From Chrysiogenes arsenatis DSM 11915 (GTDB lineage Bacteria > Chrysiogenota > Chrysiogenetes > Chrysiogenales > Chrysiogenaceae), in contig NZ_AWNK01000004.1 in NCBI RefSeq assembly GCF_000469585.1, positions 40,311 to 104,310 of the forward strand: a stretch of DNA of 64,000 nt, given 5' to 3'. Numbering within the stretch: position 1 is the first letter of the stretch; each line of letters starts with the position of its first letter. The translations under genes and the position numbers were made by a program. This document shows positions 1 through 64,000 of the stretch, piece by piece. The notes below the pieces were generated by a model. The model was not told the origin of the DNA and did no database searches. It was given only the letters and a program-made list of their open reading frames with translations.

Positions 1-360
1 GTTCCAGAAGTTGAATTCGCTAAACTCGGAACCTACCACCATACCATCAGCTATATTTTAGCGCGGAGCTGGGGTGTTGCGCCGATGATTTCCGAAACGA
101 TCCTCTCCCATCACGAAAACGGTGCTGTGCGCGTCCCTGGCACAATGGCCATGGCGAAAGTTTCCGCTGCGCTCCAACTGGCCGACTATCTCGACTTGAT
201 TTATCAGCATAAGATTGGCAATATCACTGGGGTTGATACTTGGCCTGAAGAAGAATGGGCTGAAACACACGAAGAAACCCTTTTTCAACTTGATCTTGAT
301 GGCGCACAACTGAGCGACTTAATTGATGATTTTTTTATTTTCCTTGGTCAACAGGAGTAA
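1..360 (+). CDS. HDOD-domain signalling protein, 3' fragment (5' end outside window)
   Basis: Frame 1 is open from nt 1 with no upstream stop, so the ATG at 85 is internal. The translation ...GTYHHTISYILARSWGVAPMISETILSHHENGAV... fits the conserved C-terminal part of HDOD domains (A..W.LP......I..HH). Stop at 358-360. Confidence 0.55.
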   Translation, partial: VPEVEFAKLGTYHHTISYILARSWGVAPMISETILSHHENGAVRVPGTMAMAKVSAALQLADYLDLIYQHKIGNITGVDTWPEEEWAETHEETLFQLDLDGAQLSDLIDDFFIFLGQQE

Positions 361-363
361 CGA

Positions 364-1320
364 TTGTCTAGCCAACCCGAACATTCGACGGAACAGAGCC
401 CCATCTATCCGCTCTGTTCCACGGCGCTTACGAAAAAATATCACGCATTTACCGCACTCCATCCACTTGATTTAACACTCAATTCTGGCGAAATCTTTGG
501 CCTTCTTGGACCGAATGGTGCGGGAAAAACTACGTTTATCTCCATGATTTCTGGCCTTATCGCACCGGATAGCGGCTCGATTACCATCGGTGGGTACAAT
601 CTTACAGAAAATCCAATTGAAGCGCGAATGCAGGTCGGCGTTGTACCACAGGAGATTGTTTCGCACGGTTTCTTTACCGTTAACCAGGTGTTGAATTTTC
701 ACTCCGGCTACTACGGCTTGCTGCGCAATCAAGAGCGGATTGATTATTTGTTGCATAAGTTGGCACTGTTTGAACACCGCAAAAAACTCGTACGTCAGCT
801 CTCAGGCGGCATGAAACGACGCTTGCTTATTGCTAAAGCGTTAGTTCACTTTCCACCTCTTTTACTCCTTGACGAACCAACGGCAGGTGTCGACGTTGAA
901 CTGCGTAATGATCTCTGGGAGTTTGTCGAAGAGCTCAATCGCGAACTGAAAACGACTATCCTCTTGACAACTCACTACCTTGAAGAGGCGGAAAAGCTCT
1001 GTCAACGCATTGGCGTGCTCCATCATGGTCGTTTGATTGCGCTTAATGATACCGCTGCGCTGATCCACCAGTTAACGTTGCGTCGTGTCACCTTAACGCT
1101 TGCCAACATTCCACCTCACCTGACGACGGTTGCGGGGATTTCATGTAATGGACACACGGTGAAGATCAACATCAAGCATGATGAAACGATTGGCCAACTC
1201 CTCAGTCGTCTTGCCATTCCATTGGACTCTCTCCACGACATTGTCGTGGATGAAGGTCGATTGGAAGAAGCCTTTAAAACGCTGATTCAGCAACATGGAA
1301 CAACAGGTGTACCACAATGA
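364..1320 (+). CDS. ABC transporter ATP-binding protein (ABC-2 type)
   Basis: Walker A GPNGAGKTT, ABC signature LSGGMKRR and Walker B LLLLDEPTAGVD are present. TTG start lies 4 nt after the upstream stop and is preceded by AGGAG. Confidence 0.9.
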   Translation: MSSQPEHSTEQSPIYPLCSTALTKKYHAFTALHPLDLTLNSGEIFGLLGPNGAGKTTFISMISGLIAPDSGSITIGGYNLTENPIEARMQVGVVPQEIVSHGFFTVNQVLNFHSGYYGLLRNQERIDYLLHKLALFEHRKKLVRQLSGGMKRRLLIAKALVHFPPLLLLDEPTAGVDVELRNDLWEFVEELNRELKTTILLTTHYLEEAEKLCQRIGVLHHGRLIALNDTAALIHQLTLRRVTLTLANIPPHLTTVAGISCNGHTVKINIKHDETIGQLLSRLAIPLDSLHDIVVDEGRLEEAFKTLIQQHGTTGVPQ

Positions 1321-2105
1321 ATGGTCGAATTTTTGCTGGTTTCTACTCGCTCCTAAGCAAAGAAGTACTCCGTTTTTACCGCGTTGCCGGACAAACGATC
1401 TTTAGCCCGTTAATTAACGCGGCGCTTTACCTCCTGATTTTTGGTGTCAATCTGGCAGATAAAATTGACACGATGAATGGTGTAAATTATCTTCTTTTCA
1501 TCATCCCCGGCTTGATGGCGATGGCGCTGCTCAACAACGCCTTTCAAAATGCTTCCAGTTCGATAATCACGTCCAAATTTCATGGCGATTTTCAGGATCT
1601 GCGGGTCGTACCACTGCAACCGCTACAAATTGTCGCGGCGTACGGTCTGGCAGCGACGCTGCGCGGCGCCCTCGTTGGTGTCTGCGTTGGGATCGTGGGA
1701 CAACTCTTCCATTACAGCATGTATAGCACACTCATACCCATTGCAGCGCCTGGCTGGTTGCTCCTGTTTATGCTCATGGGTGGTTTGACTTTCGGCTTTT
1801 TGGGGCTATGTATTGCGATCTTCTCCACAAGTTTTGACCAAGTGAGTGCTATCAGCACCTTTGTGATTCTTCCACTTATCTACCTTGGCGGGGTGTTTTT
1901 CAGCATTGAATCAATGCACCCGTTCTGGCAGCATCTTTCGTACCTCAACCCACTATTTTATATCATTAATGGCGTTCGCTACGGAGTACTTGGTGTGAGC
2001 GATCTGGCGCCGTACGTGTCCATCATGTTGGCCACGGTTTTCATTCTGCTGGCAGGCAGTTTAGCCTTTTGGGCGGTAAAAAAAGGGAGCTACACAAAAT
2101 TCTAA
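1317..2105 (+). CDS. ABC-2 type transporter permease
   Basis: 262 aa with about six hydrophobic segments. ATGA start/stop overlap with the ATPase gene. Size and organisation fit YadH-like ABC-2 permeases. Confidence 0.85.
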   Translation: MNGRIFAGFYSLLSKEVLRFYRVAGQTIFSPLINAALYLLIFGVNLADKIDTMNGVNYLLFIIPGLMAMALLNNAFQNASSSIITSKFHGDFQDLRVVPLQPLQIVAAYGLAATLRGALVGVCVGIVGQLFHYSMYSTLIPIAAPGWLLLFMLMGGLTFGFLGLCIAIFSTSFDQVSAISTFVILPLIYLGGVFFSIESMHPFWQHLSYLNPLFYIINGVRYGVLGVSDLAPYVSIMLATVFILLAGSLAFWAVKKGSYTKF

Positions 2106-2163
2106 CGGATCATATTGTTGTGCAGTACACATTCTATTATGCGATAACGAAAAATCATATTCC

Positions 2164-2185
2164 GTCTCATATATGAGACTTTCAG
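2164..2185 (+). terminator. Weak candidate intrinsic terminator after the ABC-2 pair
   Basis: Perfect palindrome GTCTCATATATGAGAC (2164-2179) followed by TTTC. The stem is AT-rich and the U-tract is short, so this is weak. Confidence 0.3.
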
Positions 2186-2272
2186 ATTGCGTGCCGAAAG
2201 TGCTTCTGTTACATTTTTGCCTGCCAATATTGACGGCAGTCAATTGATCAAGTTCTATCTTGGAGGGGTACA

Positions 2273-3904
2273 ATGTCGGCATTCGGGAGAGTTATTGGTT
2301 TAGCAGGGGTAGCAACAGGGGTGATAACCATTGGGGTTTCGGTTCTCGCCACCATTATTGGAAGTAGTTCGCTTTGGATTCCGATTTTCATCACTGCACT
2401 CTTAGTATTCGGCGTATGTACCGTATTTGCCCAACAGGGTTTCAAAAAACAACTCAATGAACTTCAGCATGCCACGGAATCATTCCAAGCACATGGTACG
2501 ATTGACCTACGGGTGCAAATGAATTCAGGCAACAGCCGAGAGCTGGCAGAGTTCGACACCATTATCCGTTCGATTCACGATGGTGTTGCCAATGCGCAAG
2601 GAGCGGTTCACGAGATGAGTAACCTTGCGGCACCATTGGTTCATGATACCCGTGATGTCACCCATGAGTTTCGTTCCCATGTCGCTACCGTCAACTCAAT
2701 TGCGCAAGCGATGGGACAAATTGCTGCCAGCTCGCGCGATGTGATGGATACCCTGAATGAAATGATTCAGAAAACTGACTTCGCGAGTGGGCGCACTGAA
2801 GAAGGGAAGAGCCAGCTTGAGCTTGCCACCAGAAACATCGCGCTTATCCGTGACCGGACAGTCAAACTTTCCAGCACGATTCAGGAACTTTCCAACTCTT
2901 CTTCAAAAATCAACGCCATTTTAAATGTAATCAACGACATTGCCGATCAAACGAACCTGCTCGCGCTGAATGCGGCGATTGAAGCAGCACGTGCTGGTGA
3001 AGCAGGACGGGGATTCGCCGTTGTCGCTGATGAGGTGCGTAAACTGGCGGAACGGACGCAGAATGCCACCAAAGAGGTTTCCAGCATCATTGCTAATCTC
3101 TACAACGAAACCGAACTCGCCTTTAGTGAAATGGAACAATCTCGCAAAAGTGTTGAAGAAGGGGTTGAAGTTATCGGAAAAACCGAAACGATTTTTGCTG
3201 AAATTGTTGAATCGGTCAGCGAGATTGACCAAGGCAATGGGGTGATTGGCTTCGCTGTCCGCGAGCAGAACCAAACCATTCAGAAAATCAACGATTCATT
3301 GCAATCGATGGTCAGTGGCGTCGAACGGAGCACGTTAGCCCTGTCGACACTGGGCGATAGTGTCGATTCGCTGGCACACATTTCTCGCGAAGCTGAAGGG
3401 ATACTTGGTCAATTTACCGTTCATGGTGGCACAAAGTCACCATCGCCCGTAAGTTCAAGTAAATCAATGCGTCTTGTCAGCGGTGCGCACAAAGGTGGGC
3501 CGTTCATCGTCTGGAGCGATGCGCTCAATTCTGGGGTCAACTTTATTGATTCTGAACATAAACAACTGGTTAAAATAGTGAATAAATTAGCCGATGCCGT
3601 TCGCGCCGGTGCAGGGAAAGAAGTTCTTGGTAAAGTGTTTAACGAGTTACTCGGCTACACGGCGGATCACTTCAAAGATGAAGAGACCCATATGCACAAA
3701 TATCAGTATCCAGAGTACTCCGCGCATAAAGCAGAGCACGAAAAACTGGTGCAACAGGCTCTGACACTCAAAAGTAAGTTTGAAGCTGGAGACTTACTGG
3801 TCGCCAGCGATACGCTCGACTTTCTTAAAAGCTGGTTGACAGAACACATCATGGGCAGAGATATTAAACTTGGAGAATACCTCAGGAGTAAAGGAGTTAA
3901 ATAA
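2273..3904 (+). CDS. Methyl-accepting chemotaxis protein with C-terminal hemerythrin-like domain
   Basis: GGAGG RBS and two N-terminal hydrophobic segments. Conserved MCP signalling hairpin [38 protein letters not shown]. The last ~130 aa carry the hemerythrin ligand pattern ([28 protein letters not shown]). Confidence 0.9.
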
Positions 3905-3912
3905 CGCACATC

Positions 3913-5379
3913 ATGCAAACATTTATTGTCGTCAACAACCCAGATGATTGGCTCTTTGATATTGATGGAGTAGAGGTTCTCTCTGCGTGGGAGTACCTTA
4001 CGAATCCGTACTACAGCAAACTTAAAGGGGTTCAACTCTTTAATCTCTGCCGTTCGTATATGTATCAGAGCTATGGCTACTATGTATCGTTGCTTGCATC
4101 ATCGCGAGGACATAAACCGTTGCCGACAGTAATGACAATGCAAGATCTTGCGACTCCTGGCCTCCTACGAGTAGCAACGCCTGAGCTTGACCATTTAATT
4201 CAAAAAACGCTCGAATCACTGCAACCAGATACCTTTACCCTTTCGATTTATTTCGGTCGTAATTTTGCGAAACGGTACGACAAACTCTGTCGCCATCTGT
4301 ATCGCTTATTTGAAGCACCCTTCGTGCGTGCCAATTTCGAGCGCATTGCGGGACGTTGGCATTTAACGCATATTGCGCCCATTTCGGCGAATAACGTCCC
4401 AGAAGACCATCGGGAATTTATTGCCCTCTCGGCGCAAGAGTACTTTAGTAAACGCCGCCAAAGTCTTCCACGTCGCAGTAAGTACCGCTATGACTTGGCG
4501 ATCTTGCATGACCCAGACGACCCTATGCCGCCATCTGACCCAAAAGCCATTGCAAAATTTATCAAGGCCGCTAATGCCTTAGGCATTGCCACGGAAATGA
4601 TTACCAAAGATGACTACAACCGCTTGAGTGAATTCGATATGCTCTTTATTCGCGAAACCACTCATGTGAACCATCATACGTACCAGTTCGCCAGAAGAGC
4701 AGAATCAGAAGGGCTGGTCACAATTGACGACCCGCAATCTATCCTGCGTTGCACCAATAAAGTGTACCTTGCCGAGCTATTGCAAACGAATCGCGTCCCA
4801 ACGCCGCATACCGTAATTGTCCATCGTGGCAATCTGGATAATGTGGAAGAGGAGCTCGACTATCCGATGATCCTGAAACAGCCTGATAGTTCTTTTTCGC
4901 AAGGGGTAAAAAAAGTCAATACCCCCAAAGAGTACCGTACCGTCGCGTTGCAAATGCTGGAAACATCTGCCCTGCTGATTGCGCAGGAGTTTATCCCAAC
5001 GACGTTTGACTGGCGCATTGGCGTGTTTGATCATCAGCCATTGTACGTGTGCAAATACTACATGGCGGCCAAGCACTGGCAAATCATTAAAAGCGATTCC
5101 AACGGGAAAGCGCAAGTCGGTCGATTCGAAGCAATAGCCGTCGAACACGCACCACCCAAAGTCATTAAAATGGCGCTGAAAGCCTGCGACCTGATTGGTG
5201 ACGGATTTTATGGAGTCGACATCAAGCAGGTAGATAACAAACTCTACCTGATTGAAGTCAACGATAATCCCAACATCGATGCGGGCGTGGAAGACTCTAT
5301 TGAAAAAGATGAGCTCTATTCACGAATTATGCGAATCATGCTACGCCGCGTGGAGCGGCGCAAAGAGCAACGCTACTAA
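3913..5379 (+). CDS. RimK-family ATP-grasp protein with extended N-terminal domain
   Basis: ATP-grasp core segments YPMILKQPDSSFSQGV, LIAQEFIPTTFDWRIGV and YGVDIKQVDNKLYLIEVNDNPNI, preceded by a ~190-aa N-terminal domain as in the long RimK-like proteins. Confidence 0.8.
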   Translation: MQTFIVVNNPDDWLFDIDGVEVLSAWEYLTNPYYSKLKGVQLFNLCRSYMYQSYGYYVSLLASSRGHKPLPTVMTMQDLATPGLLRVATPELDHLIQKTLESLQPDTFTLSIYFGRNFAKRYDKLCRHLYRLFEAPFVRANFERIAGRWHLTHIAPISANNVPEDHREFIALSAQEYFSKRRQSLPRRSKYRYDLAILHDPDDPMPPSDPKAIAKFIKAANALGIATEMITKDDYNRLSEFDMLFIRETTHVNHHTYQFARRAESEGLVTIDDPQSILRCTNKVYLAELLQTNRVPTPHTVIVHRGNLDNVEEELDYPMILKQPDSSFSQGVKKVNTPKEYRTVALQMLETSALLIAQEFIPTTFDWRIGVFDHQPLYVCKYYMAAKHWQIIKSDSNGKAQVGRFEAIAVEHAPPKVIKMALKACDLIGDGFYGVDIKQVDNKLYLIEVNDNPNIDAGVEDSIEKDELYSRIMRIMLRRVERRKEQRY

Positions 5380-5396
5380 CCGATAGCGAGTTATTT

Positions 5397-7526
5397 TTAT
5401 TCCACAAATGGCAAGGTAAAGTAAAACGTAGACCCCTCGCCATACACTGAGTCAAAGCCTATCGTTCCACCCATTTTATGGATAATTTCACGCGAAATAG
5501 CCAGTCCCAGTCCGGTACCGCCTTTTGGGCGCGTATCGGATGAGTCGGCTTGCGAGAACCGTTTAAATATGCGCTCGCGAAACTCATCGGGAATGCCGCT
5601 CCCATAATCACGGATGGCCACCCGTACGTTCTGCCCTTCGCGCGTACAGTGAATTTCCACAGTACTTCCAGCCGGAGAGAATTTTGCAGCATTGGATAAA
5701 AGATTGGCTATCACCTGTTGCAGCCGCTTTTCATCAGCGTTCACGAACAAGTTATCGTCACGCGTCATCAGCACAAAGGTTGAGCTATGCTCTTGAGCAA
5801 AGGTTTGGTGCGTATTAATGGACTCGACAGCAATCGCCCCTACTTCAAGCCGTTTCATGGCGAATTCCATACGACCTGAGGCTATTTTTTCAATATCGAG
5901 AAGGTCGTTGATCAGTAAGGTGAGTCTGTCACTATTACTTTTCGCAATTTTTATCATTTGTGTTGCCTCGGGTGACAATTGGCCAAGTTGACCGCTGTCA
6001 ATCAACGTAATCGCGCCACGAATAGAGGTTAATGGCGTCCGCAGTTCGTGACTGACAGTGGAAATAAATTGGTTTTTCATCATTTCAACCCGTTTGCGCT
6101 CAGTAATATCAAGGTTTGTGCCGATCATGCGCACGGCCTTACCCTCCTCGTTGCGAATCACACACGCATCGGCCTGAATCCAACGGACGGTTATCCCATC
6201 GGGGTGAATGACACGAAATTCTGTTTTGAACTCCTTCCCCCCTTGTATAGCTTGTTGGATAAGAGCATGCGCTGATGCCGCATCATCTGGATGCAGCCCG
6301 TTTTGCCACGCTTCATAGGCAGCGCCAAAATTGCTTTTAGAAAGGCCGTAGAGCCGATACATATTGTCGTCCCACGTCAGTTTATTCTGGAGAATGTCAT
6401 AGTCCCAAATACCAATCCCAGTACCTGAAGTCGCCAGATAGAGGCGTTGTCGCTGTTCATCACGCGAAGCTAAAAGTCGGTTAAAAGCGCCAACCAGCTG
6501 ACCAACCTCATCATTTACGTGCACGGGGATCGCCTGAAATGCTTCTCGTTCATTCACCATCGAATCGATGGTCATAATTGACTGACGCAACGGCGCTAAA
6601 ATTCGCCCCAACTGCGAAATTAAGAGGAGAGCAAAAAGAGCTAGCAGTCCCAACGTCGATAGTGCAAGGTTAGAAACTAAATGCGCAACCGGAGCAAGTA
6701 CTTTTTCTTCTGGTAACGCCTTTACGACAATCCATCCCATTTGTGGCATCACAGCACTTGCATAAAGCAATTTTGTTCCATTACGCTCAGTAATAGCTCC
6801 ACTTTGCGACGTAGTTAAGGCAGCATCTATCAGTGGAATGATGCCATGCGGCGGTAAGGGTTGCATGGAGAGCGAAAAGTCGTGCGATGTAACAATCAAC
6901 TTATTAACGGGGTCAATAATATAGAGGAGCTCGTCCGAGCGCAGCACTTGGCCGCTAGGCACTAAAAAATTGTTGACTTCTAAAAAGGTGATACCGATTA
7001 AAAATCCAAGTACCCCTTCGGTTTCTGAAAGAATGGGGACATTGATGAAAAAACTTGGACGATTGGCACGCGAAGCGATTAACGGTTGCGTGATCACCGG
7101 TTGTTTGGTTTTTCGTGCTTCCTGAATATGTTCCCGTTGCGAGATATTTAACCCAATTCTACCACTGTTTTTTGGCGCTTCCCCGACACCAATACCCGCA
7201 GCATCGGCAACCATCAAACCACCGTTAAATGTCTGTCTTACCAGTACAATACCATCAAGCAATTGCGCCATCGAAGCTTCATCAAGTAATTTTCCTCCAT
7301 CTTGCAGGAGCGGCGCGAGTCGCATCAATAAGATTTTTCGCTCTTCTAATGCTTTTGACGCATACGTTACGAGCAACTGTGCTTTCTCTTGCTGTTCCGC
7401 AATCAGTAATTGTTTGACGTCACGTGAGACAGTGACTTGCATGAAAATCACTAATATAAATGCCGCAATGGCGAAAAAAAATAACGATGAGAGAATAATG
7501 CGCCGCGATATTGAGAGTTGCTTCAT
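5397..7526 (-). CDS. Sensor histidine kinase (TM, extracytoplasmic domain, TM, HAMP-like, PAS, HisKA, HATPase)
   Basis: N-terminal TM, ~270-aa external region and a second TM (LALSTLGLLALFALLLI). PAS-like region and H-box FISTVSHELRTPLTSI. ATPase boxes NLLSNAAKF, DYGSGIP and GGTGLGLAI. Confidence 0.9.
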   Translation of the reverse strand: MKQLSISRRIILSSLFFFAIAAFILVIFMQVTVSRDVKQLLIAEQQEKAQLLVTYASKALEERKILLMRLAPLLQDGGKLLDEASMAQLLDGIVLVRQTFNGGLMVADAAGIGVGEAPKNSGRIGLNISQREHIQEARKTKQPVITQPLIASRANRPSFFINVPILSETEGVLGFLIGITFLEVNNFLVPSGQVLRSDELLYIIDPVNKLIVTSHDFSLSMQPLPPHGIIPLIDAALTTSQSGAITERNGTKLLYASAVMPQMGWIVVKALPEEKVLAPVAHLVSNLALSTLGLLALFALLLISQLGRILAPLRQSIMTIDSMVNEREAFQAIPVHVNDEVGQLVGAFNRLLASRDEQRQRLYLATSGTGIGIWDYDILQNKLTWDDNMYRLYGLSKSNFGAAYEAWQNGLHPDDAASAHALIQQAIQGGKEFKTEFRVIHPDGITVRWIQADACVIRNEEGKAVRMIGTNLDITERKRVEMMKNQFISTVSHELRTPLTSIRGAITLIDSGQLGQLSPEATQMIKIAKSNSDRLTLLINDLLDIEKIASGRMEFAMKRLEVGAIAVESINTHQTFAQEHSSTFVLMTRDDNLFVNADEKRLQQVIANLLSNAAKFSPAGSTVEIHCTREGQNVRVAIRDYGSGIPDEFRERIFKRFSQADSSDTRPKGGTGLGLAISREIIHKMGGTIGFDSVYGEGSTFYFTLPFVE

Positions 7527-7542
7527 GGTGTCCCTGCTTCGA

Positions 7543-8319
7543 TCAACTTTTTGCTATTGAAGGTTTTTGCTGCAGTGCACGGAGTATCTTGCCTATATTC
7601 TCCAACATAAAAGCATCTCGCTTGACAACATGATCAAGTGGAATGCAAGCCGGGATATTGGAAGTATCGCTCGCTAATACAACGGTTGATGTTGTGCGGT
7701 TGCGATTATCGGAATAACGGATGCCACACAACACACCAAAGGCGCTGATATCACTTAAATGGCGAGCCGTGATGATAAGGTCAAATTTCTCCAGCAGGAG
7801 AACTTCTAACGCTTTCATGCCGGTGGTGACGTGTGTTTCACGTGCATGATGCTCTTGCAGTACCTTGCGGTAGGAATGGGCAAAGGTTTTGGATGGTTCG
7901 ATAACTAACACGGATAATTCACCACCAGTTGCCGTCGCTAAAGAGTCAAGGGCTTCTTGAATCGATGTGATATTCCCGCGCTCACTCGCATCCCGTACTT
8001 GCAGCAAGAGGTCAACATATCGCAAGCTATTATCGGCAAAAGGAGGAGCATAATTCCCGTGAGCAGCAGTTAACGAATTTTCCAGTGCATGACAAATAGA
8101 TGTCACAATCGGCAACCCGAGTGTTCCACCTGTCCCTTTTAAACTATGTACTTTGCGGTACAGCTCATCAAAAATAACGGCATGATGCGCGGTGGGGTCT
8201 TCAAGCTTCAGCAACAACGCTTCGATTTGATAGCATTTTTCTGGAAGTTCATGCAGAAAAGAACCCGTCATTTGCAACATTAGAGCGGCGATAGCGTCGT
8301 GTCCGTTGGTCGCGCTCAT
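7543..8319 (-). CDS. Hpt phosphotransfer protein fused to a receiver-like (probably pseudo-receiver) domain
   Basis: Hpt motif HSLKGTGGTLG. The C-terminal receiver-like fold has VLVIEPS in place of the acidic pair and DLIITARHL where the phospho-acceptor Asp is expected. I chose the ATG at 8319 because it follows AGGAGGAAACAG and forms an ATGA overlap with the upstream stop, rather than the ORF-track start at 8349. Confidence 0.75.
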   Translation of the reverse strand: MSATNGHDAIAALMLQMTGSFLHELPEKCYQIEALLLKLEDPTAHHAVIFDELYRKVHSLKGTGGTLGLPIVTSICHALENSLTAAHGNYAPPFADNSLRYVDLLLQVRDASERGNITSIQEALDSLATATGGELSVLVIEPSKTFAHSYRKVLQEHHARETHVTTGMKALEVLLLEKFDLIITARHLSDISAFGVLCGIRYSDNRNRTTSTVVLASDTSNIPACIPLDHVVKRDAFMLENIGKILRALQQKPSIAKS

Positions 8320-9968
8320 ACTGTTTCCTCCTTGCGGAGAGCGACACATACTTTATTTCTGCCGCTCCGTTTAGCGTCATACAAGGCACCATCAGCGGCT
8401 TCGAGAATAGAAAAATCGGGGTACTCAGTGTTCGTCGCCATGCCACTGCTCAGGGTGCAACTAAATGACAACTCATCGTGCATAAACGGGATCGCGGCAA
8501 ATTTTTCGCGAATATCATTCAGAATATCGCAGGCAGCTTCAACGGTACAGTTCAGGAGCACGGCGGCGAATTCCTCCCCTCCATAACGAGCCACAATATC
8601 GGTTTTTCGTAAGCGTTGTTTTAAAAGGTGCGCTAAAGCTTTGATGACACGATCCCCCATTCCATGTCCATAGGTATCATTCACTTTTTTAAAGTGGTCA
8701 ATATCGAACATGGCCACAACGAGTGGTTCTTGTGTGCGACGTGAACGCTCCAACTCTGTCACCAGCTGTTCTTTGAAATTGACGTGCTTCAGCAGTCCCG
8801 TCATGCTATCGCGTGAAATAAGGTTGTTCAGCTGCCGTGCACGCGCCACACGCGCCGTGACTGCGGCGATAAGATAATTATCAGCTATCGGTTTTGTCAG
8901 AAAATCGTCGCCACCATTCAGCATAGCCTTAATGTGCATCTGTAAATCAGTTTCAGCGGAAAGGTAGACAATAGGGACACCAAGCCACTCATCGCGCATA
9001 CGCAACATGCGGGCTAACTCCGTGCCAGAATATCCTGGCATATGGATATCCATTAAAATCAATTCAGGGCGCAACTCGTCTGCCGCAGCAAAAAGTTCGG
9101 TAGGTTCAGTAACGACACCGACTTCCATGCCTGCCCGTTGTAATACCAACTGGTAATGGCAGGCCAAATCGATATCATCATCAACAATCATAACGCGATA
9201 CGGAGCTACGTCACGTTGATTAAATGTTCTTTCTAAGCGATCAACCAGTTTGGGAATATCGACCGGTTTTTTAAAATATCCCTGCGCCCCGACACGAGCG
9301 GCCATGATTTGAGCGCGAAAATCATCACGATTGGAAATAAAAATGAACTCTGACGGTATTTCCCCTTGAAATAACTCGCGCCCATGCGCAAAATAGTCCG
9401 CAACATCAGCCGAAAAATCGGTATCAATAACAATTGCTTCGGGAATTTTTCCCTGTTTCAGTTCATTAAGATGTGCCGTGTACGTCAAAAAACTGGCTAC
9501 CGAATAGCCGAAGTTCACTAATTCCTTTTTGAGATCGTTCGCCGTTTCAACCTGTGTTGCTAACAGATGAATGGTTCTTGTCTCCGACAGCGAAGGGGGA
9601 ACACAGGCGGGCTTTTCCATTGTTTCTGGTTGGTTGACTGATTTTGCATGTTCGTGGAGTGCCGCAACGCGACTGACAAGATCATCCAGCACAGGCTTAT
9701 TGACCCCATCTTGTGTGTGCAGCAGGGCTTGTACTTGCGTTTCCAGTTCACGTGCCGCTTGACTGAGCTGGGGAAATCCAAACGTTCCACCTGACCCTGC
9801 CAGCTTGTGTAACTTTTGGTGCAGCTCGCTCAAAACTGATTCAATCTCTTGGCTATCCAAAAGAGTGTTTGCTAAGGTATTCAGTGACGCTAATTCGCTG
9901 GCGAGTTTAGCCGCATAGCTTTGCTTGAGCGCCACTAATTGCTGCTGTAATTGTTCTTGGTTATCCAT
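8316..9968 (-). CDS. Hpt / receiver-like / receiver / GGDEF diguanylate cyclase
   Basis: Hpt motif HKLAGSGGTFG. One degenerate receiver-like region, then a canonical receiver (VMIVDDD ... ILMDIHMPGYSG ... LTKP). GGDEF domain with GGEEF and an RxxD site (RKTD) five residues upstream. 8-nt overlap with the upstream receiver gene. Confidence 0.85.
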   Translation of the reverse strand: MDNQEQLQQQLVALKQSYAAKLASELASLNTLANTLLDSQEIESVLSELHQKLHKLAGSGGTFGFPQLSQAARELETQVQALLHTQDGVNKPVLDDLVSRVAALHEHAKSVNQPETMEKPACVPPSLSETRTIHLLATQVETANDLKKELVNFGYSVASFLTYTAHLNELKQGKIPEAIVIDTDFSADVADYFAHGRELFQGEIPSEFIFISNRDDFRAQIMAARVGAQGYFKKPVDIPKLVDRLERTFNQRDVAPYRVMIVDDDIDLACHYQLVLQRAGMEVGVVTEPTELFAAADELRPELILMDIHMPGYSGTELARMLRMRDEWLGVPIVYLSAETDLQMHIKAMLNGGDDFLTKPIADNYLIAAVTARVARARQLNNLISRDSMTGLLKHVNFKEQLVTELERSRRTQEPLVVAMFDIDHFKKVNDTYGHGMGDRVIKALAHLLKQRLRKTDIVARYGGEEFAAVLLNCTVEAACDILNDIREKFAAIPFMHDELSFSCTLSSGMATNTEYPDFSILEAADGALYDAKRSGRNKVCVALRKEETV

Positions 9969-10359
9969 TTCCGCGCTCCATATGCCCCCGCCACAATTGG
10001 CGTACCGTATCAGCTAATACCATAGCGTCAAATGGTTTTGCGATCACATCAATAGCGCCAAGTGCCTTATAATGGCTTACTTCTGGCGGCTGCACTTTCG
10101 CCGTCATGAATATCACGGGGATATCTTTCGTTTCTGGGTCGCAGCGCAAATTTTCCAGTGTAGTCGGGCCATCCATTTCAGGCATCATCACATCAAGCAG
10201 AATAAGATCGGGTTGAAAGATTTTTACTATCTCGAGTGCTTTTACCCCATGTTCAGCAACGGATACGGTAAATCCGCCCATCAACTCAAGAGTCATTTTG
10301 GCAATCGTTTGAATGTCCGGTTCATCCTCAACCAAAAGAATTTTATTGAGATCAGGCAC
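9961..10359 (-). CDS. Single-domain response regulator (CheY-like receiver)
   Basis: ILLVEDEPD ... DLILLDVMMPEMDG ... MTAK ... KPF. GTG start preceded by AAGAGGTG. Confidence 0.9.
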   Translation of the reverse strand: MPDLNKILLVEDEPDIQTIAKMTLELMGGFTVSVAEHGVKALEIVKIFQPDLILLDVMMPEMDGPTTLENLRCDPETKDIPVIFMTAKVQPPEVSHYKALGAIDVIAKPFDAMVLADTVRQLWRGHMERGNG

Positions 10360-10373
10360 AAGAACACCTCTTA

Positions 10374-12278
10374 TTATTTCAGGTCGGTTAACGCTTCCGG
10401 AACATGCAAATGAAATCCCTGTAAGTAATCAATTCCAAGCTCGCGCGCTGCCCGTTCCACTTCAGCAGAGTGGACAAATTCGGCAACGGTACGTAACCCG
10501 AGTTCGCGAGCCAGACGAGTAATAGCGCGCACAATAGCATGAGAGTGTTGATCGCAATCCATGTTTTTAATCAGCGAACCGTCAATTTTTACAATATCGG
10601 CCTGCATCCGCAGGATATATTCAAAGTTAGAATAGCCACTTCCAAAATCATCAATAGCGATCAGGCAACCCGCCTCTTTAGCGCGTTGGATAAAAGATTC
10701 AACCTCAGGACTTTCGATAAATGATTGACTTTCGACCAATTCAAGAATGATTCGACCCTGGAAAACAGGATCATTAGCATACTGAAAAATCATTTCCACA
10801 ATCGACTCGTTATTGATGTCATCGAACGTGATATTGATCGAAAACTTCTGCTGATTCTGTCGAAAATATGCAAATAGCTTTTCCATCATTGCGGCTGAAA
10901 GTTTCCCGTAGAGTTTCGACCGTTTCGCCTGTTCTAAAAAAACATATGGGGCAATGACAGTTCCATCATTGCTCAAAATCCGCATCAGCGCTTCAATACG
11001 ATATTCACCACCACTCGCAGTAGCAAATATTTTTTGTCCATACGGAATAATCGCCCCTTTGCGCAATGCCTCTCGCACCATAGCGGTCACTTCAAGTGCA
11101 CGCTGGAGTTCACTTTGAATTTGCTGATTGTTGTCGTAATCAACGAACGAAAGCGTGTGCACTTTTGCATAGTGCATCGCCATATCGGCATTATGGTACG
11201 CCGCTTGACCCTGAGCGGCGGAAACTTTCACGGTTAAATGTAGCTCGTTATCGCCAATTCGGATTGGTTGGCTCTGAAAATGCTCGATAATACTGCTCGC
11301 CAGCATTTCGACATTACAGTAACACTCTACGTGCAGCTCACATTGATCAACGATGATAGCAAATTCGTCACCGACCACGCGATATAAGCGCCCGGCAGAG
11401 CCAATCAGAACACTGACTTGGCGCGCGACTTCTGCGATGACACGGTCGCCATTTTTTTGCCCATACGACTCGTTGATACTGCGGAAGCCATCGATATTCA
11501 CCAGCATGAGCGCGACATTGTCCAAAAGCTCGAGGTCTTCCAGTAGTTGCACTTTATTTGGCAAGTCAGTCAGGGAATCTGTCGTTTGGCGCAGTATCAC
11601 GTCCATCTGCTGAAAGAGGTCGGTAACGTCAGAACGGATGGATGTATACTCAACAAGCTGGTTGTGTTCATCGGTGATGGGGATAATTAACGATTTGACG
11701 TAATAGGCTTCGCCCGATTTCGCCCGATTCTTCGTCACACCACTCCATGTCTCACCATTTTTCAGTTTTTTCCACATCGCGCTAAAAACATGCGATGGCG
11801 TGTCGGGGTGGCGTACAATGCGGTGTGGTTGCCCGACAAGTTCTTCCCGCGAATAGCCGCTCCGTTTACAAAACTGGTCATTTGCATAGGTGATCACACC
11901 CTGAGGGTCAGCTTTAGAAACAATAAAATTATCGTCTATTGCTTGCGTATACTTATTCGTAAAACGGGTTTGCTGAAAATATTGTTCCATCGAGAGCGCC
12001 AAAGTTTTCCACTCATCGTCATGCTGTTTGAGCTGAGTGAGTTTTTCACTATTTAAGTGCTCTAACGCATGCGTCATTTGGAGAATAGGGACAACGGACA
12101 TGCGGTGCAACACGAACGAGAGGATAGCCCATGCAACAAATGTTACCATGGCAAAAGAAACCATATGGATAAAATTGAACAGCTCAGGATGCAACAATGC
12201 CACCCCAAGTACGACGAAAAGGAAATAAATCGCAAATATGATGGCTACCGGCAGGGCAATTTTTGAACGGTACTTCAT
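10374..12278 (-). CDS. Membrane PAS / degenerate GGDEF / EAL c-di-GMP phosphodiesterase-type protein
   Basis: Two N-terminal TM segments and a PAS region. The GGDEF-like domain has VGDEF in place of GGDEF. EAL domain motifs are EALMR, ELVES and DDFGSGYS. Confidence 0.85.
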   Translation of the reverse strand: MKYRSKIALPVAIIFAIYFLFVVLGVALLHPELFNFIHMVSFAMVTFVAWAILSFVLHRMSVVPILQMTHALEHLNSEKLTQLKQHDDEWKTLALSMEQYFQQTRFTNKYTQAIDDNFIVSKADPQGVITYANDQFCKRSGYSREELVGQPHRIVRHPDTPSHVFSAMWKKLKNGETWSGVTKNRAKSGEAYYVKSLIIPITDEHNQLVEYTSIRSDVTDLFQQMDVILRQTTDSLTDLPNKVQLLEDLELLDNVALMLVNIDGFRSINESYGQKNGDRVIAEVARQVSVLIGSAGRLYRVVGDEFAIIVDQCELHVECYCNVEMLASSIIEHFQSQPIRIGDNELHLTVKVSAAQGQAAYHNADMAMHYAKVHTLSFVDYDNNQQIQSELQRALEVTAMVREALRKGAIIPYGQKIFATASGGEYRIEALMRILSNDGTVIAPYVFLEQAKRSKLYGKLSAAMMEKLFAYFRQNQQKFSINITFDDINNESIVEMIFQYANDPVFQGRIILELVESQSFIESPEVESFIQRAKEAGCLIAIDDFGSGYSNFEYILRMQADIVKIDGSLIKNMDCDQHSHAIVRAITRLARELGLRTVAEFVHSAEVERAARELGIDYLQGFHLHVPEALTDLK

Positions 12279-12320
12279 ATCATTCCTGTGAGAGCGGGTT
12301 CTAAAGGCATATCGTGCACC

Positions 12321-12366
12321 GAAAAATAGTCCCCCAACGTGCCGCAGAATACGACACGCTGGGGGT
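12321..12366 (-). terminator. Intrinsic terminator downstream of the heme-type MCP gene
   Basis: Minus-strand hairpin CCCCCAGCGTG / CACGTTGGGGG (10 of 11 bp, 13-nt loop; plus-strand arms 12331-12341 and 12355-12365) followed by ACTATTTTTCGG. Confidence 0.55.
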
Positions 12367-12380
12367 TGGTAACTGTGATG

Positions 12381-14192
12381 TTAGCGGTTGTGTTTCCCTT
12401 TGTATCCTTTGCCTGCAGGGAGAGCAAGTCCGGTATTGCCTTTCTGCGTAAAGCGGAACTCACTAACCGTATTGCTCATTTCGACGGCTTGGCGGGAAAG
12501 GTTATCAATAGACTGCGCCGACTCTTCTGCACTACTTGCCGTCGTTTCGGCAACATTTTTTACATTCTCAATGCTTTTGGCAATTTCACCAGTAGTGATC
12601 GATTGCTCTTCGCTGGCAGCGGCCACTTGCTGGAATTGATCATTGAGCGACTTCACGACATTGACAATTGTTTGCAGTGCTTCGGCCGCCTGCGTTGCTA
12701 GTTCCGAACCACGGTCAACGCGCGACTGAGTCGCCGTCATCGTTTTATTGGTACGTGCGGCTCCATCCTGAATGGATCGGATTTTATCCGCCACCTCTTT
12801 GGTCGCATTTTGTGTTTTTTCGGCCAGTTTGCGAACTTCATCGGCGACAACCGCAAACCCCCGTCCATGCTCACCAGCACGAGCGGCTTCAATCGCGGCG
12901 TTCAGTGCCAGCAGATTTGTTTGGTCGCTGACTTCGTTAATGACCTGAATAATTTGCCCAATTTCGCTGGCACTCTTATTCAACTGGTCGATCATTTGTG
13001 TCAGTTCTACACTGGCATCCTTCACCGAATTGATCTCGCCAACCGCATTGGCTACCACTCGTTGTCCGTCAGAAGCAATGGTGTTGGCTTCATTCGCTTG
13101 GTCTGCACTTTCAGAAATCAGGCGTGATATTTCAATAACTGTCGAACTCATCTCTTCGGCAGCGCTGGCAATTTGTGCGACTGCATCCGATAACTCATTG
13201 GCACCTTCGGCCATCATCGCCGTGTTTTCGTTCAATTCTGATGCCGCGCGTGCCACATGTGAGCTTGCATTCGTAATAGTCCCGAAAGAGTCGCCAATTT
13301 GATCGAAGGTTGTATTGATCGCGCGTGTCAGAACGCCAATCTCATCGTTTCCACCTTCAGGAGCCCGTTTTGAGAAGTCTTTATGCGATGCGGCGCTCAG
13401 AATTTCAACAACCGTGTTGATTTTATTCGTCAAGGCATTTCTAAGGAAAACCACCATGAAAATCCCCATCCCGATCAACATCACAAGCGCCACACCAATC
13501 GATTTCATCGTGGCAGACAAGACGGCGGACTGCATCGGCTCAAGTTTCATAATAACTTCGTAGGCACCATGAACATCGCCAATTTTCCACCCTTCCATGG
13601 TAAATCCGAGTGGGTCAATGCCGTCGCCATCAGGATCATCAGCTTTTACGCCGTGACACAACATACAAGACTGATTCATTACAATCGGCATCATGTAGTT
13701 CAGCGTATTCGTCTCGCGATTGAAACGGTACAGCTCTGGTAAACGTTTATTTTGGATTTCGCGAATCATTTCCGCTTCAAAAGCATTGGGCTCATTCACC
13801 GGATTACGTGCCTGAAATTTGGGTACGCGGAAGGTGTAGCCGCCCTTTTCAGCGGCATCCATCGCGACACGCCACCCGGCCACAATAGGAATGGTATAAT
13901 AGGCACCCATTTGGCGCAGCTCTTTCATCTTGGCTTCAAAAGGGAGATGCTTGACTTTTTCCAGTTCGCCAAAAAGCCTTTCGTCATTAAAGGCGTTATA
14001 CTTTCCACGCAGATCGCCGATATAGTTCCGCGAGTTTTCCGCCATTGCCGTTATGGCACGAGCACGGTCAACCAACATTTCTTCGGCAATAGCCTCAATT
14101 TCACCACGTGCGACAAAGATAAAAACCAGAGTCATCAGCACAAAACCGATTCCGACACCTAACTGAATGCGCGAGCCGAGTGAATTAAACAT
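12381..14192 (-). CDS. Methyl-accepting chemotaxis protein with periplasmic CxxCH (c-type heme) sensor domain
   Basis: GAGGAGG RBS. TM1 (residues ~10-30), ~200-aa periplasmic region containing CMLCHG, TM2 and a HAMP-like segment. MCP hairpin [38 protein letters not shown]. Confidence 0.85.
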
Positions 14193-14287
14193 ACCACCTC
14201 CTCAAACGTACCGACTAAAAACCAGAATACATAAGAAATAGATACTACTCTTATTCATGAAAAAAAATCAATGGAAAGCACGTCTAC

Positions 14288-17188
14288 TTAGCTCTTCAAA
14301 CCGTAGGCTGAGGCTAAAATTTGTATTGGATGATGCCCATCTTTGCCACGTGCTAAATCTTGTATCTGCATGCGGCAGGTAGGACAGTCGGTGATACCAT
14401 CGGTGCCAATTGCTGCGATAGTTTCCCCAAGATTCTTCCCGATGGCGACCGATGTCGCATAATTTTGCTTTTTCATTCCCCAACTTCCACTCATACCACA
14501 ACACCCGGCTTGCAGAACATGGAATTGTAAGCCTGGAACCATGCGCAGTAAATCGACGCTGGTCGAACGAATTTTTTGCACTTTCAAATGGCAAGGGGTG
14601 TGATACGAAAAACTGGTAACCCGCTCAGGCATGGTGTACGAAAAATCGGTTTTTAGGAGATTTTCTTCGGCAAGCTTCAGGAGATATTCTGAAATGTGCC
14701 ACGTATTGCGCGCCACCAAATGCGTGTCGTCATTTTCAGTTGTATAGAGCCATTCTTCTTTCAGACTTAAATTACACGAGGTACAGGTCGTAATAATGTC
14801 GTACCCTTTTTTGACATAATAGGCAAAAATTCCCGCATTTGAAATGACATCGTACCGCGCTTCTTTCGCACTCCCATTGGAGAGCTTTGGCAGTCCGCAG
14901 CAGTGTTGCTCTGGAACTTCGACGTGAATGTTATTATGCTCCAACACCCGAATGGCAGCCTTGGCAACGTCAGTCTGCATATAATTGGCGGCACATCCGG
15001 TGAAGTAGACAACTTTACGTATCGGATTCGCCAAATGGCTACGCGTACTGGCATACTTCACCGCCGTTTCCTTATGAAAGATTAATGGCGAGCGCTCTTT
15101 AGCCACACCGACCGTGGCATCCATAACGGTGCGCATCAGTGTTGTTTTCAAGAGCGGATTGACAAGAGACGCCAATGAACTGTTGAGCCGCGCCGTCCGT
15201 TCCACCGCCGTCAGTACTTTATTCTGAAACGTCTGTCCATTCCGAGCCACGTAGCGGGCTTTCGCTTCCAGCATCAGTTTCGGAATATTGACGTTGGAAA
15301 CGCACTCATGATAGCAGCTTTGGCAGGTAATACATTGATCCATGATTTCTTTGGCTTCCGCCGAATACGGAAAGGTTGCGGGGTCTAGGTTCCCCTGAAT
15401 CAGATGGCGCAGCATGTTGGCTTTGGCTTTGGGGGCTGCTTTTTCGTCCCGCTTCAGTTTGTACATCGGGCACATCGTCACCACCGTGTCGACCGTCATA
15501 CACGTCGAACAGCCGTGGCACATTTCAATTTGGGCCTGGTAATCGGCACCCTCTTCTGCCCAATGCAGTACCGTCCGTTTCGTGTCCACCACGGGACGGT
15601 ACTCGGCACCGTAGCGCAGATTGCGGGTGTCGGCTTCATCGTCAGGATTTGTTTTTACGTCAGGATTCAGTAAATGTTTCGGATCAAAAATATCTTTAAT
15701 TTTTAAGAAGTAAGGAAAAAGATTCGGGTAAAGGCACTTGATATACCGTGACCGGACACGGCCATCACCATGTTCGCCACATGGCGTTCCATTTAAGCGC
15801 TCGACAACACGGAAAAGCTCCTGCGATATTTTGCGGAACTTCGCAATATCCTCGGGCTTTTTCATATTCAGAATAGGCCGGACGTGCAAAAGCCCTTTGC
15901 CGGCATGGCCATAGACGGAAAACTCAACGCCATGTCGTGCGGAACATTCATACACTTCACGGTAGTATTCGACAAGATTGTGCAGTGGAACCGCCGCATC
16001 TTCGACAAACCCGATCGCCTTCGCGTCACCCTTCAGCTTGTTCGCCAACGGAACCGCCGCCTTGCGGATTGCCCATAACGACTCCTGTTCTTGTGGCGTG
16101 CGTGCGCTATCAAAGCGGAACGCGTAGGTATTCGTTTCCATGATCTCTTTGCGTACCGCTTCGAGCAGGGCTTCGCATTCACCCAAATCGTCGCCATCAA
16201 ATTCGATCATTAAAACGTTATCGAGCTCTGCGGGAAGGTTTTTATCCAGCACCGGATCAACCGCCCGCGCTTTTTTGACGAGTGAACTATCAAGAATTTC
16301 GACCGCTGCAGCACCAGAGTTGACGGCAATCACCGTCGCTTCGCCACTTGATGCAATGTCGCGAAACATTGCCATACCAAGCACCGTGTGTTTCGGAATA
16401 GGGTTCAAGCGGATTTTTGCACGGACGATTGTTGCCAGCGTCCCTTCACTCCCGACAATCAGAGGAACCAGATTGATGACTCCATCTTGGTACACGCCGC
16501 GTAAATTATAGCCGCACACGTTATAGCGAATATCAGGATACCCGATGGCAATCAAATCACGGCATTCTTCGATCGTGGCCATGACACCGCGATAAATTGC
16601 CGCTTCCAGCGTATTCGCCGTCAGAATTGATTGCATTTCTATCGAATCGACTGGCCGTGGTTTCAGATGAATTTTTTCACCGTTATGCAGCACGACTTCG
16701 AGTTCTTCAACATACTCGCCGGTGATGCCATATTTGATCGAATGCGCACCACTGGTATTATTGGCGATCATCCCGCCAACTGTGCAGTAATTGCCGCTTG
16801 AAGGATCTGGCGGAAAGTACAAACCGTACTGCTTGGCCGCTTTATTTAAATCCGCGTACCGCACACCGGGTTCAACCCACGCGTATCCCGCACGGTTGAT
16901 TTCAAGAATAGCGTGACGATACTTCAGGAAATCCAACACAATGCCACAACCCAAACTTTGTCCGCCAATGGCACTTCCAGCACCACGAGCGTGAATCTGA
17001 ATCCCTTTTTGTGTCGCAAAACGGAGCACATGTTGAATATCGACATCATCTTTGGGGTAAACAACCCCGAGCGGCATTACTTGGTAAATTGAAGCATCGG
17101 TAGAGAAAAGACAGCGCGTGGCTTGATCGAAATATACATCACCCTGAATCAGGCTGTTGAGCTCTTCGGCTATGAGATTTGTATCCAT
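14288..17188 (-). CDS. Fused FAD-linked oxidase / Fe-S / CCG-domain oxidoreductase (GlcD-GlcF fusion, YdiJ-like)
   Basis: N-terminal FAD-binding oxidase region (HARGAGSAIGGQS, GGMIANNTSGAHSIKYG). Two ferredoxin-type Cys clusters (CHGCSTCMTV...MCP and CITCQSCYHEC). C-terminal Cys-rich CCG-type segments (FTGCAANY, HTPCHLK, CCGMSGSWG). Confidence 0.85.
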   Translation of the reverse strand: MDTNLIAEELNSLIQGDVYFDQATRCLFSTDASIYQVMPLGVVYPKDDVDIQHVLRFATQKGIQIHARGAGSAIGGQSLGCGIVLDFLKYRHAILEINRAGYAWVEPGVRYADLNKAAKQYGLYFPPDPSSGNYCTVGGMIANNTSGAHSIKYGITGEYVEELEVVLHNGEKIHLKPRPVDSIEMQSILTANTLEAAIYRGVMATIEECRDLIAIGYPDIRYNVCGYNLRGVYQDGVINLVPLIVGSEGTLATIVRAKIRLNPIPKHTVLGMAMFRDIASSGEATVIAVNSGAAAVEILDSSLVKKARAVDPVLDKNLPAELDNVLMIEFDGDDLGECEALLEAVRKEIMETNTYAFRFDSARTPQEQESLWAIRKAAVPLANKLKGDAKAIGFVEDAAVPLHNLVEYYREVYECSARHGVEFSVYGHAGKGLLHVRPILNMKKPEDIAKFRKISQELFRVVERLNGTPCGEHGDGRVRSRYIKCLYPNLFPYFLKIKDIFDPKHLLNPDVKTNPDDEADTRNLRYGAEYRPVVDTKRTVLHWAEEGADYQAQIEMCHGCSTCMTVDTVVTMCPMYKLKRDEKAAPKAKANMLRHLIQGNLDPATFPYSAEAKEIMDQCITCQSCYHECVSNVNIPKLMLEAKARYVARNGQTFQNKVLTAVERTARLNSSLASLVNPLLKTTLMRTVMDATVGVAKERSPLIFHKETAVKYASTRSHLANPIRKVVYFTGCAANYMQTDVAKAAIRVLEHNNIHVEVPEQHCCGLPKLSNGSAKEARYDVISNAGIFAYYVKKGYDIITTCTSCNLSLKEEWLYTTENDDTHLVARNTWHISEYLLKLAEENLLKTDFSYTMPERVTSFSYHTPCHLKVQKIRSTSVDLLRMVPGLQFHVLQAGCCGMSGSWGMKKQNYATSVAIGKNLGETIAAIGTDGITDCPTCRMQIQDLARGKDGHHPIQILASAYGLKS

Positions 17189-17419
17189 GCACTCTCCATC
17201 CAGTAGGAATTTTCATTGTACATATTGAACAGTCAATTCTATCCCCTCGTTCGTAGAAACTCAACCGCGAAGTGATTGTAACGCCATTCGAAACGTTTCC
17301 CCATGCACCTTTTTTCGCATTAATAATTTTACATTTACAGCGATTCATTTGAGATTTACGTGTGTTAGTATTGCACCAATTTTCTTTACTTCGTTGAAAT
17401 AGGTACGGGGGTTACCACA

Positions 17420-18658
17420 ATGGCGCAACACTACTTGGCACGTCAGCCGATTTTGGATGAAACCAATACCATTCATGCATATGAAATTCTTTTTCGCCAA
17501 TCGCAAGGGATGAATCGGATGATCACGGATCATGACGCCGTCAATGAGCTGCTCATTCGCAACACATTGGGAACCTACACTCGTGAAGACCTGTTAGGGA
17601 CACACCTTGGCTTTATCAATGTCGACCACACTTTTTTTCTGCGCAATTATGGCACGTTATTCCCGAAGAAAAATTTTATCTTTGAAATTCTCGGTTCTAC
17701 ACAAGTCACCCCCGAACTGATCGCTTGCATCGCCTCGCTCCACAGCGAAGGGCACGTTTTTGCCCTCAGCGAGTTTGTTTTTGAAGAGTGGTATATCAAG
17801 AATTTTTCACCACTCTTCCGTTATGTTTCCTACATCAAAGTAGACTTACGCAAAAACAGCATGCAGCGCATTAAACTCTTAGCGGCGAATTTCCAGAAAA
17901 AACTGGGGTGTAAGATGGTCGCGGAAAAGGTTGAAAGCATTCAAGAGTTTGCGGCATGCAAGCAAATTGGCTTTCACTACTTTCAGGGGTATTTCTTTGC
18001 GCAACCACAATTGCTCAGCAAAGAGACGGTCGACCCATCGCTGACGAAGGTGCTGAATATTATCGCCATGCTCAACAGTGATGATACCGATACCGGTGCT
18101 ATTGTGAAGATATTCGAACAGTCGCCAGAACTTTCGCTTTCTTTAGTCAACTTCATGAACAGTGGCGCTTTTGGTTTACGACAAGCAATCCGTTCCATTC
18201 AACATGCCCTTACATTACTTGGCCGAAAAAAATTAGTGAGTTGGTTGACAGTGATTGCCTGCTCAGCTACCCCGAATGGCAAACGCCATCCAGCGCTGAT
18301 TACCGCTTTGGTTCGTGCGAAAATCATGGAATCACTGATGGAAATGTATGAAGACGGGAAATATCGCAATACTGCCGACAGTGCATTTTTTGTCGGCATG
18401 CTCTCTTTAGTCGACGTTATCCTTAACGTCCCCAAAGCACAAGTTTTGGAAAACATCAAAGCCCATGAAAAGATTTGTCAGGCCGTATTGCAAGGCGAAG
18501 GGACTCTGGGCCTCATGCTGCAGGCGATTATTTTCTATGAAAAGGAGGATTTTGCGGCAGCAGATGGAATTATGGAAAATCTTCTCATACCAGCGAAAGC
18601 GCTGAATGAGATTGTGTTGAAAAGCTATATTTGGGCAGATGCGATACTCGCAAGCTAA
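17420..18658 (+). CDS. EAL-like plus HDOD domain signalling protein
   Basis: The N-terminus YLARQPILDETNTIHAYEILFR is typical of the EAL-HDOD family. The C-terminal half has an HDOD-like helical pattern (LSLSLVNFMNSGAFGLRQAIRSIQHALTLLGRKKL). Confidence 0.8.
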   Translation: MAQHYLARQPILDETNTIHAYEILFRQSQGMNRMITDHDAVNELLIRNTLGTYTREDLLGTHLGFINVDHTFFLRNYGTLFPKKNFIFEILGSTQVTPELIACIASLHSEGHVFALSEFVFEEWYIKNFSPLFRYVSYIKVDLRKNSMQRIKLLAANFQKKLGCKMVAEKVESIQEFAACKQIGFHYFQGYFFAQPQLLSKETVDPSLTKVLNIIAMLNSDDTDTGAIVKIFEQSPELSLSLVNFMNSGAFGLRQAIRSIQHALTLLGRKKLVSWLTVIACSATPNGKRHPALITALVRAKIMESLMEMYEDGKYRNTADSAFFVGMLSLVDVILNVPKAQVLENIKAHEKICQAVLQGEGTLGLMLQAIIFYEKEDFAAADGIMENLLIPAKALNEIVLKSYIWADAILAS

Positions 18659-18659
18659 T

Positions 18660-18697
18660 AAAAACGGGCGAGGATTTCGATTCCCCCGCCCGTTCTA
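18660..18697. terminator. Intrinsic terminator between convergent genes (best fit for gyrB)
   Basis: Stem AACGGGCG (18663-18670) / CGCCCGTT (18687-18694). On the minus strand the hairpin is followed by TTTTTATTA. Confidence 0.65.
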
Positions 18698-18708
18698 CTG
18701 TTGCCCCT

Positions 18709-21192
<2,484 letters not shown>

Positions 21193-21209
21193 TCAATGAA
21201 TTCACAGAG

Positions 21210-22895
21210 TTACTCTTCTATAACAACCGCACTCACCTCAAGCACAAAAGCTATGCTGCCGTCAGGGAGAATCGTCGCACCAGCAAAATACGGAACATCC
21301 TGATAGAATTTTCCTAGCGGTTTGACCACAGCTTTCACTTCCCCGTAGAGATATTGTACCAGCAAACCAATCTGTCTACCGGAATGGCGCACAACAATAA
21401 TGTACTGATCCGCTTCGGCGGCTGAATATTCGACATGTAGCAGTCCACGAAGGCGCATACAGGGGAGCACAGCGCCGCGCAGGTTCGTATACCCGATTTC
21501 TTTCATTTTTCGTTCTTCAGCGGGAGATATTGCTATAGTTTCTTGAATCTGCGCTATCGGGATTACAATTTTTGTGGTGCCAACGCCAACCAAAAATGCG
21601 TCGACCACAGAGAGCGAAAGCGGAATGCGGATGGTAAAGCACGTGCCGCTCTGCGGTTCACTGGCAAGTTCCAAGTGCCCGCGCAACGCGCTAATGGTGG
21701 CGCGCACGACATCCATCCCAACACCGCGGCCAGATAACTTACTGGCGACTTCGGTCGTCGAAAATCCTTGCAAGCAGAGTATATCGAGCACTTCTCGATC
21801 GCTGAGTGCCCCTTCTGGCGATGCAATCAGCCCTTTTTGCACGGCACTTGCCACAATCCGCTCGCGCTGAATGCCCCGTCCATCGTCGCGCAACGAAATG
21901 ATCACGTAGCCCGCTTCTTGCGCAGCATGTAAACGGATGATCCCTTGTGTTTGTTTTCCTGACGTTTTTCTTTCCTGTGGCAGTTCCAGTCCATGATCGA
22001 GCGCATTGCGAATCATATGCAACAGTGGGTCGTAGAGTTTATCGGCGACATTTTTTTCCAGCTCCGTCTCGCCTCCATGAAAATGGAGCTGTACTTCCTT
22101 GCCAAGCTCCGCTGCTGTGGACTGCACAATGCGTGGGAAACGGCGAAATAAGGTATGAATTGGAACCATTCGAAACGACATCGTCTTTTCTTGTACCTGC
22201 TTCGCCAAGAGTGAAATGATCCCTACCCCTTCCAAAGCGCGCTGATTACGCTGCTCACGCAGAAGCGATTCAAGCATAGCGGTAGCGGTTACCATTTCGG
22301 CGGAGAGGTCGATTAGTTCATCAAGCCGCAGCGCATCAACGCGAATAAGCCGTTTTTCCTGATTCAGCACCGCATACGCATGTTCCGCATTGGGGCGAGA
22401 GGGAGCAACAATCGGCGGGCTATCCATATCAAATCCCGCCATTTCATCTTCAGAAAGGGTGGCGATTATCGTGTTCTTGTTGGCAACGTCGTGCATCGGC
22501 ACACTGTATTCCTGAATGCGCCGCACGACGTCGTCGTACTTTTGCAGCAGTGCAGCGTCTGATAGTTCAGGAGTATCCAATAATGCATTGATTAACGGAA
22601 TGGCGAGTTGATGAAATTCAACCAGCAAGAGGGTAAAAGGAACGGTCAGACATACCGATTTCTGCCGCAGGGAAACAAGGAGATATTCAACACTGTGACA
22701 CAGCTCTTCTAAGAGCGCAAAACCCATAATCGCGGCGGATCCTTTTAACGTATGCACCGCACGAAAAAGTTGATTCAGTGCTTCGCTATTAGCGTGATCG
22801 TCCTGCAGGCATTGCAAGGCATTTTCAATTTCTTCAAGCAGCTCGCCAACTTCTACGCTGAACGCATATCGTAGCTCCGCTTGTTCGTCCATCAT
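21210..22895 (-). CDS. CheA-type histidine kinase (Hpt, dimerisation/ATPase, CheW-like domain)
   Basis: Hpt H-box AVHTLKGSAAIMGF. ATPase boxes IRNALDHGLE, DDGRGI and GRGVGMDVV. The C-terminal CheW-like region ends the protein. Confidence 0.9.
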   Translation of the reverse strand: MMDEQAELRYAFSVEVGELLEEIENALQCLQDDHANSEALNQLFRAVHTLKGSAAIMGFALLEELCHSVEYLLVSLRQKSVCLTVPFTLLLVEFHQLAIPLINALLDTPELSDAALLQKYDDVVRRIQEYSVPMHDVANKNTIIATLSEDEMAGFDMDSPPIVAPSRPNAEHAYAVLNQEKRLIRVDALRLDELIDLSAEMVTATAMLESLLREQRNQRALEGVGIISLLAKQVQEKTMSFRMVPIHTLFRRFPRIVQSTAAELGKEVQLHFHGGETELEKNVADKLYDPLLHMIRNALDHGLELPQERKTSGKQTQGIIRLHAAQEAGYVIISLRDDGRGIQRERIVASAVQKGLIASPEGALSDREVLDILCLQGFSTTEVASKLSGRGVGMDVVRATISALRGHLELASEPQSGTCFTIRIPLSLSVVDAFLVGVGTTKIVIPIAQIQETIAISPAEERKMKEIGYTNLRGAVLPCMRLRGLLHVEYSAAEADQYIIVVRHSGRQIGLLVQYLYGEVKAVVKPLGKFYQDVPYFAGATILPDGSIAFVLEVSAVVIEE

Positions 22896-23857
22896 TCTTG
22901 CGAAACCAACGGATTTTTATTGGAGGCATCAGCATGAAACTTCGGCGATATATTTCCCACCACAACACGGTTGCGCCCCTGGCGTTTCGCGAGATAGAGG
23001 GCATCGTCTGCCACACCGATCAACATTTCCAAGGTGTTCTCTGTACTCCCTGAATATTCGGCAACACCTATACTAACCGTAATGCGCAGATGAATATCAT
23101 TATAGGTAATGATCGCACATTCAATCGCGGAACGAAGCCGTTCTGCCAATATAAAAGCATTCTCAGCCGATGTTTCTGGCAAAATACAACAAAACTCTTC
23201 GCCCCCATACCGCCCAACAATATCCACAATGCGCACCGCTTGCTGTAAGATGGTCGCCATTTCGCGCAAAACATAATCACCACATAAATGACCGTGGGTA
23301 TCGTTGACCACCTTGAAATGGTCAATATCGATCATAAACAGGCAGATTGATTTACCAAACCGGCGCGCTCTGGCAATTTCTGCGGCAAGACAAGAATCAA
23401 GATGACTTCGGTTGTAAAGCCTCGTCAGATGATCGAGTTTGCTCATTTCAATCAGTCGGTGTTCGTACATGACGTAGTCAGTTGCGTCCTGAATGGTAAT
23501 AAAGATCCGTGTGATGACCCCGCTCTCATCACGAATCGGCCCCGCCGTGCAATTCTGCTGCATAGCAGGAAGATATTCGGCAGAACCATGAGGATTTTTC
23601 ATTGGAATCAGGTAGTGGTGAAGTTTTTGCGAAAAAGTAGAATAATTGCCGAACTGAAATACACTTTGCACAAAACGCTTAAACGCGGCGGTTTTTAATT
23701 CGGGATAAAATTCATAGATCTCTTTCCCGACAATATCCTCTTCGCGAATGCAACTATGCATCGTCATCCAACGGTTCCACGTCGTAACCCGCATTTCGCG
23801 ATCTAAGACGACGATACCCATACTGATGGTGGCAAAAATCTGTTGGTGCTCAAGCAT
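22892..23857 (-). CDS. PAS-GGDEF diguanylate cyclase
   Basis: N-terminal PAS-like region (GIVVLDREMRVTTWNRWM). GGDEF domain with GGEEF and RxxD (RIVD) five residues upstream. 4-nt overlap with cheA and 8-nt overlap with the cheC-like gene. Confidence 0.9.
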   Translation of the reverse strand: MLEHQQIFATISMGIVVLDREMRVTTWNRWMTMHSCIREEDIVGKEIYEFYPELKTAAFKRFVQSVFQFGNYSTFSQKLHHYLIPMKNPHGSAEYLPAMQQNCTAGPIRDESGVITRIFITIQDATDYVMYEHRLIEMSKLDHLTRLYNRSHLDSCLAAEIARARRFGKSICLFMIDIDHFKVVNDTHGHLCGDYVLREMATILQQAVRIVDIVGRYGGEEFCCILPETSAENAFILAERLRSAIECAIITYNDIHLRITVSIGVAEYSGSTENTLEMLIGVADDALYLAKRQGRNRVVVGNISPKFHADASNKNPLVSQE

Positions 23858-24491
23858 ATTTTTCCAAATAGCTGGCGATAGCTTTTTTAAGCCAGTCTAA
23901 CGTAATATCGTTGCTGATTAAAAAGAGGTATCCGCTTGCATTAAAGTGTTCGAGGTGAAAAACCGTCTTAAAATAAATCGCATACGAATTCTGCACTTCA
24001 AAAGCAGAATTCAGCGATGTGTGAATTTGATCTTTCACAAAAAAACGGGGTGGCGAATACGTCACAACATCATCCAGCAACTCAGCAATTTTACTGATAC
24101 ATGCCCCGATGACGATATTACTTACTTCAATCAATCCCTCTTTTTCAAGCACATCGACATCAGGATAATCTGCGATAATGGTGTTGCTGCTGTCAAATAA
24201 CCGCAGAAGCTTCTTCCCTTCGCCATGGGGAAAGAGAAGCAGGCTTGAGCCGCTAAACTTACCACTGAAAAACTGCGTAATCATACTCATATCATTGACA
24301 TCGGGTATTTCTTTGCGAATGCAGCGGAATACCTCTGCAAATGGGATGACCTGAATGACAGGCACCGTCAGCGTGACATGCTGATCAATAACATCTGAAA
24401 TTCCGGCAGCCGCTTGCCCAAAAGAGATATTCATAATTTCTTGCAGAACATCCCGCTCTATTTCATTTAAGTAGCTTTTCTCTGCGTCCAT
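23850..24491 (-). CDS. CheC-family CheY-P phosphatase-like protein
   Basis: Two copies of the CheC signature [D/S]xxxExxN-x22-P. The first is DVLQEIMN followed by 22 residues then P. The second is a slightly degenerate EVSN followed by 22 residues then P. Confidence 0.75.
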   Translation of the reverse strand: MDAEKSYLNEIERDVLQEIMNISFGQAAAGISDVIDQHVTLTVPVIQVIPFAEVFRCIRKEIPDVNDMSMITQFFSGKFSGSSLLLFPHGEGKKLLRLFDSSNTIIADYPDVDVLEKEGLIEVSNIVIGACISKIAELLDDVVTYSPPRFFVKDQIHTSLNSAFEVQNSYAIYFKTVFHLEHFNASGYLFLISNDITLDWLKKAIASYLEKYA

Positions 24492-24500
24492 CGTAGCCTC

Positions 24501-24863
24501 CTACTGCGCCAGCACTTGTCGCAAGGCGTCTTGAACACTCTCCTTGACCGGTGGCTTCTTGAGCAGAGCAAATGCGCCAAGTTGCATCGCCCGTTCGGTC
24601 ACACGCTTTTGTATATCTGCAGTTACCACTATTACGTTCGCGGTAGGATGTTCTTGCATGATTTCATGCAGAACATCAAGACCATTCATGTCTGGCATGG
24701 TCAAGTCGAGAAATGTCACGTCAGGGGAAATCTGGCGAAAGGTTTCCAGCGCCGAAGCGCCATCTTTTGCTTCGGTAATTTCGTGCCCCTGATCTTTCGG
24801 GATGGCACTTTTAAGGCTCATGCGTGCCACAATGGAGTCATCAACGATTAAGATTTTAGCCAT
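24501..24863 (-). CDS. CheY-like single-domain response regulator
   Basis: ILIVDDS ... VTFLDLTMPDMNG ... VVTA ... LKKP. Confidence 0.9.
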   Translation of the reverse strand: MAKILIVDDSIVARMSLKSAIPKDQGHEITEAKDGASALETFRQISPDVTFLDLTMPDMNGLDVLHEIMQEHPTANVIVVTADIQKRVTERAMQLGAFALLKKPPVKESVQDALRQVLAQ

Positions 24864-24944
24864 TATTTTTCCTTGGATGGGTAGAGATGACGCATCAAAC
24901 CTCTATCAGGATATCTCTATAATTCACGGCCCTTAGTAAACCGA

Positions 24945-24975
24945 AAAAGCCAGCATGAACCATGTTCATGCTGAC
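24945..24975 (-). terminator. Intrinsic terminator downstream of pnp
   Basis: 10-bp stem CAGCATGAAC (24951-24960) / GTTCATGCTG (24964-24973). On the minus strand it is followed by GCTTTTTCGGTTT. Confidence 0.65.
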
Positions 24976-24993
24976 TCAGTGAAACGTTATTGC

Positions 24994-27216
24994 TTAGCGG
25001 TTTCGGTTGTAGCCACCGCGATCACCACGATCACGGTCGCCACCACGGTGGTCTCGATCACTGTGAGGGCGGCGTGGTGGACGTTCTCCGCCACCATGAC
25101 TTTCCTCTTCAGCCATCCCTTCAGGGCGCTCTAAGAGTTCCTTGCGGGAAAGTTTAAACTTGCCCGTGCGGCTATCTATCTCAATCAATTTAACATCAAT
25201 AACGTCGCCTTCATTCAGGACGTCAGTCACCTGCGCAATGCGACGGTGATCGATTTGCGAGATATGCAGCAGGCCGTCGGTGTTTGGCAGGAATTCAACG
25301 AAGGCGCCAAACTCAGCAATTTTTTTCACCGTACCACGGTAGACTTTCCCAATCTCAGGTTCGGTGAGAATTCCTTCGATAATGGCAACGGCACGACGGA
25401 GACTTTCGGCATTGCTCGAAGCCACGCGACACAGGCCGCTATCTTCGATATCGATCTTCGCGCCTGTCTCTTCCACAATGCCACGAATGATTTTCCCGCC
25501 GGTACCAATGATGTCACGAATACGATCTGGTTTGACTTGTATCGTAACAATCCGCGGCGCGTGTTCACTCATTTCCGCACGTGGCATAGCGAGTACGTCG
25601 TTCATTTTGCCAAGGATAAACATCCGCCCTTCATGCGCTTTGGCAATCGCGGCTTTCATAATATCGATGGTGATCCCTTCGACTTTGATATCCATCTGCA
25701 AGGCAGTTACGCCACGCGCTGTCCCAGCAACTTTAAAGTCCATATCACCAAGGTGATCTTCAAGACCAAGGATGTCGGAAAGGATAGAGTAGCGATCCCC
25801 TTCAAGAATCAGCCCCATCGCGATCCCAGAAACTGCGCCTGTGACAGGAACACCAGCATCCATCAGTGAAAGTGATGCGCCACAAGCGCTTGCCATGCTG
25901 GAAGAGCCATTTGATTCGGTGATTTCAGAAACAATGCGCAGCGTGTACGGGAAGCTGCCATCTTTCGGAAGAATCGGCTCGATGGCACGACGCGCGAGCG
26001 CCCCGTGGCCGATTTCGCGACGTCCCGGTGAGCGGAGAATGCCGCATTCGCCAACACTGTACGGCGGGAAGTTATAATGAAAGAGGTAGTTGGATTTTGA
26101 TTCCCCTTCGAGATTTTCGACGAATTGTTCATCAGAAGACGTCCCTAAGGTTGTCACAACTATGGCCTGAGTTTCGCCACGCGTAAAGAGAACGCTGCCG
26201 TGTACACGGGGGAGAAACGATGGCTCGATGGTAATCTGACGAATTTCGTCCAGCGCACGACCATCAACACGGCGGCTGTGATCAAGCACGTTCCAACGCA
26301 ACACGCGACGTTCAAGTTCACTGAAAGCGGCTTTATAGTGCTTTTTAAGCGGTTCAAAGGCTTCGGCACCAATCTGAGCGGTAAAGTATTCAGACACTTC
26401 ACTCTTCAGGCGGCTCAGCGCTTCGTAAGTTTCAAGTTTATTGCCAATGCTCAACGCATCGTTAATTTTCTGGCGGAACGCCACATCAACCTGATCCATG
26501 ATCTCGGTTGGAATCGTTAAGAGCGAGTATTCACGTTTTGGATTTCCCGCAATGCGTCGCAGTTCCTCTTGTGCGTCAAGCAGTTTACCAATGGCGTCAT
26601 GGCCATAGGCAATAGCCGCGACGATATCATCGTTCGGCACTTCGTTCGCACCCGCTTCTACCATCAGGATAGCGCCGCGTGTCGAAGCAAGGAAAATATC
26701 AATATCACTTTCGCGCATCTGAGCAAATGTGGGGTTCAGAACAAATTCTCCATTGATGCGACCAATGCGGCAGGCGCCGAGTGGGCCACCAAACGGGATG
26801 TCCGAAATATGGAGCGCACAGGCTGCGCCATACATGGCCAGCGCATCAGCAGGCGTTTCGCCATCGGACGCGAGTACCGTCGCAATCACTTGCGTTTCGT
26901 TAACATACCCTTCAGGGAAAAGTGGACGGAGCGGCCGGTCAATCAGACGGGAAATAAGTGTTTCCCCGTCTGATGGCATGCCTTCGCGCTTCTTGTAACC
27001 ACCAGGGACTTTTCCGGTGCTATACCTTTTCTCTTGGTAGTTTACGGTGAGTGGAAAAAAATCGATCCCGTCACGTGCACTTTTACTGCTTACCGCTGTG
27101 ACCAGCACAACGTTATCACCTTGTTTGACGAGGACTGCCCCATCGGCTTGACGAGCTACTTTGCCCGTTTCGATCTCGATAATTTTCCCGCCGAATTCTA
27201 CTGATACTGAATGCAT
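24994..27216 (-). CDS. pnp: Polynucleotide phosphorylase
   Basis: Full-length duplicated RNase PH architecture followed by a KH region (GTGGKIIRGI) and an S1 region (VYRGTVKKIAEFGAFVEF). The gene lies downstream of rpsO. I chose ATG 27216 after AAGGAGAAGCT rather than the TTG at 27231. Confidence 0.97.
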   Translation of the reverse strand: MHSVSVEFGGKIIEIETGKVARQADGAVLVKQGDNVVLVTAVSSKSARDGIDFFPLTVNYQEKRYSTGKVPGGYKKREGMPSDGETLISRLIDRPLRPLFPEGYVNETQVIATVLASDGETPADALAMYGAACALHISDIPFGGPLGACRIGRINGEFVLNPTFAQMRESDIDIFLASTRGAILMVEAGANEVPNDDIVAAIAYGHDAIGKLLDAQEELRRIAGNPKREYSLLTIPTEIMDQVDVAFRQKINDALSIGNKLETYEALSRLKSEVSEYFTAQIGAEAFEPLKKHYKAAFSELERRVLRWNVLDHSRRVDGRALDEIRQITIEPSFLPRVHGSVLFTRGETQAIVVTTLGTSSDEQFVENLEGESKSNYLFHYNFPPYSVGECGILRSPGRREIGHGALARRAIEPILPKDGSFPYTLRIVSEITESNGSSSMASACGASLSLMDAGVPVTGAVSGIAMGLILEGDRYSILSDILGLEDHLGDMDFKVAGTARGVTALQMDIKVEGITIDIMKAAIAKAHEGRMFILGKMNDVLAMPRAEMSEHAPRIVTIQVKPDRIRDIIGTGGKIIRGIVEETGAKIDIEDSGLCRVASSNAESLRRAVAIIEGILTEPEIGKVYRGTVKKIAEFGAFVEFLPNTDGLLHISQIDHRRIAQVTDVLNEGDVIDVKLIEIDSRTGKFKLSRKELLERPEGMAEEESHGGGERPPRRPHSDRDHRGGDRDRGDRGGYNRNR

Positions 27217-27258
27217 AGCTTCTCCTTCCAATCTCCTCTTTGTGGTTTCCTGCGCTGC

Positions 27259-27528
27259 TTACTTCCGGATGCCGAGTTTGGTAATCAAACTGCGGTAGCG
27301 CTCGATATCTTTCCCTTTCAGGTAGTCGAGCAACCGACGGCGTTTACCGACGAGCATCAGCAGACCACGACGTGAGTGGAAGTCGTGAATGTGCTCTTTA
27401 AAGTGTTCAGTAAGGTAGTTGATCCGCTCTGTGAGGATCGCTACCTGTACCTCGGGGGAGCCAGTGTCGCCACCAGCAAGACCGAATTGAGTAATGAGTT
27501 CGCCTTTGCGTTCTTTCGTGAGTGCCAT
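27259..27528 (-). CDS. rpsO: 30S ribosomal protein S15
   Basis: 89 aa with the S15 pattern [16 protein letters not shown]...H..D.HSRRGL. Classical rpsO-pnp linkage. Confidence 0.97.
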
Positions 27529-27564
27529 TGAAACTACTCCTTGAAATATTAAATAAACCGTGAA

Positions 27565-27593
27565 TATCTAACACGATGAAGCGTATCCGTAAA
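27565..27593 (-). promoter_or_regulatory. Candidate sigma70-type promoter for rpsO
   Basis: Minus strand reads TTTACG, 17 nt, TAGATA, ending ~35 nt upstream of the rpsO ATG. This is a pattern match only. Confidence 0.3.
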
Positions 27594-27602
27594 GTCCTTT
27601 TC

Positions 27603-28193
27603 TTATTGCGACACCATTGCTTCCTCTACCAAATCACAAAAAAGATGGATGAGCGTAATGTGCATTTCCTGAATGCGCGGCGTGTGGGGTGACGGTACCA
27701 CTAAGGCGTGATCAGCCATGGCGGCTATTTTTCCGCCATCACGCCCTGAAAGTGCAACCGTAATTCCCCCAAGGCGTTTTGCCTCTTCCAGCGCCAGTAC
27801 CACATTCGGCGAATTGCCTGACGTGCTTATACCAATCACAATATCTCCCGTCTGACACAACCCTTCAACCTGGCGACGAAACACCTGATCATATCCATAG
27901 TCATTGCCTATCGCCGTCAGCGCCGCATTATCGGCACAGAGCGCAATAGCGGGCCATGCGCGCCGTTCACGGCGAAAGCGGCCAATAATCTCACCCGCCA
28001 AGTGCATAGCGTCTGAGGCTGAACCACCATTACCCATCACCAATATTTTATTCCCTGCTTGCAGGGCAGCGACAGTCGCATGCACTACCTGAAGTAACGG
28101 CTCACTCAGTGCAATGCGTGTGGCGTTTGCTACGGCAAGGTGCTCGTTCCATTGATCATCAATATTGCCGGAAAACTGGTAATTTTCACTCAT
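27603..28193 (-). CDS. gmhA: Phosphoheptose isomerase (SIS domain)
   Basis: SIS-domain pattern GNGGSASDAMH ... IGISTSGNSPNV ... with a GmhA-like size. The ATG at 28193 forms an ATGA overlap with the glycosyltransferase stop. Confidence 0.85.
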   Translation of the reverse strand: MSENYQFSGNIDDQWNEHLAVANATRIALSEPLLQVVHATVAALQAGNKILVMGNGGSASDAMHLAGEIIGRFRRERRAWPAIALCADNAALTAIGNDYGYDQVFRRQVEGLCQTGDIVIGISTSGNSPNVVLALEEAKRLGGITVALSGRDGGKIAAMADHALVVPSPHTPRIQEMHITLIHLFCDLVEEAMVSQ

Positions 28194-29314
28194 ACACACA
28201 CTCCTCTTTGTTTACTGGCGATAACCGCCTGAATAACCGCTATTGTTTGTTCAACGTTGCTTTCGATGGAAAATTCCTCCGCGATGCATCGTGCTTGCGC
28301 GCCATGCTCGCGTGCTCGTGTGTGATCTAAAAATGGCTCCATTTTATTCGCCAACTCTTCAGGAGTAAAGTGCTCAAGCACTCCAGCATTGTGAAGAAGT
28401 TCCGATGCACCATTATTGCTCGACGTCAACACAGCCGTACCCCATGAAGCTGCTTCAAGACAAGTATTACTAAAAGGGTCGTAGTACGTTGGCAAAACAA
28501 AGAGGTTCGCCGCTGCATAGTACAACGCAGGTTCCTTCACGGGGCCGGTAAACGTCACGCGCTGTTCAATGCCAAGTGTGCGCGCTAACTTCTGGTATGG
28601 GCGGAGATCACCTTTGCCAACAATAAAAGCATGGCAAGGAGCCTTTAATAAGGCGAGACCTTGCAGGAACAACCCTACCCCTTTGCGTTCAAAACCACTC
28701 CCAACATAGGTAAAAATAGGCCTATCAGAGGGAATTCTTGCCTCTGTCAGCACCTGGGTACGCAGCTCATCCCGCGAAGCAATATCCGGCACAACAACAC
28801 CATTATAAATAACCTGTATCCGCTGCTCAGGAACGCCATAATGCTGCATCACATTGCGCTTTACCATTTGGCTATTCGCAATAATAACTGGAGTTTGCGC
28901 AAAGAGTTGCCTTTCTAACGTCAGGATTTCCCTATTCTTGGGATTCAACCACTCTTTCATCCAATTGCCACGCAAATGCTGACGTTTGATATTGAGCCAC
29001 TCGCGATGCACACCATCACCCGCACGGTAGATATCCTGACCAACGGTTCGCTCCAGACTGAACACCACATCAAACGCGTTGCGCGCAAGGATAGTTTCCA
29101 CTGCCATAGCAAAACGCTTCACGCCGCGCCAACGATGCTTTGACACGCGGTGCAACGTCATGTGCGGGACATCCTCCCAGCGCTCGGCAATCACGTGCTG
29201 ATCGTACCGACTCCCAAGTGTTTCGATGAGACGCGAAAGGTAGCGCTCGGCTCCCCCATATAACGAAAAGTGGCGGCGGATAAAACAGAGCGAAAATGGT
29301 TCATTCGGTGTCAC
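28190..29314 (-). CDS. Family-4 (GT-B) glycosyltransferase, probable LPS core biosynthesis
   Basis: The C-terminal half has the GT4 pattern (FVLPTYYDPFSNTCLEAASWGTAVL, of the E-x7-E type). The gene is translationally coupled to gmhA. Confidence 0.8.
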   Translation of the reverse strand: MTPNEPFSLCFIRRHFSLYGGAERYLSRLIETLGSRYDQHVIAERWEDVPHMTLHRVSKHRWRGVKRFAMAVETILARNAFDVVFSLERTVGQDIYRAGDGVHREWLNIKRQHLRGNWMKEWLNPKNREILTLERQLFAQTPVIIANSQMVKRNVMQHYGVPEQRIQVIYNGVVVPDIASRDELRTQVLTEARIPSDRPIFTYVGSGFERKGVGLFLQGLALLKAPCHAFIVGKGDLRPYQKLARTLGIEQRVTFTGPVKEPALYYAAANLFVLPTYYDPFSNTCLEAASWGTAVLTSSNNGASELLHNAGVLEHFTPEELANKMEPFLDHTRAREHGAQARCIAEEFSIESNVEQTIAVIQAVIASKQRGVCV

Positions 29315-29374
29315 AACTGCTCCAAATATGTATCATTATCATTGCTTACAAGTAGCGTTTTGTTTCAAAGGCGG

Positions 29375-30661
29375 CTAACGCACAACGGGCAACTCATCCC
29401 ATTTTGTAGTATAACGCGGCGACAGGTTGACCTGTCGCGTATCCCACGTGTGCTCTTTGGGTTTCCCTTGGGCAGCAAACCAGATTGTGCCGCGTCCGCC
29501 ACGGTTAATACGATCAAGGGCTTGCATCAGTTGTTGGCTCTTTTGGATTTCCCCTTCGTCTTCAAAAAGACTCCGCACTTTACGGTGGCGTGGGAGTATT
29601 TCACCCAGCATAACTCCAGCTTTACTATACGCATGCCCTTCGCGCCAAATGCTTTGTAAGAGTGAGCTGGCAGCACTGATAATGTCACGACTATCGTCAG
29701 TGGCCATGCCAAGCGCCATACTTGCACTATTCGCATAATAAGGCTGGCTTTCACTAAAAGGGCTGGTTTGAAGAAAAATGGTAACGTGCTGGGTAAGAAG
29801 TTTTTGCTCGCGCAGTTTCGCTGTCGCATTTCCGGCATAAGTACAGACGGCTTCTTGCATATCAACGTTTGCCGTAATCCGTTTCCCAAAGGAGCGCGAA
29901 CAGATGAGTTGCTTTTGTATCGGAGGGCTTTCTTCGAAGGCAAAACACGGGATACCATTCAGTTCATGGATAGTACGCGACAGGGTTACGGAAAAGCGCC
30001 GCTTGATTTCTTGCGGGTTCGCCTGCGCTAGTTGCAGCGCGGTTTTAATGCCGTAGAGGTGCAGTTTTTCGGTGGTCTTTTTCCCGACACCCCACACATC
30101 TGAAACGGGGGTGATTTCCATCAGCTTTCTTTGACGTATAGAGTCGGTAAGATCGACGACACCATTCGTCGCAGGGTATTTTTTCGCAGCATAGTTGGCG
30201 AGTTTCGCAAGGGTTTTTGTAGGGCCGATCCCAATGCCTACCGTGATACCAATCCACTTGGATACAGTTTGGCGTACACGTTGCCCATATTCGGCAAGTG
30301 GTTCAACGTTGCCGATACCACTGACATCAAGGAACGCTTCATCGATCGAATATATTTCCATCCTCGGTGCAAGGGTTTCGAGAATCGCCATCATCCGTGC
30401 CGACATATCGGCGTAGAGTGGATAGTTGGAGGAAAACGCCACAATCCCATGCCGCTCAATTTCATTTTTGATTTGAAACGCAGGTACCCCCATTTTGATA
30501 CCTAATGCTTTGGCTTCCTTGGAACGAGCCACCACGCAACCATCGTTATTGGAAAAAACGACAACAGGAGTCTCTTTGAGATCAGGTCGAAAGATTTTTT
30601 CGCAACTGGCGTAAAAATTATTACCGTCGATCAAGGCATAGAGGGGCATTGGAGAAATCAT
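29375..30661 (-). CDS. umuC: Y-family translesion DNA polymerase subunit UmuC
   Basis: N-terminus ALIDGNNFYASCEKIFRPDL and SIDEAFLDV, followed by palm/fingers/little-finger length. 4-nt overlap with umuD. Confidence 0.9.
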   Translation of the reverse strand: MISPMPLYALIDGNNFYASCEKIFRPDLKETPVVVFSNNDGCVVARSKEAKALGIKMGVPAFQIKNEIERHGIVAFSSNYPLYADMSARMMAILETLAPRMEIYSIDEAFLDVSGIGNVEPLAEYGQRVRQTVSKWIGITVGIGIGPTKTLAKLANYAAKKYPATNGVVDLTDSIRQRKLMEITPVSDVWGVGKKTTEKLHLYGIKTALQLAQANPQEIKRRFSVTLSRTIHELNGIPCFAFEESPPIQKQLICSRSFGKRITANVDMQEAVCTYAGNATAKLREQKLLTQHVTIFLQTSPFSESQPYYANSASMALGMATDDSRDIISAASSLLQSIWREGHAYSKAGVMLGEILPRHRKVRSLFEDEGEIQKSQQLMQALDRINRGGRGTIWFAAQGKPKEHTWDTRQVNLSPRYTTKWDELPVVR

Positions 30662-31095
30662 AACAGTCGCTTCACCGCATGAATAATAGTGGTGACAACC
30701 CCGAAGATATCAACGTCGGCGCCATCTGGCACCTCAATCGGAGCATAGAACGAATTCATGGGAACCAGTCGCACGGTTGGTCTCATTTCGAGTTTTTTCA
30801 CCGTCAGCTCTCCATGAAACCCGGCAACCACAATATCACCGTGCTGAGCCTCAAGCGAACGATCAACAATCAAAATATCGCCCGGAGCAATACCCGCTTC
30901 TCTCATCGAATCCCCTTCCGCACGGACAAAAAAAGTGGCCGTAGGGTTGCGAATACACAGCTCATTAAGATCAAGCATCTTCTCTATATAATCTTGCGCA
31001 GGGGATGGAAAACCTGCCCGCACCGCTTCTACATACAGCGGAATTTGCAATGGTTTATCAGGGAGTTGGCATGTGCCAAGTATGGCAATACTCAT
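30658..31095 (-). CDS. umuD: UmuD (LexA-like S24 self-cleaving protein)
   Basis: VRAGFPSPA with an Ala-Gly cleavage site. The GDSM catalytic Ser region and VVKRL Lys region follow. Confidence 0.9.
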   Translation of the reverse strand: MSIAILGTCQLPDKPLQIPLYVEAVRAGFPSPAQDYIEKMLDLNELCIRNPTATFFVRAEGDSMREAGIAPGDILIVDRSLEAQHGDIVVAGFHGELTVKKLEMRPTVRLVPMNSFYAPIEVPDGADVDIFGVVTTIIHAVKRLL

Positions 31096-31122
31096 GGAAA
31101 GCTCCTTAAGAGGGCAATGACG

Positions 31123-31548
31123 TTACGGCTGTAATTCCCGTACAGTCAGCCGGTTTTCATCAATAGCCATCACTTCGACTTTGGTTCCATCAGGAAATGG
31201 GACAGTACTTTGTGCATCGTATCGCCAAAGCGTTCCACTGTATTCCACGAATTCCCCCTTCACGATACCAATTCCATGTGTGTTGATGGCTTCTATTTCG
31301 GGATGCGGCGTGGTGTCAATAAACCGTTTGCGCAGCAAGAGGAGCAAGACCAGCCCGACGGCTGCCGCAAGGGCACTTTGCAATGCCCAGTGACCAAGCA
31401 GTGCTGGAAAAAGGGCGTGAATAAGTGCCGTTGCCGCAAATCCAGCTCCAAACCACATCATGACAAAAGTGCCAGGAAAAAAAATGAGTTCGATAATGAT
31501 CAACGCGGCGGCAATGCCACCAAGCCAGAGTGGTGCCAGTGGCATCAT
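31123..31548 (-). CDS. NfeD-family membrane protein
   Basis: 141 aa with three or four N-terminal TM segments and a C-terminal soluble beta domain. 4-nt overlap with the upstream SPFH gene, the classical SPFH-NfeD pair. Confidence 0.8.
   Translation of the reverse strand: MMPLAPLWLGGIAAALIIIELIFFPGTFVMMWFGAGFAATALIHALFPALLGHWALQSALAAAVGLVLLLLLRKRFIDTTPHPEIEAINTHGIGIVKGEFVEYSGTLWRYDAQSTVPFPDGTKVEVMAIDENRLTVRELQP
31129..31145 (-). promoter_or_regulatory. Palindrome CTGTA-N7-TACAG upstream of umuD (candidate LexA operator)
   Basis: CTGTAATTCCCGTACAG lies 34-50 nt upstream of the umuD ATG, inside the last codons of nfeD. It resembles the CTGT-N8-ACAG SOS box but with one extra spacer nt. Confidence 0.3.
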
Positions 31549-32456
31549 GGCTGTTTGCCTTTATTGAACAAGTCTGAAAGAAGGCCGATGCCGGATGCCA
31601 TGCTCGACATTTCGGCAGGGACGACCCATTTACTAACAGCATCATTTTTCGCAAGGGTATTCCAAGCGGCAATACGGTCTTTTTCGAGCAGGAACTGGGC
31701 CGCAAGTTGATTATCTTGCATCGCGCTGTTGATCATTTCCATCGCCGCTTTCTGCCCTTCGGCAGTAGCCTTTTGGGCAAAGGCATCAGCTTGCGCAAGA
31801 CGCTCTTGGGCTTCTGCTTTCTTTTGCGCCTGATAGAGATCCGCATCTGACTCTTTTTGCACCTTCACTTTATCCGCTTCGGCACGAGTTTCGATGGCTC
31901 GCTTTTCACGCTCGGCAGTCATTTGCATTTCCATCGCTCTTTTGACCTGATCGGGAACGGAAATTTCGCTCACTTCAACCCGCATGATTTTAGTACCCCA
32001 AGAACTTGAGGCGAGATCAAGCTGCATCATCACTTTGGTATTGATGACGTCGCGACCGGAAAGGATCTGGTCAAGATCCATTTCACCGATGACAGCCCGC
32101 ATATTGGTGATCGCAAGATTTGAAATAGAGCTGTAGAGATCGAGCACTTTATACGTCGCATCAACCGCATTATGGGTAACGATAAAACACACACCATCGA
32201 TAGTGATAGTAACGTTATCGCGCGTAATTACCGACTGCTTGGGAATATTCACCATCGCCTCTTTGGTAGAAATCTTACTTACTACTTTATCAACAAACGG
32301 GATAATAAGACTCAGCCCCGGCGCAAGCGTCCGATGATATTTTCCAAGGCGCTCTACAATCATGTAGTGCGCTTGGGGTACAATGCGAACCGCAAATGAC
32401 GTCACCAAAAAAAGTGCTGCCGCCAGCGTTACCCAAAACGTAAGTGATTCGTACAT
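31545..32456 (-). CDS. SPFH/band-7 (stomatin-like) protein
   Basis: IVPQAHYMIVERLGKYHRTLAPGL is followed by an SPFH core and a coiled-coil tail rich in A, E, K and Q. I chose ATG 32456 after GGAGG. Confidence 0.9.
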   Translation of the reverse strand: MYESLTFWVTLAAALFLVTSFAVRIVPQAHYMIVERLGKYHRTLAPGLSLIIPFVDKVVSKISTKEAMVNIPKQSVITRDNVTITIDGVCFIVTHNAVDATYKVLDLYSSISNLAITNMRAVIGEMDLDQILSGRDVINTKVMMQLDLASSSWGTKIMRVEVSEISVPDQVKRAMEMQMTAEREKRAIETRAEADKVKVQKESDADLYQAQKKAEAQERLAQADAFAQKATAEGQKAAMEMINSAMQDNQLAAQFLLEKDRIAAWNTLAKNDAVSKWVVPAEMSSMASGIGLLSDLFNKGKQP

Positions 32457-32769
32457 CGCAAAACCTCCAGCAAAGAATAAAAACCATTTTTCAGCATAGT
32501 AACTGACCCATTCCTGACAGAACACCACAACAGACTAGTACGCTCAACAGCAGGAATCAACACTATTCATATTTCAGAAGAGTTGGTGAAGCACCTCCCC
32601 ACACCGAATATAAGACACATGAGAGTAAAGACATTAGGACTTGCGAAGCGGTATAAATCACTTATAGTACCCATGCGAAAAAGATCCACCACGCGGCAAC
32701 AAATCAAGATCCATTTATTTGACGCCTTTGTGCCGCCCAACCGAAACAAACTCAAGGAGTTTCCTAACC

Positions 32770-33540
32770 ATGCCACAACCGGTAGCCCTTATTACAGGAG
32801 CCGCCCAAACTATTGGGCGCAGTATTGTAGAGAAGCTGCGTCAACACCACTGGCGAGTGGCCGCACTTGACTGTGATGAGGACGCTATTGCGGACGCACA
32901 AAACACATGGGCTGCTGGTGATAATGAGATTCTGTGGCTCACCGCTGACGTGGCGAGTGAAACTGATGTGGCAAATTGCATTCAGCGCATAGTCAGCCAG
33001 TGGGAGCGGCTGGACGCCGTCGTGAACAATGCTGCCATAACGAACCCCGTTAGCGAACGGCCAGAAGACCTTCAGTTTGATTTCTGGCAACGGGTAATAG
33101 CGGTCAACCTGAGCGGATCATTTTTGGTATGCAAATACGCCATTCCCTTCTTAAAAAAATACAACGGCGCCATTATCAACATCGCCTCTACCCGCGCCTT
33201 ACAATCAGAACCCAACTGCGAAGCCTACGCCGCAAGTAAAGGAGGCCTACTCAGCCTGACCCATGCCCTTGCCGCATCGCTTGCCGGAAACGTACGCGTC
33301 AATGCCATTAGCCCCGGATGGATCGACACTGGGCCATGGAAATCTACCACCAAACGTCAGTCATTGCTGAGCAATCCTGCCGACCACGCATGGCATTGGA
33401 CTGGACGTATCGGATTACCCGAAGATGTCGCATCGATGGTGCATTATCTCTTTTCGCCAGCAGCAGGATTTATCACAGGGCAGAACTTTATTATTGATGG
33501 GGGAGTAACGCGCAAAATGGTTTACCCACCAGAAACATGA
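32770..33540 (+). CDS. Short-chain dehydrogenase/reductase
   Basis: ITGAAQTIGRSI (nucleotide-binding), NNAA and YAASKGG (YxxxK). I chose ATG 32770 after AAGGAG. Confidence 0.9.
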   Translation: MPQPVALITGAAQTIGRSIVEKLRQHHWRVAALDCDEDAIADAQNTWAAGDNEILWLTADVASETDVANCIQRIVSQWERLDAVVNNAAITNPVSERPEDLQFDFWQRVIAVNLSGSFLVCKYAIPFLKKYNGAIINIASTRALQSEPNCEAYAASKGGLLSLTHALAASLAGNVRVNAISPGWIDTGPWKSTTKRQSLLSNPADHAWHWTGRIGLPEDVASMVHYLFSPAAGFITGQNFIIDGGVTRKMVYPPET

Positions 33541-33620
33541 TTCACGCTGAGTTTGCATAGAGACAGTCACAATTGTGTTTAAAATAACGATATGAGACGG
33601 AGAGAGTGCTGGCAGAAATT

Positions 33621-33662
33621 TTGGACAATAAAACAGGCAGCGCCATAATAAACACTGCCCGT
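33621..33662 (-). terminator. Weak candidate terminator at the end of the secretion-like operon
   Basis: Minus-strand stem ACGGGCAG / CUGCCUGU (8 bp including one G-U pair, 14-nt loop) followed by UUUAUUGU. Confidence 0.35.
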
Positions 33663-33696
33663 AGATAACCTAAATCGACTTTTTGCACACACCTCA

Positions 33697-34551
33697 TTAT
33701 TCCCGCAGGGATATTTCTTTGTCCCACTCCCAGTAAAACGTGAGGTAAGGTTCGTTTGGGCGCCTCCACCCGAGTGAGATATGGCCAAGCATGGCATCGG
33801 GAAATCTTGAGAGGATCTGGATCACCGATGCGCGGCGAGAAATACTCAAGATCTCAAAGCATTGATCCTGCACGCACGGTAAGATATCCCTAATGGCTAC
33901 GTTTAAATCATACACTCGCAAATCCACCCCTTGGCTCTGTGGCGGAGTGTTGACGTACAGAATGTCCAGTTTTTTTTCGCCATCCACAGTTGCGACACCA
34001 ATCCGATCAAGTAGGCTACCGAAGATCGGTTCAGTAACAACCTCAGGAAGCAGTAAGGGAATCGTGGCTATGGTAGCACCGGGAACCATGTGGTAAGAAG
34101 TCACGCGCTCAAGTTTCCCACTTCGAGCCCGCCATTTGTAGCCACGACACCACAATGCCGATGGTTGCCAATAAAGTTGTTCTCCAACTTGCGTGGACAA
34201 ATGAACGGGAAATTCAAGATAGAGCTTGATGACCTCTGGCGTCGCTGACGACACGTTTTCCGGAGAGACTACCGCCGATTCAATTGCCAGATAACAAAAA
34301 TTTGCACGATCCCAATCGGCAAGAATTGATTCAGATACTATGTTCGGAACACCGCCAATCTCCTGAAAATGGGAAAACAATTCCATAGGGTCGAGATTCT
34401 GTTTATCAAACCCAAAAAGCAATCTACTGCCATCAAAGCCATTTGGTGTAATTTGCAGCGAACGTTCCCACCCTACCACTCTTGAACCCAACCAATGAGC
34501 GATTTGATAATAAACATCAAGAGTCAGAAGCTTATTGGAGTGGTTACTCAT
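33697..34551 (-). CDS. Hypothetical protein (284 aa), last gene of the operon
   Basis: Long ORF whose start overlaps the SecA-like gene stop by 8 nt. It has no signal peptide, TM segment or motif I recognise. Confidence 0.6.
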   Translation of the reverse strand: MSNHSNKLLTLDVYYQIAHWLGSRVVGWERSLQITPNGFDGSRLLFGFDKQNLDPMELFSHFQEIGGVPNIVSESILADWDRANFCYLAIESAVVSPENVSSATPEVIKLYLEFPVHLSTQVGEQLYWQPSALWCRGYKWRARSGKLERVTSYHMVPGATIATIPLLLPEVVTEPIFGSLLDRIGVATVDGEKKLDILYVNTPPQSQGVDLRVYDLNVAIRDILPCVQDQCFEILSISRRASVIQILSRFPDAMLGHISLGWRRPNEPYLTFYWEWDKEISLRE

Positions 34552-36502
34552 AACTGGTAAATGTCATCCTTTTTTGACTTTCGCGTGTTGCCGTGTTCAT
34601 AAATCGACGTAAGCGAAAGGCTTTTAACTCAGCTCGGTGCTGTGTAAGTCGAATCATTGTTGTCCATAATTTATTATGGGGCCAGTGTTCTGCCAAAGAA
34701 CACAGAACGCGCAAAACGCATTTTGGCAACACGGCTCGCATAATCCCATCCTCAAGCGAAACCAGTGGGTACGCTTCGCCCGGATTTCCCTGCCGCCCAG
34801 CGCGACCGAAAAGTTGCCAGTCAATGCGAGCCGACTCATGCGGCTCCATCATGATGACGCGTAACCCTCCTGCTGCCATTACTTCCCTCGAAAGCTTAAT
34901 GTCCGTTCCCCTTCCCGCCATGTTCGTCGCTATCGTGAGTTGCCCTTTCTCGCCTGCACGGGCAACAATATCGGCCTCTTCGGTGAGCTTTTTGGCGTTC
35001 AAGAGCTGATATTTTACCCTCTCCCGATCAAGCCGACCGGCAAGTTGTTCGCTATCTTCAATGGTACGTGTTCCTACCAGCACAGGAATCTCCCGCACAA
35101 GCAATTCCCGCAAAAGATTCAATAAACCAAGCTCTTTTTCCTGTTTCGTTACAAACAGCTGAAAAGGCTGCACGATCAGTTGCGATGGAAGTCGTGAAGG
35201 AATTCGGAGTGTGCGTATCCGATAGTTAAAAAACAGCTCATGAGCAATATTCTGCAGTGTGCCACTCGCACCCGTCAGGCGCACATAATGTTTAAAATAA
35301 TTCTGAAAACTCATCCGCGCTAACGTTTTATTCGGGTGAGTGAGTGGTACACCAGCGCGAGCCTCTACTGCTTGATGCAGGCCGTAGCTCCACGATCTAC
35401 CCGGCATAGGACGGCCAGTGCCTTCATCAACAATCACCACCTCGTCGTCAAGCACTACATAATGCTGATCCTGAAGAAAGTAATCACGCGCTAGCACAGC
35501 CTGCGTAAATAAATCATGGCGTCTATGTCGGCCTCGCCAAATAGGGGGAAGCTCTTGAGCCATCTTTTCCATTAACTGTTCACCATGTGTCGTCCAACGC
35601 ACATCTCGGTGCAGCGAACTACACTGATAATCTCGGGGCGACTGTAATCTATCGACCAGCGTGCGTGCGACAAGAATAGCTTCGTGTAGTACTGGATTAT
35701 GATCTGCTCCAGAAATAATCATCGGAGTAATGGCTTCATCAATCAAAATATTATCGGCTTCATCGACAATTGCGGTATGAATGCCGCGCATCAGTAATCG
35801 ATGTGCGGTTTGCCCTTGAAGCATACGCACACTCATGGTCAGAGGCGTCACGGAGCCGCCGAAAGTGATTTGATCGGTCAGATAGTCGGCTAAGAGCTGC
35901 TTGGCCGTTGAATACACAACATCGGCAAGATACTGCGTTGGCTTCTCTTCCTGAGTATGGGTTTGCAGCACCGTAGCAACGGAAACACTGCAAAATTCGT
36001 AGAGCGGTGCCAACTCAGTAGCGTCACGCTCGGCTAAGTAGTCATTGGCAGTAATGACGTGACAAGGTCGGTTGCTCCACCCGAAAAGAATAGCGAGTAA
36101 GCCAATCGTAAGAGTTTTCCCCTCCCCTGGTGCTAGCTGTACCAAATATCCATCAAACATGGCGAGAATGGCTGCCATTTGCACTTGATATGGTTCCATG
36201 CCCAGCAGTCGCACCGATGCAAGTTGAAGGAGAGCAAGTGTTTTATGCAATAACAACCGTTCTGCAGAGAGTTGACCGGCAAGCGCGTGCAAGCGCATTG
36301 CATTCAGCTGATGGATCAATGCTTCTGGAGTCAAATCAGCGAGAGCGCGATAGTGCCGACCAATACCATCTGCTTCTTGCAGATAGTCACTCACTAGTTT
36401 TTTTTCTCGCCAGCGATGCCGCACCAGATGCCATTTTACGATGCACCAATACGGCTCTTTCGGGAGTTTTTTTAACGATGGAAGTTGCAACGATGCGAGC
36501 AT
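34544..36502 (-). CDS. SecA-like ATPase (NBD1, PPXD, NBD2) lacking the C-terminal translocation domains
   Basis: Segments line up with canonical SecA: LGMEPYQVQMAAILAMFDGYLVQLAPGEGKTL (Walker A), ITANDYLAERDA, IVDEADNILIDEAITPMIISG, DEGTGRPMPGRSWSYGLHQAVEA and TLARMSFQNYF. Further matches are PVLVGTRTIEDSE, LNAK, TIATNMAGRGTDI and HESARIDWQLFGRAGRQGNPG. The protein ends ~80 aa after that last motif. Confidence 0.85.
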   Translation of the reverse strand: MLASLQLPSLKKLPKEPYWCIVKWHLVRHRWREKKLVSDYLQEADGIGRHYRALADLTPEALIHQLNAMRLHALAGQLSAERLLLHKTLALLQLASVRLLGMEPYQVQMAAILAMFDGYLVQLAPGEGKTLTIGLLAILFGWSNRPCHVITANDYLAERDATELAPLYEFCSVSVATVLQTHTQEEKPTQYLADVVYSTAKQLLADYLTDQITFGGSVTPLTMSVRMLQGQTAHRLLMRGIHTAIVDEADNILIDEAITPMIISGADHNPVLHEAILVARTLVDRLQSPRDYQCSSLHRDVRWTTHGEQLMEKMAQELPPIWRGRHRRHDLFTQAVLARDYFLQDQHYVVLDDEVVIVDEGTGRPMPGRSWSYGLHQAVEARAGVPLTHPNKTLARMSFQNYFKHYVRLTGASGTLQNIAHELFFNYRIRTLRIPSRLPSQLIVQPFQLFVTKQEKELGLLNLLRELLVREIPVLVGTRTIEDSEQLAGRLDRERVKYQLLNAKKLTEEADIVARAGEKGQLTIATNMAGRGTDIKLSREVMAAGGLRVIMMEPHESARIDWQLFGRAGRQGNPGEAYPLVSLEDGIMRAVLPKCVLRVLCSLAEHWPHNKLWTTMIRLTQHRAELKAFRLRRFMNTATRESQKRMTFTSYE

Positions 36503-36504
36503 GC

Positions 36505-38652
36505 TTACTGGATCTGATAGCGTGATTGTAATAGCTGCCGCACTGCCAGAGCTATTTGCTCCAGAAGCGGTCTGGGCGACAATGCAATACGCATGACACC
36601 AGGAGCACCATCATAGAAAGCCGTTGGTGATTCTGAAAAACGCGCAATCACCTCAAAAAACGGCTCATCAGTTCGTAATCTCCCTTGAGCATCAGCTTGA
36701 GCAAAGAGCGTACCACCTCCTTGAAGTGCGAGTGCCGAAGAAGGGAGCTCGTGCTTCTGATACGGAATAAACTGCAGATCATGACTCTCCAGTGGCGAAG
36801 TAAACTGCCCAGGCAGACGGATTTCGGCACGTAGCAAGTTCGATCCGAAAAGATCTCCTGCCTGCTCTTGGGTAACAACACCGACAAACTGCTGCTTGCC
36901 CGGAGTAATCATTACCCCTAAACGCTCTCCACGCATAAAATGCGAATTGACCCGCGCCGGCATCACATCACTTACCCAGATCCCATCAGTCGGTGCCACC
37001 GTCTTGAGTCGATCAAGTCGTTTGTCAAGTTCATCCAGACGCCCCACCAGAAACGACTCGCGGTCATAGAGCGCTTTTAAATCACCCTGCTTACCATCCG
37101 TTGCTTTGCGGATAAGCCAACGAGTTTCCACCAATTGTTGCCCTGTCAGTTCATACTCCAGTTCTAATTCTGGATTGATAAACTCCATCAACACACTGCC
37201 TTGCTGCACGGTATCGCCAGAACGAACGACCAGCGCTGTCAAGGTTCCACCGGCTTCCGCATACAACGGCATCCGCTGCTCAGACAAAAGCACCCCCGGC
37301 GCAACAAGGGCATACGGCAGAGGAAATGTTGCCAATACCAGCAGAATGAGCAGCGGGGTAACGGCAGAAACAACGATGGCACGACGGCGATTCTGCCGTA
37401 ATTCGCTGCTTTTACGAAGATATTGCACGAGTTTCAACGTGGGGCCAATGAGCCACATGTAGCACATTGCGAGTAACATTAAAACACCGAGAAACAGTGA
37501 AAGGTCGGCCATATAAAGCAAAATCGCCACCATAACGAACAGGCGGTAACCAAAACTTGCGGCACCATACCCATAATACCAGTAACGTTCGTTACGGTTT
37601 TCCGCCGGCTCCTGCGCATCTTTGGTGCCAAGAAGTACTACGTTCGCAATATAATGCCACTGACGCCCCGCTTTCTGATAGAGATTCGGCAAATCAATCA
37701 GATCGGAGAGGACATAATAGGCATCAAATTTCAGCAACGGATTTCCATTAAAAACAAAACTCGAAATAGAACCAATAATCATGATGTTAAAAGCAAGACC
37801 ATTGACAAACCCGGGTGCTGTCAACCCCCAAACAATCGCCGCCAACGCCGCAAAAAACAACTCAACATACAGACCAGAGACTCCGACAAATGCGCGGTGC
37901 CACTTACTGCGCATTGACCATGACGAGCTCACATCAATGTAAGGAAGCGGAGCCAGCGCGATAAACATCACCCCAAGCGTATAGACATCACCACCAGAAC
38001 GGCGACATGCTATTGCATGCCCCATTTCATGAAGAAATTTCAAGAGAAACATGGCGACATAAAGCCACAAAAGGTTATCGACGGCTAAAATCCCTTGTGC
38101 CTGACTCGTAAACGATCCGAAATGGTCAATCACCGACTTCGCACCAAACAAAACCACAAGCAACCAACCAACAAAAGACCATCGCGAAAAAAAACGTTGC
38201 AGCCATCCGATATTGTTCTTCAGAAATTCATTCGGATTCCAAAGTGGAATTCTAAAATAGAGAAATGCCAGCAGGTGAGAAAGCTTTTCCTTGCGCCGCT
38301 GCTCCGCGTAGCGCTCGAAAATTGATTCGCTCTTGCCCTGTGAGCGGAAGAACAGAAGGCTCATCTGATGCAGTTGGGATAATAACATAATGACGGCATC
38401 TTGACTCGGTGCATCTTCGGGATACTCTTCCGTAAATGCTATCCAAAGCTCTTCAACCGTTCTTTCCGGAGTAAGGCGCGCAAGGAACAGATACGCCGGT
38501 TCCTGAACGCGGTAGTACTTCTCAGAACAACTATCTTGCAGCACATACCAGACCTGATCGCGATAGATCTGTTTATGAATGCGGATCGTCGGCAGTAAAC
38601 CAAGCCGCAGTGTCGCAACCTGATACCAAGATTCGCTGAATGTCGCAGACAA
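36505..38652 (-). CDS. Polytopic M50 (site-2 protease)-family protein with PqqD-like N-domain and C-terminal MFP/HlyD-like periplasmic module
   Basis: HEMGH at residues 208-212 within a TM segment, and NPLLKFDAYY at residues 304-313 within another. There are about eight hydrophobic segments between residues 150 and 450. The N-terminal residues ~37-100 are PqqD-like. The C-terminal 260 aa have lipoyl-type half motifs (AEAGGTLTALVVRSGDTVQQGSVLMEF and VAPTDGIWV) and a beta-barrel-like tail. Confidence 0.8.
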   Translation of the reverse strand: MSATFSESWYQVATLRLGLLPTIRIHKQIYRDQVWYVLQDSCSEKYYRVQEPAYLFLARLTPERTVEELWIAFTEEYPEDAPSQDAVIMLLSQLHQMSLLFFRSQGKSESIFERYAEQRRKEKLSHLLAFLYFRIPLWNPNEFLKNNIGWLQRFFSRWSFVGWLLVVLFGAKSVIDHFGSFTSQAQGILAVDNLLWLYVAMFLLKFLHEMGHAIACRRSGGDVYTLGVMFIALAPLPYIDVSSSWSMRSKWHRAFVGVSGLYVELFFAALAAIVWGLTAPGFVNGLAFNIMIIGSISSFVFNGNPLLKFDAYYVLSDLIDLPNLYQKAGRQWHYIANVVLLGTKDAQEPAENRNERYWYYGYGAASFGYRLFVMVAILLYMADLSLFLGVLMLLAMCYMWLIGPTLKLVQYLRKSSELRQNRRRAIVVSAVTPLLILLVLATFPLPYALVAPGVLLSEQRMPLYAEAGGTLTALVVRSGDTVQQGSVLMEFINPELELEYELTGQQLVETRWLIRKATDGKQGDLKALYDRESFLVGRLDELDKRLDRLKTVAPTDGIWVSDVMPARVNSHFMRGERLGVMITPGKQQFVGVVTQEQAGDLFGSNLLRAEIRLPGQFTSPLESHDLQFIPYQKHELPSSALALQGGGTLFAQADAQGRLRTDEPFFEVIARFSESPTAFYDGAPGVMRIALSPRPLLEQIALAVRQLLQSRYQIQ

Positions 38653-38655
38653 TTC

Positions 38656-40536
38656 CTACCTCCAGAGCGCAAGACGGATACGATTCAGCGTCTTGTGTGT
38701 ATAGATCCAGAAGTACGACCGTGGTTGCACATGAATTTTTGCCACCCCAGTCATACCAGGGCGCCACCACGTTTCACCATCCTCTTCAAGTTGAGCAATC
38801 ACGGTAAACCGCGCCCCCTCCTGCGACTTCACCTCAGCCATTGGAATTACGCGACTGATTCGCAGGGGAATTTTCCGCCCTGGCTGGCTGACCAGCGCAA
38901 ATTCGCCAATACTCCCCTCGCGCACATGGTGAATGTCGTCATGCGCTACTTCAACTACCACATATACATCTTCGGTTTGTGCAATACGCAGCAGGGGTTG
39001 CCCTTTGGAAACAGGTGCTGAAATCAGCTCGCGCCGCTCCCCTTCGACCACTACCCCAGTAAAGGGAGCGTGCATATGTGCTTGCGAAAGCTGATAATTC
39101 ACCCGCTCCATACGGGCTTTCACCTGCTCAATCCGTGCCAAAGCAATCGCCAAGTCCACACTGGTAAACTCTGCCCGAGCCCGATCAGCTTCGGTTACGT
39201 TTCGCTGTAACTCCGCTTGGAGTTCGGCAAGTTGCATCAGCAAATCTTGCACATCAAGCGTCAGCAACGGATCACCTTCCACCACCTCGTCACCACTGGT
39301 GACATAGGCATCGATGATCACCCCCTCAAAAGGGGCCGTAATGAGCCGAGTATTGTCCGTAACAAACTGCCCAGTCCCTTCAACAGTATGCATGGTGGAG
39401 AATGTCAGCGAGCCAAACAACAGTAAAGATCCAGCCAGTACCAACGACTTAACCAGCAGATTTTCTGCCCCCGCAAGACGGCCAATTGTGCGCAGAGCAA
39501 CCGTCCGCAACCGATCGCGCCATTCGGCATCTTGCAAATACAATTGTTCCAGCCGCGGCATCACGGTTCGTGCCAGAAAGTGCACCGCCTCGCAAGGAAG
39601 TTCCGGCAAATCATCACGGTAGTTGACGAGTGTCAATGCGAACACGGTATGGCCGTGAGAGTTCACAAGCGGAAAAGTCATAATAGATCGTGCCGCAAGG
39701 TGGGTTTGTAGTTGTTGATGAGCAAGGGTAATTACCTTTCCATCCGAAGCACGGTGACTTGAATAATGAATGGCGGCAACCTGATCCACCGACTCCTCTA
39801 AAGCCGCTTCAAACAGTCTAACGGTATCGGTTTTTTGCTCAAAGCGCTCATAGTGGCTGATCCCCTTTACCCGTGTATACGCCCCCTCTTTCCAGCCCAG
39901 CACGACCTGATCAAAGGCGCTCTGGTAATTAACGATGCCATTGGCTAACGCATACACAGCCGCTTGAAAGTTTTCGGATTGATATATTTCGCTCAGCAAG
40001 TCGAGCAAGCTTGCGAGCATGTTTTCGTGCGCCGTTTTCCGCGCATCAACTGCTTTTGACTCTGTACCTAACAACGCTGACGTGTTCAAGACGGACTCAT
40101 CCTGCACAAAGTCGAGCATTAACTGGGCACGCACAAGAATGTCGTTCAAACGTGTTGCAGCATCACAATCAATCGCTAAAATCAAAAAATATGGGGTAGG
40201 ACACAACGCACGGAGCGCGACGAAGCCGATTGACCCATCGATATGGGGATGGGGTGGACGGTGGGCAAATCCACTGGCTTCGGCCCGCTGCAGAAAAAGG
40301 AAAAATTCCTGCGTGTCTAACAAAGGCTTTGACGGGCTTTTCTGTTCTAAATCGCTGGTAGCAACCAAAAGCAGTTGATGTTCCTGTACCAAAATGAGTT
40401 CCGCACTCGGCACACGGCATACGTTCTTGACGAGCACCAGATAATCTATCCACGATGCTTGACCTGCTTGAGACTGAGTGACCCGTACGTGGTATAATTC
40501 CTGTAATCGTTGGCGAAATGCTTCTTTAGAGGCCAT
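38656..40536 (-). CDS. HlyD/MFP-family periplasmic adaptor with ~370-aa cytoplasmic N-terminal domain and one TM
   Basis: Single TM LLVKSLVLAGSLLLFGSLTF near residue 375. Then ITAPFEGVIIDAYVTSGDEVVEGDPLLTLD, a coiled-coil hairpin, HAPFTGVVV and a beta-barrel region ending GMTGVAKI. Confidence 0.8.
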   Translation of the reverse strand: MASKEAFRQRLQELYHVRVTQSQAGQASWIDYLVLVKNVCRVPSAELILVQEHQLLLVATSDLEQKSPSKPLLDTQEFFLFLQRAEASGFAHRPPHPHIDGSIGFVALRALCPTPYFLILAIDCDAATRLNDILVRAQLMLDFVQDESVLNTSALLGTESKAVDARKTAHENMLASLLDLLSEIYQSENFQAAVYALANGIVNYQSAFDQVVLGWKEGAYTRVKGISHYERFEQKTDTVRLFEAALEESVDQVAAIHYSSHRASDGKVITLAHQQLQTHLAARSIMTFPLVNSHGHTVFALTLVNYRDDLPELPCEAVHFLARTVMPRLEQLYLQDAEWRDRLRTVALRTIGRLAGAENLLVKSLVLAGSLLLFGSLTFSTMHTVEGTGQFVTDNTRLITAPFEGVIIDAYVTSGDEVVEGDPLLTLDVQDLLMQLAELQAELQRNVTEADRARAEFTSVDLAIALARIEQVKARMERVNYQLSQAHMHAPFTGVVVEGERRELISAPVSKGQPLLRIAQTEDVYVVVEVAHDDIHHVREGSIGEFALVSQPGRKIPLRISRVIPMAEVKSQEGARFTVIAQLEEDGETWWRPGMTGVAKIHVQPRSYFWIYTHKTLNRIRLALWR

Positions 40537-40548
40537 AAAACCACACCA

Positions 40549-41433
40549 TCACAGCTGCACTCGCGCTTTTAATCCTGGCCGAAACCGATTATCCACGTTG
40601 CGATATTCAACCTTCACTTCGACTAATCCACTTGCCGGATCAGCTACTGGTGAGAGAAAAGAAATCGCCCCTTGTGCGCGCGTGGATTCCACTGCAAAAT
40701 CAACTTTTTGCCCTATCGTAAGCTTCGCTGCGATAGCACTCGGAATACTGATGCGGATGTAAATATACGAAGTATCAACCAGTTCGATGATCGGCTCACC
40801 CGCCTGAGCCCATTCCCCTTTTTTGAGGCGAATTTGGGTGATAAATCCTTTACTGGGCGCGAGTAGAGTCCGTTGGGCAAGGACTTGTCGGCCAATTTTA
40901 TAATCGTAGTCTTGTTTTTTTTCTTCTAACTCAAGCAGTGCAACTTCGCTCTCTGTTGTGACTCTATTGATGATCATTTGATTGAGCTCATCAAGACTGA
41001 TTGATCTACTTTCATGGTACAACTCAAGAGCGGATTTTACTTGCTCCACTTGCAGCAGTAACCGAGCGCGAGCCCCGTCCAATGCACTCTTGTCCCGCAT
41101 CAGCGTTTCAAGGCGCGACAGTTCAAGTTGCTCAATATGTTGCTCCAGCACCAAGAGCGGTGTTCCCTGATCGACGTAGGCTCCTTCTGCGATCTTGACT
41201 TCACTGACCACACCGCTAACCGCCATTGCGAGCAAGTAGCGCTCACGAGGGTACACCACACCTACCATCGCATCACTTATTGCAACCGTCTCATGTGGAC
41301 TCACCTCTGGACTAAATGAACGGAAATCGCCACGCGAACGAGTGCTTGGAGCCTCGCTCGCTATAGCGAATACATTCAAGGACAAAAACAGCAGGAAAAA
41401 AATACAGTTGGTCAATCGCATAGTGCCCTTCAA
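40549..41433 (-). CDS. Secreted MFP/HlyD-family periplasmic adaptor
   Basis: Signal peptide ending AIA|SEA. Lipoyl halves (VSGVVSEVKIAEGAYVDQGTPLLVLE and LAPSKGFITQI), a coiled-coil hairpin, and a beta-barrel with LVEVKVEY. Confidence 0.85.
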   Translation of the reverse strand: MKGTMRLTNCIFFLLFLSLNVFAIASEAPSTRSRGDFRSFSPEVSPHETVAISDAMVGVVYPRERYLLAMAVSGVVSEVKIAEGAYVDQGTPLLVLEQHIEQLELSRLETLMRDKSALDGARARLLLQVEQVKSALELYHESRSISLDELNQMIINRVTTESEVALLELEEKKQDYDYKIGRQVLAQRTLLAPSKGFITQIRLKKGEWAQAGEPIIELVDTSYIYIRISIPSAIAAKLTIGQKVDFAVESTRAQGAISFLSPVADPASGLVEVKVEYRNVDNRFRPGLKARVQL

Positions 41434-41437
41434 AATT

Positions 41438-43027
41438 CTACAGTGCTTCTACGTCAAACTGAATGCCGAGTTCCTGCAACAGGCTACCATCCGAAAGCTG
41501 AAGACTGATTTTTGCCAGTTCATATTGAATCTCGGCATCCACCATACGGATTATACCCACGTTGAGATTATCTTCGCGCTCAATCATATCAATGTAGCGC
41601 GCTACACCGCGGTCAAACCGTTCCCGCTCAATTTCAAGCAGTTCCTTGAGGACAGTGGTATTCTGCCGATGACGATCCAACTCTTGATACGCTTGATCTA
41701 CCTGTGCAAGCCGCAACTGAAGTTGATTTGAAAGGTCTACCTTTACCGCTTCAGCCTGATATTGATTTTGGGTAATTCGTGAAAGCGCTATGGATTCTTT
41801 CGAACGCGCACTTTGATTACCACCTAAAGGGATGGAAAACTCAACACCAGCATACCAGTTGGGATAACGCTCCGAAAATGCTTCTTCAAAAGTTCTGCCG
41901 TAGCGCTCATCATACCGAAGGCTACTTTGGCCATAGCCCGCAACAAAATCGAGTTTTGGACGCAACTCATCGCGGGCTATCGCCAGAGAATGTTCTTCCA
42001 GCGCAATACGTTCTATTGCAATTCCGTAATTCGGCCAAACACTGAGAACCTGCTCAAAGTAAGTCTGAAAACTTTCCGGCTGTTGCCACGCGGTAGTGTC
42101 AGGCTCTGAAGTCGTCTGAAAAACAACGTGCTGATATTCATTGGCTGAGAGGTTGAGAACCCCCTTAATCGCACTTTTCACTTGTTCATACCCGCGCTCT
42201 ACGACAAATGATTCTGCCTGACGAAGTAGAAGGGTAGAACGGGCTTCGGTCATAGCAGTTTGCGGTAAGCGCCCAGCTTGCACGCGCCGCTCAATATCGG
42301 TGAGGATATTATTCGCATTTTTCAATGAATCTGCATTCAAAGCTTTCATCTGTTCGGCACGGTACAGCCGCCAGTAGAGGCTGAGCGCATCGTATGACTT
42401 ACTCAGAATCTGTTGCTGAGTTTCCTGTTTGCGGATTTCAATCTGTTTTTCTGATTGTGCGATCCGATTCTCAATTTGAGCCGCCCCAAATCCGCGCAAA
42501 ATTGGTTGACGGATACGGAAATTCAGCGAACCGACATTGTCGTTAATCCCAGTAGGATCATTCACCGAGCTCGTATTATTATAGCGTTTATGCCCTTCAT
42601 ATTCGACAGAGACCTCAGCCCCAGAAACGACTAACGTGCGCACGCCAAACTGAAAACGACCATTGCGGTCTATCGTCGTGTCATTAGGGGCTAACGGATT
42701 ATTTTCGGTTTTTCGCTCATCAGCACGGAGTATTGAAAAAAATTCCATCTCGTATGCGGCGCGATCATGCTGTAGTTGCGCCTCAGCAATTTTTTTCTGC
42801 TCTGCACTTACGAGCACCTCAGGATTGCGTAGGAGCACAAGGTGCACGAAAGACTCTTTATTTAGAGCCACAGCACCTTGTTGTATTTGCGTCAGCACTT
42901 GTTCGTGGCGATTCATGTCACCATGAGAAGGTTGACTCTCGGCCCACGCGGGAATGGCCAGACACGCTGCCGAAACCGCTAAACCTGCAAAAACTTTTTG
43001 GGGGCAAGAAAGTATATTCCGTATCAT
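41438..43027 (-). CDS. TolC-family outer-membrane channel protein
   Basis: Signal peptide ending PAWA|ESQ. Two-fold repeat organisation with long helical and short beta segments, with size and pattern typical of outer-membrane efflux proteins. I chose ATG 43027 after AAGAGG. 4-nt gap to the next gene. Confidence 0.85.
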   Translation of the reverse strand: MIRNILSCPQKVFAGLAVSAACLAIPAWAESQPSHGDMNRHEQVLTQIQQGAVALNKESFVHLVLLRNPEVLVSAEQKKIAEAQLQHDRAAYEMEFFSILRADERKTENNPLAPNDTTIDRNGRFQFGVRTLVVSGAEVSVEYEGHKRYNNTSSVNDPTGINDNVGSLNFRIRQPILRGFGAAQIENRIAQSEKQIEIRKQETQQQILSKSYDALSLYWRLYRAEQMKALNADSLKNANNILTDIERRVQAGRLPQTAMTEARSTLLLRQAESFVVERGYEQVKSAIKGVLNLSANEYQHVVFQTTSEPDTTAWQQPESFQTYFEQVLSVWPNYGIAIERIALEEHSLAIARDELRPKLDFVAGYGQSSLRYDERYGRTFEEAFSERYPNWYAGVEFSIPLGGNQSARSKESIALSRITQNQYQAEAVKVDLSNQLQLRLAQVDQAYQELDRHRQNTTVLKELLEIERERFDRGVARYIDMIEREDNLNVGIIRMVDAEIQYELAKISLQLSDGSLLQELGIQFDVEAL

Positions 43028-43063
43028 CGTCAACCTCTTTGTATCGGCATAGATGGCCATGGC

Positions 43064-43121
43064 TCAAAAAAATATAAACTTACCACCGTAAACTCCATTT
43101 ATTATAGAGATTACGGTGGTG
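43064..43121 (-). terminator. Hairpin plus U-tract between sapC and the tolC-like gene (terminator or attenuator)
   Basis: 10-bp stem ACCACCGTAA (43082-43091) / TTACGGTGGT (43111-43120) with a 19-nt loop. On the minus strand it is followed by AAGTTTATATTTTTTTGAG. Confidence 0.45.
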
Positions 43122-43128
43122 AATGTTT

Positions 43129-43875
43129 TTATGACTCAGCGATTACAGGCTCTGTTTCACCTGGCTTCAGGCTCGTCTGCCCATCTTTTAGCATCGCCAA
43201 GCGTTCAAGTTGGCTGAGTGAGGTTAAATGAGCAAAGATAGGCGCAAAGTAGCGCTTTTCGCGTATTTCAAGAAAGCGCTTATCGGAAAGATTATTCAAA
43301 CGCTCCTCATTGATCACATAACAACCAGTTACGTTGCGAATCTGCCCACCGTAGCGCACACGCATACTGAGCGGAGTAAAGAGATTATTTTCAGCCATGA
43401 ACGTACAGAATGCCTTCGTGAAGATCTCCATTTGTTGCATTTCGCCAAGGTATTTTTTTACATTGTCGATGATCACGGTTGGCTCACCTTTTTCAAACAA
43501 CGCTTGGCCATCTTTTGTCCCAACACAGTCCGCATCTTCATCAATGCAAACTGTAAATTGATCAGCTTGATCACTTTTAGCGAGGGCAAAAGGGTAACGG
43601 CGGATAATGGCTGGCACATATGAAGCCTTCCAACTCCCATCTTCAGCGATAAATAGATTTTCTCCGGCATCAAGGCCAAACATCACAACAGGCTTAAATT
43701 CATCCTGCTCTTTGTCTTCAAGGAAAACAATCGGATACACCGATGCCGCCCGAGCAAATTCATGCACCATGAGTGACGCAATATGAAACTTACTGGCAAA
43801 GGCAAAGCTGCTAATAGGTGTCACTTTTGTCTTCGCATGTTTGTCCTTGTTAAGCGGAACCAATTTTTTAAACAT
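43129..43875 (-). CDS. SapC-family protein
   Basis: The N-terminal pattern LVPLNKDKHAKTKV...F......H...L...EF..AA..YPIVFLED and ~250-aa length match SapC-family proteins as I know them. The gene starts 26 nt after the giant-gene stop. Confidence 0.75.
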   Translation of the reverse strand: MFKKLVPLNKDKHAKTKVTPISSFAFASKFHIASLMVHEFARAASVYPIVFLEDKEQDEFKPVVMFGLDAGENLFIAEDGSWKASYVPAIIRRYPFALAKSDQADQFTVCIDEDADCVGTKDGQALFEKGEPTVIIDNVKKYLGEMQQMEIFTKAFCTFMAENNLFTPLSMRVRYGGQIRNVTGCYVINEERLNNLSDKRFLEIREKRYFAPIFAHLTSLSQLERLAMLKDGQTSLKPGETEPVIAES

Positions 43876-43901
43876 TCTTGTCCTCCATAACGATATGAAA
43901 T

Positions 43902-46900
43902 TTAAAACTCAAATTCTTCCTCTGTGTAGAAGTCGAAAATGAAACTATCTTGAATACTTGAGCCAAAGCTCGAAAACTGGAAGTCTCCATAGAAGTTAAC
44001 CACCTTGCTGGAAGTATACGGCATTTGCAGGTTGAAACCTGGCTCTAAGCCTACTGGCGCTTGCTGCATAAATCCAAAGTCGAAGTTGATGCCACCAAAC
44101 ATTCCGTCAGAGATGCCAAGATCGCTCAAGTTCATAAAGGAACTCATGGTGGCTTTCTGTAAACGTGACAAGCTTGCATGATCAAGGAATGTTGTCGCAT
44201 TGTGCAAACGCAGAGCATCCATATTTTCTATCGATAATTCTTGGATTGTTTTACTTGCACTAGCCGAAGCGCCTCCCCCTTGAGATCCACTGAAGCGCAC
44301 TGACTCAAAAGCACTCAATTTGAATTCCGCTCTCACTGGACCATGAACAACGGCGTGATTACCCACAGAAATCACGTACACTCGCTGATCAATACCACGG
44401 ATACCAAATATATAGCTATCACCAGTAGCATCATCAACAACACTATACAGTTGCCCAGGACCGACAATGCCATGAATCTGCGCTGCATCTATCTTCAGTA
44501 AGTCAGCGCGGATAGCTTCAAGTTGAGGTATCAGGCTTGCTACTGGCTGATCAATAAAAAACGGTATCGTCTTGATAAACACCTGATTGGCAACAATATT
44601 GGCTGCTTGTGTCCCGAGCGAACTCTGGATACGATATTCCGAACTTTCAAGCCACACATCACCACCCGTCGCAACGTGAGCAATCAACAAAATACTATCG
44701 GTCGAGGTAAAGTAAATATCGCCTCGCTCTGATAATGTCTGTGCACTTGCTTTCATCTCTATGACCGGAGCCGTGTAACGAACTTCCCCCTGCCCCGTCA
44801 GCGACAGAGTGGCCTCTTGCACAATACTTTTTCCAGATGAAAGGACAACGGTACTATCGACGCCTGAGATATTCATAGCAAGAATCAGTGAACCATGTAC
44901 GGCATGGAGTTCGATAGTGCCATGACTACTCGTTCCATTCAGCATTGAATCCGTAATTTCTTCAACAAGAGCTTCATTGGTCATCCGCAGCACCGTTAGC
45001 TCACCGAACTGGTCATTATCACCAATGCGCAAATCTTCTTGGGCGGCAAGGAAGATACCACCATGACCAATATCCGCACTCAGTGAATCGACTTCAACCA
45101 CAAAAGGACGCCCTGATTCACCAAGTTGACTACCAGTAACCCGCAGATACTTTGCTAGGATATTCACGGTACTTGAAGGAGCACTGGTTATGACGCCACC
45201 AACCAGACTGACCGCAGTTGGAGTTGTTACATGAGAGATGGACATACTGTGAGTTGCTTCGATGCGAATATTGTTCTGAGTTTGCAATAGAGCTTTAGCT
45301 GTCATGGAGACTGATTGGGCACTAATGTCGAGCGTCGCATCTCCTGTAATATGAACCAGACTGTCGATAAACTCCACATTGCCGTTCCGCGCTAACAACG
45401 ACACATTACCACTGCTGGCAATGTCGCTCTGCACGATAATGGATCCATTTTCAACTTCTATTTGTAAGTGCTCGCCAGAGAAATTCAACGCACCATCAAG
45501 TATAAAGTTTCGCTGCTCACCGGAAACGCCTGCCTGCACCATTATGACAGTTACGGTGTCGGTTGCCAATTCAAGCTCAGACAAACGCAGATCACCACTA
45601 GTGGTAATGGTATTTAACCCCGCTATGGTGAATACCCCCTGCAGGGTAGTAGTCCCGCCACTGTGAGCACTTAGATCGCCACCAACCGTGAGGTTTCCTT
45701 CAATTGTCAAAGTTTCATCGGTTTTGATAGTCGTGTCACCGGTGATAGTGATTGCATCGCTGAGTATTACTGCTCCGGTTCCGGTGATAGCAAGGTCGCC
45801 GCCAATCTCTAGTGTGCCTTCGACGGTAGTTGCTCCGCCGACTGTCAGGGTAACATTGGCGCTGGTGAAAGTTCCTTCTATCAGCAGGGCATCGGTTGAT
45901 GTTAGTTCAGTACTTCCTTCAACGATAAAGATTCCGTCTAGGATGCTCTCGCCTGCACTGCTTGTGGTAAGGGCGCCACCAACAGTGAAGTTTCCTTCAA
46001 GTGTCAGGTCAGCATCGGTCTCGATAGTCGCGTCACCAATAATAGTGATTGTATCGTTGAGCATCACCGCTCCGGTTCCGGTGATAGCAAGGTCGCCGCC
46101 AATATCTAGTGTGCCTTCGACGGTAGTTGCTCCGCCGACTGTCAGGGTAATGTTGGCGCTGGTGAAAGTTCCTTCTATCAGCAGGGCACCGGTTGATGTT
46201 AGTTCAGTACTTCCTTCAACGATAAAGGTTCCATCTAGGATGCTCTTGCCAACACTGCTTGTGATGAGGGCGCCACCAACAGTGAAGTTTCCTTCAATCG
46301 TCAGGTCGGCATCGGTCTCGATAGTCGCGTCACCGCTAATGGTGATTGCATCGCTGAGCATCACCGCTCCAGTTCCGGTGATAGCAAGGTCGCCGCCAAT
46401 ATCGAGCGTACCTTCGACTGTAGTTGCTCCACCGACTGTCAGGGTGACGTTGGCACCGCTGAAGGTTCCGGTAATCGATAAGTCTGCTTTCGCATCGATA
46501 GTCGTGTCACCGCTAATGGTGATTGCATCGCTGAGTATTACTGCTCCGGTTCCAATGATAGCAAGGCTGCCTGCAACATCCAGCTCACCTTCGATAGTGG
46601 TTGTTCCGCCGATTGTCAGGGTGACATTGGCGCTGGTGAAAGTTCCTTCTATCAGCAGGGCACCGGTTGATGTTAGTTCAGTACTTCCGTCAACGATAAA
46701 GGTTCCATCTAGGATGCTCTTGCCAACACTGCTTGTGATGAGGGCGCCACCAACAGTGAAGTTTCCTTCAAGTGTCAGGTCGGCATCAGTCTCGATAGTC
46801 GCGTCACCGCTAATGGTGATTGCATCGCTGAGCATCACCGCTCCGGTTCCGGTGATAGCAAGGTCGCCGCCAATATCTAGTGTGCCTTCGACGGTAGTTG

Positions 46901-49900
46901 CTCCGCCGACTGTCAGGGTAACGTTGGCGCTGGTGAAAGTTCCTTCTATCAGCAGGGCACCGGTTGATGTTAGTTCAGTACTTCCGTCAACGATAAAGGT
47001 TCCGTCTAGGATGCTCTTGCCAACACTGCTTGTGATGAGGGCGCCACCAACAGTGAAGGTTCCGGTAATCGATAAGTCTGCTTTCGCATCAATGTTGATG
47101 TCACCGTCAATGGCTATTGCATTACTGAGTATCACCGCTCCGGTTCCAGTGATATCAAAGTTGCCAGCAACATCCAGCTCACCTTCAATAGTGGTTGCTC
47201 CACCAACTGTCAGGGTGACGTTGGCACCGCTGAAGGTTCCAGTAATCGATAAGTCTGCTTTCGCATCGATGTTGGTGTCACCGTCAATGGCGATTGCATT
47301 ACTGAGTATCACCGCTCCGGTTCCAGTGATGCCAAGGTTGCCAGCAACATCCAGCTCACCTTCGATAGTGGTTGTTCCGCCGACTGTCAGGGTGACCTTG
47401 GCACCGCTGAAGGTTCCGGTAATCGATAAGTCTACTTTCGCATCGATGTTGGTGTCTCCGTCAATGGCGATTGCATTACTGAGTATCACTGCTCCGGTTC
47501 CAGTGATATCAAAGTTGCCAGCAACATCCAGCTCACCTTCAATGGTAGTTGTTCCTCCGACAGTCATGGTGACGTTGGCACCGTTGAAATCTCCGTCAAT
47601 CGTCAGGGCTGCATCAGTATCGATAGTCGTGTCACCGGTGATAGTGATCGAATCGCTGAGCATTACCGCTCCAGTTCCGGTGATGCCAAGGTTGCCGCTA
47701 ATATCCAATGTGCCAGCGACTGCGGTTGTTCCACCGACTGCCAAGGTGACGTTGGCGCCAGTAAAGGTTCCGATAATCGCCAAGCCTGCTTTCGCATCGA
47801 TGGTCGTGTCACCGGTGATAGTGATCATATCGCTGAGCGTTACCGCTCCGGTTCCGGTGATGCCAAGGTTGCCGCTAATATCCAGTGTACCAGCGACTGC
47901 GGTTGTTCCACCGACTGTCAGGGTGACATTGGCACCGCTGAAGGTTCCGATAATCGCCAAGCCTGCTTTCGCATCGATAGTCGTGTCACCGCTAATGGTG
48001 ATTGCATCGCTGAGCGTTACCGCTCCGGTTCCGGTGATAGCAAGGTTGCCTGCAACATCCAGCTCACCTTCAATAGTGGTTGCTCCACCGACTGTCAGGG
48101 TGACGGCGGCGCCGGTAAAGTCTCCTTCTATCAGCAGGGCACCGGTTGATGTTAGTTCAGTACTTCCTTCAACGATAAAGGTTCCGTCTAGGATGCTCTT
48201 GCCAACACTGCTTGTGATGAGGGCGCCACCAACAGTGAAGTTTCCTTCAAGTGTCAGGTCGGCATCGGTCTCGATAGTCGCGTCACCGCTAATGGTGATT
48301 GTATCGCTGAGCATCGCCGCTCCGGTTCCGGTGATAGCAAGGTCGCCGCCAATATCGAGCGTACCTTCGACGGTAGTTGTTCCTCCGACTGTCATGGTGA
48401 TGTTGACACCAGTGAAATCTCCATCTATCGTCAAGTCTGCTTTCGCATCGATGTTGGTGTTGCCGTCAATGGTGATTGCATTGCTAAGTGCAACGTTTCC
48501 GGTTCCGGTGATGCCAAGGTCGCCGGTACTCACCAGCCTACCTTCGACGTTAGTTGCGCCTCCGACAGTCATGGTGACACCACCGCCGGTGTATCTCCCT
48601 TTAAGTGTTAAATCATTTGTGGCAGAAAGGTTGCTACTTCCTGTTGTGCTAAAAGTACCGCGCAAGATACTTGCACCATCGCTGTTCGCGACGAAGTCGC
48701 CAGCAACGGTTAACTCGCCTATGATTGTCAGGTCTGCTTTCGAATCGATGGTCGTGTCACTGCGCAGCTTGAAATCACCAATAAGAACCATATTGCCCTG
48801 ACTGTTGATTGTACTGGTGCCGCTTACCGTGAGTGACAGCGCACTTGCCTGATTGCTGGTGAGCGCTCCAAGGGTATCAATGTGCAACGTTCCGGCAACT
48901 GCATTTCTACCAAAGAGGTACGTGTCGCCATCTATAAAGAGCGTCGCATCACCGTTGAGCGTAGTGACGTTCAGGCTCGCAATGCGCACCTCGCTCTGAG
49001 TATTTGCGCCAAGGGAAATATCGCCATTGGTGGCGCGCATGGTGGTTTTGCCACCAAGTCGCAATACATCATCGGTATCATTGGCCAGTGCTATTGATTG
49101 GGCGGTGAATGAGTTATCGCCCGTCACGATAAGCTGTGTACTGGCGCCAGCGGTAATACTCTCTGGCGTAGTCACATTAAGGCGTCCCGCCGTATTGCTG
49201 CCTACAAACGTCACGGCATTATCAAGTTCCAATACCACTGCGCCAGCACTGTTGACCGTCAAGGTTCCGGCAGAGAAAAAGTCACCAACAGCATTGCCAA
49301 GACGAATTTCCCCGCCAGAGAATGCGGCATGACCTGTAATCGTAAGTTGTGCTTGCGTCAGGTTGGAAAGCACATTGACCGCTTGCGCACGAAGATCTCC
49401 ACCGACAGTGATATTCGATAGGGTTAAATTGTTGGCAGCCTTCAAATGGACATTTTTGGCTTGATGCACCGTCACGGCACCACCAAAGTTATGACTATTG
49501 TCAAATACAATATCCGATGCCGCATCAGCCGTGAGCTTTGTGATTCCCGTGACCGACAACTTGCCCGTCGCGCCATCATTAAGAGAACCCGATACCACCA
49601 GTTCTAGTGTTTTAGCAGTGCTTTCCCCCGCTAACACCATATCGCCATCGTGTGTTATGCGCACATTGCCATTGCTCACAAAGGTCAGAGTGCCAGTAGT
49701 GAAGGAATCGGTATCGATAGTAACGGCACTGCCTGAGAAACGGGAATTCTCTTCAACCGCAATCTGCGCCCCCTCTAGAGTACTCAGCTCATGAACCGCT
49801 GTCGCAACAAGATTGCCGGTGACGGTCAGATTTGCCAGTGTCAAGGTATTCACATCGCTGAGTGTTACATTCCGAGCGCCGAGCACGGTCACTGCGCCAC

Positions 49901-52900
49901 CAAAGTTGTGCGCGTTATCCAAAATGATATCGGCAGTCTCCGTTGCCTGCAGTGTTGTGGAGCCTGTAACCGTCAGGGTAGCATCAGTTCTGTTGGTAAC
50001 GGTGCCTTGTGCCGTCAAAGAAAGATTACCGCCGGCAAAGCTTGCACCGGCTAAGGTGAGCGGTGCGCTTTGGGTAATCACAACATTGCCAGTGGTACTG
50101 AATTGGAGTGCACCAAACGTAACATTTGATTCCGTGCCAATCACAATATCCGAACCGTCGCCAACCAGCAACGCTACCACACCAGCGACATCAATAGTCA
50201 CGTTAGCTTCGGTTTCAATACTTCCATCCGTTTCTAGGATAAGATCATTCGTCACATTCACAGCACCAAGATGAATAGACTGGGTATTTTTTAACGCCAC
50301 ATCATACGCATTGGTTATATGAATCGCACCACCCAGACTATGATTATTGTCAAGGTGGATAGCTTTTTCGTCTGCCACACGAAGTAATGTAGCGTTGATA
50401 ACGTGAAGCACACCGGTATCACCATCCGTGATATTGCCCGTCGCATGTAACGTCAGTTGCTGAGTAGAACTCGCTTGCAACAGGAGTAGATCACCCGTGT
50501 GAGAGATCTCAACCGCACCCGTCGTCGTAAATTGCAGCGAGCCAAAACGTGCCGTTACCGGCTCATCAATCGTAATATCTGCCCCACTGCCCGCCGTGAA
50601 AGAGGCGTGACCAAGTACGGTAATAATTGTTTCATTGCGTGTACCGATCGCACCATCCACTGTCGTCAGCACCAGTGACCCGGCTGTATTATTACCTGTC
50701 ATGATGGCATCAGCACCAGCCGCTACGTTTACAATAACCTCGCCCTCACTGGAAAACCGCATGGTTTCGGTGCTAAAATTATTCTCAATACCCAAAGTAA
50801 TGCTGGCAGCGGTAACATCTGTCAATCCACCAACTTCAATGGTATCCACTTGGCTTACGTGCCCGCCAGCATGAACTTTCAAATCACTATTGCTAGTAAT
50901 TGCGCCTAGCTTTACGTCATCAATATCAGCAATCGAAATGGCATGCTCGCCATCATTCAAAATCAATACAACGCCAGTAAAGTTATTTGTACTATTAGTT
51001 AAAGCAATCTCACCCGCCTGAGTGGTAAACGTTACCAAACCAGCATTGAGAGCTTGTACCAATGCGCCCGTTTGCGTTATGGCACCGGTGGCCGCAATGG
51101 TTAACGACCCACTCCCCACACTTGATGTCCCCAACTCCAGTGCTCCATCCTGCGTCAGCGTAACCGCATAGTCACCAGAGTTATGTAAATGCACCGTACT
51201 CGCGAACTGATTCGAAGTATCATCAAGTGTTATAACCCCAGCACCCGCGCTCAGGTGTGCCACTCCACCCACCGTAATGGCGCCAGACTGCACAATTCCT
51301 TGACCAGCTACGCGCAAGTCACCACGTATCGATGAGACACCCAATTCAAGTTGCTCATTTGTTGCTACCGTGACATTCGCACCTATCAACGCCACCGCAC
51401 CAACAAAGCGGTTTTGCGCATCAGTCAGCGTGATGTCAAATCGTTCATCACCACTTGCGGCAGTGATGCGACTCTCACCACTAATCACCATAACCCCTGC
51501 TTGCGAAATCACACCATGAGCATAAATATCCATATCACCTGTTATCGTAAGCTCTCCAAGTTCCAGCGCACGGTTGTTCACAATGTTAGCGCTCGCTGCC
51601 ACAAGGGACACATTACCCGAAAACTCGTTTGCTAGATTCTCAAGTACAACCGACCCCGTTGCATGGAGTGCCATATCACCACTGACGTCTAACGCGCCAG
51701 ATTGTGTAATATTTCCTGCTGTCACAACGGTGAAGTCGCCACTTATGGTTGATGCACTCAGTTGAGTGTTCAACATATTGTGCACGGTTACATTGTGCGC
51801 ATTAGCAAACGTCACAGAACCGGCCAGGCGATTATTTTCATTTTCCAGAAGAACATTCGATCCCGCCGTGACCGTGAGTAGCGTCGTACCACCCACCTCT
51901 AGCCAAGCCGCAGTATTTGCTAAAATTCCACCAACCGTTGACGAGAGAGCGACACCTCCTGTCACCACACTCTGCCCCGTGAGGGTGATCGCCGAACCCG
52001 TATCGCAAAGCGTAACGTCCGTTGCCTTCAATTGCAGTAATCCGGACGTGAACCCATCGCTATCATCAATTCCCAGTGTAATATCAGTTGTGGCCGTCAA
52101 GTCAGCAAGCCCCGCCACACTAATAGCCGTTCCGGTAGCCTGTATAATCGCACCAGCAGTCGCATCGAGTGTGAGCGAGCCACTGAGCGTCACATTCGCC
52201 AGCGAGACTGACTGATCCACGAGAGATGCATTTTTGCCACGCAAGGCCACTGAGCCAGTAAAGTTATTGCCTACATGAGTTAAGGTAATATCATAATCGG
52301 TTATGCCATCAAGACTACGAGCCTCTATCTCACTCCAACCGGTAACAGTAAGTGAACCACTTTGAGTAATATCGCCCGCCGCACTTATATCGAGATCTCC
52401 ACCAACCTGACTTTCAAGCAGTGTCAACGCCTGTTGATTCTGCAACGTTACATTTCCGCTGACATCAAGCTGTAAACTATCCGTTGCCAGTGTTGTCCCT
52501 GAAGCCTGTGCCACATCACCAGTGGCTAGAATAGTTAGGTTTCCATCAACTACGGTATTGCCGAGTGTAAGCCCGTGCGTCGTAATCAGGCTCAGATTGC
52601 TGGCAGAAGTCGCGACAGCTTTCAGAGTAAGCGTGGTGCCATACACGGTAGTGTCCGTATGTAACATTGCAGCCGCATCCAGCGACGCGCCCACAGTAAC
52701 CACACCACTAGCCGTTTCGTTGCCCTGCCATTCACCTCCGGCCTTTTCAAGATGACCGAAAATGAACTGGCTAAAGCCATGAGAATTTGCCAGCATCGAA
52801 TTGCTGATATTCAGCGCATCGCCAGCACTTACGCCAATATTCACGTTGCGCTCAGCGCTATACGCTCCGATGATCAACTCGGAACCATCACTTCCGGTGA

Positions 52901-55900
52901 AAGTTTTCCCGTCTGCCAAATGAACAGCATCGACGATAAGAGTCAGATCCTCAGAGACCGACACATTATCGTTGAAATTCGCAACCGTGGCACCGGTGAT
53001 CGCCAGTGTTGCCGCTTGTACTTTCGCATTGAATTTGATCGTGCCACCATTGAGGGCAATATTCAAATCAGCATCGGCGGTCACAATGTCAGCGGTAATG
53101 GCAATATTCCCCGCCGTGCTGCCACTGAGCGTCACCATGCCACTACCAAAGCCTACCGTTCCACCTATAATCGTCAATGAACCGCCATCCAGCAGGGTTA
53201 CACCTTTTTTGAAAATGACATCGCCCGTCGCATTGATGACCAGATCGCCAGCTATCGTCACCGCTTCTTCAAAGGTGACGTCGCTTGCACCGGTGATGTT
53301 CATACCAGCCAAATACCCTGTGGCCGGAGCCGTACCACTGCCTGAGCCCACTTCGCTCCAAACAATGACACGACCACCATCACTGAGATTTAGATTGAAT
53401 GTCGTCTCCACCCCGCCACTATTCGCGGCTAAGTAGTAACCAGCACTCTCACCACCCAGTGTAATATCGCCCCCACTGGTTACCGACACGCTGGAACCTA
53501 CGATCCGTAACGAGTCATGAATCGTATACTCTCCGGCAAATAAGTGTCTTCCACTAAGGTTGGTAGTTGCACCAGAACCGGTGATATTCAGCGATCCACC
53601 TTGAACCGTTCCACCCAAGTAGGTGGTATCGGAGTTCACTACAAAATCCCCTGCACCAACATTGATATCGCCATCGAGTTTTAATACCGTGTCGCCACTA
53701 TTGTCGACGGTCAAACCTTCGGACTTCAGCTGCGTCACGGTGAGCTGATTCGCGTTATTGCCCGTCAGGTTCAGTGCAACCGTTTTGGTTGTTTCCAGAT
53801 TCAGTGCGCCCGTCGCACCAGTAGAGACCTCGCCACTGATATTCAATGCCGCATTACTACGAATATGCGTATTGGCATTGGCCGAATTTACCCCATTGAG
53901 GGTGACAGACGTATTCGTACTATCGGCAAGAGTAAAGTCAACTTTCAGCTCCGCACCACCAGCACTGCTATTGGTGAGATTGGTTAACTGAGCATTACCA
54001 GAAACCTGTAAATTCAGGCTTCCCCCTTGCATCGCTACCGTACCACCAGCTAAATCCCCCTGTTGTTGAACGGTGAGTGCCACACCCGCCGTCGCCTGAG
54101 TATTCAGGTTTAAGTTCGCCGTTTGCGTACTCAGGGTCGTATCTTGCGTCACGGCAACGGTTAGATTTTTTGCAGTAATGGTGCCCGAAGAGAGGACGGT
54201 ATTCCCCGTCAGACTAATATCTGAATTTCCAGTACCAACGTTACTTCCGAGCACAATATCGCCACCAGAACTTGCTAAGTCGAGTGACTGCCCATCTCCC
54301 AATGGCAAATCGGTTACCCATATGTTGCCAGTAGCCGTAGCGGTTAGCGGTACATATCCATCACCACCTAAACCCACCTGCGAGTTCAGAATCGGTTTCG
54401 GGATACTCACCACGTAATCGCCTTGCACGTCTGTTTCCAGTTGCGCCAAGCTCAATGCAGATTGAGAGACCATGTTACGAGTAAATTCACCGCTGGAGGT
54501 TGCAATATTGAGAGTATCCAAAGCCCCAGTTGCACCAAGGATAGACACCGTATCCCCTACAATATGCACCGCACCACTTGGGGCGGCTTCCATGCGCTGA
54601 ATAGTGCCAATGGTATCCAACGTCACAGCACCGGCGGGCGCCGACACAAGACCAACTTTAATATCCCCTAAAGTTGCAACCGAAATGGTGTTCGTAACGC
54701 TATTGGTCATAGAACGGACATCAACCAGTGTCAAATCATCCTTCGTGCGGAGGTCGATCGCCCCATTGCCCGTGATCATTTGCTCGACTTTCAGCACACC
54801 GCTCTGCCGCACGGTGAGGTTACCGGAGTCCGTCTGCACATCTAACGACTTGACATTGGTAAACAGTGTCACATCGTCGGTTGCCCTTACCCGCAGTGTC
54901 TCTGACTTCAGCAATCCGCCCGTATTCATACTGATACGGTCGGCATGGAGTTCAATCAAGCTACTCGCATTGATGACACCGGCGGCTAAGTTGAGGTGCG
55001 CCGCTTCTATTTTAAGCGAATTTAGTGGCTCTAAACTTGTCAGACCGGCGATAACGCCATTGAGATAGAGATCATTCGTGGTTGCAATAGAGACACTTTC
55101 TTTGGCGCGCATATCCAGCACATGAACCATCAGCGTTGGTGCAATTACCCGAATAAAACCGCTTGGGCTACTTTCTGTAGGAGAACCTTCAGTTGGTGTA
55201 CCTGGATTTTCCCCTTCAAGATTCACCACGGCAATATCTGACAATCCCGATGCCCGCATTACCAATTTATCTATTTTTCCGGCTGGATTATCCAAACGGA
55301 GCAGATCTCCCTCGAACATGATGTTGGCATCTGACACCAGCTCTACCAGAGCATTGGCACGGATGGCAGCGTTGAGAGTGAGTGTTTGACCAGAATCATC
55401 GACACCAGTACCCGAATGCACCGCATGGATAATAACCTTGTCCGCCGACATATCCTCATCAAAGCTTGTCACTTGACTACCCGCATTACCAAAGGCAAAG
55501 GCGCTGGCACGGTATTCCAACGTACCGGCCGCCTGATTAAACTGACGGTAGAGGTTGACACTCCCTTGCGTAGCTACCAATGCCAGATTGGTATAGCCGG
55601 TAACCGAGTCATCGGCACTACTGCTCCAACCATCCGGTTTTTCGACCAGTACATTGCCCTCTTCCGACTGTAAACGGATCGTGTGGCCACTTACCTGAGC
55701 CTCTTTATCGAGACGCACATCATCCTGCGCACTTATATGCAAAAGGCCAGAACCTTGTAATGCTACCGTACCAAGTAACAGTCCGGGTGAAGTTTGCCCC
55801 GCTAACGAACGGTCGCGTACAATCAAATCGCCGCTGTCACTACTGGCTTGTAGGTGATTGACCGCTACCTCTAGCCCACTTACACCAGTACCAGCATCCA

Positions 55901-58900
55901 GAATTAACTGGTCGGCACGGATCATAGCCTGATCAACAGTGGCGCCTACAATATCTGCCGTAGTGGTTACGCTGACGAAGTCACGCACGCCATTATTACC
56001 ACCGCGAATCCAGATATTTTCGACCACCAAACGGTCATTACTGACAACCGCTACGTTGCCTGCATCAAGGAGGATATCCCCCAGAATCAGGGCACGGCCA
56101 CTTTGATTCAGTGTCAGATCGCCAGAGGCCAATTCTGCATCAATACGACCCGCTTGCGTGCGCAAACTCGTAGCCGTCCCCAACGACAAGTGCAGCTGCT
56201 CTACCGCAATGGCTGGGGTATTTTCATCGATATTTTGCACCCTACCCGGTGTGATCAAATGCACGTAACCACTACTAACAAGAGTGCCAATAGCAATTTG
56301 CGCCTGAGCCGCGTTCACGGCAACCGTGTCACCAACATTGAAGCCCTCACCCAGCACCGTCTGCACTTCCAGCGTCAGGCGATTCTGGCTCACATCACCA
56401 CTCAGTTGAGCGTCTACTACCCGCAAATTGCCGGTATTTGTCAGGGTGACCAGCATGTCCACCGCATTGACAAGCGAAAGATCAAGGTTGCCCACATGGC
56501 TGATATCCATAGTGCTCCCCGTGCCAGAAAGCTTCAGCGACTGAACATCGTTCAGCACCAGCGTTGCTGTACCACCAGCCGCAAGGTGGAGCGTTTCGCC
56601 CTGCAAGTAAGCCCGTGCCATCAAAGTATCACCAGTAAAGCTCGCTTGCTGTATCAGATCCCCTTGGGTACTGATAAGCGTAACGGTATTTCCCGCACCA
56701 ATCCCTTCGACAAAGCTACTGGCATCCAGTACGATATCACCCGTATTGGCCTGCAGGGTAATATGGTGGGCATATACCTCACCCAAAATATGCAGATGGT
56801 GCTGCGCCTCCACTACCACTTGGCCGTCAACCAGCGCGGCACTACCAATTTGGCCTGCGAGCGAAGCATCTTGCGCACTGTTCAGGCTAATGTTGCTCGC
56901 CAGCAGGGTGGAAGTATTCGCAAGCGCAAGCTCACCAGCGATTAAGGACAAACTCTCTGCCGTTAAAATCGATTGCGAAGCAAGTACGCCCGAACCTTCC
57001 ACGGCCGCTTGCCCCTGCACACTCAGCAATCCACCAGCTTCCACTGTCAGCGCCTGTGTCGCCGTTACTAAGCCGCGCAAATCGACAGCACCGGCACTCT
57101 CCAAACGGATATTCCCCGCCTGCAATGATTGCCCCGCAAAAGCCGCTTGTTCTTGCACCTGACTTTCAAACCCAGGCACCTGCTCTGCACGCCCCTCTAA
57201 ACCATACGTATTCTGTGTTTCCCACTGAGTTACCGTTTCATCTACAACGGTAGCGACTTGGGTTGTAATGGCGCCATACTGCGAAACAAGCTGGGTGACA
57301 TCGTTCGGCTCGTACACCACCTGATAATGTAATTTCATACGCTGATCGCGCAAATCTGTGGTATTCGAAGTCCAGTCATAGGTGTAATCGGTAAAGGTTT
57401 CAAGTGGGGCATTTTTCGTTTGCCAGTCATCAATATGATAGAAAATTGACAACGTCGTATCGAGGCCAGTACCTGGAACTAATGCAGTATCATGATGTTT
57501 CCAAGAGAAACCAATTTGTAGAGTTCCATAAAGGTCACCACTAACTAGGCGACTAAATATATCAAGCTTTTCTCTTAACGATACATGACCACTTGCAACG
57601 TGCGAAGCGTGGTCTTGAATAGAATTGCTAAAATTATCAATAGAATTAAAATAATGGGCTGTATAAATATGACGAGGACTCATACTTGTGTTCCATGAAT
57701 ATGTAACAAGTCTGTCGATTAAATTGGAGTACAGTGTACTTTGGGTAGCGTCAAGTGTTGCAATACTTGTATTAGGATCAAGTTCAGCATCAAGTAGTGT
57801 AGAAAAATTCTGTTTCAATAACTCCATCATGCTTCCAGCAGTTGGAGTTGTGTAGTTTTCCCCTACTATAACTATATAGATTGCGCTTGTTTCTGGTGTA
57901 TAGAGATCAGCTATGCGATAGCTCCCCGCATACTGATTACTACGCGGAGTAGTAACCACTACGTTCATATTGCCCGTATTATTAATGAGCGCCTCTACAA
58001 AACGGTTATCGGCGCGGATGAGCTGGGTTGCCGGTTCACTAGGAGTAAACCCTGCCGTTACAACATTTGAATTGATTCCATAGTCCACTGCCCACGTTGG
58101 CAGTAGACCGGAACTGAATCCAGCGCTACCCACGACGCTATATTCGCGACTACCACCACCCACATAGGTTACATCCCAATAGGCAGGGTCATTACCATCA
58201 ATCACCTCATTGGCGGCGCTAATGATATCAGGAAAAGGAATAACACCCGTCCACTGCGATGCTGCCTGAGTATATTTAACCTGCGCAACGTCTTTGAAGT
58301 TTCCAACGAATTCACCCAAAAGATCGCCACCAGCTACCGGTGAGCTAAACAGCGGTACATACCCCAGCGTGTCGGCGACTGCCATTTTCTGCGCGTCGCT
58401 TAAAGCGGCAAAAGTTGTTCCAGCGGTGGGCGCACTGAGGCCATAGTTCCCCCAGACAATATTCTCATTGGTGTAGTGCGTTCCGTGCACAAAGCTCGCT
58501 TGAGTGTGACCAACGGCATTGCGATAAGTGACAGTAACCCCAAGTTCAGCCGCCGATTTCCATGTGCCACTATTATTGCCATTCATTGTGGTGTCGTTTA
58601 CCAGATATTGTGGCCCACCTTGCGACACAACGCGCAAGATATCGGCCTCAGCTCCCTGCGGCAGGCTGATCAACATATCGCGCCAACCGGCAACATCGAC
58701 GGAAGTCACCTGTTGCGCATTCCCATGCCATGACGGAGTATGGGCAGTAGCCGTCGCGGTGCCGTTCGTAACCGTCACTTTCTGTGCATTGCTGTAACTG
58801 AACTGAAACAGTGGCTTGTACCCCAGATAGTTAAGCACAGCCTGACGTTGCGCCTCGTTTAACTGGTCAAAACGGGTGTTGGCACTTGGTGCCGTCGCCG

Positions 58901-61900
58901 TGCGGTTCGGCAGGAGTTCGGTAGCCGCATTGTTCCAGTTGACTACACTGTTCTGATAATCCTGCCCTTCGATAAAGAATTCTTTGAAGTTGGTGCCATT
59001 ATGGTAGCCGGTCTGCTCCAGCGCGACATTCATCATGACATATTCGTAGCCGACCGTCACACGCGACTGCGAGACTATTTCCATCCTGGTGGTTTCCGAC
59101 CAGACAATTTTGGGAATGGTTATCGTGCCAACAGCAACACTCTGCGTGCCGGTTACAATTGGCACAAAAGTTATTTGCGTGATCAAGGTTGGCACACGGA
59201 TCGTCCGCTCCTGGGTGCCAGCAATACTCGCTTGGAGTATCAAATCGCCTCCGGTCTGAATATTGAGGTCACGGGCGGCGGTGGCTCCGCCGATACCCAG
59301 CACATACACATTACCAGCCGCCTGCAGGCTCGCGGTGGTTTGTGCCGCTTGCAATGCAACATGACCAAGGCTGAGGTCGACACCAGCACGGATATCGATA
59401 TCTCCGCTTGAATCAAGCAGCCCATTCAATACCAGTTGCCCTGCAGTGTTGATTAACAGCCGGGCTACGTTTTCGCCACTTGGGAGATCAGTCACTTTCA
59501 CCTCGCCATTTATGGCGATCGCCTGACTGAGGAGGTGGAGCAATGCACCGGACTGCAAGCGAGCGGAACCGTCTATCAGCAATTCGGCATCAGCTTGGGC
59601 GCGAAGCGTGCTCCCCGTGCCTGTGGTTTCGACCAGTGCGGCCGCAAGTATATTCAGTTGCTGAGCGGCATGGAGCGCAATGGTGTTGGCCGCATGGAGT
59701 TGACCGGCATGGGCGGCTATGCCTTCGCCATCGACGATACCATCGCCGATATAAATGCTGCCAGCACTGGAGTGTAGATGTATGTCGCTGACGAGATGGA
59801 GATACTCTCCACCCTCATTGATTTCAGCACCAAGGCGGGTTTTTACAAAAATATCATCTACTGCGGTGAGTGTCAGCGTGCCGCCAGCGACCCGCAACGT
59901 ATGCCCCGCTTCAACCAATAAGCCAAGATCTGGGTGGCTCGAAACGCCTGTGCCGCCGTGGAGTTCTAGGCTCGTGGTTGCCCAAACTTCGCCCCCAGCC
60001 ATCCAGAGCAAACCACTGGTTGTGATGGTGACATTATTACCCACTATGCGGCTAAAAGGGTTGAATTTCAAAAGGTCATCGGTGCTATCCAGGCCCGTTT
60101 GAAGCTGAATGTTGCCACTCGCCTGAATCAGCGCCAAGCTCGCTACGAGTTCGTTTGTAGTGGTGTTTAATACTTGACCACCCATTTGCAATTGTCCGTC
60201 AAGATTGAATGTCACGTGGGCGATGTTTCCAGCCGACCAGTCGGCTTCGGTTGGGTTTTCCGCGTCAAAGCGGGCACCAGCATAGGCTTGACCGACCCAG
60301 AAGGCATCGTGTGCCGTCACGGTGAGTTCACTGCCATCACCACGGAGGTAGAGCGCTGCATTTCCTGCTAAGTGCAACGTTGCCCCGGCATCAATGTGCA
60401 AATCATTAGCAACTTGTATGGTCACACTGCTTGGATCTAGCTGGCCAACGTGTGGCGTAGTGTTGCCGATATTGATATCGTTTCCAGCCTTCAGCGTTAA
60501 TGATTGCAAGAGGGCAGCGGCTTCAGTCACGTCGGTCTGGTGCGTACTGCGGACGCCAAGCATGGCATTGGCCAGCGACAGGGTATCGCCTGCTTCTAGC
60601 ATTATGGTTCCACCGCGCACATTCCCAGAGAGGGTCAGATTTTCACTGGCAAAGAGTGTTGAGATCACAGAACTGGTGGCGTTGCGGACGACGAGTGCCC
60701 CCTGGAAGTCAATAGTGCGCCCACTTAAACTGACGGCATCGTCGGCTATCAGGTAGCCGTCCGTCGTTACGGTAATGTCGCCTTGGCTCTGAAGCGAGAG
60801 GTGGGTAACGCCAAAGTCACTTCCATCAAGCGTTGAGTTAATGATCAGGTTTTGAGTTGAACCAATTTGCAGTCCGCCAGCCGCCACAATTTGACCAGCA
60901 CCCAACTCCATTTGCGCCGTGGTAGCAACTATAATCTTAACACTTCCGGCAGACTGGACGGTTGCGGGGTCACCGCTGTTGGCTTTCGGCTGTATAACGG
61001 TGCGCCCTTCAGACTCTAACCGGATGGTACTGTGAGCTTCGCTTGTTTTGAGTAGCGCCGCTCCACCAATGGTAATGGTATCCGTAGCGATCAGCGAAAT
61101 ATCGCTATTTGCTCGCACAGTGCCAAGCACGGTGAGAGTTCCGTCAACTTCAAAATGGACGGCTCCGCTCGCTCCGGCATGTTGGGTGTAGAGCGCATCG
61201 ATCTGTTCTCCGTCGGCATTGTAAATAGGTTGTAACTCGCCACCGCTCGCGGCAAAGCCCCAGATTTGCGCATCGGCATCGGCAATCATTTTAAGGATGC
61301 CATCGGGATTTTTCACGACGGCAACGGCGGTTGCTGGCATTTTAATGGCGAGGTTATCATCGCCCGCTCCGTGATTGCGGCCACTGCCACCCTGCAAGGT
61401 CATGGCACCTCCGGCACGCAGGGTACCGCCAACTTCGATTGTGCCGCCACCGGTTGCAGCGGCCTTGCCTCCGAGATAGAGTTGCCCCAGAGCTACAATA
61501 GTCATGGTGGCTTCGGTATTGATCCAGTGAATGCTTTCGGTTGGTACACCACCAGCAATAGTACGGTTTACGCTGCCACCAGCCAGCAGGTTGCCCATCA
61601 CTTCAATATGTCCAGCCGTGGTGAGCGTCAGTGTGCCCGTCTGCGTGTTTGGTTGCGGCGTAGCGCTGATACCCCCGCCAACGGTGATCCCTCCGGCAGC
61701 CGTTACTTGTATGCCAACGCCATCATAAATGCTGTTTTGTGGTATCCCGGCACGTATTTCGGCATTGCCAGACGCCGCGAGTCCGGAATCGATACGGACT
61801 TGTTGATGAAGCGATTCAAGGTAAAGACGATTATTGGCAGCGTTAAAGACAAAACCAGTGCTACCAATATTTCCGCCTGCCACGATTTCGCCGTTTGTGT

Positions 61901-64000
61901 GCACCGTTTGCGAGCCGATCAGTCTGATTTCGCTCCCGCTGCCGGTCGTGGTGATTTGACTGGTGCGAGCGATCAGAATACTCACGCCATCGCTGTTTGC
62001 TCCGTTAAGGTCTATCAGCTCAATACCGCTTTTGCGCACGCCACCGTAAATTTCGACGTTGCCGCTAATGGCGGTCTGCCCTTCCCAATAGACCCAGTGG
62101 TCGGATTGTAAAGAGAGGTCGGCATTAAGCCCGCGAGTTTCAATATTGCCCAGCATAAAGAGGGCGCCTGCTCCGCCAATGTGGATATCCGCATTGTTCC
62201 CAAGCGTCGTGAGTGTGCCCGTGAGCAAGAAACCAAAGTTTGGTTGGGCACTGCCCGTCGCTTGGTAGAGTGGGTGGGGAGTGCCGAGCGTGCTAAAATA
62301 CGCATCAACATAATTTACACTCGAAGCGATACCGGCACGTGGCGTCCCCATATCAAGCGTAAGTTGGCCGCTGGCACTCACGGTGCCAGCAATCCACATT
62401 TCCGCTTGCGAGTAGAGGTAGACACTGGCCTGCGCCCCTGTTTGGTAGGCAATTGATTCATTGAAGGCCACGCCAGCATTGATGGCCGAACCACTGCCGA
62501 TGATCATGGCCTGGCTTGATTCAAGGTAAATGCTGGAATTTTGTGCGAGTGCCGAGATTTCGGATTGAGCGTTCAGGATAAGTTCACCACCCGAAACCAA
62601 ACGGATAGTGCCGCCATTCGGGTTGGTGGCTACGATGCTATCAACAATAACGCTCTGGTTAGTTTGGATAATGACGTCGTCACCACGTGCGGTGAGTCCG
62701 CTCGCGTTTGGATCATTAAAGCCGATATTGACGTCCTCGGCCACTTGCAACACGAGGCTATCAATGCGGTATTTATTGGCAATGAGCATACCCGATTCTA
62801 ACGCCAGTGTGCCGCCATCGGTTGCATCATCGGCAATAATTTGCTGCCAAATATTGGTATTGGAAAAATCTTGTTTACTCAAATCAAGAGTCGCTGCGGC
62901 TCCAACATACTCGTACAGGCCGTATTCGGACTTGGAGTATTGCACTTGCACCAGTGCACCCGTATTGAGGCCCAGCGCACTGTTTTGGCTGCTTTCGGTG
63001 CGTCGATCGGTACCAGTACTATAATCAGCAGTAATGCGTTGCCAAAGAGTCGTATTGTCAAAGGGATTTTCTAGCGTGGTTAGATCGACCTGCTCATTCG
63101 AGCCGAGATAGCGATACAATTCATACGCCACGCCAATGACATCACCGGCTCCGGCGCTAGCCAAGGCGCGTTGTTCGGCGACACTCAGTTCGTCAAAGCG
63201 ATGTGGTGCGGTAATGACGAGCACGTCACCAAGTTGACCAACTTGTCCACCGCCCCACGCTTCAGCGATAACGCTATTGGCTTTGATGTTGAGGAAATCG
63301 TTCGAGGTGGCTGCGCCGAGCTGACGGGTATCAATATGTGGGTTCAGGAACCCAGCAAAGCCCGCATTGAGGCGATATTGGGCACGCGAACTTGATATGC
63401 CAGACTCTACTATTAAACTGGCAACACCAGCATTCACCTGATTGGCATTTGTTTGTACACCATTGGCACCATCAATTATGGAACCGCTAAGAGTAATTAA
63501 CGTTACATTGCCGTTCTCTGAAGCTACCGAGGCGGCGGCATTCTCCCACGCTGTGGGGCGTACCAACACCATATCACCTTCAGTTTGGGTAATGCGGACA
63601 TTGCCTTCGGCACGCACCGCTAATCCACCGTCGCCCTGTGTATTGCTGACGAGATGGATATGGCTCACTTCACCGTTAATGGCATCAAGGTGTACTACGT
63701 TACCCCGAATGCTCATGTACTCAGTTTCACCCTGCCCTTGGCTGACTATCCCCTCTGCAGCGCGGATAGTGACATCGCCGGTAGTTGATTCAACTTTAGT
63801 AGCTTGGAAGAGACTGCTCAGGTTATCGCTCGATATAACTTGAACGAAAATATCATCGCCTGCGGTGATACTGGCAAAGCCTCTATTCCCTTCCATCATC
63901 AAAGTGACACTGCCACCGGCCGTAATGCTCGGCGCTATCCCATAATACGCAGCGCCGTCAGCAAAAGTAACATTGCCCTGGCTGTTTATCGCCATGAACA
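43902..64000 (-). CDS. Giant beta-strand-repeat (parallel beta-helix-like) secreted/surface protein, more than 6,697 aa in window; 5' end beyond nt 64000
   Basis: Uninterrupted 20.1-kb minus-strand ORF that is still open at the window edge (the codon upstream of the ATG at 63995 is sense). It is dominated by imperfect 20-60-aa repeats rich in G, T, A, S, V, L, I, N and D. Some ~100-125-aa modules have the form N.F.G.V.L.G.NV.L.....L.LG...V.G.L.V.A.G.ITQ.G. Confidence 0.9.
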   Translation of the reverse strand, partial: FMAINSQGNVTFADGAAYYGIAPSITAGGSVTLMMEGNRGFASITAGDDIFVQVISSDNLSSLFQATKVESTTGDVTIRAAEGIVSQGQGETEYMSIRGNVVHLDAINGEVSHIHLVSNTQGDGGLAVRAEGNVRITQTEGDMVLVRPTAWENAAASVASENGNVTLITLSGSIIDGANGVQTNANQVNAGVASLIVESGISSSRAQYRLNAGFAGFLNPHIDTRQLGAATSNDFLNIKANSVIAEAWGGGQVGQLGDVLVITAPHRFDELSVAEQRALASAGAGDVIGVAYELYRYLGSNEQVDLTTLENPFDNTTLWQRITADYSTGTDRRTESSQNSALGLNTGALVQVQYSKSEYGLYEYVGAAATLDLSKQDFSNTNIWQQIIADDATDGGTLALESGMLIANKYRIDSLVLQVAEDVNIGFNDPNASGLTARGDDVIIQTNQSVIVDSIVATNPNGGTIRLVSGGELILNAQSEISALAQNSSIYLESSQAMIIGSGSAINAGVAFNESIAYQTGAQASVYLYSQAEMWIAGTVSASGQLTLDMGTPRAGIASSVNYVDAYFSTLGTPHPLYQATGSAQPNFGFLLTGTLTTLGNNADIHIGGAGALFMLGNIETRGLNADLSLQSDHWVYWEGQTAISGNVEIYGGVRKSGIELIDLNGANSDGVSILIARTSQITTTGSGSEIRLIGSQTVHTNGEIVAGGNIGSTGFVFNAANNRLYLESLHQQVRIDSGLAASGNAEIRAGIPQNSIYDGVGIQVTAAGGITVGGGISATPQPNTQTGTLTLTTAGHIEVMGNLLAGGSVNRTIAGGVPTESIHWINTEATMTIVALGQLYLGGKAAATGGGTIEVGGTLRAGGAMTLQGGSGRNHGAGDDNLAIKMPATAVAVVKNPDGILKMIADADAQIWGFAASGGELQPIYNADGEQIDALYTQHAGASGAVHFEVDGTLTVLGTVRANSDISLIATDTITIGGAALLKTSEAHSTIRLESEGRTVIQPKANSGDPATVQSAGSVKIIVATTAQMELGAGQIVAAGGLQIGSTQNLIINSTLDGSDFGVTHLSLQSQGDITVTTDGYLIADDAVSLSGRTIDFQGALVVRNATSSVISTLFASENLTLSGNVRGGTIMLEAGDTLSLANAMLGVRSTHQTDVTEAAALLQSLTLKAGNDINIGNTTPHVGQLDPSSVTIQVANDLHIDAGATLHLAGNAALYLRGDGSELTVTAHDAFWVGQAYAGARFDAENPTEADWSAGNIAHVTFNLDGQLQMGGQVLNTTTNELVASLALIQASGNIQLQTGLDSTDDLLKFNPFSRIVGNNVTITTSGLLWMAGGEVWATTSLELHGGTGVSSHPDLGLLVEAGHTLRVAGGTLTLTAVDDIFVKTRLGAEINEGGEYLHLVSDIHLHSSAGSIYIGDGIVDGEGIAAHAGQLHAANTIALHAAQQLNILAAALVETTGTGSTLRAQADAELLIDGSARLQSGALLHLLSQAIAINGEVKVTDLPSGENVARLLINTAGQLVLNGLLDSSGDIDIRAGVDLSLGHVALQAAQTTASLQAAGNVYVLGIGGATAARDLNIQTGGDLILQASIAGTQERTIRVPTLITQITFVPIVTGTQSVAVGTITIPKIVWSETTRMEIVSQSRVTVGYEYVMMNVALEQTGYHNGTNFKEFFIEGQDYQNSVVNWNNAATELLPNRTATAPSANTRFDQLNEAQRQAVLNYLGYKPLFQFSYSNAQKVTVTNGTATATAHTPSWHGNAQQVTSVDVAGWRDMLISLPQGAEADILRVVSQGGPQYLVNDTTMNGNNSGTWKSAAELGVTVTYRNAVGHTQASFVHGTHYTNENIVWGNYGLSAPTAGTTFAALSDAQKMAVADTLGYVPLFSSPVAGGDLLGEFVGNFKDVAQVKYTQAASQWTGVIPFPDIISAANEVIDGNDPAYWDVTYVGGGSREYSVVGSAGFSSGLLPTWAVDYGINSNVVTAGFTPSEPATQLIRADNRFVEALINNTGNMNVVVTTPRSNQYAGSYRIADLYTPETSAIYIVIVGENYTTPTAGSMMELLKQNFSTLLDAELDPNTSIATLDATQSTLYSNLIDRLVTYSWNTSMSPRHIYTAHYFNSIDNFSNSIQDHASHVASGHVSLREKLDIFSRLVSGDLYGTLQIGFSWKHHDTALVPGTGLDTTLSIFYHIDDWQTKNAPLETFTDYTYDWTSNTTDLRDQRMKLHYQVVYEPNDVTQLVSQYGAITTQVATVVDETVTQWETQNTYGLEGRAEQVPGFESQVQEQAAFAGQSLQAGNIRLESAGAVDLRGLVTATQALTVEAGGLLSVQGQAAVEGSGVLASQSILTAESLSLIAGELALANTSTLLASNISLNSAQDASLAGQIGSAALVDGQVVVEAQHHLHILGEVYAHHITLQANTGDIVLDASSFVEGIGAGNTVTLISTQGDLIQQASFTGDTLMARAYLQGETLHLAAGGTATLVLNDVQSLKLSGTGSTMDISHVGNLDLSLVNAVDMLVTLTNTGNLRVVDAQLSGDVSQNRLTLEVQTVLGEGFNVGDTVAVNAAQAQIAIGTLVSSGYVHLITPGRVQNIDENTPAIAVEQLHLSLGTATSLRTQAGRIDAELASGDLTLNQSGRALILGDILLDAGNVAVVSNDRLVVENIWIRGGNNGVRDFVSVTTTADIVGATVDQAMIRADQLILDAGTGVSGLEVAVNHLQASSDSGDLIVRDRSLAGQTSPGLLLGTVALQGSGLLHISAQDDVRLDKEAQVSGHTIRLQSEEGNVLVEKPDGWSSSADDSVTGYTNLALVATQGSVNLYRQFNQAAGTLEYRASAFAFGNAGSQVTSFDEDMSADKVIIHAVHSGTGVDDSGQTLTLNAAIRANALVELVSDANIMFEGDLLRLDNPAGKIDKLVMRASGLSDIAVVNLEGENPGTPTEGSPTESSPSGFIRVIAPTLMVHVLDMRAKESVSIATTNDLYLNGVIAGLTSLEPLNSLKIEAAHLNLAAGVINASSLIELHADRISMNTGGLLKSETLRVRATDDVTLFTNVKSLDVQTDSGNLTVRQSGVLKVEQMITGNGAIDLRTKDDLTLVDVRSMTNSVTNTISVATLGDIKVGLVSAPAGAVTLDTIGTIQRMEAAPSGAVHIVGDTVSILGATGALDTLNIATSSGEFTRNMVSQSALSLAQLETDVQGDYVVSIPKPILNSQVGLGGDGYVPLTATATGNIWVTDLPLGDGQSLDLASSGGDIVLGSNVGTGNSDISLTGNTVLSSGTITAKNLTVAVTQDTTLSTQTANLNLNTQATAGVALTVQQQGDLAGGTVAMQGGSLNLQVSGNAQLTNLTNSSAGGAELKVDFTLADSTNTSVTLNGVNSANANTHIRSNAALNISGEVSTGATGALNLETTKTVALNLTGNNANQLTVTQLKSEGLTVDNSGDTVLKLDGDINVGAGDFVVNSDTTYLGGTVQGGSLNITGSGATTNLSGRHLFAGEYTIHDSLRIVGSSVSVTSGGDITLGGESAGYYLAANSGGVETTFNLNLSDGGRVIVWSEVGSGSGTAPATGYLAGMNITGASDVTFEEAVTIAGDLVINATGDVIFKKGVTLLDGGSLTIIGGTVGFGSGMVTLSGSTAGNIAITADIVTADADLNIALNGGTIKFNAKVQAATLAITGATVANFNDNVSVSEDLTLIVDAVHLADGKTFTGSDGSELIIGAYSAERNVNIGVSAGDALNISNSMLANSHGFSQFIFGHLEKAGGEWQGNETASGVVTVGASLDAAAMLHTDTTVYGTTLTLKAVATSASNLSLITTHGLTLGNTVVDGNLTILATGDVAQASGTTLATDSLQLDVSGNVTLQNQQALTLLESQVGGDLDISAAGDITQSGSLTVTGWSEIEARSLDGITDYDITLTHVGNNFTGSVALRGKNASLVDQSVSLANVTLSGSLTLDATAGAIIQATGTAISVAGLADLTATTDITLGIDDSDGFTSGLLQLKATDVTLCDTGSAITLTGQSVVTGGVALSSTVGGILANTAAWLEVGGTTLLTVTAGSNVLLENENNRLAGSVTFANAHNVTVHNMLNTQLSASTISGDFTVVTAGNITQSGALDVSGDMALHATGSVVLENLANEFSGNVSLVAASANIVNNRALELGELTITGDMDIYAHGVISQAGVMVISGESRITAASGDERFDITLTDAQNRFVGAVALIGANVTVATNEQLELGVSSIRGDLRVAGQGIVQSGAITVGGVAHLSAGAGVITLDDTSNQFASTVHLHNSGDYAVTLTQDGALELGTSSVGSGSLTIAATGAITQTGALVQALNAGLVTFTTQAGEIALTNSTNNFTGVVLILNDGEHAISIADIDDVKLGAITSNSDLKVHAGGHVSQVDTIEVGGLTDVTAASITLGIENNFSTETMRFSSEGEVIVNVAAGADAIMTGNNTAGSLVLTTVDGAIGTRNETIITVLGHASFTAGSGADITIDEPVTARFGSLQFTTTGAVEISHTGDLLLLQASSTQQLTLHATGNITDGDTGVLHVINATLLRVADEKAIHLDNNHSLGGAIHITNAYDVALKNTQSIHLGAVNVTNDLILETDGSIETEANVTIDVAGVVALLVGDGSDIVIGTESNVTFGALQFSTTGNVVITQSAPLTLAGASFAGGNLSLTAQGTVTNRTDATLTVTGSTTLQATETADIILDNAHNFGGAVTVLGARNVTLSDVNTLTLANLTVTGNLVATAVHELSTLEGAQIAVEENSRFSGSAVTIDTDSFTTGTLTFVSNGNVRITHDGDMVLAGESTAKTLELVVSGSLNDGATGKLSVTGITKLTADAASDIVFDNSHNFGGAVTVHQAKNVHLKAANNLTLSNITVGGDLRAQAVNVLSNLTQAQLTITGHAAFSGGEIRLGNAVGDFFSAGTLTVNSAGAVVLELDNAVTFVGSNTAGRLNVTTPESITAGASTQLIVTGDNSFTAQSIALANDTDDVLRLGGKTTMRATNGDISLGANTQSEVRIASLNVTTLNGDATLFIDGDTYLFGRNAVAGTLHIDTLGALTSNQASALSLTVSGTSTINSQGNMVLIGDFKLRSDTTIDSKADLTIIGELTVAGDFVANSDGASILRGTFSTTGSSNLSATNDLTLKGRYTGGGVTMTVGGATNVEGRLVSTGDLGITGTGNVALSNAITIDGNTNIDAKADLTIDGDFTGVNITMTVGGTTTVEGTLDIGGDLAITGTGAAMLSDTITISGDATIETDADLTLEGNFTVGGALITSSVGKSILDGTFIVEGSTELTSTGALLIEGDFTGAAVTLTVGGATTIEGELDVAGNLAITGTGAVTLSDAITISGDTTIDAKAGLAIIGTFSGANVTLTVGGTTAVAGTLDISGNLGITGTGAVTLSDMITITGDTTIDAKAGLAIIGTFTGANVTLAVGGTTAVAGTLDISGNLGITGTGAVMLSDSITITGDTTIDTDAALTIDGDFNGANVTMTVGGTTTIEGELDVAGNFDITGTGAVILSNAIAIDGDTNIDAKVDLSITGTFSGAKVTLTVGGTTTIEGELDVAGNLGITGTGAVILSNAIAIDGDTNIDAKADLSITGTFSGANVTLTVGGATTIEGELDVAGNFDITGTGAVILSNAIAIDGDINIDAKADLSITGTFTVGGALITSSVGKSILDGTFIVDGSTELTSTGALLIEGTFTSANVTLTVGGATTVEGTLDIGGDLAITGTGAVMLSDAITISGDATIETDADLTLEGNFTVGGALITSSVGKSILDGTFIVDGSTELTSTGALLIEGTFTSANVTLTIGGTTTIEGELDVAGSLAIIGTGAVILSDAITISGDTTIDAKADLSITGTFSGANVTLTVGGATTVEGTLDIGGDLAITGTGAVMLSDAITISGDATIETDADLTIEGNFTVGGALITSSVGKSILDGTFIVEGSTELTSTGALLIEGTFTSANITLTVGGATTVEGTLDIGGDLAITGTGAVMLNDTITIIGDATIETDADLTLEGNFTVGGALTTSSAGESILDGIFIVEGSTELTSTDALLIEGTFTSANVTLTVGGATTVEGTLEIGGDLAITGTGAVILSDAITITGDTTIKTDETLTIEGNLTVGGDLSAHSGGTTTLQGVFTIAGLNTITTSGDLRLSELELATDTVTVIMVQAGVSGEQRNFILDGALNFSGEHLQIEVENGSIIVQSDIASSGNVSLLARNGNVEFIDSLVHITGDATLDISAQSVSMTAKALLQTQNNIRIEATHSMSISHVTTPTAVSLVGGVITSAPSSTVNILAKYLRVTGSQLGESGRPFVVEVDSLSADIGHGGIFLAAQEDLRIGDNDQFGELTVLRMTNEALVEEITDSMLNGTSSHGTIELHAVHGSLILAMNISGVDSTVVLSSGKSIVQEATLSLTGQGEVRYTAPVIEMKASAQTLSERGDIYFTSTDSILLIAHVATGGDVWLESSEYRIQSSLGTQAANIVANQVFIKTIPFFIDQPVASLIPQLEAIRADLLKIDAAQIHGIVGPGQLYSVVDDATGDSYIFGIRGIDQRVYVISVGNHAVVHGPVRAEFKLSAFESVRFSGSQGGGASASASKTIQELSIENMDALRLHNATTFLDHASLSRLQKATMSSFMNLSDLGISDGMFGGINFDFGFMQQAPVGLEPGFNLQMPYTSSKVVNFYGDFQFSSFGSSIQDSFIFDFYTEEEFEF
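45560..48590 (-). repeat. In-frame tandem array of 13 near-identical coding modules (7 x 59 aa / 177 bp and 6 x 99 aa / 297 bp)
   Basis: The short unit is ANVTLTVGG.T..G.LD..GNL.ITGTGAV.LSD.ITI.GDTTIDAKA.L.I.GTF.G. The long unit adds NFTVGGALITSSVGKSILDGTFIV.GSTELTSTGALLIEGTFTS. DNA copies are near-identical, for example GGTGATAGCAAGGTCGCCGCCAAT at 45783 and 46080, 297 nt apart. Confidence 0.85.

What the first reader, a model, noticed from the sequence alone, without database searches (positions are those of the whole stretch)
45560..48590. Thirteen near-identical in-frame modules in two length classes (177 and 297 bp)
The array mixes 59-aa units with 99-aa units that carry a 40-aa insertion at a fixed position. 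Units far apart are almost identical at the DNA level. This points to recent expansion or ongoing gene conversion. Such arrays change copy number by recombination, so fibre length could vary between cells or strains. The same property makes this stretch prone to assembly collapse or expansion.
Basis: seen in the sequence. Interest (0 to 1): 0.55.

Follow-up and report, generated by a model that had tools for sequence, protein, structure and literature searches.

The report
Recombining beta-helix repeats in giant gene
A 3-kb run of in-frame repeats inside a bacterial gene of more than 20 kb encodes stacked turns of a rigid protein rod, in blocks of three or five turns that recombination has shuffled among themselves; the feature is real, but this is a familiar way for giant surface proteins to evolve.

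Summary
The repeat array is real. It lies on the minus strand inside an open reading frame of at least 6,697 codons (43902-63995; the N-terminus is beyond the window). It is the only DNA-level tandem array in the 64 kb. Thirteen in-frame modules spaced by 177 or 297 bp are confirmed, and a further degenerate 297-bp module sits at 48510-48806.

"Near-identical" is overstated. The shared 177-nt core averages 79% identity (70-93%). Only the extra 120 nt is 91-99% identical among five copies. The C-terminal module is degenerate.

Recombination among modules is supported statistically, and segment identities are mosaic. Both degenerate flanking modules, and the units of the nearest homologue, have five coils. 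The 59-aa form is therefore more likely a two-coil deletion than the 99-aa form an insertion.

No close relative carries this array, so copy-number variation and assembly collapse remain untested.

The more unusual feature is the context: a conserved SapC-TolC-HlyD-HlyD-M50/HlyD-SecA-like cluster lies downstream.

The parts
43902..63995 (-). Giant ORF of at least 6,697 codons. No stop lies upstream of the first ATG, so the N-terminus is probably beyond the window's right end.
45786..48509 (-). Twelve well-conserved in-frame modules (aa 5163-6070): 7 x 59 aa (177 bp, three coils) and 5 x 99 aa (297 bp, five coils). Order from the N-terminal side (S = short, L = long): S L S S S S S L L S L L.
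45489..45785 (-). Module 13 (aa 6071-6169): degenerate long-type module. Homology to the consensus ends after about 66 aa (about window 45588).
48510..48806 (-). 47/96 aa identical to the long consensus without gaps; 58-60% nt identity.
48117..48236 (-). 120-nt two-coil segment of module 2.
46935..47054 (-). 120-nt two-coil segment of module 8. This module is chimeric: its head is 94-96% identical to short modules 6 and 7, while its extra segment and tail are 98-99% identical to module 11.
46638..46757 (-). 120-nt two-coil segment of module 9.
46164..46283 (-). 120-nt two-coil segment of module 11.
45867..45986 (-). 120-nt two-coil segment of module 12.
48510..52502 (-). Upstream DUF5649 repeat region of the same protein (aa 3832-5162). 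It is repetitive at the protein level only.
   Evidence: PF18886, 422.9 bits, 17 stretches; no exact DNA repeat longer than 15 nt
43905..44699 (-). Conserved C-terminal domain of about 265 aa, ending ...VVNFYGDFQFSSFG...FIFDFYTEEEFEF-COOH. Candidate export signal (inferred).
33697..43875 (-). Downstream co-oriented gene cluster, the putative export machinery of the giant protein: SapC (43129-43875), TolC-like (41438-43060), HlyD (40549-41433), HlyD (38656-40536), M50-like HExxH protein with a C-terminal stretch weakly resembling HlyD adaptors (36505-38652), truncated SecA-like ATPase (34544-36502), unknown 284-aa protein (33697-34551).

Best explanation
The stretch is a tandem array of beta-helix coils near the C-terminus of a giant, probably exported, rod-like protein.

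Shown:
- The array is coding, on the minus strand, and in frame.
- Its basic structural period is a 19-20-residue coil with the pattern x-[IV]-x-G-x3-[IL]-x6-[LI]-x-[IL]-[ED]-G-T-[FL].
- A 59-aa module is three coils and a 99-aa module is five. The 40-aa difference is exactly two coils. At the DNA level it is bounded by an imperfect 14-nt direct repeat (GAAGGAAACTTCAC / GAAGGAACTTTCAC).
- A confident model folds four consecutive modules into one continuous right-handed beta-helix like the shaft of EtpA.
- The modules are mosaics of each other, so recombination among them (gene conversion and/or unequal crossing-over) has occurred.
- The five-coil modules are the most recently homogenised.
- The array is specific to this lineage. 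A distant homologue (P0001) has independently homogenised its own 100-aa five-coil units, which is the pattern of concerted evolution.

Inferred:
- The five-coil unit is ancestral and the three-coil unit is a two-coil deletion derivative that then spread.
- The array is a rigid spacer. At about 0.48 nm per coil, a short module adds about 1.4 nm and a long one about 2.4 nm. The 12 conserved modules (46 coils) give about 22 nm, or about 27 nm with the two degenerate modules.
- The 51 in-frame exact repeats of 30-93 nt make gain or loss of modules by homologous recombination likely.
- The protein is exported through the adjacent SapC/TolC/HlyD/M50/SecA-like cluster.
For: - Array anatomy.
- Coil register and 20-aa hydrophobic periodicity (autocorrelation 0.33 at lag 20).
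- Junction direct repeat.
- AF2 model of modules 7-10: pLDDT 92.5, pTM 0.84, all-beta.
- Pfam DUF5649: 78 bits within the array and 423 bits just upstream. There is also a weak Fil_haemagg hit.
- Recombination: Sawyer and PHI permutation tests; segment identity matrices, in which module 8 has the head of modules 6/7 and the tail of 11/12; a 300-nt tract at 97% identity that spans a module boundary.
- Synonymous divergence of 0-0.14 in the 120-nt segment against a median of 0.47.
- Lineage specificity. HMMs of the module hit only a weak relative, L012. The Spiribacter homologue L013 aligns up to query aa 4965 (34% identity) and again over the C-terminal about 345 aa, with only about 120 aa in between where the window protein has about 1,390 aa. 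Among 1.84 billion representative proteins the best hit is 36% identical, and none shows 59/99 spacing.
- Concerted evolution: 71% (window) and 73% (P0001) aa identity within arrays, against 42% between them. The 99-aa and 100-aa units are collinear.
- Both flanking degenerate modules are long-type.
- Context.
Against: - No reads or sister strains are available, so neither the copy number nor its variability is verified.
- The deletion-versus-insertion direction rests on two degenerate flanking modules and one distant homologue.
- The short modules are more diverged from each other than the long ones. This could also mean that the short form is the older resident and the long form a recent invader.
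- Export and surface location are inferred from gene neighbourhood only. The N-terminus is missing and the C-terminal domain could not be modelled (pLDDT 34).
Confidence: 0.72

Rival explanations
1. The 59-aa unit is the original module, and the 99-aa units arose when a 40-aa (two-coil) insertion appeared once and then spread through the array by conversion.
For: The 120-nt segment and the long modules are the most homogeneous part of the array (91-99% identity; dS 0-0.14), as expected for a recently spreading variant. The short modules are older and more diverged from each other. Module 8 shows that a short-type head can acquire the segment by recombination.
Against: The degenerate and presumably oldest modules at both edges (48510-48806 and 45489-45785) are collinear with the long form. 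The nearest homologue's standard unit is 100 aa and aligns end to end with the 99-aa unit. The two extra coils are only about 35% identical to each other (7 of 20 residues, counted by eye from the coil stack), so they are not a fresh duplication.
Confidence: 0.25
2. Assembly artefact: the number, order or mosaic make-up of the modules results from mis-threading, collapse or expansion of repeats during assembly.
For: The array has 51 exact repeats of 30-93 nt. Many related draft contigs end inside the giant gene next to SapC, which shows that such genes are hard to assemble.
Against: No two modules are identical, and every module carries private substitutions. The reading frame is intact over 20 kb. 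The longest exact repeat (93 nt) is shorter than common read lengths. Artefactual expansion would give identical copies.
Confidence: 0.08
3. The high DNA identity reflects purifying selection on the protein (or on codons), not recent duplication or conversion.
For: Core hydrophobic and glycine positions of the coil are invariant: 19 of 59 core columns.
Against: Synonymous divergence varies from 0 to more than 0.5 between segments of the same modules. Shared tracts are clustered far beyond permutation expectation. Homologous proteins elsewhere keep the fold at 25-40% identity, so the fold does not require this sequence.
Confidence: 0.04
4. The array is a contingency locus. Frequent in-frame gain and loss or shuffling of three- and five-coil modules is selected for, to vary rod length or surface epitopes within a population.
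For: All repeat offsets are multiples of 3, and there are many recombination-competent tracts. dN/dS among the closest pairs is fairly high, for example 0.064/0.090 for modules 2 and 9. Other SapC-linked giant genes carry their own homogenised arrays with different periods.
Against: There are no population data. The same patterns arise neutrally in any tandem coding repeat.
Confidence: 0.15

Closest known systems
Beta-helical shafts of two-partner-secretion exoproteins (EtpA, HMW1, filamentous haemagglutinin)
   Different: No TPS secretion domain is detected in the 6,697 residues available. No Omp85/TpsB gene lies in the 43 kb of the window on the gene's 3' side. The neighbours are SapC, TolC, HlyD, M50 and SecA-like genes instead. 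Sequence identity to EtpA is only 22%.
Pfam DUF5649 (PF18886), listed as a stalk domain of fibrillar-adhesin-like proteins (Monzon et al. 2021, PMC8286594)
   Same: The array scores 78 bits (cut-off 25) in 8 stretches, and the adjoining 1,331 aa score 423 bits. The paper lists DUF5649 among stalk domains not found combined with a known adhesive domain.
   Different: The Pfam unit is 68 positions. Here the higher-order units are 59 and 99 aa and are homogenised at the DNA level, unlike the upstream DUF5649 region.
Giant SapC/TolC-linked proteins Cag_663 and Cag_665 of Chlorobium chlorochromatii (bioRxiv 10.64898/2026.03.19.712371)
   Same: Very large proteins rich in haemagglutinin-type beta-helix repeats, without known export signals, encoded next to sapC and tolC homologues.
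   Different: Sequence homology to those proteins was not tested. Here the cluster also contains two HlyD genes, an M50-like protein and a SecA-like ATPase directly downstream.
Repetitive extender regions of giant RTX adhesins (LapA, SiiE, MpIBP) and other surface-protein tandem repeats that evolve in concert (own knowledge)
   Same: Long arrays of similar in-frame modules set the reach of a giant surface protein and are homogenised by intragenic recombination.
   Different: Those extenders are separate Ig-like domains, not coils of one continuous beta-helix. No RTX repeats and no T1SS ABC transporter are present here.

Membership tests
Pfam DUF5649 repeat proteins | Match to PF18886 above the gathering score | tested here: met
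   Array alone: 78.1 bits against a cut-off of 25, in 8 stretches. Upstream region: 422.9 bits.
TpsA / filamentous haemagglutinin family (type Vb substrates) | Right-handed beta-helix shaft of coils of about 19-20 residues | tested here: met
TpsA / filamentous haemagglutinin family (type Vb substrates) | N-terminal TPS secretion domain (Haemagg_act) | tested here: inconclusive
   No Pfam hit in the 6,697 aa present. However, the true N-terminus lies outside the window.
TpsA / filamentous haemagglutinin family (type Vb substrates) | Adjacent TpsB (Omp85-type) transporter gene | tested here: inconclusive
   None is found among the genes on the gene's 3' side, window 1-43875. The 5' side of the gene is not in the window.
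RTX adhesins / classical type I secretion substrates | C-terminal RTX nonapeptide (HemolysinCabind) repeats | tested here: not met
   No such Pfam match anywhere in the protein.
RTX adhesins / classical type I secretion substrates | Dedicated ABC transporter together with a membrane-fusion protein and TolC | tested here: not met
   TolC-like and HlyD-type proteins are present, but the cluster has no ABC transporter. A SecA-like ATPase and an M50-like membrane protein take its place.
Classical autotransporters (type Va) | C-terminal beta-barrel translocator domain | tested here: inconclusive
   No Pfam Autotransporter match in the last 528 aa. The AF2 model of the last 300 aa is uninformative (pLDDT 34).
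SapC/TolC-linked giant beta-helical proteins | Giant repeat protein encoded directly next to sapC and tolC homologues | tested here: met
   SapC PF07277 at 233 bits; OEP at 95 bits. The same arrangement occurs in many related loci.
Tandem coding repeats under concerted evolution | Modules more alike within a genome than between homologous arrays, with mosaic conversion tracts | tested here: met
   71-73% aa identity within arrays against 42% between them. Sawyer: 0 of 2000 permutations reach the observed value. PHI: 0 of 5000 permutations are as low.
Tandem coding repeats under concerted evolution | Copy-number polymorphism between strains or cells | not testable with these tools
   No reads are available, and no close relative was found in the collections searched.

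The most novel reading that the evidence does not exclude
The array is the length-adjustable, C-terminus-proximal shaft of the cargo of an undescribed envelope-spanning export system. In place of the ABC transporter of type I secretion, this system would use a truncated SecA-like ATPase, an M50-like inner-membrane protein with a C-terminal HlyD-like part, two further HlyD adaptors, TolC and SapC. It would recognise a conserved acidic-aromatic C-terminal tail (...YGDFQFWS...FDFYxEEEFEF). All five genes downstream of SapC are found in 29 of the 80 SapC-containing loci fetched from beta- and gammaproteobacterial (mostly MAG) genomes. Four full-text searches for the combination found no description.
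Probability: 0.3. Interest if true: 0.75.

Novelty: new member of a known kind. Interest (0 to 1): 0.35.

Why it matters
The array is a clean example of how a giant beta-helical protein changes length. Whole coils are added or removed in blocks of three or five, recombination homogenises the blocks, and two length classes interconvert at a short direct repeat.

This matters practically, because the stretch needs long-read confirmation and could vary between isolates. It also matters for annotation of DUF5649 proteins.

The larger potential value is in the context. This family of giant proteins is consistently linked to a TolC/HlyD cluster that contains a SecA-like ATPase and no ABC transporter. 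If that cluster is a real export route, it would be a new type of secretion machinery.

Tried and rejected
- Word-indexed protein searches with the C-terminal 528 aa and with modules 7-10 returned nothing.
- The metagenome scan with modules 11-13 plus the C-terminus gave one distant locus only (L081, 26% identity). Strain-level copy-number comparison was therefore impossible.
- The genome scan with SapC gave 80 loci. None is from the window's own species; the best SapC identity is 83%.
- HMMs of the 59-aa core and of the 40-aa segment hit only L012 (core, weakly) among the loci. Among 100 remote homologues, only P0001 and P0043 (both weakly) matched the 40-aa segment, and none shows 59/99 spacing.
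- The AF2 model of the conserved C-terminal 300 aa, with a 6-sequence alignment, failed (pLDDT 34). An autotransporter-like barrel can be neither supported nor excluded.
- The gene after P0001 in L082 is not recognisably SapC by BLASTP.
- The 1,037-aa ORF on the plus strand (45688-48801) was rejected as a gene. It lies within the span of the repeat modules (45489-48806) and is antisense to a 20-kb ORF.
- A higher-order 474-bp (177+297) period was rejected as the organising unit: TRF gives only 63% matches with 9% indels, and the module order S L S S S S S L L S L L is not periodic.
- Four literature searches for the SecA-like/HlyD/M50/SapC/TolC combination found no description. The library excludes most subscription journals.
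Full report
OBSERVATION

The flagged stretch lies inside one very long minus-strand ORF, window 43902-63995, of 6,697 codons. The five bases upstream of its first ATG contain no stop. The gene therefore probably continues beyond the window and its N-terminus is missing.

Tandem Repeats Finder reports periods of 177, 297 and 474 bp between 45677 and 48578. Matches are 81-89% for the two basic periods. It is the only tandem array with a score of 100 or more in the whole 64 kb.

The repeat finder recovers 13 copies of an 80-nt anchor between 45774 and 48577. Their spacings are only 177 bp (7 times) or 297 bp (5 times).

I set the register at the motif TGTG. Translation then gives 13 modules starting at residues 5163, 5222, 5321, 5380, 5439, 5498, 5557, 5616, 5715, 5814, 5873, 5972 and 6071. 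Seven are 59 aa and six are 99 aa. The extra 40 aa always follows residue 32 of the module.

HOW SIMILAR THE MODULES ARE

"Near-identical" is too strong.
- Over the shared 177 nt, modules 1-12 are 79% identical on average (range 70-93%).
- The 120-nt extra segment is 91-99% identical among its five good copies.
- Module 13 is degenerate: 45-59% identity in the core, with an unrelated tail.
- High identity over long distances exists for segments, not whole units. Modules 2 and 9 (1,479 bp apart) are 97% identical in the first 96 nt. Modules 8, 11 and 12 share a tail at 96-99%.
- A 300-nt tract that spans a module boundary (46757-47056 against 45986-46285) is 97% identical.
- The array contains 51 exact repeats of 30 nt or more (longest 93 nt), all at offsets that are multiples of 3. 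The remaining 15 kb of the same gene has none longer than 15 nt.

Residues 5064-5162 (window 48510-48806) align without gaps to the long consensus at 47/96 identity.

WHAT THE MODULES ARE

Hydrophobic residues in the array recur with a period of 20 residues (autocorrelation 0.33). Stacking the consensus gives five coils of 19-20 residues that share one pattern:
- TISGDTTIDAKADLTIEGTF
- TVGGALITSSVGKSILDGTF
- IVEGSTELTSTGALLIEGTF
- TGANVTLTVGGTTTVEGTL
- DIGGNLAITGTGAVMLSDAI

A 99-aa module is five coils and a 59-aa module is three. The 40-aa difference is exactly coils 2 and 3. At the DNA level the 120-nt segment is bounded by an imperfect 14-nt direct repeat, GAAGGAAACTTCAC and GAAGGAACTTTCAC.

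- The next hits are HMW1, Vag8, pertactin and phage tailspikes.

The array is therefore predicted to form one continuous right-handed beta-helix of the two-partner-secretion adhesin type.

Pfam assigns the array to DUF5649 (78 bits) and the 1,331 residues before it much more strongly (423 bits). There is a weak Fil_haemagg hit at module 13. DUF5649 is listed among stalk domains of fibrillar-adhesin-like proteins (PMC8286594).

Parallel beta-helices rise about 0.48 nm per coil (established knowledge). By that figure a short module adds about 1.4 nm and a long one about 2.4 nm. The 12 conserved modules give about 22 nm.

HOW THE ARRAY EVOLVES

The modules are mosaics. Head, extra segment and tail each occur in discrete haplotypes that are combined in all ways.
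- Modules 11 and 12 have head type alpha and tail type 1.
- Modules 2 and 9 have alpha and tail type 2.
- Modules 8 and 10 have head type beta and tail type 1.
- Modules 6 and 7 have beta and tail type 2.
- Module 8 joins a head 94-96% identical to short modules 6 and 7 to an extra segment and tail 98-99% identical to module 11.

Formal tests agree.
- Sawyer's sum of squared shared-tract lengths is 27,514, against 17,844 +/- 830 for permuted site orders. None of 2000 permutations reaches it.
- Sawyer's maximum-tract statistic is not significant (344 of 2000 permutations reach it).
- The PHI statistic is 0.267 against 0.502 (0 of 5000 permutations as low).
- Half of all informative site pairs fail the four-gamete test.

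Synonymous divergence is very uneven. It is 0-0.14 within the 120-nt segment and 0.09 for the module 2/9 cores, against a median of 0.47. Selection on the protein would not produce this pattern.

Recombination among modules, and a recent spread of the five-coil type, are therefore well supported.

LINEAGE SPECIFICITY AND DIRECTION OF THE LENGTH CHANGE

- HMMs of the module hit none of 80 SapC-linked loci from other genomes except L012 (Thiomicrospira microaerophila), and that weakly. L012 has related coils in a 181-aa (543-bp) unit.
- The Spiribacter homologue (L013) is 34% identical up to residue 4965 and aligns again over the C-terminal about 345 residues. Only about 120 residues lie between those two alignments, where the window protein has about 1,390.
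- An exhaustive HMMER search of 1.84 billion representative proteins found only 100 hits. The best, P0001 (4,898 aa, from a metagenome contig), is 36% identical.
- P0001 has its own array near the C-terminus, of 100-aa units with occasional units of 169 and 224 aa. At the DNA level it has a 300-bp period with 87% matches.
- The window's 99-aa unit aligns end to end with P0001's 100-aa unit. Modules are 71-73% identical within each protein but 42% between them. That is the signature of concerted evolution.
- The five-coil layout is shared with this distant homologue, and both degenerate edge modules of the window's array are five-coil. The 59-aa form is therefore more likely a two-coil deletion derivative than the 99-aa form an insertion derivative.
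- This step is inferred. The greater divergence among the short modules is a point for the opposite view.

WHAT COULD NOT BE TESTED

No sequence close enough to compare module number was found. This covered two word-indexed protein searches, one genome scan, one metagenome scan and one exhaustive search.

Copy-number variation and assembly collapse therefore remain open.
- For fragility: there are many in-frame exact repeats, and many related draft contigs stop inside the giant gene just upstream of SapC.
- Against an artefact: no two modules are identical, the frame is intact for 20 kb, and the longest exact repeat is 93 nt.

CONTEXT

Directly downstream and co-oriented lie these genes:
- SapC (PF07277, 233 bits).
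- A TolC-like outer-membrane factor.
- Two HlyD-type adaptors.
- A 715-aa M50-like HExxH membrane protein with a C-terminal stretch weakly resembling HlyD adaptors.
- A 652-aa SecA-like ATPase.

The SecA-like protein matches SecA only over about residues 33-560/640, which is the motor region. There is no ABC transporter in the cluster.

All five genes downstream of SapC were found, mostly in the same order, in 29 of the 80 SapC loci. These come from gamma- and betaproteobacterial genomes, mostly MAGs. Further partial copies sit at contig ends.

Giant ORFs precede SapC in many of these loci. They end in acidic-aromatic tails such as ...FDFYTEEEFEF...DEEAFDYWIESLAL and ...YDIYTEEDELLAL. A C-terminal domain of about 265 aa is conserved among the closest homologues. 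Its structure could not be predicted (pLDDT 34).

A 2026 preprint describes giant haemagglutinin-repeat proteins of Chlorobium chlorochromatii flanked by sapC and tolC, and proposes export through them. Four full-text searches found no description of the SecA-like/M50/HlyD combination.

Export of the window's protein through this cluster is an inference from conserved neighbourhood only.

VERDICT

The finding is a real, statistically unambiguous coding tandem array. Its anatomy is now explained: blocks of three or five beta-helix coils that evolve in concert by intragenic recombination, in a lineage-specific expansion.

As a phenomenon it belongs to a well-known kind, the homogenised repeat arrays in giant surface proteins. 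I rate it as a new member of a known kind with modest interest (0.35).

Conversion and recent spread are supported. The insertion direction is probably reversed. Length variation and assembly problems are untested.

The neighbouring secretion-like cluster is the part that deserves separate follow-up.

Noticed in passing
window 33697-43875 (minus strand): Conserved cluster directly after the giant gene: SapC, TolC-like, HlyD, HlyD, an M50-like HExxH protein with a weakly HlyD-like C-terminal part, a truncated SecA-like ATPase (matches SecA residues about 33-560/640 only) and an unknown 284-aa protein. There is no ABC transporter. All five genes downstream of SapC are found in 29 of 80 SapC loci from beta- and gammaproteobacterial genomes. 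No description was found in four literature searches.
   Followed up: partly
window 43905-44699 (minus strand); also L012, L013, L015-L018, L057, L060, P0002-P0005, P0008, P0021: A conserved C-terminal domain of about 265 aa, and an acidic-aromatic extreme C-terminus, in SapC-linked giant proteins. Examples are ...YGDFQFWS.G...F.FDFY.EEEFEF in close homologues and ...DEEAFDYWIESLAL in betaproteobacterial ones. It is a candidate export signal. The AF2 model was uninformative.
   Followed up: partly
window 45688-48801 (plus strand): A 1,037-aa stop-free ORF antisense to the array, lying within the span of the repeat modules (45489-48806). It is most likely a by-product of the repeat composition, and automatic gene callers might annotate it.
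   Followed up: no
L001, L002, L005, L008, L010, L012, L015, L017, L019 and others: Many related draft contigs end within a few kb upstream of SapC, inside the giant gene. Assemblies commonly break in these genes.
   Followed up: no
L012:1063-2386, L021:29-1166, L043:1-2217, L031:13514-18140, L053:13562-15211, L082:20447-21803: Other loci fetched through SapC or through homology to the giant protein carry their own in-frame DNA-level arrays with different periods: 543, 531, 366, 510, 510 and 300 bp, at 84-91% matches. In L012 and L082 the array was checked to lie inside the giant ORF. In the other loci this was not checked, and the L031 and L053 arrays lie downstream of SapC. This points to repeated independent expansions in the family.
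   Followed up: partly
window 48510-52502 (minus strand): The strong DUF5649 repeat region just N-terminal of the array is repetitive only at the protein level. There is no exact DNA repeat longer than 15 nt. It looks like an older, no longer homogenised repeat region of the same protein.
   Followed up: partly
window 2273-24491: There is a dense set of chemotaxis and cyclic-di-GMP signalling genes. They include two MCPs, a CheA-like kinase, a CheC/CheX protein, GGDEF and EAL proteins at 8316-9968, 10374-12278, 17420-18658 and 22892-23857, and a PAS histidine kinase. They lie within 20-40 kb of the giant gene. Whether they regulate it is unknown.
   Followed up: no
window 63996-64000: The giant ORF has no in-frame stop upstream of its first ATG at 63995. 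The gene very likely extends beyond the window, so its true length and N-terminal export or anchor features are unknown.
   Followed up: no
L082:1-8946: The metagenome contig carrying P0001 encodes a second giant gene (product listed as 5,385 aa, running over the end of the locus) immediately upstream of P0001, separated from it by a 312-aa gene. Tandem giant genes recall the paired Cag_663/Cag_665 arrangement.
   Followed up: no

What the first reader, a model, noticed from the sequence alone, without database searches (positions are those of the whole stretch)
57130..59210. Non-repetitive ~690-aa insert with an internal duplication and a low-GC patch inside the giant gene
Between GTQERTIRVP and ...TQWETQNTYGLEGRAEQ the repeat pattern stops and an aromatic-rich, globular-looking sequence appears. 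It contains a duplicated ~50-aa element: NTRFDQLNEAQRQAVLNYLGYKPLFQF near 58.9 kb and GTTFAALSDAQKMAVADTLGYVPLFSS near 58.4 kb. Hand counts of six consecutive 60-nt lines at 57,541-57,900 give 33-38% GC, against about 50% in flanking repeat DNA. This is the most likely place for a functional head such as a ligand-binding, lectin or enzymatic domain, and it may have been acquired as a module.
Basis: seen in the sequence. Interest (0 to 1): 0.5.

Follow-up and report, generated by a model that had tools for sequence, protein, structure and literature searches.

The report
Swappable-domain module inside a giant fibre protein
The odd stretch in this giant bacterial surface-fibre gene is a conserved, previously undescribed module shared by a family of giant proteins in many phyla, and its low-GC patch fills a slot where relatives carry other small domains, so it looks like a recently swapped-in, probably foreign, cassette.

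Summary
Observation confirmed. The giant ORF lies on the minus strand (43902-63995; Chrysiogenes arsenatis), and the flagged region is aa ~1593-2272.

- **GC dip:** it is real. It is the lowest 600-nt window of the 64 kb. GC3 is 0.23 against 0.54, z = -6 after controlling for amino-acid content.
- **Duplication:** the ~50-aa duplication is real (Smith-Waterman score 98 against 30±5 in shuffles).

Interpretation partly supported.

- **Not an insert:** the region is collinear with giant ORFs at 146 genome loci across many phyla. The order is conserved: module A, module B, a variable slot V, then module C.
- **The repeat:** the duplicated element belongs to an undescribed ~60-aa repeat family.
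- **The low-GC patch:** aa 2026-2184 coincides with slot V. In that slot 21 of 52 members (51 relatives plus this gene) carry a βγ-crystallin domain, 17 carry an unrelated acidic 'WVDNDDGS' domain, and 14 carry something else, this gene among them. The classes are mixed among scaffolds up to 69% identical.
- **The Chrysiogenes cassette:** it has no detectable homologue anywhere.

Best reading: a conserved display scaffold with an exchangeable domain that was probably acquired horizontally and probably sets specificity. No binding function was shown.

The parts
43902..63995 (-). Giant ORF, 6697 aa visible. It is a beta-helix / DUF5649 / FHA-like exoprotein of Chrysiogenes arsenatis. The N-terminus is cut by the window end.
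   Evidence: Searches give the ORF. The codon upstream of the ATG is TTC, not a stop. DUF5649 scores 300 bits over 14 stretches. Fil_haemagg scores 23.9 bits. Collinearity with relatives at an offset of +1500 to +1750 aa shows N-terminal residues are missing. The organism was identified by exact matches of neighbouring proteins.
58596..59261 (-). Module A (aa 1579-1800). This is the conserved core of the region and matches about 100 protein clusters.
   Evidence: An exhaustive phmmer search found 153 representatives. Coverage is about 100 clusters over aa 1579-1800. There are 146 genome loci with at most 49% identity. AF2 pLDDT is 90-98. There is no Pfam, NCBIfam or PDB hit.
58788..58997 (-). 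Repeat copy 1 (aa 1667-1736) of the ~60-aa 'F.EG.DY.N..W...PA..F..L..AQ..AV..LGY.PLY.FSY.N' element. It is embedded in module A.
   Evidence: The family repeat HMM gives E = 6e-28. One copy sits inside module A of every relative, 208 instances in 150 proteins.
58341..58508 (-). Repeat copy 2 (aa 1830-1885). This is an extra copy of the same element, present in only a minority of relatives.
   Evidence: The repeat HMM gives E = 3e-23. The pairwise score is 98 against 30±5 in shuffles. In most relatives module A (aligned to query aa ~1796) is followed directly by module B (from query aa ~1894), so the stretch holding copy 2 is skipped.
57921..58328 (-). Module B (aa 1890-2025). This conserved segment precedes the cassette slot.
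   Evidence: It is covered by 20-35 clusters. Four columns are invariant across 52 members: Q, W, G and W. AF2 predicts long strands at pLDDT 80-90.
57444..57920 (-). Slot V cassette (aa 2026-2184). This is the low-GC3 segment with no detectable homologue.
   Evidence: The GC3 change-point analysis places the low segment at aa 2026-2175, with GC3 0.233 against 0.538. No homologue was found in 1.84 billion representative proteins, 80 family loci, phages or plasmids. Its reading frame has 0 stops, against 9-15 in the other five frames and 10.2 expected. AF2 pLDDT is 30-50 and mostly helical.
57186..57443 (-). Module C (aa 2185-2270). This conserved segment closes the module.
   Evidence: It is covered by about 36 clusters and is detectable in 2646 of 2652 family pairs. 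AF2 pLDDT is 89-95, including a 29-residue strand.
33697..43875 (-). Downstream genes that are probably co-transcribed. In order: SapC, a TolC-like OEP, two HlyD-type adaptors, an M50-like membrane protein, a truncated SecA-like ATPase and an unknown 284-aa ORF. This is the presumed export apparatus.
   Evidence: Pfam and NCBIfam matches identify the genes. The same order occurs next to giant genes of 11,139 aa in Vreelandella andesensis and 9,627 aa in Desulfosarcina ovata; the V. andesensis cluster shows no OEP between SapC and the first adaptor.

Best explanation
**Shown**
- The region is the conserved, non-beta-helical A-B-V-C module of a widespread family of giant beta-helix exoproteins. 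These genes sit next to SapC, TolC-like, HlyD-like, M50-like and SecA-like genes.
- Modules A, B and C are rich in long antiparallel strands. They are conserved in sequence and order in every family member examined.
- Between B and C lies slot V. Different members carry different, unrelated small domains there: a βγ-crystallin domain, an acidic 'WVDNDDGS' domain, or others.
- In Chrysiogenes arsenatis the slot holds a ~160-aa sequence with no detectable homologue. Its synonymous-site GC is about half that of the host.
This repeat is part of module A and also forms tandem arrays elsewhere in relatives.

**Inferred**
- The Chrysiogenes cassette was brought in recently by recombination from a lower-GC donor. 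It replaced the ancestral cassette.
- The giant protein is exported and forms a long fibre.
- A, B and C form a rigid platform whose two ends come together, so the fibre continues past it.
- The platform displays the V domain, and V sets what the fibre recognises: a surface, a partner cell or an ion.

The anatomy and the cassette turnover are well supported. The binding role is the least supported step.
For: - **Family and order.** An exhaustive search found 153 representatives at E ≤ 1e-3. Coverage by region is A ~100 clusters, B 20-35, aa 2040-2180 zero, C ~36. A genome scan found 146 loci, all inside ORFs that fill the 20-kb loci wherever the contig allowed. Phyla include Desulfobacterota, Pseudomonadota, Campylobacterota, Chlorobiota, Planctomycetota, Verrucomicrobiota and Cloacimonadota.
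- **Collinearity.** The whole protein is collinear with relatives over aa ~570-3300.
- **Variable slot.** Similarity is detectable in 2652 of 2652 pairs for A, 2646 of 2652 for C and only 602 of 2652 for V. The Chrysiogenes V matches 0 of 51.
- **Cassette classes.** 21 of 52 members (51 relatives plus this gene) carry βγ-crystallin. Its profile matches Clostrillin 3so1 at E = 2e-17 and Spherulin 3a at 1e-8, and the consensus carries N-D-x-I-S-S. 17 of 52 carry the 'DNDDGS' type, which has no PDB relative. 14 of 52 carry something else, this gene among them. Classes are intermixed among scaffolds with 58-69% identical A modules, for example L003 against L004.
- **Foreign composition.** The GC3 change-point segment, aa 2026-2175, coincides with the homology gap at aa ~2027-2184. 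z = -6.1 after controlling for amino acids. This is the most extreme value among the 52 members.
- **Real coding sequence.** The frame has 0 stops against about 10 expected.
- **Not a beta-helix, and no known fold.**
- **Ends coming together.** The strand at aa 1620-1648 forms only when residues beyond aa 1925 are in the construct.
- **Export context.**
Against: - No binding, lectin or adhesin fold or family was detected in A, B, C or the Chrysiogenes cassette.
- dN/dS in V between close relatives is 0.09-0.68. This is no higher than in the flanking beta-helix, so there is no sign of diversifying selection by point mutation.
- No donor for the cassette was found, so horizontal origin rests on composition and on the family-wide pattern alone.
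- The cassette is modelled at low confidence (pLDDT 30-50).
- I could not inspect model coordinates, so the 'platform that displays V' geometry is inferred from secondary-structure strings only.
- Surface localisation and export of the protein are inferred from neighbouring genes.
- Both common cassette classes look like Ca2+ binders. That fits a folding or stability role at least as well as target recognition.
Confidence: 0.55

Rival explanations
1. Slot V is a Ca2+-dependent folding or stability 'clasp', not a recognition head. After export, extracellular Ca2+ would fold the cassette. That would lock the A-B-C platform or ratchet the fibre out of the channel, as RTX repeats do in type 1 secretion. 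The Chrysiogenes cassette would be a functional substitute or a degenerating one.
For: - The two dominant cassette classes are unrelated, yet both look like Ca2+ binders.
- The βγ-crystallin class carries the N-D-x-I-S-S motif. That motif is the canonical microbial βγ-crystallin Ca2+ site (own knowledge).
- The other class has an acidic 'WVDNDDGSxW...DDEDEVP' cluster.
- V is under purifying selection, with no diversifying signal.
- The operon has type-1-like parts, TolC and HlyD.
Against: - The Chrysiogenes cassette has no acidic cluster or crystallin motif.
- 14 of 52 members have neither class.
- A purely structural clasp gives no obvious reason for repeated replacement by unrelated domains among closely related scaffolds.
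Confidence: 0.25
2. The low-GC patch is not foreign. It is the ancestral cassette, diverged in place beyond recognition under relaxed constraint or AT-biased mutation. Alternatively it is kept AT-rich for a translational or mRNA reason, such as a pause during export.
For: - In relatives, V tends weakly towards intermediate GC3: 33 of 51 lie below the gene mean, median z = -0.44, 10 of 51 below the 5th percentile.
- V is the fastest-evolving part of the module.
- No donor was found.
Against: - In Chrysiogenes the shift is away from the intermediate value (0.23 against a host 0.50), not towards it.
- It is the most extreme of the 52 members.
- The composition boundary coincides with the homology boundary to within about 10 codons.
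- Scaffolds 69% identical carry unrelated folds, which shows that replacement does occur in this slot.
- There is no excess of promoter or terminator motifs, no Rfam hit and no competing ORF.
Confidence: 0.15
3. The module is an enzymatic or toxic effector domain carried by the fibre, analogous to CdiA-CT or to the glycosidase domains of other giant proteins.
For: - Giant proteins often carry enzymatic domains (10.1101/2023.11.21.568195).
- The Chrysiogenes cassette is relatively His-rich, 4.5% against 1.7%.
Against: - There is no enzyme or toxin family or fold match.
- The invariant residues of A are Q, Y, N, W, L, V and G, with no conserved catalytic set.
- The location is internal, not C-terminal.
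- No immunity-like small gene is adjacent.
Confidence: 0.04

Closest known systems
Receptor-binding domain (RBD) of CdiA contact-dependent inhibition proteins, placed between the FHA-1 and YP/FHA-2 regions (own knowledge: Ruhe et al. 2017, 2018)
   Same: Both are a non-repeat, strain-variable domain in the middle of a giant FHA-like beta-helical exoprotein, flanked by conserved filament regions. Variants are exchanged between lineages. This protein has weak FHA repeats. The module lies about 57% along the full-length Vreelandella homologue.
   Different: There is no sequence or fold similarity. No PT-VENN or toxin domain was found. No TPS domain was found in the first 3066 aa of a full-length relative. 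The neighbours are TolC, HlyD, M50-like and SecA-like genes rather than TpsB. The cassettes in relatives are βγ-crystallin or acidic domains, not known CdiA RBD classes.
Ligand-binding regions of type-1-secreted giant RTX adhesins such as LapA, MpIBP, FrhA and SiiE (own knowledge)
   Same: [quoted passage not shown] In both, a cluster of non-repeat domains interrupts a long repetitive extender. Ca2+-binding modules are involved.
   Different: The extender here is beta-helix/DUF5649, not BIg repeats. There are no RTX nonapeptides. There is no ABC transporter; an M50-like membrane protein and a truncated SecA-like ATPase take its place. The module is central, not near the C-terminus.
SapC/TolC-linked giant proteins Cag_663 and Cag_665 of Chlorobium chlorochromatii (bioRxiv 10.64898/2026.03.19.712371)
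   Same: Both are giant parallel beta-helix proteins flanked by sapC and a tolC-like gene. Both have N-terminal regions of unusual extended beta-sheet with protruding domains and no structural match. That study proposes a cell-cell interaction role and export via a sap-like type 1 system. Chlorobiaceae MAGs carry module A (L020, L034, L064).
   Different: I could not test whether Cag_663 or Cag_665 themselves contain the A-B-V-C module. The preprint does not describe this module, the cassette slot or the linked SecA-like and M50-like genes.
Microbial βγ-crystallin domains such as Clostrillin, Flavollin, Spherulin 3a and Protein S
   Same: The slot-V cassette of 21 of 52 family members is a full two-Greek-key βγ-crystallin domain. 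Its profile matches Clostrillin at E = 2e-17, and it carries an N-D-x-I-S-S motif.
   Different: The Chrysiogenes cassette is not one of these. It has no match by sequence or by the family profiles.
Receptor-binding-domain swapping in phage tail fibres and tailocins (own knowledge)
   Same: Both have a conserved fibre scaffold whose specificity domain is replaced by recombination. The replacement leaves mosaic similarity and compositional discontinuities.
   Different: No relative of module A was found in 2.9 million viral contigs. The cassette has no match in phage records.

Membership tests
Giant beta-helix exoproteins with the A-B-V-C module, linked to SapC and TolC (the family defined here) | Modules A, B and C present in that order inside a giant ORF | tested here: met
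   A matches 51 of 51 relatives and C matches 51 of 51. The protein is collinear with relatives over aa ~570-3300.
Giant beta-helix exoproteins with the A-B-V-C module, linked to SapC and TolC (the family defined here) | DUF5649 / FHA-like beta-helix repeats flanking the module | tested here: met
   PF18886 scores 300 bits over 14 stretches. PF05594 scores 23.9 bits against a cutoff of 21.5.
Giant beta-helix exoproteins with the A-B-V-C module, linked to SapC and TolC (the family defined here) | Adjacent operon of SapC, (OEP), MFP, MFP, M50-like and a short SecA-like gene | tested here: met
   The window has the operon. The same order occurs in V. andesensis, without an OEP between SapC and the first MFP, and in D. 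ovata. Only two relatives were checked.
CdiA/FhaB two-partner-secretion exoproteins | N-terminal TPS (Haemagg_act) domain | tested here: inconclusive
   The N-terminus of this gene lies outside the window. The first 3066 aa of the full-length V. andesensis homologue have no Pfam hit.
CdiA/FhaB two-partner-secretion exoproteins | Adjacent TpsB/CdiB Omp85-type transporter gene | tested here: not met
   None is among the seven downstream genes. None appears in the V. andesensis or D. ovata clusters. The upstream side in this genome was not visible.
CdiA/FhaB two-partner-secretion exoproteins | C-terminal PT-VENN or toxin domain with an immunity gene | tested here: not met
   The C-terminal 1199 aa hit only DUF5649 and Fil_haemagg. 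The next gene is SapC.
Type-1-secreted RTX adhesins | RTX nonapeptide (HemolysinCabind) repeats | tested here: not met
   No PF00353 hit was found in aa 1-1602, 1579-2289, 2273-5498 or 5499-6697.
Type-1-secreted RTX adhesins | HlyB-type ABC transporter in the operon | tested here: not met
   The position is occupied by an M50-like membrane protein and a SecA-like ATPase.
Type-1-secreted RTX adhesins | TolC-like outer-membrane protein and HlyD-type adaptor | tested here: met
   OEP matches at E = 6e-27. HlyD_3 and HlyD_D23 match in two genes.
Microbial βγ-crystallin domain (as the identity of the cassette) | Two Greek-key motifs with a Y/F-x-H-x-N-Y-x-G signature and an N/D-N/D-x-x-S/T-S site | tested here: not met
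   This is met in 21 of the 52 family members. The Chrysiogenes cassette has no hit to Pfam, PDB or the class profiles.
Diversity-generating retroelement target (variable region) | A template repeat near-identical to the variable region elsewhere in the locus | tested here: not met
   blastn of window 57301-58050 against the whole window finds nothing at E below 0.48 apart from itself. The window's ORFs were not systematically scanned for a reverse transcriptase.
Intein or other in-frame mobile insertion | Hint/intein blocks, or terminal repeats at the boundaries | tested here: not met
   There is no Pfam hit. The protein contains no Cys. The only repeat is a 15-nt, 87% inverted repeat that is not at the boundaries.

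The most novel reading that the evidence does not exclude
The A-B-V-C module is the programmable 'head' of a previously unrecognised class of cell-surface fibre. A new-fold scaffold carries a slot into which unrelated small domains are shuffled between phyla. The whole 10,000-aa fibre is exported by an undescribed envelope-spanning machine. That machine would be built from a truncated SecA-like motor, an M50-like membrane protein, two HlyD-type adaptors, a TolC-like channel and SapC, in place of the ABC transporter of type 1 secretion.
Probability: 0.25. Interest if true: 0.8.

Novelty: new variant of a known kind. Interest (0 to 1): 0.55.

Why it matters
Giant fibrous exoproteins are among the least understood bacterial genes. 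They are mostly featureless repeats, which gives experimenters few handles.

- **A landmark.** This work defines a conserved, alignable module present at 146 loci among 185,579 species genomes. It has no entry in Pfam or NCBIfam and no solved structural relative.
- **Evolution.** It shows where the family's variation is concentrated: a single slot that accepts βγ-crystallin, acidic or unmatched domains.
- **Testable predictions.** Swapping the cassette should change either what the fibre binds or its Ca2+ dependence.
- **A marker.** The module can be used to find and classify these genes in fragmented metagenomes.
- **The Chrysiogenes case.** It is the clearest example of a compositionally foreign cassette and so documents recent exchange.
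- **A second lead.** The linked SecA-like and M50-like operon suggests how such proteins are exported. It connects to the SecA-like domains reported inside giant Omnitrophota proteins.

Tried and rejected
**Searches on the region that found nothing useful**
- Pfam gave only DUF6714 at E = 0.096, which is noise. NCBIfam and a PDB sequence search gave nothing.
- Foldseek against PDB gave nothing below E = 1.9.
- AFDB50 was not available on the machine.
- The word-indexed homologue search found only 3 fragments. The exhaustive search was needed.

**Searches on the cassette alone**
- tblastn against phages gave one hit at E = 0.8. Plasmids gave none, and the 80 family loci gave nothing below E = 2.6.

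**Ideas tested and rejected**
- DGR: no template repeat in the window.
- Intein or mobile insertion: no Hint domain and no boundary repeats.
- Embedded RNA or regulatory element: no Rfam hit. Promoter-like sites were 3 against 2.8 expected, and terminator-like sites 1 against 2.1. The only other ORFs are + strand ORFs of 46 and 55 aa.
- Phage origin of module A: no relative in viral contigs.
- Positive selection in V: dN/dS is below 1 in all 11 close pairs.
- A family-wide strong GC3 dip in V: my first estimate was biased because it used the minimum of several windows. An unbiased recount gives only a weak trend.
- C-terminal secretion-signal homology with the Desulfosarcina protein: only a non-significant tail resemblance, E = 0.75.

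**Technical failures**
- The 150-sequence alignment failed.
- Alignments A1 and A2 were too divergent for the locus scan.

Full report
**1. What is there**

The window's largest ORF runs on the minus strand from 63995 to 43902 and is 6697 aa long. The codon before its ATG is TTC and the window ends 5 nt later, so the N-terminus is probably cut off. Exact matches of three neighbouring proteins identify the organism as Chrysiogenes arsenatis: SapC WP_027389212.1, a SecA-like protein WP_051321326.1 and UmuC. The finding's coordinates correspond to aa ~1593-2272.

**2.

- **GC dip.** The six 60-nt lines at 57541-57900 have 31.7-38.3% GC. The lowest 600-nt window in the whole 64 kb is 57321-57920 at 38.0%, against a mean of 49.0% with sd 2.9%.
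- **Mostly synonymous.** GC3 falls to 0.22-0.26, against a gene mean of 0.495. Given the amino acids used, 93 GC-ending codons are expected and 52 are seen (z = -6.1). All other ORFs of the window have GC3 of 0.44-0.56.
- **Boundaries.** A two-change-point likelihood scan places the low segment at aa 2026-2175 (window 57471-57920), with GC3 0.233 inside and 0.538 outside.
- **Real coding sequence.** The segment has 0 stops in frame. The other five frames have 9-15 stops, and shuffles give 10.2.
- **Duplication.** aa 1674-1730 aligns with aa 1835-1883 at a Smith-Waterman score of 98, against 30±5 in shuffles. BLASTP gives E = 7e-9.
- **Repeats.** Between aa 1551 and 2250 there is no other self-similarity. 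Repeats resume at about aa 2285.
- **Composition.** The region is enriched in W, Y, F and P.

**3. It is not an insert but a family landmark**

Pfam, NCBIfam and PDB sequence searches of the region are empty. An exhaustive phmmer search of 1.84 billion representative proteins found 153 relatives. Their matches fall into blocks:

| Block | Residues | Clusters matching |
|---|---|---|
| Module A | aa 1579-1800 | ~100 |
| Module B | aa ~1890-1980/2025 | 20-35 |
| Gap | aa ~2040-2180 | 0 |
| Module C | aa ~2190-2270 | ~36 |

A scan of one genome per species found 146 loci with at most 49% identity. The taxa include Desulfobacteraceae, Vreelandella, Marinomonas, Thiobacillus, Rhodoferax, Azospirillum, Arcobacter, Sulfurovum, Sulfurimonas, Chlorobiaceae, Planctomycetota, Verrucomicrobiota and Cloacimonadota. 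In all of them A, B (where detectable) and C occur once and in the same order. They lie inside ORFs that fill the whole 20-kb locus wherever the contig allowed.

The Chrysiogenes protein is collinear with these relatives over aa ~570-3300, at an offset of +1500 to +1750 residues. At least 1500 N-terminal residues are therefore outside the window. In Vreelandella andesensis the full gene encodes 11,139 aa, and module A starts near aa 6364, about 57% along. No relative occurs in viral contigs. The region is therefore ancestral to a family of giant proteins, not a module acquired by this gene.

**4. The duplication is a repeat family**

Iterated searches starting from copy 2 gather 208 instances in 150 proteins. 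The element has ~60 aa and the consensus tkqfreyFveGvDYsnadidWgsagvaapaadatFaqLsdaQkqaVlasLGYkplYdfsysn. One copy is built into every module A. Tandem arrays of 3-8 copies lie about 1400-1800 aa N-terminal of module A in many relatives. They also occur in other large proteins, some of which have RTX repeats.

The two Chrysiogenes copies score E = 6e-28 and 3e-23 against the family model. Most relatives lack the second copy: module A ends at about query aa 1796 and B begins at about 1894. This accounts for about 100 aa of the longer A-to-C spacing here (402 aa, against 206-300 in most relatives). Pfam has no model for the repeat.

**5. Structure**

AF2 with an 88-sequence alignment models the region at mean pLDDT 70.6. 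Values exceed 90 over aa ~1638-1880 and reach 89-95 over aa ~2198-2250. They are 30-50 over the low-GC segment, which is predicted as four helices.

The confident parts consist of very long strands of 17-46 residues, short helices (the AQ..AV..LGY part of each repeat) and hairpins.

A trimmed A-B model has mean pLDDT 83.8. In it the strand at aa 1620-1648 is lost, although it is present in the longer model. This suggests the strand pairs with strands further C-terminal, perhaps the 29-residue strand of module C. The two ends of the module would then meet. This is an inference, because I could not inspect coordinates.

**6. The low-GC patch sits in a cassette slot**

- **Detectability.** Across the 52 members (51 relatives plus this gene), A is mutually detectable in 2652 of 2652 pairs and C in 2646 of 2652. 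The 160 aa before C are detectable in only 602 of 2652. The Chrysiogenes segment matches none of 51.
- **Nearest relatives.** L015 (Rhodoferax) and L055 (Polaromonas) align continuously to aa 2026/2027 and resume at aa 2184/2198. They have 85-95 unrelated residues in between. These boundaries match the GC3 change points.
- **Alternative contents.** Scanning the A-to-C interval of all members shows several distinct contents:
  - 21 of 52 carry a complete microbial βγ-crystallin domain. Its profile matches Clostrillin 3so1 at E = 2e-17, Flavollin 3hzb at 4e-15 and Spherulin 3a at 1e-8. The consensus is ...YEHxNYGG...NDxISSxKVWG.
  - 17 of 52 carry an unrelated acidic domain (WVDNDDGSxW...DDEDEVP...GHD). 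It has no PDB sequence relative.
  - 14 of 52 carry something else, including Chrysiogenes.
- **Mixing.** The classes are intermixed among scaffolds with 58-69% identical A modules. For example, L003 (acidic) and L004 (βγ-crystallin) are both Desulfobacteraceae and share 69% identity in A. This is the signature of repeated cassette replacement.
- **Selection.** Between close relatives V evolves 2-4 times faster than A and C, but dN/dS stays at 0.09-0.68. In several pairs dS is raised too. V is therefore functional, and recombination rather than point-mutational diversification is the likelier source of variation.
- **Composition.** V is only weakly deviant in most relatives (median z = -0.44; 10 of 51 below the 5th percentile). 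Chrysiogenes is the extreme case (z = -3.8). My earlier, stronger-looking estimate was biased by taking minima and should be disregarded.

**7. Alternatives excluded for the patch**

- No template repeat exists in the window, so a DGR is unlikely.
- There are no intein blocks and no boundary repeats.
- There is no Rfam hit.
- There is no excess of promoter or terminator motifs and no competing ORF.
- There is no similarity to phage or plasmid records.

**8. Surroundings**

Downstream on the same strand lie the following genes:

- SapC.
- A TolC-like OEP.
- Two HlyD-type adaptors.
- A 715-aa membrane protein with an M50-like, 'daptide HExxH'-like N-terminal half.
- A 652-aa SecA-like ATPase. 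It matches only positions 9-491 of the 814-position SecA model, so it lacks the C-terminal scaffold and wing part.
- An unknown 284-aa ORF.

There is no ABC transporter. Short SecA-like proteins of this type form a large subfamily. In Vreelandella andesensis and Desulfosarcina ovata they sit in a cluster with the same gene order next to giant genes of 11,139 and 9,627 aa; the V. andesensis cluster shows no OEP between SapC and the first adaptor.

Two papers are relevant. A preprint on Chlorochromatium describes SapC/TolC-flanked giant beta-helix proteins transferred between symbiotic partners. It proposes a sap-like type 1 export but does not link these SecA-like or M50-like genes to it (10.64898/2026.03.19.712371). 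Giant Omnitrophota proteins carry SecA-like domains that lack the scaffold and wing region, and these have been proposed to export the giant protein itself (10.1101/2023.11.21.568195). I found no paper combining the terms 'SecA-like', 'TolC' and 'membrane fusion protein'.

**9. Mechanism proposed**

- **Shown:** a conserved A-B-C scaffold of unknown fold, a slot with exchangeable domains, and a compositionally foreign occupant with no detectable homologue in Chrysiogenes.
- **Inferred:**
  - The fibre is exported through the TolC and adaptor apparatus.
  - The scaffold is a rigid beta-sheet platform roughly midway along the fibre.
  - The platform exposes V.
  - V determines what the fibre recognises.
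  - The Chrysiogenes cassette replaced an ancestral one by recombination with a lower-GC donor.
- **Main rival:** V is a Ca2+-dependent folding or stability clasp. This fits the Ca2+-binding look of both common cassette classes. It explains the turnover less well, and it does not explain the non-acidic Chrysiogenes cassette.

**10. Comparison and novelty**

In function, the closest analogues are the central, class-variable receptor-binding domain of CdiA and the ligand-binding regions of RTX adhesins. Membership in either family fails on defining features:

- CdiA type: no TpsB, no VENN or toxin domain, and no TPS domain in a full-length relative.
- RTX adhesin type: no RTX repeats and no ABC transporter.

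The module, the ~60-aa repeat and the cassette slot are not in Pfam or NCBIfam and have no solved structural relative. I rate this a new variant of a known kind: a variable head on a giant fibre. Interest is moderate. The linked export operon may turn out to be the more novel lead.

Noticed in passing
window 33697-43875 (minus strand); L083 4064-11992; L084 2472-11983: The operon next to the giant gene has a fixed order: SapC, TolC-like OEP, two HlyD-type adaptors, a ~715-aa M50-like membrane protein and a ~650-aa SecA-like ATPase lacking the C-terminal scaffold and wing part. There is no ABC transporter. The order is the same in Vreelandella andesensis (no OEP seen between SapC and the first adaptor) and Desulfosarcina ovata. 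It may be an undescribed export machine for giant proteins. No paper combining the terms 'SecA-like', 'TolC' and 'membrane fusion protein' was found.
   Followed up: partly
window 63995-64000: The giant ORF almost certainly continues beyond the window. The upstream codon is TTC. Relatives are collinear at an offset of +1500 to +1750 aa, and the Vreelandella homologue has about 6360 aa before module A. The full protein may therefore be about 11,000 aa.
   Followed up: partly
relatives, e.g. L003, L004, L008, L033 and L054 at about aa 1200-2000 of the locus ORFs; proteins P0006-P0008, P0094, P0117, P0125, P0142: The ~60-aa repeat that is duplicated here forms tandem arrays of 3-8 copies about 1400-1800 aa N-terminal of module A in relatives. 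It also occurs in other large proteins, some with RTX repeats. Pfam has no model for it.
   Followed up: partly
L007 (Rhodoferax MAG) and L012 (Desulfobacterales MAG), the 150 codons before module C: After Chrysiogenes, these two relatives have the most deviant GC3 in slot V (z = -3.2 and -2.8). Both carry βγ-crystallin cassettes and may be further recent swaps.
   Followed up: no
window 23501-24491: This is the second-lowest GC stretch of the window, about 40-42% in 600-nt windows. It overlaps a 213-aa ORF with GC 0.417 but ordinary GC3 of 0.449.
   Followed up: no
window 45688-48801 (+), also 56103-56945 (+) and 61266-62111 (+): Long antisense ORFs of up to 1037 aa lie inside the giant gene's repeat region. 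They are most likely by-products of the repetitive, stop-poor composition rather than genes.
   Followed up: no
window 43902-43970 (the last ~20 aa of the giant protein); L084 about 1830-1900: The extreme C-terminal tails of the Chrysiogenes and Desulfosarcina giant proteins resemble each other: SFGSSIQDSFIFDFYTEEEFE against SSGFSVQERSLFDFQENFD. The match is not significant (E = 0.75). It could be a shared C-terminal export signal.
   Followed up: no
L001 (ENA contig_131830), L002 (JGI Ga0494350_0023973), L069 (Ramlibacter terrae CP053418.1): In these records the giant gene is split into many consecutive same-strand ORFs of 100-1200 aa. This reflects either frameshift errors in the assemblies or pseudogenisation. 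It explains why many database 'homologues' look like short stand-alone proteins.
   Followed up: no
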